Below, in pieces: positions 1 through 64,000 of a stretch of DNA of 64,000 nucleotides; positions within the stretch are counted from its first letter, which is position 1; every line of letters begins with the position of its first letter. Source of the DNA: Azolla caroliniana (taxonomy: Eukaryota; Plantae; Polypodiophyta); contig JBHGNT010000003.1 of NCBI GenBank assembly GCA_043228905.1, positions 23,932,001-23,996,000 of the forward strand, in the 5' to 3' direction. A program made the translations under genes and the position numbers. The notes under the pieces were generated by a model. The model worked only from the letters and a program-made list of their open reading frames with translations. It was not told the origin of the DNA and did no database searches.

Positions 1-369
1 TTGAACCGGTGAACTGAAGGTAATTAATCTTGGCAGAAAAAATTTAGACAGTGCAAGATCCACAAAAATGGAGGAAAGACAACAAATGTGCGTCTTTTGA
101 TTTGCTTGCAAATAAAAACGTCCCATTGTGCAGTTGAGCTATATATGGAGTATACACAGACAAATACAGTGTTAATTATTATAAGATGTGAGAAAATGAA
201 TAGGTCGATGGAGCAAGTGATCGAGCTTTGTGTGAGGATAGACTATATATATCAATTAGCGTAGCATGACATCCATCGGTTATTACTTAGTAAATTTATC
301 GGTAAAGGTAGAACCGTAGTTGCCTATTTCTCAACCATAAACAGATTTAGATGCTGCTATGTACATGTT

Positions 370-680
370 TCTAAATTCACTATTTGTGTAAAGCAATGAA
401 GAGCTTCATAAAATTACATGTCATGTTGAGTCCCAAGCTTCTCTAGGACCCTATCTACAGAATCATGGTCCCTTCATATGTAGAAGGTACATGGAATTTA
501 GGCCTAAATTCACCATTTGTGTTTGAATCCCAAGATTCTCTAGGACCCTATCCACAAAATTGTGATCCTTTGTATGTAGAAGTACATGGAATTTAGAGCG
601 TCATAAAATTACATGTCCCATTGAATCCTAACCTTCTCACCTATCTACAGAATTATGGTCTTTCATATGTAAAATTATGG
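370..680. repeat. Degenerate tandem repeat, ~133-bp unit (about 3 partial copies)
   Basis: Recurring GAATCCCAAGCTTCTCTAGGACCCTATCTACAGAAT...TAGAAGGTACATGGAATTTAG; paralogous to the array at 26530-27140. Confidence 0.75.
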
Positions 681-1186
681 CCATATTTAAAATTTGGGAT
701 AAAGTTTTGCCATGTAACAAATCCACCAACACTACTTATCAGCTATATTAATTATAAGCAATTGGTTTTGCATTCAGGTTTACATGAAATGACTTTGTTA
801 CCATTGGAATGCTTCTATATCAATCTTTTAGGTATGAGTTGTGGAAAACAAATTTGTGAAGCATCTTGACTAAAATTGACAATGAATTGTGGTTGTGATG
901 ATTCCAAGAGGTACAAACTGAATGGGTGCTTGTAATGATATCGAAGGAAAAATCAAAGTAATATAGCAAAAGATTACACCCTTAGGTTATGCATCAACTC
1001 ATGAAAACTGTTACAACCTTATACTTCTTATTTCTATGTAATCCTGAAAACGATTTCAAGAACAAATACATTCATTTCATTCCCATCCAAGTCCCAAATC
1101 AAACACGCCTGCATGCATAGACCTAAGTTCTTCATTGCATTTCGATTGCAGGAAAGCTGAATTTAGGTCTCATGGGCCTTTCAGCT

Positions 1187-4030
1187 CTACCGAGGCTCTA
1201 ACAAGCTGATCGAATCTTGCACGCGACTCATCGTCATTTTTCCAGTGGATGTGAAGGTAGTGCTACTGCTTATAGCACTGGTACTTGTACTATTTGTGCT
1301 GGATGGATCTGGACGTGATTGGCGCCGAAGAACATAAGTAAGTTCTAGAGGAGGATCAGGAACCTCAAGGTGCTGCTCCAGCATCAACAGGATCGTGCTC
1401 ATCGCCGGCCGTGACGATGCATTCTCTTGAATGCACCAGAATGCAACATGGATGAGCTTCTTCATGCTCTCTGTCGCAACAGCATAGTTATCTTTCACTT
1501 CCTCCAACAAGTGCTTGTCAATGACAGAGATTATGTCCCCATCCTCTGCTTGCTTCACTGCCCACGCTGGAAAATACCATCCATCCTCACTGCCCATCGC
1601 CAAATTGAGGTTCTTACGCCCCCCCACGAGCTCTAACAGCACCATTCCGTAGCTAAAAACATCACTTTTTTCTGTGATGGGCAAATTCAAAAACCACTCG
1701 GGAGCCATGTAACCTGGTGTTCCCCGCATTGCAGTCACGGTTTGGTTGTTCTCTCCTTCTCTGTCGATAAGCTTGCACAGCCCGAAATCTGCTAGCTTTG
1801 CTCTAAAGTTGGCATCTAGCAGTAGGTTCTGTGGTTTCACATCCAAATGGACAACTTTATCTCTGCTTCCTTCATGCAAAAAGGCGAGTCCTCGTGCCAT
1901 GTCTACAGCAATCCTGTACCGTATCTCCCATGGCAAGGTATGTGATTGGTCCTCATTCTTCTCTTCTGTGGTAATGGGGTTACTTCGGAATATCCATCTG
2001 TCGAGAGAACCATTCTCCATGTACTCGTATACGAGGAGGCGATGAGTCCCTTCTGCACAGAAACCCCTCAGCTGGACAAGATTGACATGGCTCAAGCTGC
2101 CCAGTGCAGCTACCTCTGTTCTGAATTGCTTCTTCCCTGATGCTGCAATGGTTGCCCGCTCGGAGAACTTAATAATGACAAAAAAAACTACAAATTAATA
2201 TGGGGGGAACTGGATTGCTGACATTAGGCAATAGAACTAATATAACCAATGCAATGTAAGGCGGCTTACCAAGAGCTGTTTCACTGCTACTTTGATTGCA
2301 CCAGCCGTGGTGTCCACATTGCTACTATGATTCTGATTTCGATGAGTGGAGGGAGGTAGGATAAGGCCTTCATAAACGGCACCCGAACCCCCTTTTCCTA
2401 GCTTCTTGCTGAATCCTTCTGTGGCAGCTTCTAGCTCCTTGTAAGAGTATCTAGGAGGTAAGCCAGGTAAGCTTTCCAGGAAAGCTTCTTCTTCTGAATC
2501 AGGGTACTCTACTGGCTTCCTTGCTAGTCTCTTTCCAATGAACACTCCGAGAATTGCAAGGCCAAAGACCAAAACACCTAACCCAACGCTTACACCAATG
2601 ATAACATTCTTAGAGATTCCATTACCATTAGGAACACTCGTAGCAGGTAAGTGTGCGACCCTGAGGTATGCGGTGACACTGGGGTTACCACCGGATTGCA
2701 TGGTCTGCACTTGGTCATAGAGATGGCAAGCCTGGGTGTTGTTGTTGTAGAAGACGGCTGTGCAAGAGCAATTGGGCAAACATAAATTAGTGCATTCAGT
2801 TGCACTAGTCACATTGTGAGAATCCATGTATGTATTAGCGAAATACTCCACCCCTGCCACCTGGAGAAATTGATGTTCCATAGCTATGCTGCAATTGAGC
2901 GGCGTGATGAGGCGACATCCCTGTCGAGGATCTGATGAGTCCACTTGGGTGAAGAGATCTGGACAGCTGCAAGTTTGGACAGAGCTACAAAGGCTGTTTA
3001 CACTGCAATAGGAGGGTAGTTTGCAGTAGGTGCTGAAGAATCCCTTGAAAAGTTCATTGTCGAGTTGGAGGCCATTATCAGAGAGGAGAAAAGAGTCTAT
3101 GTCGCCCGTCGGCATCAGACGTAGATATCTGAAGCCTGAGCCCCCCAAACGTGTGCTAAAAGTGATGCCGTGAATTGTGTACCCACCTGATTGTGCTTGA
3201 CACTCGGGAGTAATCACAGAGTCTTCTTGGTCTAGGGTCACCCCTGATCCATCTGCGTTATAGATCACCACAGTGCGATTGCAAGCAGAGTGTAAAGCTC
3301 CACTGAGGTTTCCGGCAACGCCTTCTGCATAAGTGATGACCGCATAGGGTATATTGGTCTGTTGTTGGTCGAAGGTTGCATAGAGCACAGGGCCACCAAC
3401 CTCTTCCTTGAGGGTATAATGCCCAGTGGAGACATCATCCAGTGAGAGGCGCGCAGTGACACTGTGGTTAGGCCTAAGGCCCTGTCCTGCCATGATAAGA
3501 TCTATAGGGTAATCGTAGCTCTGCCAGAGGGTGGAGTTCCTGTCGTCTTGCATCACAAGGTTCCCCGTGCTATTCATCAGAACACTGTATATTCCAGGTG
3601 GAGAAGACCAAACCACGCTAGTGGAAGAATTAGCGTTTATTGAGTTATTGTTGTTAGAGCTGCCGTTGATGTTGGTGCTAATTGAGGTGTGGTCTTGAAG
3701 TATGATCTGTTGGTCAGGGTAAATGAGGTTTAGGGTTGCGTTTGGCGAGACTGGCTGGTCTCTGTTGGCAATCCAAACGACCGTCGTGTTGAAGAGGGTG
3801 CTGAGTATGACGAGAAGGCGTGTGTCATTTGTATATGGTACAAATTGCCAAGAGAAGGATCCATCGCTACTAAGAAGGATCTGAAGGCTAGTATTCTGTG
3901 CTGTGGCTATGGTGGTGTTGCGATCAGGTATTAACAATTGCTCAGGAATTGTGGCACTATACGATGGAATGAGGATGAGATTGAGAGAAGTAGCCAGGAT
4001 TGCAATGGTGAGGAATATAGATGTGGTCAT
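1187..4030 (-). CDS. G-type lectin S-receptor-like Ser/Thr kinase (SD2-like), copy A, apparently intact; exons 4030-2270 and 2167-1187, about 913 aa
   Basis: Signal peptide MTTSIFLTIAIL; B-lectin motifs (VVWIANRD, GNLVM, LWQSYDYP); EGF-like and PAN cysteines; TM helix; EEEAFLESLPGLPPRYSY juxtamembrane; kinase motifs GKGGSG, VAVK, HLDVKPQN, DFG, GTPGYMAPE, SDVFSYG. A phase-0 GT..AG intron at 2269-2168 joins the two ORFs in frame. Confidence 0.93.
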
Positions 4031-4180
4031 GTTGTATTGGGATGATGATAAATCGTGATCGGCGATGAACTGATGGGTGAAAAACAGGTCAGCTGAAGGA
4101 AATTAAATCTGGGAGAAGAAAAATAGATATTAGAAGATCCACAGCAGAAATTGGTGGAGCGAGAAATTGGTGTCGAAGAA

Positions 4181-4212
<32 letters not shown>

Positions 4213-5099
4213 AAACAATGACGATGTGTATGTTAGTATGATTCAATGGAGATTTGTGTCCAAAGCATTGAGGATGATCTTAACATCAGAGAAAGAGAAA
4301 GAGGAAAAGAGGAAAAGAAAGAGAGAGGCGGATACAGTGTTCCATTCCATTGGTTTTGAGATCTGATTTGGCCGAGAGACCTACATTTATTTATACAGTT
4401 GAATTGACATTGGACACAACAGTGTTTCCAGCTTGTTAAATTTAGACCAAGACTTTGTCTACTTTCACTTTCCTCTTGATTTTCGCAAACGCTTGCAATG
4501 ACGAAGAAGAGAACGAGAAGCCTTCCTTTTTCCTTGTCTTTTGATGTACCACTTTCTGTTTCTTTTAATCCGGTTTTTGAATTAAAAAACAAGGTGCCAT
4601 CGGGTGAAGGAACAATCCACGAAGATAGAGTTTTTTCTACCGAAACTCCCAAAATCATACGTGGTCCCGAAAAGGAATGAGAATGAGACTCATTCGACAC
4701 ATGGGAATATTGTGTGAACCTTGTCTATATGTTAACATTGTGAGTGAAACTCAAGGTACTTTTTGGGCAAATGGGAACTCGACTGACTCATTTGACACTG
4801 CGTATACCTTTAACCGTCTCTTTTTGTGAACACTATGTGGGAAACTTGAGTGACTTGTAGAAAATGATGTGTTGGAATAGTTGATCTTTGATTTGCGTTT
4901 ATATTATTTTGCATTAAATTACGGAGAGGTTTTGCGGATGGAAACTACTCAACATTCAGTTTGCATATAGACAAGGCTAGAAAAGTTGCACTCATCTTTT
5001 TATTTATTTATCATGGGTTGCAGAGCATAAAATTATTCCACAATTTGGTGGGATATGGTGGAGAAATACGACAAAACAAAGGTATAATTCTTGTAGTAT

Positions 5100-5960
5100 A
5101 GTTTTGGGAATAGGCGATGTCAAAGATGTCTAAAGGATTGATCGCACTTTAACTTACAAAGGAGAACCAAGACAAGTGGAAAGCTTCAAATATTGTGCAA
5201 TTAATGTGCCATCAACAAATCGGTGGGATGACTACTATGAGTCTAGACTTTGTGTGGGTTGGACTTGTTATAATATGTTTGACAATCATTGCAACAAAAG
5301 TGATACTCTAGGATGAGAAGTGAGATTGATGCTTTTATATTTTGAAAAAAAACGATTATGATTTTTTACTCTCAAGAGCTAACTGTTGCTTCATGCTGTG
5401 GAAGCATAGGATGCTCCCCCATAGAGATATTAGTTGTACAAAGAGTATACAAGTATATCGTAAAAGACAAGAACTTGCCTGATTACAAATTGTTAAAACA
5501 GGCTAGGAACATAGGATGCAAGGTTCAAAAGACTAATAAGAGCAAAATTCTCTTAGCTAGTTAGTTTCTTGACATTATGAAATGGTTTAAAAGATGAGGG
5601 GTAAAAGATCAATTGGAGCTCTTAGGTGATGCTATGAAGCATGTGATTGTCAAGGATCAATTACTATAGGCACTAAGTATGAAAAGCAAGATTGTAAAAT
5701 GTAAAAATTGGAAGTTGCGTTGCAAAAATTTCACACCAATATAAGGTAAAAATGCTAGAATATATCCAACCCCATCTTACAATCCCCATAGCTTTGGTCT
5801 TGTGGAGCCTCAACACTTCGCCAAACTTAGTTGCACAAATTAGGTGTTGAGGTAGCATCATAACATCATTACCCCTAGTATGAAGATATGCAAGGTATTC
5901 AATGAAAACTTCATGGAGGATGATTATCACTTATTTCTTGCATTCTCAACATGTAAGATA
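5100..5960 (+). mobile_element. Ancient degenerate LINE remnant (post-RT region), duplicated with the RLK units
   Basis: Broken reading similar to GEP.QVESFKY....VPSTNRW...YESRL..GW..Y.MF.NHCN.SDT..WEVRLML. Near-identical copies at about 12505-13378, 24450-25010 and 34060-34430. Confidence 0.55.
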
Positions 5961-6375
5961 ATTTGCGAGCAATATGATGACTTGTTAAATGAGTATGATA
6001 ATAAGTCAATCATACACCCTTTATATACCAACAATTAAGTCAATAAGTTAATACATACTTAAATAGACGATCTTTCACCCCTAATTAATACCTCATAATA
6101 ATACTAATTGTCATAGTAAACGAGATAAAATTACCACATGTACATAAAGTCACATATATGTGTCATTGAAAAAAGAAGTTTAACAGTGATAAAGTTACAT
6201 ATATGTTTCACCGAGAAAAGAAGATTGACAACATGATTCAATGGAGATTCAATGAATCATGCAAAACCATTTATACATGACAGGTGTGAGTGAGTGACTA
6301 GGTGTGAATGCCAAGGAGGCTTGCACCCTTGTGTATCTACCCTTTTGTACTTATTTAACCCCTTATGGGGAATGA

Positions 6376-8379
6376 ATGAACAAGGATCATCTCTCTCTCT
6401 CTCTCTCTGCACCTGAACAAGCTGGCTTTAGACGAGCCTTCTCCACTATTGATCACATCTTCACACTTAGATGCCTAATTGACCAAACTAGGGCTCGCAA
6501 GAAGAGATTATATTGTTGTTTTGTGGACTTCCGCAAAGCCTTTGACACAGTCCCTAGAGATCGGTTGTCTGATAGACTTAAAAGCTTGAGGATACCAGAT
6601 GATATGGTATGGGCCATCTACGCACTATATGAACAAGTGTCCGGGTGTGTCCGATGCCCAGGTGGCCTATCCAATCGTTTCATTAGCACTATTGGTGTAA
6701 AACAAGGTTGCCCCCTATCACCGACGCTTTTTGGGATTTACATTGATGAGATCACAGATTTTATTGCTCGTGAAGGAGGCACCGGAGTGGTCCTTGGGGA
6801 TACGCAGGTTCGTATCTTGCTCTATGCGGATGACATAGTTTTGCTCTCTGAATCCGAACACGACCTACAGAGGCACCTCAATGCCTTAGATGACTTTTGT
6901 GTACAACGAGGATTGGTAGTGAATCTAGGGAAAACGAAAGTCCTTATCTTCCACACATCGGCCCAAGTTAGAGCTAAGTGTCACCTAACTATCTCCCATA
7001 GCCCAGTCGAGGTGGTTGGATCGTACGTATATCTCGGAGTCACTTTTAGTGCCCGCTCAGGTAAATTTTCGATGACACAGGCAGCGAAGGATAGACTCAC
7101 GAGAGGACATGCATCCCTCTCACTCCTAGAGAGACAATGCCACCAAGCACACTTTCAAGAGCCACGGACTAAAGGGTGGCTCTTTGACTCATTAGTGACC
7201 CCCTCCCTCATGTATGCATCTGCGGTTTGGGCTCCAGGATTACCATCCTTCATGTGGACGCAATTAGAGAGACCATTGGTGATGATGCTATCACGCCAAC
7301 TCCGAAGCAAATCGACTGTACCACATGACATTATTAGGGCCGAGTTCACGTTACCCCCAATGCTAGTAGAGGCACTTTTTCAACTTGTAGTCTTTATTGA
7401 TAGGATACATAGCCAACCACATGATAGAATATCTCATCAAGCCTTTAAGGCCTCTCGATCATTGTATGAGTCCGGCTATACTAGCTCATGGTATGGCATG
7501 ATGGTGACTTGGCTTCTTGCGAATGGTCTAGACATTAATAACCTACCTCCCCTTAGGTACAACCACACGAGTGATAACACCTTAATCTCTCATGAGAACC
7601 GCAATAAAGTAATACGCCAAGAAATATGGCAAATTTACACTCGGTGTAAATGGATCACCCCACTAGAGCCACTCCCATCTAAAATGTCGTACTATAAGAA
7701 ACACTTCATGCACTTCTCTGAGTTAGGTTTTATCACACGGCCAAAATATCTAGATGTATTCTTACCACATGCACTAAGGGTTGCCATTGGACAACTTAGA
7801 ATATCATCTCACCAACTTGAGATTGAAAATGGCCGTACTAGTGGAGTCCCTAGGGAGGAAAGGATATGTAGGTTATGTCACATAGAGATAGAGGATGAGT
7901 ACCACTTTACTTGCAAGTGTCCAACCTATGCCGAGATAAGGGCAAAATACCAAGACATACTTGGTCCGTCTCCCACCCTCCCCAAACTATTAGATACTCT
8001 AGATATAAAGAAATTAGGCAAATACATTCTAGAACTAAAACAACACAGAGAGAATAAATTACAAAATGTTGACAATAATGCTGCTAATGATCACGAACAT
8101 GTAACAAATGCAGTTTTTCAGGAACCTGAGGAGACAACGAATGCCGACACACTTGCACCACTCGGCCTTTCCATTGATGAGGCAGAAAACCAGAGAAGAA
8201 CCAGACGTCCTCGGGTGCCGGGTTTCAAAACAACTCAACGTGATGTGGACGCAATATTGAAAATAAGGGAACGTGAGCTACACTGCCTAGAAGCCATGGC
8301 TAGGGCACTCTCTACATTGGAACCCACATCAAGACCCTTTGACCCCCCACTTCTTTTCGAGAGGCTTGGGTGGAAATAA
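6376..8379 (+). CDS. LINE reverse transcriptase plus C-terminal CCHC zinc finger (endonuclease lost by 5' truncation)
   Basis: QAGFR, FVDFRKAFD, GVKQGCPLSPTLF, LLYADD, YLGV; C-terminal LRISSHQLEIE..R..ICRLC...EDEYHFTCKC. Confidence 0.9.
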   Translation: MNKDHLSLSLSAPEQAGFRRAFSTIDHIFTLRCLIDQTRARKKRLYCCFVDFRKAFDTVPRDRLSDRLKSLRIPDDMVWAIYALYEQVSGCVRCPGGLSNRFISTIGVKQGCPLSPTLFGIYIDEITDFIAREGGTGVVLGDTQVRILLYADDIVLLSESEHDLQRHLNALDDFCVQRGLVVNLGKTKVLIFHTSAQVRAKCHLTISHSPVEVVGSYVYLGVTFSARSGKFSMTQAAKDRLTRGHASLSLLERQCHQAHFQEPRTKGWLFDSLVTPSLMYASAVWAPGLPSFMWTQLERPLVMMLSRQLRSKSTVPHDIIRAEFTLPPMLVEALFQLVVFIDRIHSQPHDRISHQAFKASRSLYESGYTSSWYGMMVTWLLANGLDINNLPPLRYNHTSDNTLISHENRNKVIRQEIWQIYTRCKWITPLEPLPSKMSYYKKHFMHFSELGFITRPKYLDVFLPHALRVAIGQLRISSHQLEIENGRTSGVPREERICRLCHIEIEDEYHFTCKCPTYAEIRAKYQDILGPSPTLPKLLDTLDIKKLGKYILELKQHRENKLQNVDNNAANDHEHVTNAVFQEPEETTNADTLAPLGLSIDEAENQRRTRRPRVPGFKTTQRDVDAILKIRERELHCLEAMARALSTLEPTSRPFDPPLLFERLGWK

Positions 8380-8578
8380 AATTAGGCTTAGTGTATAGTC
8401 ACTTTCGAGTATACTACATATTGTACACTACTAGAACTCTTTTAGTTTAAGTTCTATTTTTTTTACTTAATTTTATTTTTAGTTATGATGACTGGATAAA
8501 TACTCTATTGTTGTAAACCAATTGTCTCATGGGCCAAATTTGGCCTTAGAAGACGTTAATACACCTTTCTTTCTTCTT

Positions 8579-8616
<38 letters not shown>
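6409..8616 (+). mobile_element. 5'-truncated non-LTR retrotransposon (RTE/RTEX-like LINE) between (CT)n tracts
   Basis: Starts right after (CT)n at 6391-6408. Open RT frame to 8379, then a 3' UTR and a (TTTC)n(CT)n tail ending near 8616. Confidence 0.85.
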
Positions 8617-8620
<4 letters not shown>

Positions 8621-10490
8621 CCCTTAACGTTGAACCCCTTTGGGAGGGGGATGGAGCCATTCTAGGCACCACCCCCCACCCCTCAATGCTTGTCTTGTTC
8701 TTCATGTTCTCTCTCACCATCATACCATTCATAATCTCCACTATTAGACCATGTCTATCTTCATTATCATTATTAGTAACCCTAACCCTAAAACCTACAA
8801 CAATCGTCCCTTTTAGACTGAATCCATGCAAACCAAACCATTTAAAGAAAAGGTGAAATTGAATCATTTAAATATTCTAAGGGAAAGTTGAAACCAAATC
8901 GAACAATTTAGTCATAATTTGATCCAAATCATTTAAGTTAGATTGATTAAAAATATTGCACCATTGATTTTTGTCAAGCCATATATACTATTGAATCCCG
9001 AAATAAGCACATAAAGATTTTTGAGTAGTAACCTTAGTAGGGGATACATTATCATACCCAAAAAGTCGGGAGGTGGGCAAAGTTGACCTTCAATGGGAGG
9101 GAGGGGAGGGGAGGGGAGGGGAGGGGAGGGGGATGCATAGGAGAGTTTGATGTTTGTGGGGAAACTTGGAAAGTGTTGTCAAATTAGGGGAGCAAGAAAA
9201 GTTAAAGAAAAACCGATAAACCATTAAATTGAGCCCACTTAAATCGTAAAATTTGTAATTGACCGATTGAACAAAAAAGTATCCCATTTTACGTACTTGA
9301 CCTTGTTCCTTCTAAAGAATTATAGTGTTTGTCCTATTTCTCTAGTATAATTCCATCAAATTTGAGAATACTCTTATGCTTGGCAAAACATCACTAATAA
9401 AAATATTAAGGCAAATGGAACTTTTTAGCCTTGTTTATATATGTAGAGGAGGTTCTATTTGGAAATGCAATCTCTTTGTCATTCTCCTTGAATGCAAGTG
9501 GTTTTAATTGGCCAAATTTCTCGATTATAAATGTAGGCGGTTCTATACAACATCATCCATGGTAACCGAATGCAAATTTCTAGAATACAAAGCAAAGACC
9601 AATTATTGCAGTACATCATTTTCGACTTATATATAAATAAATACAATCATCCACTATAACTGAATGCAAATTACTAAAATACAAAACAAAGACCAATTAT
9701 CACAATGAATAGTTTTCTGCTTGTATATGCAATGTTTGAATCGTGTATAAGAGTCACTCGATTGGTCTACAATGGTCACAAAAGAGATACTATTTCTTGT
9801 GTCAAACAAGTTCTGTTCCTTTTTGGGCGATGCCCAGAAATCTATATCCTTCATGTCTTGGTCCCCCAAATTTCACTAGGGCAAACCTCATGGTCATGTG
9901 CCCAAAGGACACACATTGACAATCAAATAAAAACTCAAGAGAAAAGTTCTGCGACAAGCAAATAAGAAGAAGTCGAAAAGAGTATGTCCAAACGTTATGC
10001 CAACAGTCAATTCACTGTTCATCGACAAAGATTCATAAAGGAATCAAACCCTTCCTACATTCCTGCTCGAAAACAATGAAATTGTAATCCATTCTCTTTC
10101 AGTGCAAAATCAAAGATCATAGATGCTTTAGGCAGAAACTTGCATTGAATCATCATCATTTTCTTCTCCTACACACTTACTTAAATCTGTTTATGTGATG
10201 ATTGATTCCTGCAATAAATCTTCTCTCTCAGCAGCTCATTCCAACCTTCCTTCTTCTTCTTCTTCCCGTATAGGCCATGATTTATTTCTACTAAGCAACT
10301 AACATAACATTAACATCATCATCACCACCACCACCACCATCTTCTTCTTCTTCTTCTTCTTAATGAGCATCTATCCTAATTCTAGTGTGCATCTATTTTT
10401 TTCTCTGCCTAGATTACTTTCCTTAACTTAACTTGTTTGTCACCAATCAGGTCAAAGACGATCATGATTTATCATCATCCACGATACAAC

Positions 10491-12487
10491 ATGACCATAT
10501 CTATATTCCTCACAATTGCAGTCATGGCTGCTCCTCTGCATCTCGCTCTTGTGCCAGCTTATAGTGCCCCAGTTTTTGAGAAATTGTTACTACCTGATCG
10601 CAACGTCACCATAGCCACAGCACAGAATACGAGCGTTCAGATCCTTCTCAGTAGCGATGGATCCTTCGTTTGGCAATTTGTAGCATATACAAACGACACA
10701 CGCCTTCTTGTCATCCTCAGCACCCGCTTCAACACTACTGTGATTTGGACAATTTCTGGAGGTGCCAGGGGTGGATTACTTCGCCAATACATACATGATG
10801 TCTCACATTGTGAACAACGCAACCGAATGCACAAATTTATGTTTGCCCAATTGGTCTTGCACAACAGCTTTCTACAACAACAGCACCCAGGCTTGCCATC
10901 TCTATGATCAAGTGCAGACCATGCGATCCGGTGCTAACCCCAGTGTGACTTCATTTCTTAGGGTCGCACAATTACCTGCTACACCTGGTGTTTCTAATGG
11001 CAATGGAATCCCCAAGAATGTCATCGTTGGTGTAAGCGTTGGATTAGGTGTTTTGGTCATTGGCCTTGCATTTCTGGGAGTCTTCATTGGTCAGAGACTA
11101 GCAAGGAAGGCAGTAGAGGACCCTGATTCAGAAGAAGAGGCTTTCCTGGAAAGCTTACCTGGCTTGCCTCCTAGATACTCTTACAAGGAGCTAGAAGCTG
11201 CTACAGAGGGATTCAGCAAGAAGCTAGGAAAAGGGGGTTCGGGTGCCGTTTATGAAGGCCTTATCCTACCTCCCTCCACTCATCGAAATCAAAATCATAG
11301 CACCAACGTGGACACCAAGAGAACTGGTGCAATAAAAGTAGCAGTGAAACAGCTCTCGGTAAGCCACTTTATATATATATATATATATCCCGCTGCTTCT
11401 CATTCGTGCCATTCATTGGTCATACTAGTTCTATTTTGCCTAATGTCAGCAATCCAGTTGCTCCAGACTAATTTCGATTTTTATTTTGTGAATAATTAAG
11501 TACTCTGGGCGGGCAACCATCGCAGCATCAGGGAAGAAGCAATTCAGAACAGAGGTAGCAGCTCTGGGCAGCTTGAGTCATGTCAATCTTGTCCAGCTGT
11601 GGGGTTTCTGTGCGGAAGGGACTCATCGGCTTCTCATATATGAGTTCATGGGGAATGGTTCTTTGGACAGATGGATATTCCGAAATAACCCCAGTAGTGT
11701 GGAGGAAAACAACGAGGACCAAAGGCATATCTTGCCATGGGAGGTTCGACACAGGATTGCTGTGGACATGGCACGAGGACTTGCATTTCTGCACGAGGGA
11801 AGCAGAGACAAAGTGATGCATTTGGATGTGAAGCCACAAAACCTACTGCTGGATGCCAACTTTAGGGCAAAGCTTGCAGATTTCGGGCTGTGCAAGCTAA
11901 TCGATCGAGAAGGAGGAAAAAACCAGACAGTGATGGCGATGCGGGGGACGCCAGGGTACATGGCTCCAGAGTGGTTCTTGAACTTGCCCATCACAGAGAA
12001 GAGTGATGTGTTTAGCTATGGAACGGTGCTGCTAGAACTTGTTGGGGGGCGTAAGAACCTTAATTTGGCGAAGGGTAGTGAGGATGGATGGTATTTTCCG
12101 GCTTGGGCAGTGAAGCAAGCAGAGAATGGCGACATAATGTCTGTCATTGACAAGCAGTTGTTGGAGGAAGTGAAAGATAACTATGCGGTTGCAACAGAGA
12201 GCATGAAGAAGCTCATCCATGTGGCATTTTGGTGCATTCAAGAGAATCCATCGTCTCCGCCGGCCATGAGCACTATCCTGTTGATGCTGGAGCAGCATCT
12301 TGAGGTCCTGGATCCTCCTCTAGAGCTCACATATGTTCTGCGGAGACAATCACGTCCAGATCCATCCAACACAAACAGTAGCAGTGCAAACAGCAGTAGC
12401 AATATCCCTACTTCCACATCCTCCAGCAATGTCACAGTGGATCATAGTCCTTCTGAAGACTCTATCAGTTTGCTGAAACCTCGATAG
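10491..12487 (+). pseudogene. SD2-like lectin receptor kinase copy B, pseudogene (about 0.9-kb ectodomain deletion plus frameshift)
   Basis: ATG at 10491 (MTISIFLTIAVM). At about 10749, NTTVIW jumps out of frame to QFLEVPGVDYFAN. Intron 11359-11500; kinase exon 11501-12487 carries R>W (VQLWGF) and subdomain XI R>P (SSPPAM). Confidence 0.9.
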
Positions 12488-13762
12488 AGCTTTAAACCCC
12501 TTAATCAACAAATAGATGGGATGTATGCTATGAGTCTTGTCTTTAAGTGGGTTGGAGTTTGTTATGATATGTTTGGGAATCATTGCAACGAAAGTGATAC
12601 TCTAGGATGGGAAGTGAGATTGATGGATTTATATTTGGAAAATATCTATTGTTTTTGTTTACTCTCAAGAGCCAAGTGTTGCTTCATGAAGTGGATGTAT
12701 AGGGTGGCACTATCTCACTAAGTGCATGGAATGAAATAAAAAGAATCCAGAATTGTTTTTATGGAGAGAATTGGGATTAAAATCCTCTAGATCCTATGTT
12801 GCCTTGTTGGCAGAAATAGGTGCTCTCCCATAGAGATAGTAGTCGTGCACACAGTATTCAACTATATTGCAAAAGTCAAGAGCATGGCCAATCACAAATT
12901 GTCAAGACATGCTTGGAAAATAGGATGCAAGGTTCACCTTTCAATTACTAGAGCAAAATTCTCTTAGCTAATTACGTTCTTGACATTATGAAATGGTTTA
13001 AAAGATAAGGGGTAAAATATCAATTGGAGCTATGAAGCACGTGATCATCAAGGATCAATTACTATAGGCAGTAAGTATGAAGAACTAGATGCTGAAATGT
13101 AAAAATGGGAATGTTGCATTGCAAATGTTAACCCCCAAATTTCACACCAATACAAGGTAAAAATGCTAGAATACATACAATCGCATCTTCCTATCCTCAT
13201 GGCTTTGGTCTTGTGGAGCCTCCACGCTTCACTAAACTCACTCACACAAATTAGGCGTTGAGGTAGCATCATGGCATCATTATTCTAGTATGAAGAAGAT
13301 ATGTAAGGTATTCAATGAAAACTTCATGGAGGATGAATATCATTTACTTCTTACATTCCCAACATGTAATGTAATTTGAAGGAATCGACAACGGTTCGGT
13401 TTTGGCTTAACCGGTTTCACCTTATCCAAGCTAAACCGGTTAAGCCTAAACCGTTTCGGGGTTCTCAAACCTAAACTGAACCGATCCATAAACCGGTTTG
13501 GCCTAAACCGGTTTAGGAACTGGTTTGTGACACAAAAGCTGAAGAAACCCAAAAAACACCACATCTACCACTTCCTCCTACTCGTCTTCTCCTCCTCATA
13601 ACTCCCACCCCCTCGGCCTTACCACTCGTGAGTCCAAATTCAACTCCAAGTCCCATTCCCATGACTCCCTCTCCGTAGACTACTATGATTAGTCAATTGA
13701 CACCCACGAATCCCCAGCATCCCACCACCCGAACCACGATCCCTGAGCCCCGAGGCTATGTC

Positions 13763-16700
13763 TGTTGAGAAGAGATGAAAAGAGAAGAGGTGAGAGAGAC
13801 AGAGACAGAGAGAGAGAGAGGGAGAAAGTAAAGTAATGTAAAACTGTATTGAAATCGTCCTATTACAACTATAGGTCTTAGAGACCTATTTATAGCCATA
13901 TAAGGCAGTTAGAAACCTTTCTTGGTGTTATCACCGGGAGGGCAGTTATATTATATTTATTATTAATAATATTATTTAACTTATATTCTAATACACCCCC
14001 CTAAGTTAGATAATATTAACTAAGTAGCTTTTAATCCTAGTTTATTACAACTTTCGTAATGTTTTGATTTTTGTGTGGACTTCGTTAAGAAGTCTGCCCA
14101 TTGTTGTTCGGTGCGCACATGACTTATTTGAATATTGCCTTCATGTAGTAGTTCCCTCGTAAATTGTAGCTTCATGGCAATGTGCTTTGTTAGCTCAGAA
14201 TGTTTGAGATTTTTTTGCGAGCATGATGGCTGACATGTTATCACATTGAAGGAGAAGTGGATGATCAGGGAATAGAGTTGTTTCCTTCAAGAAGTCTTTT
14301 AGCCAAATTCCTTCTTTAAGTGCCAATGTCATTGCTACATATTCTGCTTCTGTTGATGAGAGTGTGACTCTTTGTTGCCTTTTGCTCTGCCATGAAATGG
14401 CACCATTTGATAGGAGGTAGACGTAGCCTGATGTCGATTGTAATGTGTCTTCATCACCCCCCCAATCGGCATCCGAGTAGCAAGTTAGGTATGGTGTCGA
14501 TAATGGTTGACATGCCGAGTAGGTGATGCCGAAGTCCTTAGTTTCTTGAAGGTACCTTAACAGGCGCTTCAAGTGTTGGGTGTGAATTGGACTTGGTGCA
14601 TAGTTTGGGTAATCTTGAGATATATAACCGGGTGGTTGCTCCATGTAGATCTCCTTCAAAGATCGGACTTTCGAAGGTTTGGGAGCACGAGCCTTGGGGA
14701 TTGGTCCTAGGATAGAAGGTTGATAGGTAGATTCTATTGGTATAATTGTATGTAGTGGTCTACTAGGGTTTGGTTGTTTGGTAGTGGTGGTATTCTTAAA
14801 TGAGTGGAGGGGTTCACTAGGGAATGATGAATTTGTAGGCATAGGGAATAGGAGGGATTTGGTTTTCTGTCCAAGGGACCAAGGAGGGGCTTTTGGTGTT
14901 GTAGGTGTGGGGGGGGCATGTAACGTTGGTTGTGTTGTGGTTGTTGGGACAATTGGAGTGAGAGTTTGTGGTGGGAGTGGGGCGAGTTGTGAGACTTCTT
15001 CCCATTCAACTTGAGTGTGTCTTTTTGGGGTAGAGAGTGGAATGGTTGGTGTGGTGGATGGTAGGGTTAATGGTGTTATGGGGTTGTGGATTTCTTGTTG
15101 GGGGCTAAGGAGAGAGGTTTCATTGAAGTATACTGAGTGTGCGAGGTGAAATTTTCGTTGCTCCGGATCATACAATCTGTATGCTTTGACGCCAAATCGG
15201 TCACCATAGCCCACGAAGATCATTCGCGTGCTTGTTGGATCCAACTTCTTTCTCAAGTCCAAAGCTTTCACCGGGTATGCTACACATCCAAAGATTCGAA
15301 GATGTTGAACATTGGGTGGCTTGCCAAACCAATGAAAATATGGTGTAGTTTTGGGGTCGTTTGCATGCGGAACCCGATTTTGGACATAGCACGTTGTCGC
15401 GACCGCCTCTTCCCAATAGGTTTTTGGTAGTCCCGCCGTAAGGAGCATGGCTCTAGCAGCGCCAACAAGGGTTCGATTCTTCCGTTCGGACACACCATTT
15501 TGTTGTGGCGTGTATGGAACGGTAAATTGTTGTTGGATGCCCTCGTCTTTACAAAATGCCTCGAATGCATTTGAGCCATATTCTCCGCCATTGTCGGAGC
15601 GAAGTGCTTGGATTGGAAGATCATGTTGACGGACTACGAGGTTGCAATGCTCTTTGAAGTGTGTGAGCACTTCGGACTTTTTCTTGAGGAAGTATATGGT
15701 CGTATACCTGCTAAAATCATCAATGAAAGTGAGAAAATAATGGGAGCCCGTGAGTGAGCTTGATTCCATGGGTCCACAAAGGTCACTATGTACTAGTTGG
15801 TTCAATTGTGTGGATTTGTTGAGTGATGTTTGGTGACTTTTGTGGCTAGATTTTCCTAAGATGCAACCTTCACACAATTCTATTGGGTTTAGATAGAGTG
15901 GTAAGCCAACACAAAGCTTATCTTTCACCATGCGATGTAGTGTGACACTATTTATGTGACCGAACCTATAATGCCACATAAGGGTGGACACAGCTTTAGC
16001 CATGTGAAGAGAATGGATAGAGGTGTGACCAATTACAGAGTGAGGATTAGACATAGATATAGCTAATGGATACAGACGGTCCTTCTGAGGTATTTTTATA
16101 ATTTCAAATTGTCCATTAGGGAGCTTGAAGTGAATAATACATGAGTCATGGAAGAACTCAATGGAAGATCCAGTTGAGGTAGCCGTTGTAACCGAAAGTA
16201 TATTTCGGCTAAGACCCGGAATGTGATATACATTGTAGATGTTGACGTTTACTCCACTTGGTAGGGTGATGTGAAGGTTCCCGACTCCGATGGCAGTGAG
16301 GAATTGGTTGTTCCCGAGGTAAACTCGCATGGTACTTGAGAGGTGTTTGTAGTCGCGGAGCCAATGCTTTTGTGGCGTCATGTGGTGAGTTGCACCAGTG
16401 TCGAGTAGCCATTCGGATATATCTGTGGTGTGGGAAAGACAATTGGAACTATTTAGTAATGATGTAAATAGTTGTAATGATTCCATACCATATTGGCCAA
16501 CTTCGGGCACATCTAGTTGTTGGAGGTGTGCTCTAGGATGTCGTCCATGTGGCTGTTGACGTTGTTGTTGTGATTGGTTCAGTTGTTCACGACGCTTGGT
16601 GCGGCACTCACGTTCAAGATGTCCATGGCGTCCACAATATGTGCAAACTTTTGTTGAAGCGGTGGCGGGTCGCATGTTGTTGTTGTTCCTTCGAAAGGGA

Positions 16701-17810
16701 GGTCCCCTTTTGAAGTTAGGTTGTCTTTGCACATATTGCATCGACGGTGTTGAAAAAGTTGCATTTGAGTGATGAGCGCCATTTCGCATGATCTCTTCTT
16801 GGCGGATGCGTGCCATAAGAGATTCGACGGTGAGGCCCGTCATTGATGCTTGAGTGGTTATAAATGGTCGCCAAGAGGAGGGCAATGCTGCTAGGAGTAA
16901 CATTGCTTGTAGATTTGAATCTAATTGTAGTCCCGAGAGGAGGGCATTGTCGAGTAAGATGCGCCATTCATCAAGAAATTTGGTGATTTCTTGGTTTTCT
17001 GTGACGGAGGAAATTAGGAGCTTTTTGAGTGATGCGACTTGGGTGATCAAATCTTCATGATGATAAGTGCTTCGGAGTACTTTCCAAATTTCCGCTGAGG
17101 TGTCGCAACGTCGGACCATTTGCACTTGCGGGTCTCCAAGGTGGAACATGAGTTCGGTTTGGGCTTGGAGATCTTTTGCCATCCACTCGGTGTTATTGGT
17201 TTCGGTGGGTTGGGTTGTGCCACTTACCACGTTCCACAGGTCTGCTCGTTTGAGCATCAATGTCATCCGTGTGGCCCATGTAAGGTAGTTGGGGCCCGTG
17301 AGTTTGTCGAGGTTGTAACTTCTCGTAGTGGTTGGGACGAGCGGAGTAGTGCCTTGCGTTGTTGAAAAACCCGGTATTGGGGTTGATGGGCTGGGTGTCG
17401 ATATGGACGAATTAGGTGTGCCATGTGCATGTTGTGCCATAGTTGTCCGGATCAACTAATGGTAAGAGCACTGGCTGTGAAGGAAGAAAGGGAAGAGGAC
17501 GGTGGTGGCAAGGGCACTGGCTGTGAAGAAAGAAAGGAAAGAGGACGGTGGTTGGAGAGAGCCTAACGCTCTGATACCATGTTGAGAAGAGATGAAAAGA
17601 GAAGAGGTGAGAGAGACAGAGACAGAGAGAGAGAGAGGGAGAAAGTAAAGTAATGTAAAACTGTATTGAAATCGTCCTATTACAACTATAGGTCTTAGAG
17701 ACCTATTTATAGCCATATAAGGCAGTTAGAAACCTTTCTTGGTGTTATCACCGGGAGGGCAGTTATATTATATTTATTATTAATAATATTATTTAACTTA
17801 TATTCTAATA
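13763..17810 (-). mobile_element. Ty1/Copia LTR retrotransposon 1 (short-LTR, Ale-like), RT-deleted
   Basis: 231-bp LTRs 13763-13993 and 17580-17810, identical by eye. TSD ATGTC. tRNA-iMet PBS TGGTATCAGAGC at 17579-17568. PPT at about 13994-14005. Confidence 0.95.
14020..17455 (-). CDS. Copia Gag-PR-INT-(RT deleted)-RNase H polyprotein, +1 frameshift in an A-run near 14213
   Basis: CTYCGRHGHLEREC zinc knuckle; WLLDTGA protease; WHYRFGH..CEGC, HSDLCGP, SDNGGEY, QQNGVSER integrase. Only EIYMEQPPG is left of RT. YSDADWGG, SSTEAEY and WADFLTK mark RNase H. Confidence 0.88.
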
Positions 17811-18309
17811 ATGTCGACATGTTACTCTCGGTGATCCAATCCTTCTCCAAAGAATGTATATAACATCAAGGAGGTTCTCTGATCGTCCATTATGCAAGCT
17901 CCCTCTCCCTCTCTGTTCCTTCCTCTCCCGTCACTCAACAATGTGTTCTACCTTTGTCAAGTCTCTTTGTCAACTTTCAAGTTCTACCTTCTAAGTATCT
18001 AATTTCTAACTTTCTAAACCCTAATTCTTAAATTCTAACTTCTAACTTGTAAGTGTCTAATTTCTAACTTTCTAAACCCTAATTCTTAAATAACATAAAT
18101 GGCTTAAACGGCTTAGCCGGTTTGGCAAGGCTCAAGCCAAGTCGAACCGAGCTCAAACCATATAGGTAGGCTCAAGCCTAAACCGAGCTAAGCCGCTAAG
18201 CCGCTAAGCCGTTAAAAACCGGTTTAGGCTTGAGCCGAGCCGTTGTCGATCCCTAGTAATTGGTGAGAAATATGGTGAGTTTTTTAATGAGTATGATAAT
18301 AAGTCAATC

Positions 18310-19776
18310 TGACGAAAGGAGACAGATGTTGGGAGGGCGTACTAGATGTGCATGGGCAGAATTAGTTTGTGGACGACACTTCTATAGGTGCGTGGACAAC
18401 ATTTCTAACTAAACCTATAGACCAACAAACGCTATTGCTTAGTAATATAAGAGGCGGAAAGATAATGTATTCTACAATACAAAACGCCCTTTCTAATATT
18501 TAGATGCAAATTGGATCTACCACAGAAGTGGATGGGTTTATTTACTCCATTGGATGTTTTGATTGTAGTAAATGCCTATATTGGGAAACAAGAGTGTATG
18601 ATTTTTTATGTATAGGATGATGGTACGTTAATCTTCACACATAAGGAAACTAATTTGTTTGCATAAAGAAGTGAGGGTGATTGCAAATGATGGATCAAAT
18701 TGGGTCTTAGATCCAGATCCACAAAATGTGAATTCTTTTAGGAGGATTTGGATTATGGAAAGGAGACCAATATCTAGATTATCTTGGGATCTTGGAGAAC
18801 TGTATTGGAAGGTGTGGGTTCAAGCTCAGATAAAATATGTGCATTTTTTTCAATATTTTGTGAAGATTGGTAGATAAATATTAGGCGTTAGATCATAGAA
18901 AGAACCAACAACAAATGTCTTTTGGAGATGAAATGGATTTTCTCCACAAATACTCAAACAATTTTGGAAATGGTTGTGGGGTATAAAAATGAGTAGAAAA
19001 ATTGTTTGTTTCTGTTGGTTCTTGGTTCATAAAGCTATACCAATTAATGGATGACGAAAAGGGAATGTAGACAAGATGTGCCCTTTCTCTACAAATCTAG
19101 TAGAGACTGCTAAGCATTGTTTGTGGAGTAACCATGGTTTTGCTATGGACATATCTAGGAAACGAATCATAACATCATTGATACTAGTATAACCTCGAGT
19201 AGTGTGTACATGGGAGCGGTATTATTGGCGGCGGTAGAAGGTAAACCAATAGTATATGAACAAGAGGAGGTCATTGATGCTATTGTGATGAGACATGGTT
19301 TGATGGAAAAACATTTGATACCTTTGAATCCACAAATAGAGATTGCTAAACCTCAAATATGGCAATTGGTAAGTAGTATTACAATTTGGTATATTTGGAA
19401 GGCTCAATGTTTGAAGGTATTTCAAAATGTGACTGAAAGACCTAGCCAAATAATTTTTGGGATTTGGACAGAGATTGTGCATAATCTCAGAGGTTTGTTG
19501 GATAATATAAAAGGTAATACACAACAAGCGGAGCTTAAGCGTTTGGAGTTTCATGCCATCTGGGACATAAACATATTTTATAGACAACTTTCTGATAAGG
19601 TGAAGTGGTTTTACTATGCATCAAAGTATTTATTTAAGTCGATGGTTAGAATTTAGAAAAAAGGGGATTTGTGTTATATCTTATATATACAACATTACGA
19701 AGTTTTCTAATACGAACGTAGTATCTTTTTTTATAAAAATAAATAAAAAGTATCTTTTTTTATAAAAATAAATAAA
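18310..19776 (+). mobile_element. 5'-truncated, degenerate L1-like LINE 3' end
   Basis: zf-RVT-like remnants (WFLVHKAIP, MCPF..ETAKHCLW, WQLVSSITIWYIWKAQC). A-rich tail with a 29-bp tandem duplication. TSD AAGTCAATC at 18301-18309 and 19777-19785. Empty site near 6003. Confidence 0.8.
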
Positions 19777-20166
19777 AAGTCAATCATAGACCCTAAACTC
19801 TAAACAATGATAATTATATATACTTTTATATACCAACAATTAAGTTAATACATACTTAAATAGATGATCTTTCACCCCTAATTAATACATCATGATTCAT
19901 AATAATACTAATTATCATAGTAGATAACTAACCAAATGCTAATGAGATGAATTAATCTCGGCAAATTTTTTTTTAGACAATGCAAGATCCACAAAAATGG
20001 AGGAAAGACAACAAATGTGCGTCTTTTGATTTGCTTGCAAATACAAACGTCACATTATGCATTTTTCTCTTGAAATTCTCATGAATACATGGGAGAGGGC
20101 AGGATGTGGATATTTCCATTGAGCTATAAATGGAATATACACAAACCAATATAGTTTCTTTCAGCT

Positions 20167-23017
20167 CTACCGAGGCTCTAACAAGCTGATCGACTCTTCC
20201 ACGTGACTGATTGTTGTTTTTCTGGTGGATGTGGAGGTAGTGCTACTGCTTATGACACTGGTACTTGTGGTGCTATTTGTGTTGGATGGATCTGGACGCG
20301 ATTGGCGCCGTAGAACATAAGTGAGTTCCAGAGGAGGATCAGGGACCTCTACATGCTGCTCCAGCATCAACAGGATCGTGCTCATCGCCGGCCGAGACGA
20401 GGCATTCTCTTGAATGCACCAGAATGCAACATGGATGAGCTTCTTCATACTCTCCGTGGCAACTGCATAGCTATCTTTCACTTCCTCCAACAACTGCTTG
20501 TCAATGACAGACATTATGTCCCCATTCTCCGCTTGCTTCACTGCCCAAGCCGGAAAATACCATCCATCCTCGCTTCCCATCGCCAAATTGAGGTTCTTAC
20601 GCCCACCCACAAGCTCTAACAGCACCATTCCATAGCTAAACACATCACTCTTCTCTGTGATGGGCAAATTCAAAAACCACTCGGGAGCCATGTAACCTGG
20701 TGTTCCCCGCATTGCAGTCACGGTCTGGTTGTTCTCTCCTTCTCTCTCGATAAGCTTGCACAGCCCGAAATCTGCAAGCTTTGCCCTAAAGTTGGCATCT
20801 AGCAGTAGGTTCTGTGGCTTCACATCCAAATGGACAACTTTATCTCTGCTTCCTTCATGCAAAAAGGCGAGTCCTCGTGCCATGTCTACAGCAATCTTGT
20901 ACCGTATCTCCCATGGCAAGGTATGTGATTGGTCCTCATTCTTCTCTTCTGTGGTAATAGGGTTACCTCTGAATATCCATCTGTCCAGAGAACCATTCTC
21001 CATGTACTCGTATACGAGAAGGCGATGAGTCCCTTCTGCACAGAACCCCCTCAGCTGGACAAGATTGACATGGCTCAAGCTGCCCAGTGCAGCTACCTCT
21101 GTTCTGAATTGCTTCTTCCCTGATGCTGCGATGGTTGCCCGCTCAGAGAACTTAATTCGCCACAAAGGGAAAATATAAATTAATAAGACAGAACTGGATC
21201 GCTGACATTACGAAAAATGGAACAAATATAACCAATGCATGACATGAACTGGTATATATAAGCTTGATTACCAAGAGCTGTTTCACTGCTACTTTGATTG
21301 CACCGGCCGTGGTGACCACATTGCTGCTATGATTCTGATTTCGATGAGTAGGGGGAGGTAGGATAAGGCCTTCATAAACGGCGCCCGAACCCCCTTTTCC
21401 TAGCTTCTTGCTGAATCCCTCTGTGGCAGCTTCTAGCTCCTTGTAAGAGTATCTAGGAGGCAAGCCGGGTAAGCTTTCCAGGAAAGCCTCTTCCTCTGAA
21501 TCAGGGCACTCTACTGGCTTCCTTGCTAGTTTTCTACCAATGAACACTCCGAGAACGGCAAGGCCAATGACCGAAACACCTAACCCAATGCTTACACCGA
21601 TGATAGCATTCTTGGAGATTCCATTACCATTAGGAACACTCGTAGCAGGTAAGTGTGCGACCCTGAGGTACGCGGTGACACTGGGGTTAGCACCGGATTG
21701 CATGGTCTGAACCTGGTCATAGAGATAGCAATCCTGTGTTTTGTTGTTGTAGAAGGCGGCTGTGCAAGAGCAATTGGGCAAACATAAATTAGTGCATTCG
21801 GTTGCACTGGTCACATTGTGAGAATCCATGTATGTATTAGCGAAGTAATCCACCCCTGGCACCTGCAGAAATTGATGTTCCATAGCTATGCTGCAATTGA
21901 GCGGAGTGGTGATGCGACATCCCTGTCGAGGATCTGATGAGTCCACTTGGGTGAAGAGATCTGGACAGCTGCAAGTTTGGAGAGAGCTACAAAGGCTGTT
22001 TACACTGCAGTAGGAGGGCAACTTGCAGTAGCTGCTGAAGAATCCCTTGAAAAGTTCATTGTCGAGTTGGAGGCCTTTATCAGAGACGAGAAAAGAGTCT
22101 ATGTCGCCCGTCGGCATTAGACGTAGATATCTGAAGCCGGAGCCCCCCAAACGGGTGCTAAAAGTGATGCCGTGAATTGTGTACTCACCTGATTGTGCTT
22201 GACACTCGGGAGTAATTACAGAGTCTTCTTGATCTAGGGTCACCCCGGATCCATCTGCGTTATAGATCACCACAGTGCGATTGCAAGCAGACTGTAAAGC
22301 TCCACTGAGGTTTCCGGCAACGCCTTCTGCATAAGTGATGACTGCATAGGGTATATTGGTCTGTTGTTGGTCGAAGGTTGCATAGAGCACAGGGCCACCA
22401 AGCTCCTCCTTGAGGGTATAATGCCCAGTGGAGACATCATCCAGTGAGAGGCGCGCAGTGATACTGTGGTTAGGCTTAAGGCCCTGTCCTGCGAGGATAA
22501 GATCTGTAGGGTAATCGTAGCTCTGCCAGAGGGTGGAGTTCCTGTCATCTTGCATCACAAGGTTCCCCGTGCTATTCATCAGAACACTCTATATCCCAGG
22601 GAGGGAAGACCAAACGATGCTCGTATTCGGATTAGCGTTTGTTGAGTTGTTGTTGTTAGAGGTGCTAATTGAGGTGTGGTCTTGAAGTATGATCTGTCGG
22701 TCAGGGTAAATAAGGTTTAGGGTTGCGTTCGGTGAGACGGGGTGGTCTCTGTTAGCAATCCAAACGACCGTAGTGTTGAAGAGGGTGCTGAGTATGACGA
22801 GAAGGCGTGTGTTGTTTGTATATGATACAAATTGCAAAGTGAAGGACCCATCCTGACTAAGAAGAATCTGGAGGCTAGTATTCTGTGCTGTGGCTATGGT
22901 GGTGTTGCGATCAGGTATTAATAGTTGCTCAGGAATCGTGGCAGTATAAGATGGTATGAGAACGAGATTGAGAGAAGTAGCCATGACTGCAATGGTGAGG
23001 AATATAGATATGGTCAT
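20167..23017 (-). pseudogene. SD2-like lectin receptor kinase copy C; full length but with a single in-frame nonsense codon (Y143*)
   Basis: GGG ATA TAG AGT GTT at 22591-22589, versus ATA TAC AGT in copies A and D. The frame is otherwise open. Intron 21271-21151; kinase exon 21150-20167 intact. Confidence 0.88.
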
Positions 23018-23888
23018 GTTGTAATGGAGAAGAAGAAGAAGATGATGATGATGAAGAAGGCAGCGACGACGACGATGTGTGTGTCAGTATGATTCAATGG
23101 AGATTTCTCCGCAAAGTAATTGACGATGATATTAGCATCAGAGAAAGAGAGAGGCGGATACAGTGTTCCATTCCATTGGTGTTGAGATCTGTCTGGCATG
23201 GGCGAGAGACCTGCATTCATTTATACAACTGAATTGACAGTTTGTCCTGCATAAAATTTAGACCAAGTCTTTTGTCTATTTTCTTGTGTCTTTTTGTGTA
23301 GCACTTTTTGTTTCATTTAATCCGGTTTTGGATAAAAACAAGGTGCCATCGGCTGAAGGAACAAGTCAAGAAGGTCAGAGATTTTTCTACGGAAATTCCC
23401 AAAAATAATATGGTATCACTGAAAAGGAACGAGAACGAGACTCATTGGACACATGGGAATATTGTGTGAAGTATGAACATTGTGGGGAAACTCGAGTGAC
23501 GTTTTGGGCACATGGTAACTCCAGGGACTCATTTAACACCGGGTATACCTTTAACCTTGTCCTTTTGTGAACGCTATGGGGGGGAACTTTAGTGACTTGT
23601 AGAAAATGACGTGTTGGAGTAGTTGATCTTCACATGTATTTATATTATTCTGCATTCAAATTTTAAATTACGGAGACGTTTTGCAAATGGAAACAACTCA
23701 ACATTCAGTTTACATATTGTGCACATATATAGACAAGGCTAGAAAAGTTGCACTCATCTTTTTATTTATTTATCATGGGTTATAGAGCATAAAGTTATTC
23801 CAAAATTTGGTGGGATATGGTGGAGAAATACGACAAAACAAAGGTATAACTCTTGTGGTATAATTTTGGGAATAGGTGGTGTCAAAGA

Positions 23889-24441
23889 TGTTAGGATCGA
23901 GACTGGCCACAACCAGTTATACTCTCGAATATGTGTTCGGATGCAAAGAACAAGAAAGCTAGTACACAGACAGAAAAATGAAAATACAGAAAACGAGATA
24001 CAGAGACATAGTGTTCAACGTGGAAAACCCAAATCAGGAAAACCACGTGTAGTCCTCGAACTCCGAACTAGATCACTATGATAAGGAGGAGTACAATAAG
24101 ATACTCGAAGGCAACGACCTCGAGATCTTGTTCGTCTATCAGACGGCTACTAAGTTACTACTCTCACTCACTCTCTTACTCACAGTTACAGAGGCAACTA
24201 CATTTAATGTAACTTTACAACAATAATGATCAACCGCTCAACATAAAGTTTTGCCCTAGGTTTATTTATACATATATAACTTTCTGGCCATTTACATACA
24301 TAGCCCACAAGGGGCACATTTAGACTATTTACATATATGGTCTCCCGATTTCAGTTTCAGTTTTTATTCTCGACCTCGGCCGAATTCTATCCGATTTGGC
24401 TTGTACTCTTCTTCCCATCCGGAGGGACATGTTTCCCAACA
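23889..24441 (-). mobile_element. Solo LTR (Copia, Tork/Tnt1-like), 553 bp
   Basis: TGTTAGGA...TCCCAACA termini. TSD AAAGA at 23884-23888 and 24442-24446. Empty site near 5122. Reverse-strand CGTGGTTTT...GGGTTTTCCACG motif as in the Copia 2 LTR. Confidence 0.88.
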
Positions 24442-26529
24442 AAAGATGCCTAAAGAATTGATGGCATTTTAACTTACAAAGGAGAACCATTACAAGTGCA
24501 AAGATTCATATATTGTGCAATTAATGTACCATCAACAAATATGTGGGATGTATTCTATGAGTCTAGACTTTAAGTGGGTTGGAGTTGTTATAATATGTTT
24601 GAGAATCATTGGAACAAAAGTAACATTCTAGGATGGGAAGAGAGATTGATGCTTTTATATTTGGAAAATTTCAATTATGCAATACTCTAGGCACTAAGTA
24701 TAAAGAGCAAGATTGTAAAATGTAAAAATGGGAATGTTGCACCGCAAATGTTAACCTCCAAATTTCTCACCAATACAAGGTAAAAATGTGAGAATATATC
24801 CAACCGCATCTTAATATCCCCATGGCTTTGGTCTTCTAGATCCTCAACACTTTGTCAAACTCACTCACACAAATTAGGTGTTGAGGTAGCATCATAGCAT
24901 CACTACCCTAGTATGACGATATGCAAGGTATCCAATGAAAACTTCATGGAGGATGAATATCACTTATTTCTTGTGTTCACTTATTTCTTGCATTCTCAAC
25001 ATGTAAGGTAATTTGTGAGCAGTGTGATGACTTGTAAAACGAGTATGATAATAAGTCAATCATAGACCCTAAACCCTAAACAATTATAACTATATATACT
25101 TTTATATACCAACAATTAAGTAAATAAGTTAATACATACTTAAATAGACGATCTTTCACCTCTAATTAATACCTCATAATAATACTGATCGTCATAGTAG
25201 ATAACTAGCTAAATGCTAATGAGATAAAACTACCACATATACATAAAGTCACATATATGTTTCAACGAAAAAAGAAGATTAACACTGATAAGGCCTAGGC
25301 CACAAAGATAGCCTATGTTGCTTGCTTGCACATTGTGACAATGAAGGTCACAAAATGTAGGTGATGTTGACGATGCCTAACCGTAACATTACCAATGCAC
25401 CTTGTCATTGTCCCCGCTCACACCCAATTTGCTCTAGCACTAACACCATTCACATTAAACCATCTCTCCCCTCTCATGCCCATTCCTTTTACTCCTCCCC
25501 ACATCCTCGTTCGCATGCCCACAATTGAACCTCAAAGGTTCAAACTTTTCGAGGTTTCATCGTCTCCATTCCTCAACAACTCTTCTTTGTCTACACCAAC
25601 AGTCCACTATTGCCACTAGTCACCGATAACCCTGGACTAAACATTTATCAATGCTTCAACATGGGCTTATTTCACTATATGACTGCCTTATTTCAGCTTG
25701 ATTCCTTGCTTCACACACATATCACGAGACGGAGACCTTATGAAAAACCCCAAATTGCCTCCATCATCATTCCACCACCTTGTTTGAATTGAACCATTAT
25801 GGACAATTTTTTTTTTTTGTATGGATAAAGACAAAAGGGCTTATGCTAATTCATGATTCATTTGACTATCATGATCTAGGAGGTTTTCACAATGCTATAT
25901 ATTCTTCCTTCTCTTTCTTTCACAATAATATTGAGCATCTTCCACTTCCATCTTCCTTTTCTTTCATTATAATAGTGATTGTCCTGCGAGACAAGATTTT
26001 TTCTAGTTAATTCATGATTCCTTGTTAGCACGAGGCCTTTGACGCCTTCCTTTAATTTGCTCATCGATGGACACCATTTCCTAATTTTATGTAGTGACAA
26101 TATTGAACCGGTGAGCTGAAGCTAATTAATCTGGGCAGAAAAAAATTACACAGTGGAAGTGGAGGAATACAACGAATGTGCGTCTTTTGATTTGCTTGCA
26201 AACAAAAAACGTCTCATTGCGCAGTTTTCTCTTGCAATTCTCATCAATCCATGACTTTTGTTTGTGTGTGTTGGGAGGAGAGGCAGGATATGGACATTTC
26301 CGTTGACCCATATATGGAATATACACAGACAAATATAGTGCTAATTATTATAAGACGTGAGAAATGAATAGGTCGATGGAGCAAGTGATCGAGATTTATG
26401 TGAGGATAGACTAAATATATTGAACTAAGCGTAGCATGACATCCATTGGTTATTACTTAGTAAATTCATCAGTAAAGGTAGATACCTATTTCTTGACCAT
26501 AAACAGCTTTAAATACTGCTATGTGTATG

Positions 26530-27140
26530 TTTCCAAATTCCCTATTTGTGTAAAGAAATGAAGAGCTTCATAAAATTACACGTCTCCTTGAATACCAAGC
26601 TTCTCTAGGACCCTATCTACAGAATCATGGTCCGTTCATACGTAGAGAGTACATGGAATTTAACCCTAAATTCACTGTTTGGGTAAAGAAATGAAGATCT
26701 TCATAAAACTACATGTCCCATTGAATCCTAACCTTCTTGAGGAACCTATCTACAGAATTATGGTTCCTCCATATGTAGAAGGTACATGGAATTTAGGCCT
26801 AATTTCACCATTTATGTAAAGAAATGAAGATCTTCATAAAAATACATGTTCTGTTGAATCCCAAAATTCTCTAGGACATTATCCACAGAATTATGATCCT
26901 TCATATGTAAGAAGGTACATGGAATTTAGAGCTTCCTAAAATTATATGTCTCGTTGAATCCTAACCTTCCCAAGGGCCTTATCTACAGAATCATGGCCCC
27001 GTCATCTGTAGAAGGTACACGGAATTTAGGCCTAAATTCACTGTTTGTGTAAAGGAATGAGGATCTTCATAAAATTGCATATCCCGTTGAATCCCAAGCT
27101 TCTCTAGGACCCTATCTATAGAATTATGGTCCTCGTATGT
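26530..27140. repeat. Tandem repeat, ~133-bp unit, about 5 copies
   Basis: AAAGAAATGAAGA(G/T)CTTCATAAAA recurs at about 26552, 26685, 26818 and 27051. Confidence 0.85.
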
Positions 27141-27432
27141 ATAATTATGGCCAAATTTAAAATTTAAGATAACATTTAGCCATGTAACAAATTTACCAAC
27201 TGTACTGATCAGATATATTAATTATAAATAATTGGTTTTGGATTCAGGTTTAACTGAAATGACTTTGTTATTATTGGAATTCATCTTCATTAAAATTATC
27301 AATGACTTGTGGCTATGATGATTCCAAGAGGTACAAACTGAATGGGTGCTTGTAATGATGTGAAGGCAAAATAAAAGTAATATAGTAAGAGATTACACTC
27401 ATAGGTTATGCTTCAACTCATCAAAACTGTTA

Positions 27433-29571
27433 GTATAAACCATTATTGGAAAAAGATGGTCTTGATTAAAGCCCAATCCTAGAGACCGCACTCATTAATA
27501 TGTATAGTAAATGTGGAGAAATCACTGAAGCATATTCACTATTTGATAGAGTGAAAGAGTTCAAAGCAAATGTGACTGTATGGAATGCTTTGATAGATCA
27601 GCATGTGCTCACCATGGCAATCCGTTGCGCTCTATTCAACTTTTCAAAACAATGCAAAGGGAAGGCATTTGTTTGGTCAACAAATCAACCTTTGCTGGTG
27701 TTCTACTTGCATGTGCAAATATAGAAGCTTTGGAAGATAGAAGGGCTGTTCATTCTTTTTTTATGAGTCTCTCTGTAGATCTGGATGATGTAATGACTTC
27801 CTCTCTTATCAATATGTAAGGAAAATGTGGCTCATTTGAAGATGCATGTTATGTGTTTGATAATATGTAACAAAATGGTAATGTGATTCACTGGACTTGT
27901 ATGGTTGTTGTTTCTATACAAAGAGGCAGCGTGAAACAATCACTTGAAATCTTTAGTAAAATGCATGAACAGGGCGTGAACCCTAATAATGTTACTCTTT
28001 TTAATGTTTTAAGTGCGTGTTCAAGCTTGGAAGCCCTTGTCATGGGTCAATTGGTGCACATATGCAATAATTTATTGAAAGTGAGCTTGAAACTGATCAT
28101 AGCTTGTTGAATGCACTCTTTAGTATGTACAGTAAATGTGGTCACAATGGATGTTTGAGAAGATCCACCCTAAAGGCGTGCTCATCTATAATATACTCAT
28201 TGCTGCATATGTTCAAGAAGAATGTAATGATTCAGCAATAGAGGTGCTCGAGGAAATGCAACATGTAAATATTGTTCCAGATGAGGCCCAGCTTTGTTAA
28301 TGTTCTCAGTGCATGTCATTAATTTGAACTCCTAGAGAAAGTAAGGTTATCCACACCAACACATTGCAGAGAGGCTTTGACTCGGTACTTACTATCAATA
28401 CTGCATTGATTGGCATGTATGGAAAATGTGGGGCGTTAGAAGAAGCTCAGTGTGTTTTTGATGGAGTCAAGGAAAAATTTAGTCTTGTGAACAGCCATGA
28501 TCTCCGCATATACTCAGCAAAGATATGGTGAAGAAGCAATTCAGCTCTTTAAGGGAATTCATCTTGAAGGTATTTCACCTGATACCATTACATTAGTGAG
28601 TATTCTAGGTGCATATGCCAACCTTGATGCTGCTGCCGAGCATGTCAAGGTAATTTAGGCATGTTACAAACACGAATTTGAGTTTAACATAATACTTGGT
28701 AATGCTGTTATTACCATGCAAGGTAGATGTGGCAAGCTCGATGATGCACGGTCAATCTTCGATCAAATGCACGAACGAAATGTGCGCAGCTGGATTGCAA
28801 TGATATTTATATATGGCCATAATGCGTACTGCCGAGAAGAGAAGCACTTGAGGAAGTGAGTCAAATGAGATCATATGGATATATTGTCTAAGTAGCTGTG
28901 GTACATCAGGTGCATTAGGCCAAAGTAAAAAAATTCACAGTTGCGTAATTGAGTGTGGATATGAGTCCAACACAGTGGTAGGAAATGCTGTCATAAACAT
29001 GTATGAGGAATGATCAAAATTCTTCAAATCAATGATTGAGGAACACCGCATTTTACCCGTGGTGGGTCATTATGGATGTATGGTAGACTTATTTGGAAAA
29101 CATGGCAATCTCGATGTGGCCAAAGACCTTATTTATAGTATGCCAGTTTGTGCCTCATCTCTTATATGGACATGACTCTTCTTGGTGCATGTAGGAATTT
29201 AGGCGAGATCCAGTGAGGTGAAATGGCCTTCAATTACATAAATATCTTGGAACCCAATAATGGAGCTCCGCAAACCTGGCTCTCAAATATTTATCCCAAA
29301 TGGGAGGTGGAATGATGTAAAAATGCTAAGAGAAATGATGGTCCAACGAGGAGTAAAGAAACGATGAGGATGGAGCATGATTGAGGTGAATGATGGAATT
29401 CATAGATTCCAATTACAATTGCAAGCCTATATATGCAAAACTAGAAACTCTGAATTCTCAGCTGAAAAAGCAAGGCTGTGTTCCTGATACAAGACTAGTG
29501 CTCCATGATTTGGATGAAAAAAAGATGAAATATATACTTTGATGTAAAAATTTACAAAAAGAAAAAGAAAA
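27433..29571 (+). pseudogene. Processed (retroposed) PLS-class PPR pseudogene with E/E+ and the start of DYW
   Basis: Repeated TALINMYSKCG/MYGKCG and WNALI motifs with many stops and frameshifts; HYGCMVDL, WS.IEVN..IH.F, PDTRLVLHD. No introns. A-rich tail 29556-29571. 18-bp TSD AACTCATCAAAACTGTTA. Confidence 0.9.
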
Positions 29572-29802
29572 AACTCATCAAAACTGTTACAATCTTACAC
29601 TTCTTATTTCTACCTGTAAATGATTTCAAGAACAAATACATTCATTCCACATTCCCATCCAAGCCCGAGATCAAACAAGCTTGCATACATAGACCTAACC
29701 TCTTCTTTACACTTCAATTACAGGAAAGCTGGATTTAGAGCTCATGGTTCTTTCTGGTCTACCGAGGCTCTAACAAACTCATCAACTCCACGTGACTCAT
29801 TG

Positions 29803-32603
29803 TCATTTTTCTAGTGGATGAGGAGGTATAGGTATTGTACTGTTTTTGTAGGATGGATCTGGACATGATTGGCACCGCAGAACATAAGTGAGTTCCAGAG
29901 GAGGATCTGGAACCTCAAGATGCTGCTCCAGCATCAACAGGATCGTGCTCATGGCTGGCCGGGATGATGGATTCTCTTGAATGCACCAGAATGCCACATG
30001 GATGAGCTTCTTCATTCTCTCTGTTGCAACCTCATAGTTATCTTTCACTTCCTCCAACAAGTGCTTGTCAATGACAGACATTATGTCGCCATTCTCGGCT
30101 TGCTTCGCTGCCCAAGCCGGAAAATACCATCCATCCTCACTGCACATTGCCAAATTGAGGTTCTTACGCCCCCCAACAAGCTCTAGGAGCACCATTCCGT
30201 AGCTAAACACATCACTCTTCTCTGTGATGGGCAAATTCAAGAACCACTCTGGAGCCATGTACCCTGGTGTACCCCTCATCGCTGTCACTGTCTGGTTGTT
30301 CCCTCCTTCTCGATTGATTAGCTTGCACAGCCCGAAATCAGCAAGCTTTGCCCTAAAGTTGGCATCCAGCAGTAGGTTCTGTGGTTTCACATCCAAATGA
30401 ACCACTTTGTCTCGGCTTCCTTCATGCAGAAATGCAAGTCCTCGTGCCATGTCCACAGCAATCCTGTATCGAACCTCCCATGGCAAGATATGCGTTTGGT
30501 TCTCTTTCTTCTCCTCCGTGGTCCTGGGGTTACTTCGGAATATCCATCTGTCCAGAGAACCATTATCCATGAACTCATAAACGAGAAGGCGATGAGTCCC
30601 TTCTGCACAGAAACCCCTCAGCTTGACAAGATTGACATGACTCAAGCTGCCCAGTGCAGCTACCTCTGTTCTGAATTGATTCTTCCCTGATGCTGCGATG
30701 GTTGCCCCCTTCGAGACCTAATTAGTCACAAACAAAAATATAAATCAATATGGGAGAACAGGATTGCTGACATTAGACAACATGGAACTAATATAATCAA
30801 TGCATAACATGAGCTGGTATATATAAGCTGGCTTACCGAGAGCTGTTTCACTGCTACTTTGATTGCAGCAGTGCCCTTGATGTCCACATTAGGGCTATGA
30901 TTCTGACTTCGATGAGTGGAGGGAGGTAGGATAAGGCCTTCATAAACAGCACCCGAACCCCCTTTTCCTAGCTTCTTGCTGAATCCCGCTGTGGCAGCTT
31001 CTAGTTCACTATACGAGTATCTGGGAGGCAAGCCAGGTAAGCTTTCCAGGAAAGCCTCTTCTTCTGAATCAGGGTACTCTACAGGATTTTTTGCTAGTCT
31101 TCTACCTATGAACACTCCGATGATTGCAAGGCCAATGACCAAAACACCTAACCCAACGCTTACACCGACGATAACATTCTTGGAGATTCCATTACCACTA
31201 GGAACAGTGGTAGCAGGTAAGCGTGCGACCCTGAGGTACGCGATGACACTGGGGTTAGCACCGGATCGCATGGTCTGAACTTGGTCATAGAGATGGCAAG
31301 CCTGGGTGCTGTTGTCGTAGAACACTGCAGTGCAAGAGCAATTGGGCAAGCATAAATTAGTGCATTCTTGGGCATTCCTCACATACTGAGGTTCCATGAA
31401 TGTATTGGCAAAGTAATCCACCCCTGGCACCTCCAGAAATTGATGTTCCATAGCTATGCTGCAATTCAGGGGAGTGGTGAGGCGACATCCCTGTCGAGGA
31501 TCTGATGAGTCCACCTGGGTGAAGAGATCTGGACAGCTGCAAGTTTGGACAGAGCTACAAAGGCTGTTTACACTGCAGTAGGAGGGCAACTTGCAGTAAG
31601 TGCTGAAGAATCCCTTGAAAAGTTCATTGTCGAGTTGGAGGCCTTTATCAGAGAGGAGAAAAGTGTTTATGTCGCCCGTGGGCATGAGACGCAGATATCT
31701 GAAGCCCGAGCCCCCCAAACGTGTGCTAATAGCGATGCCATGAATTGCATTCCTACCGGTTTCTGCTTGACACTCGGGAGTAATCACAGAGTCTTCTTCA
31801 TCTAGAGTCACCCCGGATCCATCTGCGTTATAGATTAACACAGTGCGATTGCAAGCAGAGTGCAAAGCTACACTGAGGTTGCCGTAAAGGCCTTGTGTAT
31901 AAGTGATGACCACCGCATAGGGTATATTGGTCTGTTGTTGGTCGAAGGTTGCATAGAGCACAGAACCACCAATCTCTTCCCTGAGGGTATAATGCCCAGT
32001 GGAGACATCATCCAGTGACAGGCGCGCAGTGATACTGTGGTTAGGCTTAAGGCCCCGTCCTGCCATGATAAGATCTGTAGGGTAATCGTAGCTCTGCCAG
32101 AGGGTGGAGTTCCTGTCATCTTGCATCACAAGGTTCCCCGTGCTATTCATCAGAACACTGTATATCCCAGGAGGAGAAGACCAAACCACGCTGGTAGGAG
32201 GATTAACGTTTATTAAGTTATTGTTGTTAGAGCTTCCATTGATGGTGGTGGTAATTGAGGTGCGGTCTTGAAGAATGATCTGTCGGTCAGGGTAAATGAG
32301 GCTTAGGGTTGCGTTTGGCGAGACTGGGTGGTCTCTGTTGGCAATCCAAACCACCGTAGTGTTGAAGAGGGTGCTGAGTATGACGAGAAGGCGTGTGTCG
32401 TTTGTATATGATACAAATTGCCAAGAGAAGGACTCATCCTCACTAAGAAGGATCTGAACGCTCGTATTCTGTGCTGTGGCTATGGTGGTGTTACGATCAG
32501 GTACTAACAATTGCCCAGGAATGGTGGCACTATAAGATGATATGAGGATGAGATTGAGAGAAGCAGCCATGACTGCAATGGTGAGGAATATAGATATGGT
32601 CAT
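29803..32603 (-). CDS. SD2-like lectin receptor kinase copy D; exons 32603-30837 and 30717-29803, about 893 aa, frameshifted short C-tail
   Basis: Same architecture as A with all kinase motifs intact; intron 30836-30718. The ancestral SLLEPR* end is still visible out of frame at about 29759-29780. Confidence 0.88.
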
Positions 32604-34053
32604 GTTGTATTGGGGTGAAAAACAGGTCAGTTGAAGGAAATTAAATCCGGAAGAGGAAATATAGATAGTAGAAGGTCCACAGCAGAAATAGGATACAGTA
32701 GAAATGGTGTTGATGAAGAAGAAAGGGAGGAGGATACAGTTAATGTTACATGCATGAGCTGCGAAGAGAGAAGATTTAGTGTAGGAATCAATCATAACAT
32801 AAACAGGGTTAAGGAAGTGTGTAAAAGAAGAAGAAGAAGAAGAAGACAATGACGATGTGTGTGTTAGTATGATTCAATGGAGATTTGTGTCCAAAGCATT
32901 GAGGATGATCTTAACATCAGAGAAAGAGAAAGAGAAAGAGGAAAAGAAAGAGAAAGAGAGAGACGGATACAGTGTTGCATTCCGATAGGTCTGCATTAAT
33001 TTGTACAACTGAATTGACACAGTGTGTCCTGCATATTTCCTGGTTGTAAAATTTAGATTAAGCCTTTGTGTTGCTGTCACTTTTCCCTTGATTTGCAAAC
33101 ACTTGCAAAGAAGAAGAAGAGAAGAGAAGTTTAGAGAAGAGAAGAGAAAGCCTTCCTTTTATTGTGTCTTTTTGATGAAGCACTTTTTGTTTCTTTTGAT
33201 CGGGTTTCGGTTAAAAACCCACGTGCCATCAGCGGAAGGTTCAAGTTTCAAGTCAGGAAGATAGAGATTTATCTACTGAAATTCCCAAAATAATATGGTG
33301 TCACCGAAAAGGAACGAGAACGAGACTCATTGGACACATGGGAATATTGTGTGAACCTTCTTTTTATGCGAACATTGTGTGGGAAGCTGGAGCGACTCCT
33401 TGACAAGGGAATCGGAACCTATTCTTTTTGGAATAGCTGATCTTTGCTTTGCATTAATATTATTTTTGCATTAAATTATGGACAGGTTTTGCGAATTGGA
33501 AACTACTCAACATTCAGTTTACATATAGACAAGGTTAGAAAAGTTGTACTCCTCTTTTTATTTATTTATCATAAGTTGCCGAGCATAATCTTATTCCCAA
33601 ATTTGGTGGAATATGTTGGAGAGACAAAGGCATTACGCTTGTAGTATAATTTTGAGAATAGGTGATGTCAAAGATGCCTAAAGAATTGCCATACACCAAA
33701 TGAATCCTTTGGTGAGAGTGTGATAAATGGATATTTTCGGATCCAAGTGTTTGGGTAGTAGTGGGTGTTATGCCCTTTCATGGGTGGGCTTTAATTTCTC
33801 ATGGAGAGAGCCTTCTTGGGTTCTCTGAGCTCTCGTTGAGATGGCCTAGGGTTATCTCTCATGAGGGAACAAGGGATAGTTAGGTGCCAATTTAATTAAT
33901 CATAATAGTTTCTCAAAGTACTTCTTGAGCTATGTGAGAGTGCAACCAATGATGTATACTGTCTCCCACATTCTTTGGTCTATGCATCGAATAGCTTGAA
34001 GGAATAGCAAACAAGGCTGCAAAAAAGGAAGGATTAGATGGCCCAAAACTAAT

Positions 34054-34460
34054 GCAAGAGTCAAATTTTATTTTATCACACTTTAACTTACAAAAGAGAA
34101 CCAATACAAGTGGGAAGCTTCCAATATTGTGCAATTAATGTTCCATCAACAAATAGCCTTTAAGTGGAGAATCAATGCAATAAAAGTGATACTTGAGGAT
34201 GGGAAGTGAGATTGTCATATTTGGAAAAAAACGGAAACATTAAATGGCAAGAGTCAAATTTTATTTTATCACACTTTAACTTACAAAAGAGAACCAATAC
34301 AAGTCGGAAGCTTCCAATATTGTGCAACTAATGTTCCATCAACAAATAGCCTTTAAGTGGAGAATCAATGCAATAAAAGTGATACTTGAGGATGGGAAGT
34401 GAGATTGATGCTTTCATATTTGGAAAAAACAGTCCTCGTCACTATTTGATACAGAAACAT
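34054..34460. repeat. Local ~193-bp tandem duplication within the LINE remnant
   Basis: GCAAGAGTCAAATTTTATTTTATCACACTTTAACTTACAAAAGAGAACC at about 34054 and 34247. Confidence 0.8.
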
Positions 34461-34712
34461 TAAATGGCGAGAGTCCGTGCATACAGGGCTTGGATGGCCT
34501 TGAACTCGTCTCAGGAATCCTAGACAATCAGGGCCATCCAATATTTTAGATCTAGGAAAAAGAAGAAGAAAGAAAAAGTAAATAGTTATAATTTTAAAAA
34601 ATGTAAAATTTGGAGGATGGGGGGGGGGGGGATTTTTGAATTCTTTTTTTTTTTTTTTTTGTTGAAAACACACAATTATATTAATAAATCTGCGTAAAAA
34701 ACACTACTTACA

Positions 34713-34990
34713 ATGGGTGTGACAATGGAGTATCATCACCCACTAGCTACACTACATTACCACTATATGGGTGTGATAATGGAGTATGGTACCCCACTAG
34801 CTACACAACATTACAACTATGTGGGTGTGACAATGGAGTATGGTCACCCACTAGCTACACTACATTACAACTATATGGGTGTGATAATGGAGTATGGTCA
34901 CCCACTAGCTACACTACATTACAATTATATGTGTGTGACAATGGAGTATGGTCACCCACTAGCTACACTACATTACAAGTTACAACTATA
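34713..34990. repeat. 54-bp minisatellite, about 5 copies
   Basis: Unit ATGGGTGTGACAATGGAGTATGGTCACCCACTAGCTACACTACATTACAACTAT. Confidence 0.92.
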
Positions 34991-35098
34991 TGAAACATGT
35001 TAAATTGCGAATAGGCAAGAGGAACACTACCAACGAGCTTCTACTTACTCCAATAAAGAAAATTGCCACATTAGTACTCCCTTCAACTTTCTCTATAC

Positions 35099-35134
<36 letters not shown>

Positions 35135-35136
<2 letters not shown>

Positions 35137-35246
35137 TTAGTTATGATGACCGGATAAATACTCTTTTGTTGTAAACCAATTGTCTCATGGGCCAAATTTG
35201 GCCTTAGAAGACGTTAAAATATCTTTCTTTCTTTCTTTCTCTCTCT
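35135..35246 (+). mobile_element. Extremely 5'-truncated copy of the 3' end of the LINE at 6409-8616
   Basis: TTTTAGTTATGATGAC.GGATAAATACTCT.TTGTTGTAAACCAATTGTCTCATGGGCCAAATTTGGCCTTAGAAGACGTTAA matches about 8477-8559; preceded by (CT)n and followed by (CTTT)n(CT)n. Confidence 0.85.
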
Positions 35247-35289
35247 TTCCCCTATGTGTGTTTCCTCTCATGGATCGATAGGTCTACGT

Positions 35290-35323
<34 letters not shown>

Positions 35324-35765
35324 AATTTTTGAATTCCTTTCTCTCTTTCCTCTCTTTGATCTATTTCCTCTGCGTCTTTCTTCTCTGCGTGCTCTCTCCC
35401 TTTCCTCTCATGGATTGACAGGTCTTCGGTTCAAGAAATGTGCTTTCCATCATTCTACCACGAGGAAGAAGAAGAAGCAGAGGGTTGCATCTTTTCGGGC
35501 ACTCGATTCAAACCAACATTGATCAAAAGAAAAGGAGGATGGGGAGGATCAAATTGAGATCCTAGAAGATGATCAGAGTGGGAAAGTGTCATCTCAGGGC
35601 TGGAAACCAGTTCTATTGATTCACCTAGATCTATGAAACTTGTTGGCAAAAATGCAGACGTGGATACTGGAAAAGATCTATTGATTCACCTAGATCTATG
35701 AAACTTGTTGGCAAAAATTCAGACGTGGATACTGGAAAAGACGCAAATATAGCTGTGAATGCAAA

Positions 35766-36000
35766 TATGAAGATAGATATGGAGGTGTTGTCCTGGGGCC
35801 AAGCCCTAAACCTGAAGCCTGGGACAGTGGTAGAATTAGGCCTCCGGTTGTGAGAAGATATCTGAGTGATAATGAAGAAAGATGGATAATGTGGTATAAT
35901 GCTAGTGGGGGAAACCTCAAGAACAAGGTCATGGGCCTTCTAATGGAGTACATTGGAAACGAGGTAATGGTTGAGTTGAGAACAGTGGACCAATTAGTGA
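35766..36000 (+). pseudogene. Fragment of a five-bladed beta-propeller glycosyl hydrolase (arabinanase/levansucrase/invertase-like) gene
   Basis: Reads GGVVLGPSPKPEAWDSGRIRPPVVRRYLSDNEERWIMWYN, then frameshifted SNGVHWKRG. Recognised from memory as resembling the plant WDS....PVV.R.LSD.EERW.MWY...SNG.HW.RG family. Confidence 0.6.
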
Positions 36001-36684
36001 AGATGTCGAAAACTTGAAGGTAGATAACAGTGATTCTGGATTTTGATTATGAAATGGTTAAAGAAACAGCCAGTGAGTCCAGCTCAGCTATCATCAGAAA
36101 TTTACTGCTTGCAACCGTTTCTAACATGGAGAAGGTTTCTATCATCAGAAATTTACTGCTTGCAACCTAAGGTTCATGCTAGTAAGAGTTTTTTTAGTGA
36201 GTGAGGCAAATATGTGGAATAATCATATTTTTATGCAGAAATTAGGAAAGATAGAGGAAGAAGCTGAAGGATTACAGCCAAATGGCCTTTCACGGGTATG
36301 ACACCCGTCAAATTCCTGCCCTGAGGGGGATGCATAGGAGAGTTTGAGGTTTGTGGGGAAACTTGGAAAGTGTTGTCAAATTAGGAGAGCAAGAAAAGTT
36401 AAACAAAAACCAGTAAACCATTAAATTGAGCCACTTAAACTGCAAATTCGTTAAATGCAAATTTCTAAAATACAAAGCAAACACCAATTATTGCATTGCA
36501 TCATTTTCGATCTATACATACAATCATCCATCATAACTGAATGCAAATACAAACCAAAGACCAATTATCGCAATTAATCATTTACTGCATGTATATGCAA
36601 TGTTTGAATTGTATATTGCAGTCACTTGAGTTCGCTGGACTGTGGTCACGAAAGAGAAGCCTGGTATTTGTTGTGTCAAACTAG

Positions 36685-39600
36685 TGTTGTGTAAAGGCGT
36701 CCCTCCTTGCGGGGGAGTCGGCCGAAAAGTCGACTTGAGTGTCGACTGGTCGAAATCGGCCAAAAAGCCGTAAGGAGTCGAATTACCAAAATCGGCCGAA
36801 AAACCGAATTACCGAATTTGGTCGAAATTCGGAAAGTAAAAGAATAGTCGGTTGCGAAGAACCGAATCGGGGGTTAGCTGATCGAATTCGGTGAGAGAGT
36901 CAAATTCGTATTCAGTCGAATAGACACACATATACATATACATATGTCTTCTACATTCAAAGAAGAAAATGACTTAGTATATATATGCTAACAGGCCTGG
37001 TAGTGCGCCTGTATGCGGGATAACTTACTAAGAGTGAAATAGTGAGAAAAGGGGAAAACCTACATAGCGTATGTGAGGGTGTGAGATATATATATATATA
37101 TATCTGAGAGAAAAACGAGTTGTGTGTGTGTGGTAAATCTGAGAACGACTGGTTTTCTGCACAGTAGTGGCTGTGTAAGAGTATACGTACTCAGAAGCTA
37201 AGTAAGAAGAAAAGAAGTGTGAAGCAAAAGAGGAAAAGACAGAGAAGCTTCGGAAGCTTCGGAAGGAATAGTCACCTGCGTGCTAGAGTTTGAAGAGCTT
37301 GACTGAAATCGTGGTTTCAGTACATGCTCATACCAAATCAGGTTTCATTGTTCTGTGATTGTATTCTGTCATTTCTCATAGTGAAATTTATGTTCCGTGG
37401 TTTTTCCCTAAATCAGGGTTTTCCACGTAAATTGTGTGTTCTTTCTTATTTCCTGTTTGCGTCTAAGTTCAATTTCTGATTTCGAATCGGAGTGAAACTC
37501 TTTCAAACTGGTATCAGAGCATAGGTTCTAGATGGAAGGGAGCGTGAGTGGCTTTCCTGGGATGATTGTCTTGAACTCACAAAACTATTCAGATTGGAAG
37601 ATCAAAATGGAAGATCTCCTAATAGTAAAAGACTTGTATGAGCCTATAGAAAACAAGGATATACCAAAGGGGTAATAGATTCGGAGTGGAGAATCCTAAA
37701 TAGGAAGGCAGTGGCGACCATAAGACAATGTGTAGACATTAGTGTCCTACAACATGTAGCGAGTGACACAAATGCCTTCGAGCTATGGCATAAGCTTTCC
37801 GCTCTCTATGAAAGGAAAAATGCCTTAAATAAGACCTTCTTGATGAGGAAGATAGTGAGACTGAAGTATGTAGACGGGGAGAGTATAGTAGAGCACATTA
37901 GTGCGTTTATGGGACTAGTGAATCAGTTAGCATCATCAAAGTTCCCATTAGATGATTGTATGTAGGCCACACTATTATTATGTACTCTACCTGATAGTTG
38001 GGAAAACCTAATAGTAAAACTCAGCACTTCATGTAAAGAAGACAACTTATCCTTACAAGTAGTAAAAACGACTATTCTAAATGAAGAGACAAGAAGAAAG
38101 GATAAAAGTGCTTTATCTCAATCGGAGGCTAATGTGACCCAAGAATTTAGTAGAGGTAGAAGAGAACATAGAAGTCCAGAAAATGGGGATAGGTTTAGGT
38201 CGAAATCTAGAGGAAGACCTACATGTTTTTATTGTGGGAAGCCTGGTCACTTCCAAAAGAATTGTCGACACTTTAGGAAGGACAAAGGCATGGCTGATGA
38301 GATCGAACCTAGAAAAATCTCCGATGATAAAAATACCTCAGCCATCGCAACTAGTGAGGAAGAGATGTTGTTCATATGTGAACAAGCTAGTGTGAATCTT
38401 GCAAGTGCTGAGAGCTCATGGGTAGTGGATTCCGGTGCATCATTTCACCTAACTCCCAAAAGAGAATGTTTCTCATCCTACACAGCGGGTGACTATGGTC
38501 ATGTAAAGATGGGAAATGACGGGGAATGCAAGATTGTGGGCATAGGAACTGTGTGCTTGCTAACATCTATAGGCTGCAGGTTAATGTTGAAGGATGTACG
38601 TCATGTTCCGGATGTCAGGTTGAACTTGATATCGGCTGGACGGCTAGACGATGAAGGGTACAACGGTGGCTTCCAAAATGGTTCATGGAAGTTCTGTAAA
38701 GGGAGCCTGATCGTGGCTCGAGCCCAAAAACAAAACACACTATATGTAATGCATGGGAAGTTGTGTCGAGAGGAAGCAAATGTAGTGGCTGGCTCAGATG
38801 GTGAGTTGTGGCATAAAAGGCTCGGACATATGAGTGAAAGGGGAATGCATATCCTTGCGGAAAAGGATTTCCTACCAGAGGTGAAAGGAGTGCATTTGGA
38901 AAAGTGTGTGGATTGCCTGGCTGGAAAGCAAAATAGAACAACGTTTCACTCTAGGCCTCCAATGAGGAGAGAGCATGCCTTAGAGTTGGTTCACACCGAT
39001 GTATGTTATGTTGATGCCCCATCTCATCGTGGAGGACAATACTTTGTCACATTTATTGATGACTTCAGTAGGAAAGTGTGGGCTTATGTGCTGGTGTCTA
39101 AAGACCAAGTGTTGTCGGTCTTTAAAGAGTTTCATGCCAGGGCAGAAAGAGAATCCGGACAGAAGCTGAAGGCTGTCCGGACAGATAACGGTGGCGAATA
39201 TAGAGGCCAATTTGAGATGTATTGCAAGACTCAAGGCATCAAACTTGAGTATAAGGTGCCGAAGACACCTGAGCTAAATGGTCTAGCAGAAAGAATGAAT
39301 CGAACCATAATGGAAAGGGTAAGAAGCATGTTGGCACATGCAAAAATGCCAAAATCATATTGGGCTGAAGCAATGTTGACGGCTGCTTATCTCATAAACA
39401 GGTCTCCATCATTGCCTTTGAAGGGGGATGTACCACAAAGAGTGTGGACAAGAAGAAATGTGTCTTATCAGCACTTAAAGGTGTTTGGATGTTTGGCCTA
39501 TGTACATGTTGCTAAAGATCAGAGGTCAAAATTGGATAGCAAGTCCAAACCTTGTATATTCTTGGGGTACTCGGAAGACGAGTTCGGGTACAGAATGTGG

Positions 39601-42359
39601 GATCTCCTTGACAAGAAAGTGATAAGAAGTCAAGATGTCATATTCATGGAAGACAAGACAATCGAGGACTGGGAGCAACAAAGACCAGAGTCGTCTCCCA
39701 AATCGATCGCTGCTATGGAGTCAATACTAGTCGATCCGACTCCCACACAACAATCGGCTAATGAAATTGAATTTGAGTCGGTCGACACCCAACAACAATC
39801 TGATACACGCGAATTGGAGTCGGAAGATGAGTTGCTGGAAGAAAACGGCCATCAGCCAATTATTGAAGGGAGAAGATATCCACGAAGACAAAGGAAGGTC
39901 TCTTCTAGATATCCAGCCAGTCAATATGTTCTCTTGACTGATGAAGGGGAACCAGAATGCTATGAAGAGGCCATGACTGATGTACACAAGGAGAAATGGT
40001 ATAATGCCATGCAAGAAGAAATGGATTCCTTGCATGAGAACCTAACTTATGAGCTGATGGAGTTGCCTGATGGTAAGAAGGCACTTAGAAACAAATGGGT
40101 CTACAAATTAAAGATTGGTGAAGATGGTAGTACACCCAGGTATAAGGCCCGTATCGTCGTAAAGGGTTTCCAACAGAAAAAGGGTGTTGACTTTGATGAG
40201 ATTTTTGCCCCAGTTGTAAAAATGACCTCTATTCGGACTGTCTTGAGTATGGCCGCTAGTATGAATCTTGAAATCGAACAACTAGATGTTAAAACAACCT
40301 TCTTGCATGGTGAGCTAGAAGAGGAAATCTATATGCAACAACCGGAGGGCTTTGAGGTAAAAGGAAAAGAAAATCTCGTGTGTAGGTTGAAGAAAAGCTT
40401 GTATGGTTTAAAGCAAGCTCCACGACAATGGTATAAGAAATTTGAGTCCTTCATGTTGGAACATGGATTCCACAAAACACAAGCTGATCATTGTGTATTT
40501 GTGAAAAGGTATAATGAGGGTGACTTTCTTATTCTGTTGTTGTATGTGGATGATATGTTGGTTGTTGGACAGGATGTCAAAAAGATTGCAAGCTTGAAGA
40601 AATCATTGAGCAAATCATTTGCCATGAAAGACTTAGGACCGGCAAAACAGATTTTGGGAATGCATATAGTCCGGGACAGGACTGAAAACTTGCTATGGCT
40701 GTCACAAGAGAAATATGTGACAAAAGTTTTGCAAAGGTTTAATATGTGCGATGCAAAATCAGTCGGATCTCCATTGCCAATGGACTGTAAGTTAAATTCA
40801 GGACAATGTCCGAAATCTGAGAAAGATAAGGCAGAGATGAGAAGAGTGCCGTATGCCTCTGCGGTTGGTAGCCTTATGTATGCTATGGTTTGCACAAGGC
40901 CGGACATTGCATTTGCTGTCGGGACAGTTAGTCGATACATGGGAAATCCTGGAAGGGAGCATTGGGAAGCTGTGAAATGGATTCTTAGATACCTCAAAGG
41001 AACTTCGAATGTATGTCTTAGATATGGCTCCGGGAAACCTGTGCTAGAAGGTTTTACAGATTCTGACATGTCGGGTGATGTAGATTCTAGCCGATCCACA
41101 TCAGGGTATGTGATGACGTATTCAGGGGGAGCTGTGTCATGGCAATCAAGATTGCAAAAGGTTGTGGCTTTGTCTACCACCGAGGCTGAGTATATGGCTG
41201 CAGTGGAAGCCGGAAAAGAACTGATTTGGATGAGAGAGTTCTTGAATGAACTAGGATTGAAGCAAGACAAGTACTTACTTCATTGTGACAATCAAAGTGC
41301 TATCCATCTGGCTAAAAATGCTACCTACCACTCTCTACAAAGCACATTCAAAGAAGGTACCATTGGTTAAGAGAAAGAGTGGAAGAAAATGAGTTTGTTC
41401 TATCTAAGATCCCCACTGAAGAAAATGGTTCAGACATGCTCACAAAAATTTTGCCTATGGAAAAACTTGTTGCATGCCGGAATAAGATTGGCTTGGTTGG
41501 TTCTCCCCCTACAGGAGTGAAGGGGGAGTTTGTTGTGTAAAGGCGTCCCTCCTTGCGGGGGAGTCGGCCGAAAAGTCGACTTGAGTGTCGACTGGTCGAA
41601 ATCGGCCAAAAAGCCGAAAGGAGTCGAATTACCGAAATCGGCCGAAAAACCGAATTACCGAATTTGGTCGAAATTCGGAAAGTAAAAGAATAGTCGGTTG
41701 CGAAGAACCGAATCGGGGGTTAGCTGATCGAATTCGATGAGAGAGTCAAATTCGTATTCAGTCGAATAGACACACATATACATATACATATGTCTTCTAC
41801 ATTCAAAGAAGAAAATGACTTAGTATATATATGCTAACAGGCCTGGTAGTGCGCCTGTATGCGGGATAACTTACTAAGAGTGAAATAGTGAGAAAAGGGG
41901 AAAACCTACATAGCGTATGTGAGGGTGTGAGATATATATATATATATATATATATATCTGAGAGAAAAACGAGTTGTGTGTGTGTGGTAAATCTGAGAAC
42001 GACTGGTTTTCTGCACAGTAGTGGCTGTGTAAGAGTATACGTACTCAGAAGCTAAGTAAGAAGAAAAGAAGTGTGAAGCAAAAGAGGAAAAGACAGAGAA
42101 GCTTCGGAAGCTTCGGAAGGAATAGTCACCTGCGTGCTAGAGTTTGAAGAGCTTGACTGAAATCGTGGTTTCAGTACATGCTCATACCAAATCAGGTTTC
42201 ATTGTTTTGTGATTGTATTCTGTCATTTCTCATAGTGAAATTTATGTTCCGTGGTTTTTCCCTAAATCAGGGTTTTCCACGTAAATTGTGCGTTCTTTCT
42301 TATTTCCTGTTTGCGTCTAAGTTCAATTTCTGATTTCGAATCGGAGTGAAACTCTTTCA
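36685..42359 (+). mobile_element. Ty1/Copia LTR retrotransposon 2 (Tork/Tnt1-like), full length
   Basis: LTRs 36685-37505 and 41531-42359 (TG..CA; about 5 substitutions plus a (TA)n length difference). TSD ACTAG. PBS TGGTATCAGAGC at 37509-37520. PPT GAAGGGGGAG before 41531. Empty site near 9806. Confidence 0.96.
37532..41480 (+). pseudogene. Copia 2 gag-pol, disrupted (frameshift near 37673, stop at 37963-37965, frameshift near 41335)
   Basis: CFYCGKPGHFQKNC, VVDSGAS, HTDVC/TDNGGEY/ELNGLAER, LYVDD, FTDSDMSG and STTEAEY lie in ORF 38134-41370. Confidence 0.9.
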
Positions 42360-43147
42360 ACTAGTCCTCTCCCTTTTTGGCCAATGCCCAAAAATCTATA
42401 TCCTTCATATTTTGGTCCCCCCAATTTTTGTAGCTTTCAAAGCCTCTTAGCTAATGTCATTAGCGAATAATGGACGGGCATGCCTCTTCAAAGCCTCGTG
42501 GTCATATGTGCCCAAAGAACAAAAATTGACAAATTAAACTCATGAGGAAAGTTCTGTGCCAAACAAATAAGAAGAAGTCGAAAACAGTATGTCCAAACTT
42601 TACAACCAAAGTCAACTCACTCTTCATCAATAAAGATTCTTAAAGGAATCAAACCCTTCCGATATTCCTGCTCGAAAATAATGAAATTGGAATCCATCCT
42701 CTTCCTGCGCAAAATCAAAGATCATAATGTTTTTGAATCATGCCCACATCACCATCATCACCATCTTCTTCTTCTTCTTCTCCTACACACTTACTTAACT
42801 CTGTCTATGTGATGATTGATTCCTGCAATAAATCTTGTCTTCTTCTTCTTCTTCTTCTTATCTTCCGCTTTTATCCTAATCCTACTGTGCCTCTTCTCTT
42901 ATCTTCTTTTTTCTCTGCCTAGATTACTTTCCTTAAGCTAACTTGTTCGTCACCAATCCGTTCAAAGGCGATGGTGATTTATCATCATCCACGATACAGC
43001 ATGACCATATCTATATTCCTTTCCATTGCAGTCATGGCTGCTCCTCTGCATCTCGCTCTCTTACCATCTTATAGTGCCACAGTTCCTGAGAAATTGTTAA
43101 TACCAGATTGCAACACCACCATAGCCACAACACAGAATACTAGCCGT

Positions 43148-46100
43148 TGTTGGAGAAGAACGATGGAGGCGGACGAGCTGCTGTTTTTCCTTACCTGCAG
43201 AGAAAATGTCGAACAGCACACAGACAGAGAAAAATACACAAACAACTTTTTGGGGGCACACGAAACCCTCATTTCTATTAGTTTTTATACCTATGCGTAA
43301 ATAGTAAGAAATAACATATTTGGCCTTTTTTTACTATCAATCTCCCGCTAAAAGGCCAAACTAGGGATCAACAAAGCTGATGAGAAGATTGAACAAGACC
43401 TACACATCCTACTTGATGAGTATGTTACACAATGTGTAACCTCATGACCTAAGTAATCCCCATCAAGTGGCAGCAATGCTCTAGTGCTTCATGCGGTAGA
43501 GCTTTGGTCAATGCATCTGCAGCATTTTCTTGAGAAACAACTTTCTCAAGACTGATGTAGCCAGCAGCTATGCATTCTCGAATGAAGTGATATCTCACTC
43601 CAATGTGCTTGGTCTTTACATGGTATACTGGGTTTTTAGCTAGTGCAATGGCACTCTGACTATCACAAAACAGTATGGGTACAAGCTTAGATATGCCCAT
43701 GTCACAAGCTAATCTGGACAGCCATACGACTTCCTTACAAGCTTCGCTAGCTGCGACATACTCTGCTTCTATAGTGGACAGAGCAGTACATTTTTGGAGA
43801 TGAGATCTCCAAGATATCGCACCTCCCATAAACTGAAAAATGTATCATGAAGTGGATTTTCTGCTGTCAGAACAACCAACATAATCAGAGTCTATATATC
43901 CAATGATGGATACATTTCCACCACCTAAACATAGACACCTATTCTTAGTGCCACACAGATATCTTAAAATCAGTTTAACTGCCTCCCAATGTTTATTACC
44001 AGGATTTGACATAAATTTGCTCACAGCTCCCACTGCGAAAGCAATGTCTGGCCTGGTCGCTATCATAGCGTACATAAGACTCTCGACTGCGGATTGATAA
44101 GGAACCTTGGACATAGATTTCTTGTCTTCATCAGATGTGGGGCAATCACATGTGCTCAATTTTACATATGTAGGCAAAGGAGTGCTCAACGGCTTTGCAT
44201 TCTCCATATTAAACCTCTTTAGCACTTTCGATATGTACTCAGCTTGAGACAAGTAAATGCATCGCTTACTCCTATCACGAGTGATACACATACCAAGAAT
44301 ATGTTTTGTATCTCCCAAATCCTTCATGTCAAAATTCTGGCCCAAGTTTTTCTTTAACGAGGATAACTCATCCTTGTTTTTACCAACAATAAGCATGTCA
44401 TCAACATATAATATCAATGTGATAAAATTCCCATCTGAACAATTTTTTGTATAAAGACATGCATCTTCATTGCTTCTAGTATATCCTTGAGTCTTCATAA
44501 AAGCATCAAATTTCTGATACCATAACCTCGGGGACTGCTTAAGCCCATACAAACTCTTCTTGAGTTTACATACCAAATGTTCTTTTCCCGACACTTCATG
44601 ACCTTCTGGTTGTTCCATATAAATATCCTCATCAAGGTCCCCATGCAAGAAGGCAGTCTTCACATCCATTTGGACAAGTTCCAAAATCTGATTTGCAGCC
44701 AATGAAAGCAACATACGTAATGTAGTCATCTTAACTACAGGAGAAAAGGTTTCATCAAAATCAATTCCATATTCTTGTTTGAAACCTTTGGCAACCAAGC
44801 GTGCTTTATACTTTGGAGAAGCACTATCAGATGTATACTTATACTTGTATACCCATTTGCATGGCAATGCTTTCCTGTCCTTTGGCAAAGGTACTAAATC
44901 CCAAGTACCATTTTTATAAATGATGTCCAATTCATTTTGCATGGCTTGTTTCCATTTAGTATGGTCATGAACAGATATGGCTTCATTGTAACATGAAGGC
45001 TCACCGGCATCTGTTAGCATTACATAATCAACAAACTTATTAGGTGCCTTGGAGACACGCGTAGATCTCCTCAATGATTCCTGAACCTGAATACCATCAG
45101 GTTGTGCATGAGAAACATCATTCTGAGCATCATCATTATGAGCATAAACATCATCTTGCACGTCATTGTGCTGAGCATCATCATTTTCGGCATCTTCATC
45201 CTGACCAATAATAGGTTTTTGTGACTGCCCACATGTAGAAGCATCTACATCAGTAAGATTTTTCTGTTTTACATCAACAAAAGGCGTACTATCTTTAAAT
45301 GCAACCTTTCTCACTTCTACCTCCTTTAGGGTCTGTTTATGCATTTTGTTCTCATAAAAAACATCACTACTTCTGACCACAGTACGTGTGTCAGGATCCC
45401 ATAAGCGATATCCAAACTGCCCATCAATTCCGTAACCAAGAAATATACATTTTCTGCATTTATAGTCTAATTTCTTTCTTAAGGTTTTTGGAATGTGTAC
45501 ATATGCTTCGCATCCAAAAACTCTAAGATGAGCATAATGAGGTGTCTTGCCTGTCCACAACTCTTGTGCCACGTTTAGACCTATGGTTGTGTTTGGTGAT
45601 AGGTTAATCACATGGACTGCTGTTAAAACAACTTCTGCCCAAAAACCTTGCGAGAGGTTTGCATGGTGTAGCATAGAGACAACTCTGTCCTGGATGGTTC
45701 TGTTCATCCTCTCAGCCACACCATTTTGGACAGGGGTGTAAGGAGCTGTAAACTCTCTCCGAATGCCTCTAGACTTGCAAAAGTCATCAAATTCATGAGA
45801 GGTATACTCACCTCCATTGTCTGAACGTAAGGCCTTGAGCTTTATGTCCTTTTCCAGCTCAACCGAACTAAGCCATTTTCTGAAAGTATACATCATCCTT
45901 TCCCTTAATTGGATAAGCCCAAACTTTCCTAGTGGCATCATCAATGAAAGTAACAAAATATAGTACACCGCCCAAAGATCTTGTGGGCATAGGTCTACAA
46001 ACATCCGTGTGGACAAGATCCAATGGTTTCGTGGATGAGTTAACACTGGTCTTATGTGCACTTCTAGTTTGCTTACCATGTTGACAATGTTCACATAAAG

Positions 46101-48269
46101 CAAAATCAGAGAATGACAACTTAGGTAAGTGGCCATAACGAGATAGGATTTCCATGCCATTTCTTGACATGTGGCCTAAACGACCATGCCAAATGCTCGT
46201 CATTGGTTGTTCTGTGACAGCCAACAAGTGTTCCTTTTGATGAACAAAGAAAGGGTAGAGGGAACCAACTTTGTTCCCTTTTGCGACAATCATATTTCCT
46301 TTCGTTATACGAAAGGATTGAGAAGCAAACATCACCTTATATCCGTTGTCATCAAGCTGACCAACAGAAATCAAACTACGAGTTATTTGAGGAACGTGGC
46401 GTACATCTTTAATGGTCAGATGAGAACCATCACTAAAATGCATTGAGATATTTCCAATGCCAATCACATCACATTGATGTGAGTCTCCAAGTTGAACTTT
46501 CCCAAGCGACTTGGCTTCATAACATGTGAACCACTCTCTATGTGGAGTCACATGAAACGATGCACCGGAGTCCAACTACCACGTATGTGATGGGGAAAAG
46601 ACCGTGTTCACCCCAGCATGTGTGCTAACATCATCTAGGACCAAGATGTTCGTCTCATCACATGTTGCATTTACTTCCTCCATTTCCAACGAGGAAGAGG
46701 GACCACTAGATTGTCTACCATGCCCTCTAGCATTATCTTTCTCCTTATTTTTAAGGGCATAACAGTCTTTCTTAAGGTGTCCCTTTTTATGACAGTAATA
46801 ACACTCCATATTTTTCTTCCTAGATTTGCTTCTACCTCTATCATTTCCACTACTATTTCTTGTTTGGCTCCTACCACGGTGTTGGTTCTTGTGAGGACCA
46901 ACATCAGAAACATTACATGCATCTCCATTGTGTGATGCAATCACAGATTTTCTACGAATTTCTTCACCCAAAAGAGCTCCACATATGTCATTATAGACTA
47001 ATTTCCCATTTGGTGCACTTGCACTAATAGCGGTGCAAAAAGTGTTCCATGAGCTAGGCAAAGTGCATAACAAAAATACACATTTAAGCTCATCATCAAA
47101 AATCATTTTTTGAGCCAGTAATTGTGACCATAATGCATCAAAATCATTCAAATGAGAGGTGACATTGTCATTGTCCTTCATTCGAAGATTATAAAGTTTT
47201 CTCATTAGATAAACTTTGTTTGATGTGGTCTCTTTTTCGTATGTACTGGATAGTTTAGTCCATAGCTTTTCAGCTGAGTCACAGTCCAAGACTGTGAAAT
47301 ACACGTTGTCAGCTAGGTGCAGTCTTATGGTAGAGATTGCCAAGAGATCGAGCTCTTCCCAATCGTCCTTGGTCATGCCCTCGGGTCTCTTGGCTTCACC
47401 ACTTATAGCTCTTAATTGCCTTCTTTGAATCAAGACATCTCTCATCTGATTCTTCCACAGGGCAAAGTTGGATCCGTCAAATTTACGGATCTCAAGGTGG
47501 TCTTTTCCGCTCATAGATTGATTTCTATGGGAATTAAAGGAACCACTGTGTGAAGTGCTTGAAACCTCGGACATTTCAGAGGCAGCCATTTAGATGGTAG
47601 GTAAACTTAGTCAATTCCAAATCTAAGCAACTAACGATAGTTGAGACACTACTCACTACCTAGTCTCAAGCACAACTATCACTGTGTTCTAGGGTAGGTA
47701 TGTGTGTTCGACTGAGGACAACACCTCACTCTTATATCAGCCAAGACAGATGGAATGTAGCTGAGATGTAACTTCCAACGTCACTATCTCACATCAAGTG
47801 AGCAAGCATCGGAAAAACCAAATACAAGTTTTTATGTGTAAATCCTCTCTTCTGTATATTAGAAACAGTGAGTCCTCTCTGTTTCTACCTTTCACCAAAG
47901 GTCTATTTTTCTTTTCCCAAAAACAATTGGCACGAAGAATGTTCATACAAAAACGTGTACTAGATATTACCTCTATCGAGGTCCTGGAAAAATAACATGC
48001 GCAGAGGGGGAAAAACAGAGAAATCAGATGCTTTCTGCCACATGCAGTCTTCACGAATCCCTGCGCTCTAATACCATTGTTGGAGAAGACGGATGGAGGC
48101 GGACGAGCTGCTATTTTTCCTTACCTGCAGAGAAAATGTCGAATAGCACACAGACAGAGAAAAATACACAAACAACTTTTTGGGGGCACACGAAACCCTC
48201 ATTTCTATTAGTTTTTATACCTATGCGTAAATAGTAAGAAATAACATATTTGGCCTTTTCTTACTATCA
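43148..48269 (-). mobile_element. Ty1/Copia LTR retrotransposon 3, inserted in RLK E exon 1
   Basis: 192-bp LTRs 43148-43339 and 48078-48269 (about 5 mismatches). TSD GCCGT. PBS TGGTATTAGAGC at 48076-48065. PPT near 43340-43355. Confidence 0.95.
43449..47589 (-). pseudogene. Copia 3 gag-pol, disrupted (stop at 46576-46578, frameshifts near 45885 and 43845)
   Basis: CYYCHKKGHLKKDC, DSGASFH, HTDVC, SDNGGEY, VQNGVAER, LYVDD, STIEAEY, ADALTK. Confidence 0.9.
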
Positions 48270-48406
48270 GCCGTCAGATCCTTCTTATTAGCAATGGGTC
48301 CTTCTCTTGGCAATTTGTACCATATACAAACGACACGCCTTTTCGTCATACTCAACACCCTCTTCAACACTACGGTCGTTTGGGTTGCCAACAGAGACCA
48401 CCCAGT

Positions 48407-48731
48407 TGATGACAATCAATAGAGCAGAAAATCAAGAGACAATCTGCTCTTGATTGTAATGCACAGACAGTGAAGGATGAAGGAGTGCACAAGAGGAATA
48501 GGGGGTGAATGACAAAGGGATTCAATTGATACAACAGGGTGGAGATTACAAGAGGAGAGAGAGGTAAATCTCTGCAACAAAGAAAAGGGGGGAAAAAACC
48601 ACACAGAGAGAACACAGACACTCGCTCTCTCACACTCACTAACTCACTCTCTCTCTCTCCCCACACAACTAAGTGGAAGACCAGTTTTGGCCTTTTCACA
48701 CTTAGTATGTATTGGGGATACATGTATAACA
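48407..48731. mobile_element. Solo LTR, 325 bp, inside RLK E
   Basis: TGATGAC...TATAACA termini. TSD CCAGT at 48402-48406 and 48732-48736. The RLK sequence is continuous across it. Confidence 0.88.
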
Positions 48732-49245
48732 CCAGTCTCGCCAAACACAACCCTAAACCTCATCTACCCTGACAAACAGATCATACTTCAAGACCACACC
48801 TCAATTAGCACCACCATCAATGGAAGCTCTGCCAATAATTCTACTAATGCTAATTCTTCTACCACTGTAGTTTGGTCTTCTCCTCTTGGGATATATAGTG
48901 TTCTAATGAATAGCATTGGGAATCTTGTGATGCAAGATAGCAGTAACTCAACCCTTTGGTAGAGTTGAAAGGATTATAACTTCGAAGGACAAAGATAACG
49001 ACAAAGATGAAGAGGTAAGAGATTACTCAGTAGATTTTGGAATTAACATATAAACTGGTACATGTATTCTTTTATGAACTCACACTCAAATATGTGGTAT
49101 TGTAGTGATTTAAATATATCTAAAATGTGACTGTTGTGGTTGTAACAGTCACTCCTATTTTTAGATAATGCTATCTAACTAATTAGTTTTTATTTAAAAT
49201 TAGAGTTATTTTCAACACCCCCCCTTTAACTCTAAATCCTATATG

Positions 49246-52200
49246 TTATTGAGAGAGACTTAGCCCAATATTTTTGCAACAATTCCAATGTTTAATACTT
49301 GGAACTGGCTTTGTTAAGAAATCGGCCCACATGTCTTGAGTAGGGGTATAGTTGATGTCGAGGTTATGTTCTTCGACCAATTTTGTTATAAAGCCTAATT
49401 CAGTACACTGTTCCAAAAGAATAGGGTGGAGCTGATCTGAAGGAGATGTGATAGCGGGACTCTTACTTTCAGCCACGTTGGCAGTAGTATCGTCATCTGT
49501 TGCAGCGTCATCAGCACCAGACACATCATGTGCCGTCCTTAATCCACAAGATTCTACAATAACATGGCAGCTATTTAGGATAGCTAATTAGCTACTTTAC
49601 TAAACTATGGTAGAAGCTAGGATAGCTAATTAGCTAGTACGATAGCTAATTAGCTACTTTACTCAACTATGGTAGTAGCTAGGATAGCTAATTAGCTACT
49701 TTCTCAACTATGTAGTAGCTAGGATAGCTAATTAATTAGTTACTTTACTCAACTATGGTAGTAGCTAGGATAGCTAATTAGCTACTTTACTCAACTATGG
49801 TAGTAGCTAGGATAGCTAATTAGCTACTTTACTAACTATGGTAGTAGCTAGGATAGCTAATTAGCTAGTAGGATAGCTAATTAGCTACAATGAAAGCTAA
49901 TTAGCGACTTTCTCAACTATGTAGTAGCTAGGATAGCTTATTAGCTACTAGGATAGCTAATTAGCTGCCAGTAGCTAATTAGCTACTAGGATAGCTTATT
50001 AGCTACTTTCTCAACTATGTAGTAGCTAGGATAGCTTATTAGCTACTAGGATAGCTTATTAGCTACTTTACACAACTATGGCAGTAGCTAATTAGCTACT
50101 ATGATAGCTAATTAGTTGCTAGTAGCTAATTAGCTAGTAGGATAGCTAATTAGCTTTTTTACACAACTATGGTACTAACTAATTAGCTAGTACCATAGCT
50201 AATTAGCTACTAGGATAGCTAATTAGATGCTAGTAGCTAATTAGCTACTTTACACAACTATGGCAGTAGCTAATTAGTTACTAGGATAGCTAATTAGTTG
50301 CCAGTAGCTAATTAGCTAGTAGGATAGCTAATTAGCTTTTTTACACAACTATGGTACTAGCTAATTAGCTGCCAGTAGCTAATTAGTAGGATAGCTAATT
50401 AGAAAAGACTAAGCTTATTAGCTACAATATGGTATACCTGTTAGTTTTCTCCACTCATTTGGTAGAGTTGTACTGCAATCTCCCAAACAGAATGCAGCAA
50501 TTCGACAGGCATGTTGAAAACAAAGCAGATGGTATGTGTGGTTGCATGGTTGTAGGTGAACGAACAAAGACGCAGTTTTGTCCTCCACACCTAACCCGCA
50601 AGCGATGCAACGTGCTTGAACTGTCAATAAATCATTTTCTGGTTCTACTTCATTTGGTAAGGGAGCAAGAATGTTCAGGTCCAAATCCTGTCTGGTCCTT
50701 ACCATTCCCTCCACAAAATGTAGCTGCTTCTTAAGGCAGCTAACTACCTGTTCTTGATGAATGTATTGTTCCTTCAACGCAACAGAGAAATTTACCGATT
50801 AATTATTCTTGTTGTTGAAAGATACACCAACTTTGCTCAGGAATCGTTAACTTACTTGAAGCTTATCCAAATTGTAATTTGCAACAGTATTTACACCTAG
50901 AAGGTCCAAGTTCATTGAAAGAACCTGGATCTCTATTTGCAGTTCTATTTTACGCTGGGGATCCAGTGGGCCCTCTAATTCAAGCTCCTATTGCGCAACC
51001 TATTCCAGATAATGCTTGATTAGCACACTTTACCCGTTATTTATAACACAATCACATACCAGCAAAACAATAGTTACCTGAATCTTATTTCTAATTGTTG
51101 TAACAACGGAAGTAACTTTGCTCTCCATTGCAGAAGCCATTGTGGCTTTCTCTAAATCAGTCTTAAAAAATGCCAATGTCTCACAGGCTTCATGGACATT
51201 TTTTAGCATATAGCTAACCAATGTCTCACCTGTATCATCGACATTGGCTTTCCTTGGGTGTCGGTGTGGTGTATGCCCCCGGTCTTGCTGGGAGTCAACA
51301 GTTGCATCAACAGTTGCCATGCTCCAAAATCTGTCTATTTTTTGTGCCAAGGTTCCCATCTTTCGGCATCTTTTTACCGATGCCTCACCATAGACTGCCC
51401 AAGCTACCCTATACATTTCAGGGTCTCTGGATTCCTTCGTTGTTTTGCAGTACTCATATGCAAATGCTCTAGCAAATGAAACTGACAACTCATTGTTAAC
51501 TGGGATCTCCTGATGAACTTTCTGGTGCAGTCTCATGCAGTCATCGTACAAGTCGGCTCGTACATGCTTCAGCTTGACCTTGCCTTTGACTCTAGGCACT
51601 ATATATACTGTCATCCAGTCTACATCACTGATCAATTTATCACTTAGGACAGCAGGGTCAACACCCTCGAGTGACAGACCATAGGTGTTGTGGAAGTCCT
51701 CCTTTGTCTCGCAAAATTTTGCAAAGTTTAGCACTCTCGTATACGGAGGAACAAGCCATCTGAAATATCATTTCAGAAATCAGAAATAGTGCAAAATCAG
51801 AATATGTGAGAATCAGAAACCCCAATCAACAACAACAAAAATGGTGCAAAATCTTTAACTTAGCAAATCAGAAACCCTAATCATAATTTGTATTCAGAAA
51901 TTTGAAGAAACCCTAATCAAAATCTGTAATCAGAAGTTTGAAATCAGAAACCCTAATCAAAATCTGTAATCAGAAAATTGTAACCAGAAACCTTATTCAT
52001 AAATTTATAATCTAAAACCCTAATCAGAAATTTCAATCAAAAACCCTAATCAGAAATTTCAATCAAAAACCCTAATCAGAAATTTCAATCACAAACCCTA
52101 ATCAGAAATCCTAAACAGAAATTTATAAACAAAAACCCTATTCAGAAATTCTAATCAGAAATTCTAATCTGTAATCAAAATTTGTAACCAGAAACCCTAT

Positions 52201-52436
52201 TTAGAAATTCTAATCAGAAATTTATAATAAAAAACCCTAATCAGAAATTTCAATCAGAAACCCTAATCAGAAATTTCAATCACAAACCCTAATCAGAAAT
52301 TCTAATCAGAAATTTATAAACAAAAACCCTAATCAGAAATTTCAATCAGAAACCCCAATCATCCCAAAAGACAGGATTAAACACACAAAAAAGTAATATA
52401 AACACACCTGTTGCTACTCCCCGATTTGCGACACAT
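49246..52436 (-). CDS. Predicted spliced gene or pseudogene of unknown function with a RING-H2-like finger; exons 52436-52408, 51759-51078, 50987(or 50999)-50856, 50771-50438, 49553-49246
   Basis: GT..AG junctions with matching phases (2,0,0,1) link three separate ORFs into about 494 aa. C-x2-C-x17-C-x-H-x2-H-x2-C-x10-C-x3-C at 50609-50475. Confidence 0.6.
49570..50425. repeat. Array of the palindrome TAGCTAATTAGCTA (more than 20 copies) with TTTACTCAACTATGGTAG linkers
   Basis: Directly visible; the same motif recurs at about 52830-52885. Confidence 0.95.
51770..52360. repeat. Telobox-containing tandem repeat (AAACCCTAATCAGAAATTTCAATC-like, ~23-bp period)
   Basis: Repeated AAACCCTAATCAG alternating with AAATTT(C/A)(A/T)AATC. 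Confidence 0.92.
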
Positions 52437-54039
52437 CCTTGTATGGGACTCCAAGGACTTCACCCTATTCGATTTTGGGGAAATATGAATCGGCACCAAA
52501 GTTCAGACAGTAGTCAAAAAGAAAAAACAAATGTTTGGGGTTTCTGTAACTGAAACATACCTAGACGATGATCGAGCGGGTTTTGTGTTGTAGCTCTCAA
52601 TCTGCAATGTCGATTTTCTGCTGTTGCGGGAGCTACGTCTGCGTTCGTGCTTTGAGTACTCCATCTGCGTTCAAAATCAGACTTAGGCTAAACAGGAAAT
52701 TGATGACATTGAAGTCGACCTTAGATGATGGTGCTATTCCCCAAGTTCCACTACGTCTGAAACAGAAGTTCAAATATTTGAATTTTTTCATAAATTAGTT
52801 TTTCAAATATTTGATTTTCCCACAAAAAAGACTAGCTAAACAAATAGCTAATTAGCTATGGCCATTTTAGTAGCTAATTAGCTATAATAGTGTTTCCACT
52901 CGCATGCTTCTACCCTATAAGGTACATCCTTCATTTCGGAAATTTCTCGTTCATTTTTAGGAGAATTATCATTTGAAAGTTTACTTGGAGAGGTAAGAGG
53001 CGTACTATAGAGCATATCAAATCTTTGGAGAATAGAATTAATATAATTTGATTGTGATAAAGAGATAGTATGATTTGTTCTATTTTAAGTTATTTTGATG
53101 CCTAGAAAATGTGTCATAGGGCCTAAATCGGTAATAGGAAAGACATATGCAAGTTCCTTCTTTGCAATAGTTAGATAAGATTTAGAATTAGAGATCAAGG
53201 GCAAATCATCAACATAGACACCTGTGATAACAAAATTGGATTTGGCTTTTCTAACGTAGATATTTGGCTCATTGTTTAGACGATGATATCCAACTTTTAT
53301 AAGAAAAGAGTGTAGTTTGTGACATCATATGCATGGAGATTGCTTAAGGCCATAAATAGATTTACGAAGTCGACAAACATGTGTCGAATGACTTGGATCT
53401 TCAAAAAATTGTGGTTTTTGTAAATAAAGTTCTTCATCTAAACCTCCATGAAGAAAAGACGTTTGTACATCCAAGTGATGCAACTCTAGATCATGTTGAG
53501 CGGCAAGAGGAACGAGCATTCAAAAACCACATATTTTTAGCATTGGACTAAATGTATCTTGAAAATCAATGCCTGGTACTTGAGAAAATCCTCGAGCAAC
53601 AACACGAGCCTTGAAGCAAATTGGATTGCCATTTCCATCTCACTTCATGCGTAATACCCATTTAGAACCAATTATATGACAATCTTTTGGATGCTTAACA
53701 AGGGTCCACGTACCATTTTTAATTGAAGCCTTCATTTCTTCCTCCATAGCCTTTCTCCATTTGATAGAATCCGATCCGGAAAGTGCATCTTTGGCTGATA
53801 GATTTGTGTCATCACTAAGGATTGGAAGATCTTCTTCTTGTATATAAGCTTCATGGTCCAAGTCCACAAAATGTGCTTCCATTTTATCAAGTTGTTCATA
53901 AATACTATTTAGAGAACTATACTTTGGAGGTGTATATCATGAATATATAAGCATCATGGCTTCACTTGGGCTTGAACCCAAGACCTTGTAATACATAATC
54001 AAGAACCCAAGACCTTGTAATACATGGTTTCTTGAATCA

Positions 54040-54268
54040 AGTGCGGTTGGTAATCTAAATGCATCCCACGAGTTATCCGACAGATGCATCACAAGTCGAG
54101 TTAGTGGGCACCTTATTGACTGGCATAGCGTTGTCATGGTTTGCTCCATTACTAGAGACAAATTCTCCTCTACTGCATAATTTCGAGGAGTTTGTCAAAG
54201 AATGTAAGGTTTGCTTCAGAGATACAAATGGGGCAAGAACGGCAATCAACAAGATTCGTACACTACGT
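54040..54268 (+). mobile_element. Ty3/Gypsy retrotransposon gag (capsid) fragment, cut by Gypsy G1
   Basis: HPTSYPTDASQVELVGTLLTGIALSWFAPLLE..SPLLHNFEEFV..F.D..A..KIRTLR is a typical Retrotrans_gag sequence. Confidence 0.7.
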
Positions 54269-54327
54269 TGTCGCGTTGTTACGCGCGTGCGTGTAGAAAG
54301 AGGCGGGACCACAGGGGTCTCGGACCA

Positions 54328-54369
<42 letters not shown>

Positions 54370-57300
54370 CAAGTACACAGAGATAGATCAAGAGCAATGA
54401 AAACAGGAATATGACTACTATAGACAACAGCTTACAACCGACAACCCGATAATGGACCCGACACGGGGTCCAACTCACGCACACCGATGACAGCCACACG
54501 ACTCGAAGAAACCAAGGGGAAAGGGGAAGGAGAGAGAGTCTGTTGGAAGCACACGGGCTATCCACGAAGCAGAGGCAGCGAACTCTCGACACCCGCAGAG
54601 AACAACGATTTCAAGAGGAGAGAGAGAGAGGTCCTCGGTTCTCCAGCAGCACTCCGTCCTCGCCAACGCGCCCCCTTTTCTCTTCCTTCTCTCCTCTTCT
54701 TAAATAGTTCCCCCCCAAAAAAGGGTGCCCCTTTCCCTAGTTAAATCGCTTTATTCCCTGTTCCTTCTGATAGAGATATGCACAATCCCCCCCCTAATAA
54801 ATGTGCACTACTTAGTATTTACATCAGTTGATCCATTTATGAATCAACATCAAAATATCAATTCATGCGTCCATTCGTGTAAGAGCCAGTTCATGCGCCT
54901 TTTTGCCCGAATCCGCCTATGGCCGGTTTTCTTCGCGACATCCGCCCCCACCAAACCGCGCATCCACCGGCATGCACTAGAGACGGGTAGATACCGAAGA
55001 AAACCGGCTTCAGTCGGCGCTCTCCGATTCTTTGTCGGGCCCGAACTGATCGTCGTCGTCGCTCTCGTTCACGCCCTCTGGGTGCGGCTCGTCCTCGAAC
55101 CGCTTCTTGAACGCTTTGATCCGCTTCCCGGCCACCAGTACTGCTAGTCATGTCCCGTCAAGTTCTGCGAGGTGGTACGTGCCGTTGTCGTTCGCGCTCG
55201 TCATCGTGTAGGGCCCGAACCATCTCCTAGCGAACTTTCGCACTGCCTTGTGCTGATTGTCGAGGTTGTTGTCGTATACCAAGACCCAGTCGCCTTCCTC
55301 GATCTTCTTTGGTCACAACCAGTGCGTCCGGTTGAACCGGGTCTTGTTCCGCTCCCTTGCCGCTCGCAGCTTTTCCTTCGCCTGTTTCACGTCCTCCGGC
55401 CTCCGCTCGAGTTGTCGAATCCGCGCTGCCAACAACTCCTCCCGGCTCATTTCGTTCTTCCAATCTACCGCCGCCCATGAAGAAACCGTCTGTTCCACCG
55501 GCATGATTGGCTTCTGTCCGTACATCAGTTCTACCGGCATAAACCCTGTCACCGAACTGTGCGTAGTTCGGATCGCCCATAGTGCGTAAGGGAGGAGCCG
55601 CGGCCAATTCTCGACCTGCCCTCCGCATGCACGCACCAATGCCTTTACGATCGGCCCGTGCCCACGTTCTACCTTTCCGTTCGCCTCCGGATTGTACGCC
55701 GTAGTGAGGGAGAGTTTGACGCCTAGCCGGTCGAACAACTGCTCAGCTTCCCGCGCATCCAGCTCTCCCCGGTCCGCCACGATCCTCCCGACGCACCCAT
55801 ACCGACACACTACCTCTTCGATCAGGAATCGGCATACTACCGCGGTTGTCTTGTTCTGTAGTGCACGGCCTTCCACCTGGTTCGTTAAGTCTTCCCGTGC
55901 AAGCACCAGGTATCGCATCTGTCCTACTCCCATCGGCATCGTCACCAAGTCCACCATCCACTTGAAATGGACCGTAGGCGGGTAGGTCGGGTGTAGCTCG
56001 TCCCAGTGTCGGACTGTGGAGTACATCTGACAGCTTTCGCAAATCGTTACGAATCGATGCACGTCCTGGTACAGCCCCGGCCACCAGTACTTCTCCTTCA
56101 GCTTCTCAAACGTGGCCCACGTTCCACGGTGTCTGGCCCAGGGACTCTCGTGAAATGCCGCCAGTAGTTCCTCCTGTTCTTCTTTCTTTGTCACTACTCG
56201 GAGTGGGATGTCGTTTCTCTTCTTTGGGTGGCTCCATATGCCTTCTTCCGTACCCGCCTCGCCTCTTCTCTCGTCCATGCTGCGTCCGGCGTCATCGTCC
56301 GTAGGAACCTCCCGATTTGGAGCCACTCCCCGTCGTACCTGCTTTCGTCAAATTCGTTAAGCGCCGGAGTGTCCCTTTCCCTCGTCGCTACGTTAGCCGA
56401 CCCAAGAAGTCCTCGCCGACTTCTTCGTCATCCGAAACCATGTCGTCTTCATCGTTGAACCTTGCTCTCGAAAGCATGTCGGCCATGGCGTTATCCTTTC
56501 CGGAGATGTGTCGTATCTCCAGGTTCAGGGACTTAATGTACGCTATCCACCGGAGCATTGCTAGGTCCGGCATCACGCATCCGGAAACCATGCCGAGTAT
56601 CGGCAGGCAGTCTGTCTCGATGATTACCTCCGTCCCGATTAGATAGTCCTTGTCGGCCTTGACTCTCGAAACGACACCCCAAAGCTCGCGCTTAACTTGG
56701 GCGTATCCTCGTTGCCGCTCGCTCAATACCTTCGCCCCGAACCAGATCGGTAATCTACGCCGTCCTTGTCCTCCTGACTGATTACCCACCCGATCCTGGT
56801 TGGGCTGGTGTCCACCATCACGCAAATGGGGACATCCTTGCCGTAAACCGCTTTACGGAGATCCGATGCAACCGTAAGCGCCCCCTTTAGTCTCCGTACC
56901 GGCTCCGTGTGCTCTGTTCTCCACTCAAAGTTATGCCCCTTTTTCAATAGTCCGTAGAGGGGTTCCGCGACATGTGTGTAGTGCGGGATCCAGATGTGGT
57001 AGAACGCGCATGCACCCAAGAATTTGCGAACCTCCATGACCGACCCGTAATCGTCCCTCATCGCTGAGATGGCCTCCACCTTTGCCGGAGACGGTTTCCT
57101 ACCGTAGGGACCGCATAGGTGTCTGACCACCAAGATCTCCGACTGCCCGAACGCCGATTTTTCTCCAGAGAAGGTGAGTCGTGCGTTTTCGAGCTTCTGC
57201 AGCACCTTCTCGCAGTCGTTAATGTGGTTCACGACGAACCTCCGACATCCGTTTGGCCCGACAGTCTCGTCCGAGTCATCCACCGAACACCCCTTTATCA

Positions 57301-60107
57301 GGATGTCGTCCAAAAATGGCATGGTGATGCCCGGGATGAAGTCCCTGAGCACCTTGTTCATTGCGTTCACCATATGCGCCACCGAATTTGTTCCGCCTTG
57401 TGGTAGGGTGCACATTCGTACCAGGTCCAGAGGAGTTCGCATCGTCGTTATATCCCTGCTCTCCATGGCTAGCTGGAACTGGTCGTACCCCGAGTATAAG
57501 TCACCGATCGAATAGATCGACCTTCCAGCGAAGGCCTCCGCGAACTCGTCTATGGTCGGGCCGATTCCTGCATTACGGACGGTCACCCTATTGACCGGTT
57601 GTAGGTCCTGAATGAAGCGCAGCGTACCGTTCCTCTTCGGCACCGTAAACCACCGATTCGAATACGGGGCACTCGACGGTTCGAGGATGCCCATCTCCAC
57701 CTTTTGCTTCAGAAGCTCCATTAACTTCGGGATGTGAGCTCTCGGCACCGGAATCAGTTTGAGATTCCACGGTACATGCGGTACCGTTGTCGAGGTATTC
57801 CTCGCGGATGTGTGGAATGAGGCGAGACCTCAGGGGTCCTGTACCGAAGAGTAAGAGAAAAAAAGAAGAGACCCACTACGTGCGAGCGTAGATTCGCAGG
57901 GACACGGCCCTTCGACGCAAAGACGCGAATGGGACAGCGACACAGAAGACACGAAAGTATGTATGTATTGACAAGACAAACAACTAGAACACGAAGACAA
58001 CAAACACGAAGTCGGTTACAACCGAACAGGCTGGCGAACAGATGCCGATACCTGCTCGTAAACGCACAGAGGGGAAAGAGTAGGTTGGAGGTGCTGCCGG
58101 AAGCACTCGGGCATTCCTTAGAGCAGCGCGAGCCTCCCGAAACCTGCACAGAAGGAAGCTATGGCGTTTGCAACCGAAAAGAGAGAGAGAGAGAGAAGCC
58201 TTCGCACGCAAACCGACAGCACTTCGTCCTCGACTCTCCGCGATCCCTCTACCCTCCTCGTCTCCCTCCTTTTATAGGCAAGGAAGGAGCCGTTTCCCCT
58301 TCACTCCCTACCTACCGAATCTACCTAGGATCTCCTATGTACAACTTAAGGCGCACGTGCATGAAGAGTCGGTTTCTACGCTCCGGTGCACCGATTCCAC
58401 TCGTGGACGGTTTTCTTCACGACACCGTGAAGATCACCATCAGTTCGACGATCGTCACGCACCCGATCTCCTCCAGCGAGAATGGGAAGGCTTTCCCATG
58501 CCTTTCGAGCATTTTCCGAAACCTGTCCTCCTCCGTCGGTAGTAGAAAGCCACCCCCACCGACCTTGAGCTCCTGTAGCATTATGTCGGTGAACCGGTGC
58601 CCTATGCCAACCGGATTCCGTAAACTGGGGTCCAACGCGACCGCTTTTATCCGCTCCTCGCTGCCTTCCGGCAAGGGTGCTGCGATTGGCCCACAGTCTT
58701 GTACTTTGTATCCACGCGGACCGTCCGATCCGACCCGATCCTTTCCCCGAAGTCCGTGATGACTTCGTACATTCCCATCGAACCTACCGGAACGGTCCGG
58801 TCTTCTCTAAGGTCTTCACCGATCACCTTTCGCAACTCGCCCAAGGTGTTGTCAAAAGAGACCGCCTCCACGGTGCCGCTGATGTCTTAATCGGGGAAGA
58901 GGACTCTGCATCCCCTGAGCCGCTCGCTTCCTTTCCCGGCCGTTGACGCCGGCCATAGTACAACCTCCGTTGTCAGAGAACCAAAATTTCCTACCTATGG
59001 TACAAGTCTTCTTCCGTACTGTACATTTGTGGGGTTTTTCCCGGGTGTCCGGACTATCGCGGCCCCACGCCTTGATAGCCCTCTTTAAAAATCCCCTCGG
59101 GTTTCGCCGCCGAAGGCCTCGCGGTTACGCTCATGGTTTGGTCGCACCGTCAGGAACTGGATCGAGTGACGCCCGTCCTGGCTCTTGACTCTTGCATAGG
59201 CCGAACCGTTGTCCAGCACCTTGGTCTCCATCCGTGCCGCCGTGATGTATGGCTCTCCTAGTATAACCGGATGCGAGGACGTCTCCTGCACGGAGAAGTG
59301 TTGGTCGATCTCGACATCGTTGATTTTCACCCGTACGTTCGGACAGGCCCCATGTAGTTCTTCTGTGGCGCGCGTTGTTGCCCATATTTTCCAGCCGTGC
59401 TTGGTGTTGATCGGCCATTTACCCCTCTTGTAGAAATCCATGGACATCAGGTTGATTTCGGATCCCTGGTCTACCAACGGCACCACCGGTTCCGGAACGT
59501 TGCCGATCCGTATAGGGGTTTCCGTTGTTTCCCTGGCCCAATGCGGCTTCGTGTAGTGGCTTCCCGCCAACTCGTCTTCTAGGGCCACGTCTTCCAACCC
59601 TAAACCCTGGCCCAATGCGGCTTCGTGTAGTGGCTTCCCGCCAACTCGTCTTCTAGGGTCGCGCCTTCCAAGTGCATGATCCGCACCTCCACCGGTTTCT
59701 CCTGTTCCGGCTCTGTTGAGAGCCTCTTCCACTTCACCAAGTTTACGATGGAGTCGTGGAACTCCCTCCTAGCGATTCCCAGCACCTCCCGCAACGACAG
59801 CTCCACTTTACTGTCGAGGATATGTTCCTCCGGGACCTTTCGCAGGTCTGTGGTCCTTTCGATTTCGGTGCTCAACCGAAACCCTGCTTGCTTCTTTCCG
59901 TCTGGCGCGCCTGGGTTGCCGGCACCGGTCGGTTTCGGTCTGAACCGGGTCTCATACCTCTGTGGGGGACCGACCCCTCCGGCCTTTCCTGCCTGTTTGT
60001 CTTCCACCAGAACCTCGTAGTTCTGGCAAGCGGTTTCTACGAAGCCCGTTTTCTCTTTGACCGGATCGTCCCAACCGGTGACCTCCTGGACCCGCTGTTC
60101 CGCGCGG
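54269..60107 (-). mobile_element. GC-rich Ty3/Gypsy element G1 (3' LTR 54269-54940; degenerate INT, RNase H, RT, PR and gag end)
   Basis: LTR TGTCGCG...CGCGACA followed by PPT TGGGGGCGGA (- strand). KWMVDL, ADRGEL, EANGKVER integrase; PFLDD RT; VDQGSEIN protease. Many frameshifts. Confidence 0.9.
57788..58424 (-). mobile_element. Solo LTR of a related Gypsy family, inserted in G1 RT
   Basis: TGTCG...CGGTTTTCTTCACGACA termini. 4-bp TSD CCGT. The uninterrupted site GTACCGTGAA is seen in G2 at about 63691. Confidence 0.88.
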
Positions 60108-60896
60108 TGTCGGGGTTGCTACGCCCTTGCGTGTAGAAAGGAGGAGGGACCACGGGGGTCTCGAACCGAAGAGCAAGAGAGAGAGGAGAAAGAGAGAGAG
60201 ACCCGATTACACAGAACCGAAGATCCGATTGCGCAGAACCGACGATTGCACAGGGACACGACCCAACAAACAGAGATCCCAAATAAACGCCGACGCAGAT
60301 GGACGCAACAACGAGAGATATGTACTTATGAATGCAAGAAAATAACAGACTAAAGTATTACAACCCACGGTGGGGCACAAAATATATACTAACGAAAACG
60401 AACAGGGCGGCGAACAGCTGCCGACCCCTGTATGTCGCGACGCACAGAAAGGGAAAACAGGTCGGAGGTGTTGCAGGACGCACTCGGGGCGTTCCACGGA
60501 ACAGCGCAAGCCTCCTCGAAACCTGCACAGGTACGCGATGGAGCGGAAGACAGAGAGAGCAGGAGTGAGAGAGAAGCTCCGAAATCGGTTCGGCAGCACT
60601 TCGTCCTCTCCGCGGGAGATGCCCCACTTCTATTCTTCCTCTTCCTTTTATAGCCCGTCAAGAGGCCGTTTGGCATTAACTGCATACCAACCGAATCTAC
60701 CCACCTAGGATCCTCGTATGTACCTACTTCGTCCTTAGGTACTTCTTGGCGCGCGTGTGTGTGTAGAGCCGTTTCCCACGCCTTGTTCCTCCGATTCCTC
60801 TTGTGGGCGGTTTTCTTCATGACATCCGCCCCCACCTAACCGCGCATCCACCGGCATGCGCCAAATTAAGTTGGCACGGAGAAAACCGGCCCGCCT

Positions 60897-62204
60897 CTAC
60901 TCTTCGCCTGCCGGCCCTTCCTCGGCCTCGGATCGGTCGTCGCTGCTGTCCAGGAGAATCGGGTCGGGTTCGTCGTCGTGCCGCTTCTTGAAAGCTTTGA
61001 TCCTCTTCCCGGCCACGGGTATCGCTATTCTCGTACCGTCGAGCTCCGCCAGATGATACGTCCCGTTGTCGTTGGCGCTCTGTACCGTGTACGGCCCGAA
61101 CCATCTCCGTGCGAACTTCCGCGTTGCTCGGTGCTGGTTGTCGAGGCTGCTGTCGTAGACGAGCACCCAGTCACCTTCGTCGATTTTCTTCGGTCGTAGC
61201 CGGTGCGTTCGGTCGAACCGGGCTTTGTTCTTTGTCCTCGCCACCCGGAGCTTCTCCGTAGCCAGTGCCACGTCCTCCGGTCTCCGCTCGAGCTGTCGTA
61301 TACGTGCGGCCAACAACTCCTCCCGGCTCATCTCGTCCCTCCAGTCGACCGTTGCCCACGAGGAGATCGCCCGTTCAATCGGCATGATCGGCTTCTGGCC
61401 GAACATGAGCTCCGTCGGCATGTACCCGGTTACCGAACTATGCGTGGTCCGGTCTGCCCACAAAGCATAAGGTAGAAGTCGCGGCCAGTTACCGACTTGG
61501 CCTCCGCATGCCCGAACCAGCGCCTTAACGATCGGCCCGTGTCCGCGCTCCACCTTTCCATTCGCCTCCGGGTTGTACGCAGTGGCGAGCGAGAGTTTGA
61601 CTCCCAGCCGATCGAACAGCTCCGCGGCTTCCTCGGCGTCCAACTCCCCTCGGTCAGCCACGATCTTCCCGACGCACCCGTACCGGCATATCACGTCCTC
61701 GATCAGGAACCGACACACGGCCGCGGTCGTCTTGTTCTGAAGGGCTCGGCCTTCCACCTGGTTCGTCAGGTCTTCCCGCGCTAGGACCAGATACCGCATC
61801 TGTCCTACCCCCATCGGCATCATCACCAGATCTACCATCCATTTGAAGTGGATAGTCGGAGGGTACGTAGGGTGAAGCCCGTCCCGGTGTCGGACTATCG
61901 AGTGCATCTGACAACTCTCGCAAGTTGACACGAACCGATGCACGTCCCGGTACAATCCCGGCCACCAGTACTTCCCCTTCAGCTTCTCAAACGTCGCCCA
62001 CGTTCCACGGTGTCCAGCCCAAGGGCTGTCGTGGTAGGCCGCCAGTAGCTCCTCCTGTTCTTCCTTCATCGCCACCACCCGGAGCGGGACGCCGTTCCTC
62101 TTCTTCGGGTGCTTCCACAAATGCCCATCTCGGAGAAGGAATCGATATGCTTTCTTCCGGATCCGGTTGGCCTCGTCCTTCGTCCATGACGCATCGGGCG
62201 TCAT
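60897..62204 (-). CDS. Gypsy G2 integrase (no chromodomain)
   Basis: H-x5-H...C-x2-C, KWMVDL, VADRGEL, YNPEANGKVER, and a WFGPY C-terminal module. Confidence 0.9.
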   Translation of the reverse strand: MTPDASWTKDEANRIRKKAYRFLLRDGHLWKHPKKRNGVPLRVVAMKEEQEELLAAYHDSPWAGHRGTWATFEKLKGKYWWPGLYRDVHRFVSTCESCQMHSIVRHRDGLHPTYPPTIHFKWMVDLVMMPMGVGQMRYLVLAREDLTNQVEGRALQNKTTAAVCRFLIEDVICRYGCVGKIVADRGELDAEEAAELFDRLGVKLSLATAYNPEANGKVERGHGPIVKALVRACGGQVGNWPRLLPYALWADRTTHSSVTGYMPTELMFGQKPIMPIERAISSWATVDWRDEMSREELLAARIRQLERRPEDVALATEKLRVARTKNKARFDRTHRLRPKKIDEGDWVLVYDSSLDNQHRATRKFARRWFGPYTVQSANDNGTYHLAELDGTRIAIPVAGKRIKAFKKRHDDEPDPILLDSSDDRSEAEEGPAGEE

Positions 62205-63982
62205 TGTCTTCTAAAACCCGCCGATCCGCAGCCACTCCCCGTCGTACTTGCTCGCGTCGAACTCGTTAAGCGCCGGAGGGTTATCCCGTCGGTCGTTATG
62301 TATGCCGCCTCGAAGAAATCCACGCCGACTTCTTCGTCTTCCGAAACCATGCCGCCCTCGTCGTCGAACCTCGCCCTCGAAAGCATGTCGGCCATGGCGT
62401 TGTCTTTCCCGGAAATGTGTCGTATTTCTGGGTCCAGGGACTTGATGTACGCTATCCACCTGAGCATCGCCAGGTCCGGAGTCGCGCATCCGGAAACCAT
62501 ACCGAGAATCGGCAGGCAATCCGTCTCGATGATCACTTCTGTCCCTATCAGGTAGTCTTTGTCGGCCTTAACCGCCGAAACAATACCCCAGAGTTCGCGT
62601 TTAACCTGGGCGTATCCTCGCTGCCGTTCACTGAGGACTTTCGCGCCGAATCGGATCGGAAACCGATTGCCGTCCTCGTCTTCCTGGTTCACGACCCATC
62701 CGATCCCGGTCGGACTGGTATCCACCGTTATGAATACCGGGGTACCCTTCCCGTATACCGCCTTCCGGAGTGCCGGTGCCGCTGCAAGGGCCTCTTTCAG
62801 CTTCCGGACCGATTCCGCGTGCTCGTCTAGCCATTCGAACCTTCGCCCCTTTTTCAGCAACCCGTACAGTGGCTCCGCGACGTGTGCGTAATGCGGGATC
62901 CATATGTGGTAGAACGCGCATGCCCCCAGGAATCTCCGTACTTCCGTGACCGAGCTGCAGTCGGGCTTCATCGCGGAGATGGCTTCTACCTTTGCCGGAG
63001 ACGGTTTCCGGCCATATGGTCCGCACAGGTGTCCGACCACCATGATTTCTGACTGCCCGAAGGCCGACTTCTCCCCGGAGAAGGTGAGTCTCGCATCCTC
63101 TAGCCTTTGCAGCACCTTCTCGCAGTCGTCGATGTGCGTCGCCACGAATCGCCGGCATCCGTCCGGCCCGATCGTCTCGTCCTTTTCTTCCACCGGGCAT
63201 CCCTTGATCGGGATGTCGTCCAGAAACGGCATGGTGATGTCCGGGATACAGTCCCTCAGAACCTTGTTCATCGCATTCACCATGTGGGCCACCGAGTTGG
63301 TCCCTCCTTGCGGCAGTGTACACATCCGAACTAGGCCGAGGGGAGTTCGCATCGTCGTAATGTCTCTGCTCTCCACGGCTAGCTGGAACTGGTCGTACCC
63401 TGAGTATAGATCCCCGACCGAGTAAATTGACCTTCCGGCGAAGGCCTCCGCGAACTCGTCTATGGTCGGTCCGATCCCTGCGTTCCGAATGGTCACTCGA
63501 TTGACCGGCTGCAGGTCCTGGATGAAGCGCAACGAACCGTTTTTCTTCGGTACGGTAAACCATCGATTCGAATATGGGGCGCTCGACGGCTCGAGAATTC
63601 CCATATCAACTTTCTGCCTCAGCAGCTCCATCAACTTCGGGATGTGAGCTCTCGGAACCGGGATTGGCTTGAGATTCCATGGTACATGCGGTACCGTGAA
63701 TATCACCATCGGCTCCACGATCGTCGGGTCAACGCACCCGATTTCCTCCGGCGAGAATGCGAAGGCTTTCCCGTGCCTTCCGAGCATTCTCCGAAACCGG
63801 TCTTCCTCCGCCGGCAGTAGGAACCCGCCCCCACCGATTTTGAGCTCTCGGAGCGTCTCGTCGGTGAAGGTGTGCCCTATGCAGGCCGGATCTCGTAGAC
63901 TAGGGTCCGATGCAACCCCTTTGATTCTCGACGCGCTGTCCTCCGGTAAGGGTGCCGCGACTGGCCTTACCTTCCGGTCCAC
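62201..63982 (-). CDS. Gypsy G2 reverse transcriptase-RNase H; separated from INT by a frameshift near 62285 and a stop at 62211
   Basis: DLYSGYDQ, LPQGGTNS, PFLDD, VDTSPTGIG, KRELWG, ETDC, NAMADMLSR. Confidence 0.9.
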   Translation of the reverse strand: MDRKVRPVAAPLPEDSASRIKGVASDPSLRDPACIGHTFTDETLRELKIGGGGFLLPAEEDRFRRMLGRHGKAFAFSPEEIGCVDPTIVEPMVIFTVPHVPWNLKPIPVPRAHIPKLMELLRQKVDMGILEPSSAPYSNRWFTVPKKNGSLRFIQDLQPVNRVTIRNAGIGPTIDEFAEAFAGRSIYSVGDLYSGYDQFQLAVESRDITTMRTPLGLVRMCTLPQGGTNSVAHMVNAMNKVLRDCIPDITMPFLDDIPIKGCPVEEKDETIGPDGCRRFVATHIDDCEKVLQRLEDARLTFSGEKSAFGQSEIMVVGHLCGPYGRKPSPAKVEAISAMKPDCSSVTEVRRFLGACAFYHIWIPHYAHVAEPLYGLLKKGRRFEWLDEHAESVRKLKEALAAAPALRKAVYGKGTPVFITVDTSPTGIGWVVNQEDEDGNRFPIRFGAKVLSERQRGYAQVKRELWGIVSAVKADKDYLIGTEVIIETDCLPILGMVSGCATPDLAMLRWIAYIKSLDPEIRHISGKDNAMADMLSRARFDDEGGMVSEDEEVGVDFFEAAYITTDGITLRRLTSSTRASTTGSGCGSAGFRRQ

Positions 63983-64000
63983 AGTCTTGTACTTGGTGCT

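What the first reader, a model, noticed from the sequence alone, without database searches (positions are those of the whole stretch)
49246..52892. Hidden five-exon RING-H2-like gene inside a Copia, with repeat-filled introns and an in-frame fusion to RNase H
Seen: three unconnected ORFs and two small exons join through GT..AG introns with matching phases. The exons are MCRKSGSSNR (52436-52408), WLVPPY..RNKIQ (51759-51078), ELELEG..DKLQ (to 50856), EQYIH..RING..KLT (50771-50438) and ESCG..CTELG (from 49553). The frame then continues into the Copia RNase H tail FITKLVEEH..WADFLTKP..* at 49246. A candidate 5' UTR intron lies at 52560-52465. This ~3.5-kb block replaces the end of RT and most of RNase H. 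Established: C3H2C3 RING fingers are usually E3 ubiquitin ligases. Inference: a transposon-borne or captured, uncharacterised E3-like gene turned into a chimera that could terminate in the Copia 3' LTR. Caveats: the upstream exon-3 acceptor (50999) includes a TAG, and the exon-4 acceptor looks degraded, so this copy may be dead.
Basis: partly seen in the sequence, partly recalled or inferred. Interest (0 to 1): 0.8.

Follow-up and report, generated by a model that had tools for sequence, protein, structure and literature searches.

The report
Fern transposon's own RING-ligase gene
This is a dead, cut-off copy of an abundant mobile element, likely a cut-and-paste transposon of ferns, whose family carries its own conserved, intron-containing gene for a predicted ubiquitin ligase that would likely help the element control its host's silencing; the in-frame join to the retrotransposon next door is likely a chance scar.

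Summary
The gene model is real; the chimera is not functional. Splice sites and ATG are conserved in related loci (32 fetched, 48-96% identical in exon 2), four relatives lack intron 2 and read straight through, and dN/dS between subfamilies is about 0.2. The block is the left 3.5 kb (52915-49393) of a high-copy element: read depth drops about 25-fold at 52915 and relatives share that end (GGGT..., not CACTA) with different flanks. It landed in a Copia RT; a deletion likely then removed its right part and about 170 Copia codons, joining exon 5 to 48 RNase H codons. Other copies continue differently there. This copy also has a private stop at codon 241. The protein has a ~135-aa domain with no Pfam or PDB match, a coiled coil and a RING-H2; named relatives are Adiantum hypothetical proteins, some ending in an FCP1/NIF-like domain, one fused to a P-element-like transposase piece. 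A palindrome is arrayed in intron 4 and repeated at the end, as in VANDAL/VANC. Transposase, right end, TSD and RNA were not seen. The scan noted a RING-carrying TIR element in an insect before, not this family.

The parts
49393..52915 (-). Left part of a high-copy mobile element, likely a TIR DNA transposon, cut off at 49393
   Evidence: Depth step at both borders and many different flanks at 52915/6; shared terminus in 9 loci
52826..52915 (-). Element terminus (begins GGGT), likely a terminal inverted repeat of 50-90 bp; holds two palindrome copies (52845-52858, 52871-52884)
   Evidence: the second end was not seen, so the inverted repeat is inferred
52465..52560 (-). 5' UTR intron
   Evidence: GT in 6 of 6, AG in 12 of 12 loci covering the sites
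52408..52436 (-). Coding exon 1 (ATG at 52436)
   Evidence: ATG in 11 of 12 loci, donor GT in 10 of 11
51760..52407 (-). Intron 1 with 13-bp-type tandem array (TTTCTGATT / ATTAGGGTT units)
   Evidence: same motifs in intron 1 of 8 of 8 relatives checked
51078..51759 (-). Exon 2: ~135-aa N-terminal domain of unknown family (about 51731-51321) and start of the coiled coil
   Evidence: 136 homologs; pLDDT 92-98 over residues 1-150; acceptor AG in 19 of 20, donor GT in 13 of 13 loci
50856..50999 (-). Exon 3 (coiled coil), with a private stop codon at 50990-50988 (codon 241)
50438..50771 (-). Exon 4 with RING-H2 (C-x2-C-x17-C-x-H-x2-H-x2-C-x10-C-x3-C, about 50609-50475)
   Evidence: Sequence; Pfam zf-RING_11 E 0.085, below cut-off; weak PDB RING hits, best E 0.044; homolog model matches RING-H2 structures
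49554..50437 (-). Intron 4 with array of the palindrome TAGCTAATTAGCTA (24 copies at <=1 mismatch)
   Evidence: same palindrome in 14 of the 32 related loci, arrays of 15-16 in L002 and L005
49393..49553 (-). Exon 5, acidic linker, truncated at 49393
   Evidence: Acceptor and exon start shared by L002; other copies run on with different letters
52916..53900 (-). Host Copia: decayed RT, broken by stop codons, ending at the insertion site (VPY motif)
   Evidence: RVT_2 E 9e-17 and 2e-12; contigs of the empty site go on past 52916
49246..49392 (-). Host Copia: last 48 codons of RNase H, in frame with exon 5
   Evidence: about 170 codons missing by comparison with the neighbouring Copia
49218..49227 (-). 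Copia polypurine tract, followed by the 3' LTR starting TG at 49217 (its end not fixed; no second LTR in the window)

Best explanation
The block is the left 3.5 kb of a high-copy mobile element, likely a cut-and-paste DNA transposon of ferns, and the spliced gene is likely that family's own accessory gene, predicted to encode a ubiquitin ligase that would bind the element's palindromic repeats and act on chromatin or the transposase; in this copy it is dead and cut off. History: the element inserted into the end of a Copia RT (shown: empty sites and many flanks); a later deletion likely removed its right part and about 170 Copia codons and left exon 5 in frame with the RNase H tail by chance (one in three); a C-to-T change left a stop at codon 241 (shown against relatives). 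Function of intact members, by step: conserved spliced ORF under purifying selection (shown); RING-H2 fold (shown by motif, supported by a model of a relative); E3 activity (inferred, about 0.65); DNA binding of the N-terminal domain to the palindrome and a VANC/TnpA-like helper role (inferred by analogy, about 0.3); a C-terminal FCP1/NIF-like domain in full-length members (seen in Adiantum models only, about 0.5 for this subfamily).
For: Depth in the block is about 8-60 times the RT flank in X1, X2, X5 and falls 23-31-fold at 52915/6 in four runs. Loose ends behind 52915/6 in 9-16 contigs agree only 0.42-0.46 (many flanks); loose ends before 52916 agree 0.90-0.97 (empty Copia site). Nine loci share the end, giving 7 different flanks with the window. 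Splice sites conserved across subfamilies; intron 2 absent in L010, L014, L016, L029; intronless relatives hold N-domain, coiled coil and RING in one ORF. dN/dS 0.21 window vs L004 (dN 0.17, dS 0.82, 383 codons), 0.19 L001 vs L004. RING profile in 25 of 36 homologs with 230 or more residues after the N-domain (profile built from these proteins, cluster mates included). Relative P0110 model: best Foldseek rows RNF12, HRD1, RNF165, probability 0.87-0.96. One Adiantum model, P0155, starts with a P-element-like transposase piece (PF21787 E 9e-4; atlas rows agree). VANC21 binds a short motif arrayed in introns and termini of VANDAL21 (PMC5735166, passages).
Against: No transposase, right end or target-site duplication was seen in the window or in the 32 loci, so 'cut-and-paste' and the superfamily are inferred. 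The RING scores below Pfam cut-offs in every protein scanned, Foldseek E-values are 0.37 or worse, and the last ligand pair is spaced x3-x4 rather than x2. All eight ligands survive in only 3 of 6 loci with exon 4. Within the subfamily dN/dS is 0.42-0.82. The transposase link rests on 1 of the 163 proteins compared, its score is below the Pfam cut-off, and it is an automatic gene model. The N-domain is only slightly basic (22 K+R, 19 D+E), which gives no support for DNA binding.
Confidence: 0.8

Rival explanations
1. The Copia captured the gene and makes a functional RING-RNase H chimera ending in its 3' LTR.
For: The frame is open from exon 5 into the RNase H tail, with PPT and LTR behind it. 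The AG of the mutant codon could in principle serve as a second acceptor that skips the stop.
Against: Other copies leave the window sequence at 49393 (8 contigs in X2, 4 in X5, agreement 0.88-0.97); L002 carries exon 5 without RNase H; empty Copia sites exist; the tail lacks the first 170 or so codons; the second AG is absent from 7 of 9 readable relatives; the Copia RT itself has stops.
Confidence: 0.03
2. A Pack-MULE-like non-autonomous element that picked up a host RING gene as neutral cargo.
For: No transposase seen; G-starting end and no fixed target fit a MULE (target mostly random, long TIRs: PMC12973397, passages).
Against: dN/dS about 0.2 between mobile subfamilies that share the terminus; intron gain or loss inside the family; many diverged paralogs in Adiantum, several fused in gene models to Gypsy gag or other neighbours; all 24 named hits among those looked up are Adiantum hypothetical proteins, none a known host gene.
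Confidence: 0.1
3. The gene is the TnpA/ORF2 of a CACTA (EnSpm) element.
For: CACTA-like letters at 52892 and short repeats near the end; spliced gene beside a terminus.
Against: The end is 23 bp further out and starts GGGT in 8 of 9 loci and the window; depth falls at 52915, not 52892; no CACTA-associated Pfam family in the window exons or in the homologs scanned.
Confidence: 0.04

Closest known systems
VANDAL (MULE) elements with VANC anti-silencing proteins (PMC5735166; passages read)
   Same: A DNA transposon with an extra spliced gene and a short motif multiplied as tandem repeats in introns and terminal non-coding DNA.
   Different: No sequence or fold link to VANC was seen (VANC21 chain 9lnj_A at Foldseek E 8.7; not reported by the second look); here the protein has a RING-H2 and the motif is a 14-bp palindrome; binding and demethylation are untested.
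Ghost MULE of the black cherry aphid with a separate RING zinc-finger ORF (PMC6446971; passages read)
   Same: A DNA transposon with a stand-alone RING ORF beside the transposase.
   Different: Animal host, 420-bp ORF; no N-domain or coiled coil described in the passages read; homology not tested.
P-element/THAP9-like transposons (PF21787 TNP-like RNase H N)
   Same: One Adiantum gene model (MCO5606824.1) joins such a transposase piece to a member of this gene family.
   Different: Canonical P ends start CA (recalled); this end starts GGGT. The link is one automatic model.
RING-H2 E3 ligases (RNF12, HRD1, RNF38, RNF165/Arkadia)
   Same: C3H2C3 ligand order; these are the best structural and sequence rows.
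   Different: Below Pfam cut-offs; last Cys pair spaced x3-x4; attached to an unknown N-domain and carried by a mobile element.

Membership tests
TIR (cut-and-paste) DNA transposon | Sharp terminus with many unrelated flanks and empty sites | tested here: met
TIR (cut-and-paste) DNA transposon | Inverted repeat at the other end and target-site duplication | tested here: inconclusive
   Right end deleted here and not in the 32 loci; terminal depth about twice interior in X1 and X2 but not clearly in X12, X13
TIR (cut-and-paste) DNA transposon | DDE transposase in autonomous members | tested here: inconclusive
   None in window or loci; one fused Adiantum model
CACTA/EnSpm | Terminus CACTA/CACTG | tested here: not met
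   End starts GGGT, 23 bp outside the CACTA letters
MULE/Mutator | G-starting long TIR, no fixed target | tested here: inconclusive
   End starts G; 7 flanks end in TA, TT, AT, AA, AT, GC, GA; TIR length unknown
MULE/Mutator | 9-11-bp TSD and MuDR-type transposase | not testable with these tools
   No genome held; no copy with both ends
P-element superfamily | P-type transposase in the element; 7-8-bp TSD; CA ends (recalled) | tested here: inconclusive
   Transposase piece in 1 relative's gene model (below cut-off); end is GGGT, unlike canonical P
Tc1/mariner, PIF/Harbinger, Kolobok | Fixed TA, TWA or TTAA target (recalled) | tested here: not met
   1 of 7 flanks ends TA, 1 of 7 ends TAA, none TTAA; loose-end consensus lines begin with varied T/A-rich letters
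Ty1/Copia cargo or chimera | Gene carried between the LTRs in several copies | tested here: not met
   Empty sites and other continuations
RING-H2 E3 ligase | Eight ligands C3H2C3 | tested here: met
   Window exon 4, L001, L004, L005; 19 homologs match the pattern
RING-H2 E3 ligase | Pfam RING score above cut-off | tested here: not met
   Best zf-RING_2 20.4 bits against 27.3; window 13 against 27 for zf-RING_11
RING-H2 E3 ligase | E2-dependent ubiquitin transfer | not testable with these tools
   Needs an assay
VANC anti-silencing proteins | Homology to VANC and binding to the element's arrayed motif | tested here: inconclusive
   No Pfam or fold match, but the N-domain was never folded alone; binding untested

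The most novel reading that the evidence does not exclude
An undescribed fern lineage of DNA transposons, possibly P-element-like despite its GGG ends, encodes a multi-domain chromatin effector (new-fold DNA-binding domain, coiled coil, RING-H2 ligase, FCP1-like phosphatase) that docks on its own palindrome arrays and uses ubiquitin to lift host silencing: a VANC-like system invented independently with an enzyme attached.
Probability: 0.22. Interest if true: 0.78.

Novelty: new variant of a known kind. Interest (0 to 1): 0.45.

Why it matters
Transposon accessory genes that counter silencing are known mainly from Arabidopsis VANDALs. A conserved fern family with an unclassified, confidently folded domain, a RING-H2 and a built-in motif array gives a testable candidate for a ubiquitin-based version. 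It also explains a set of Adiantum 'hypothetical proteins' as likely transposon genes. The specific chimera in this window does not matter biologically.

Full report
Setting. The window is plant DNA full of retroelements around a cluster of receptor kinases. All 24 named homologs among those looked up are Adiantum proteins (6 of 10, 9 of 26, 5 of 10, 4 of 10), so the source is likely a fern; this is inferred. No genome is held.

Observation. The five coding exons, four introns and the 5' UTR intron are at the stated places with matching phases, and the frame runs into the RNase H tail. With the upstream exon-3 acceptor there is a stop at codon 241.

The gene model is right. A scan of metagenome contigs with exon 2 gave 32 loci, 48-96% identical. 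Among loci covering each site, the conserved letters were: UTR donor 6 of 6, UTR acceptor 12 of 12, ATG 11 of 12, donor 1 10 of 11, acceptor 2 19 of 20, donor 2 13 of 13, acceptor 3 (51000) 9 of 10, donor 3 8 of 8, acceptor 4 8 of 8, donor 4 6 of 6, acceptor 5 1 of 1. These are not all independent: L003-L005 are nearly identical and L018, L019, L024, L026 share one insertion site. L010, L014, L016 and L029 lack intron 2 and read straight through at the upstream acceptor. More distant relatives hold the N-domain, coiled coil and RING in one uninterrupted ORF. At the window's TAG, 9 of 9 readable loci have a sense codon, so this copy is a pseudogene. dN/dS is 0.21 between the window and L004 and 0.19 between L001 and L004, but 0.42-0.82 within the window's subfamily: selection acted on the active lineages, and single copies decay.

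The block is a separate mobile element. In three DNA runs summed contig depth over the block is about 8-60 times that of the RT flank; single contigs reach depth 8132 in X2 against 33-68 for ordinary ones (the tool warns that this is no copy number). In four runs depth falls 23-31-fold at 52915/52916; loose ends beyond that point disagree with each other (0.42-0.46), while contigs entering from the Copia side agree (0.90-0.97), that is, empty sites. Nine loci share the end, 8 starting GGGT, with 7 different flanks counting the window. The CACTA letters at 52892 are internal. No fixed TA, TWA or TTAA target is seen.

The RNase H fusion is a scar. At 49393 other copies go on with different letters (8 contigs in X2, 4 in X5), and L002 has exon 5 with no RNase H. 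About 170 codons separate the VPY motif from the tail in the neighbouring Copia (172); they are missing here. One deletion from exon 5 into the RNase H tail explains both losses (inferred); being in frame has a one-in-three chance.

The protein. Exon 2 has no Pfam family but 136 homologs at E<=0.001, most matching residues about 12-146. AlphaFold gives this part pLDDT 92-98; no known fold was matched, though it was not folded alone. A model of relative P0110 shows the domain, a long helical hairpin and a zinc finger whose best Foldseek rows are RING-H2 ligases, probability up to 0.96 but E 0.37 or worse. All eight ligands are present in the window and in 3 of 6 loci with exon 4; Pfam scores stay below cut-off. 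Eight of 163 proteins continue into an FCP1/NIF-like domain (above the Pfam cut-off in P0058, P0117, P0155) with a DLNG-type first motif; whether this subfamily has it is unknown, since exon 5 is cut. P0155 begins with a P-element-like transposase piece, the only pointer to a transposase.

The repeats. A perfect 14-bp palindrome occurs 24 times in intron 4 and twice at the terminus, nowhere else in the window, and in 14 of the 32 loci. Intron 1 has its own motifs, also kept in 8 of 8 relatives checked. In Arabidopsis, VANC21 binds a short motif arrayed in introns and termini of VANDAL21 and removes silencing (PMC5735166, passages). The layout here is the same; homology is not shown. The array could equally be transposase binding sites.

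Mechanism. Shown: mobile, abundant, spliced-type gene under selection, RING-H2 motif, dead and truncated here. Inferred: cut-and-paste transposition by a transposase in the lost right part; E3 activity; binding of the N-domain to the palindrome and a helper or anti-silencing role. I put the identity and history at 0.8 and the anti-silencing role at about 0.3.

Known or new. Extra genes in TIR elements are known, including a RING ORF in an aphid Ghost MULE (PMC6446971, passages); a survey of 1007 plant genomes does not mention ferns or RING in its main text (PMC12973397, term search). Seven literature searches listed nothing on this family; Repbase was not searchable. Earlier notes of this scan describe a RING-carrying TIR element in an insect and, in this genome, Sola-like elements with a methylase gene and palindrome arrays; both are unchecked leads. 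Verdict: a new variant of a known kind, interest 0.45.

Noticed in passing
window 1187-4102 (-), 10413-12487 (+), 20167-23083 (-), 29803-32873 (-), fragments at 42923-43300 (+) and 48513-48962 (+): Cluster of at least four paralogous receptor-like kinases, 86-94% alike, with a lectin/PAN-type ectodomain by appearance (label recalled, not scanned); some are broken.
   Followed up: no
window about 36685-42239 (+): Young Copia with 99-100% identical LTR segments and an open 1134-aa pol frame.
   Followed up: partly
window 43449-47589 (-): Second Copia with gag and pol split by stops and frameshifts; used as a length reference.
   Followed up: partly
window 6376-8379 (+); 14195-17455 (-); 55148-64000: LINE-like RT frame; Copia with an internal deletion that removes RT; two GC-rich Gypsy-like copies (labels from reading the translations).
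   Followed up: no
L010, L014, L016, L029; P0110, P0111, P0142-P0151: Intron presence/absence inside the gene family: intron 2 is missing in four loci, and distant relatives lack the introns between N-domain and RING.
   Followed up: partly
L001:671-2606: A PPR-like gene lies just upstream of a 5'-truncated copy of the element (label from reading the translation).
   Followed up: no
L018:3394-3514, L019, L024: An LTR piece 87% like the window's Copia LTR lies about 1 kb from another insertion of the same transposon family; probably chance in repeat-rich DNA.
   Followed up: no
P0155 (MCO5606824.1) residues 1-148: P-element/THAP9-like transposase piece in Adiantum nelumboides; P-like elements in ferns deserve a look of their own (one paper search, listed nothing relevant).
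   Followed up: partly
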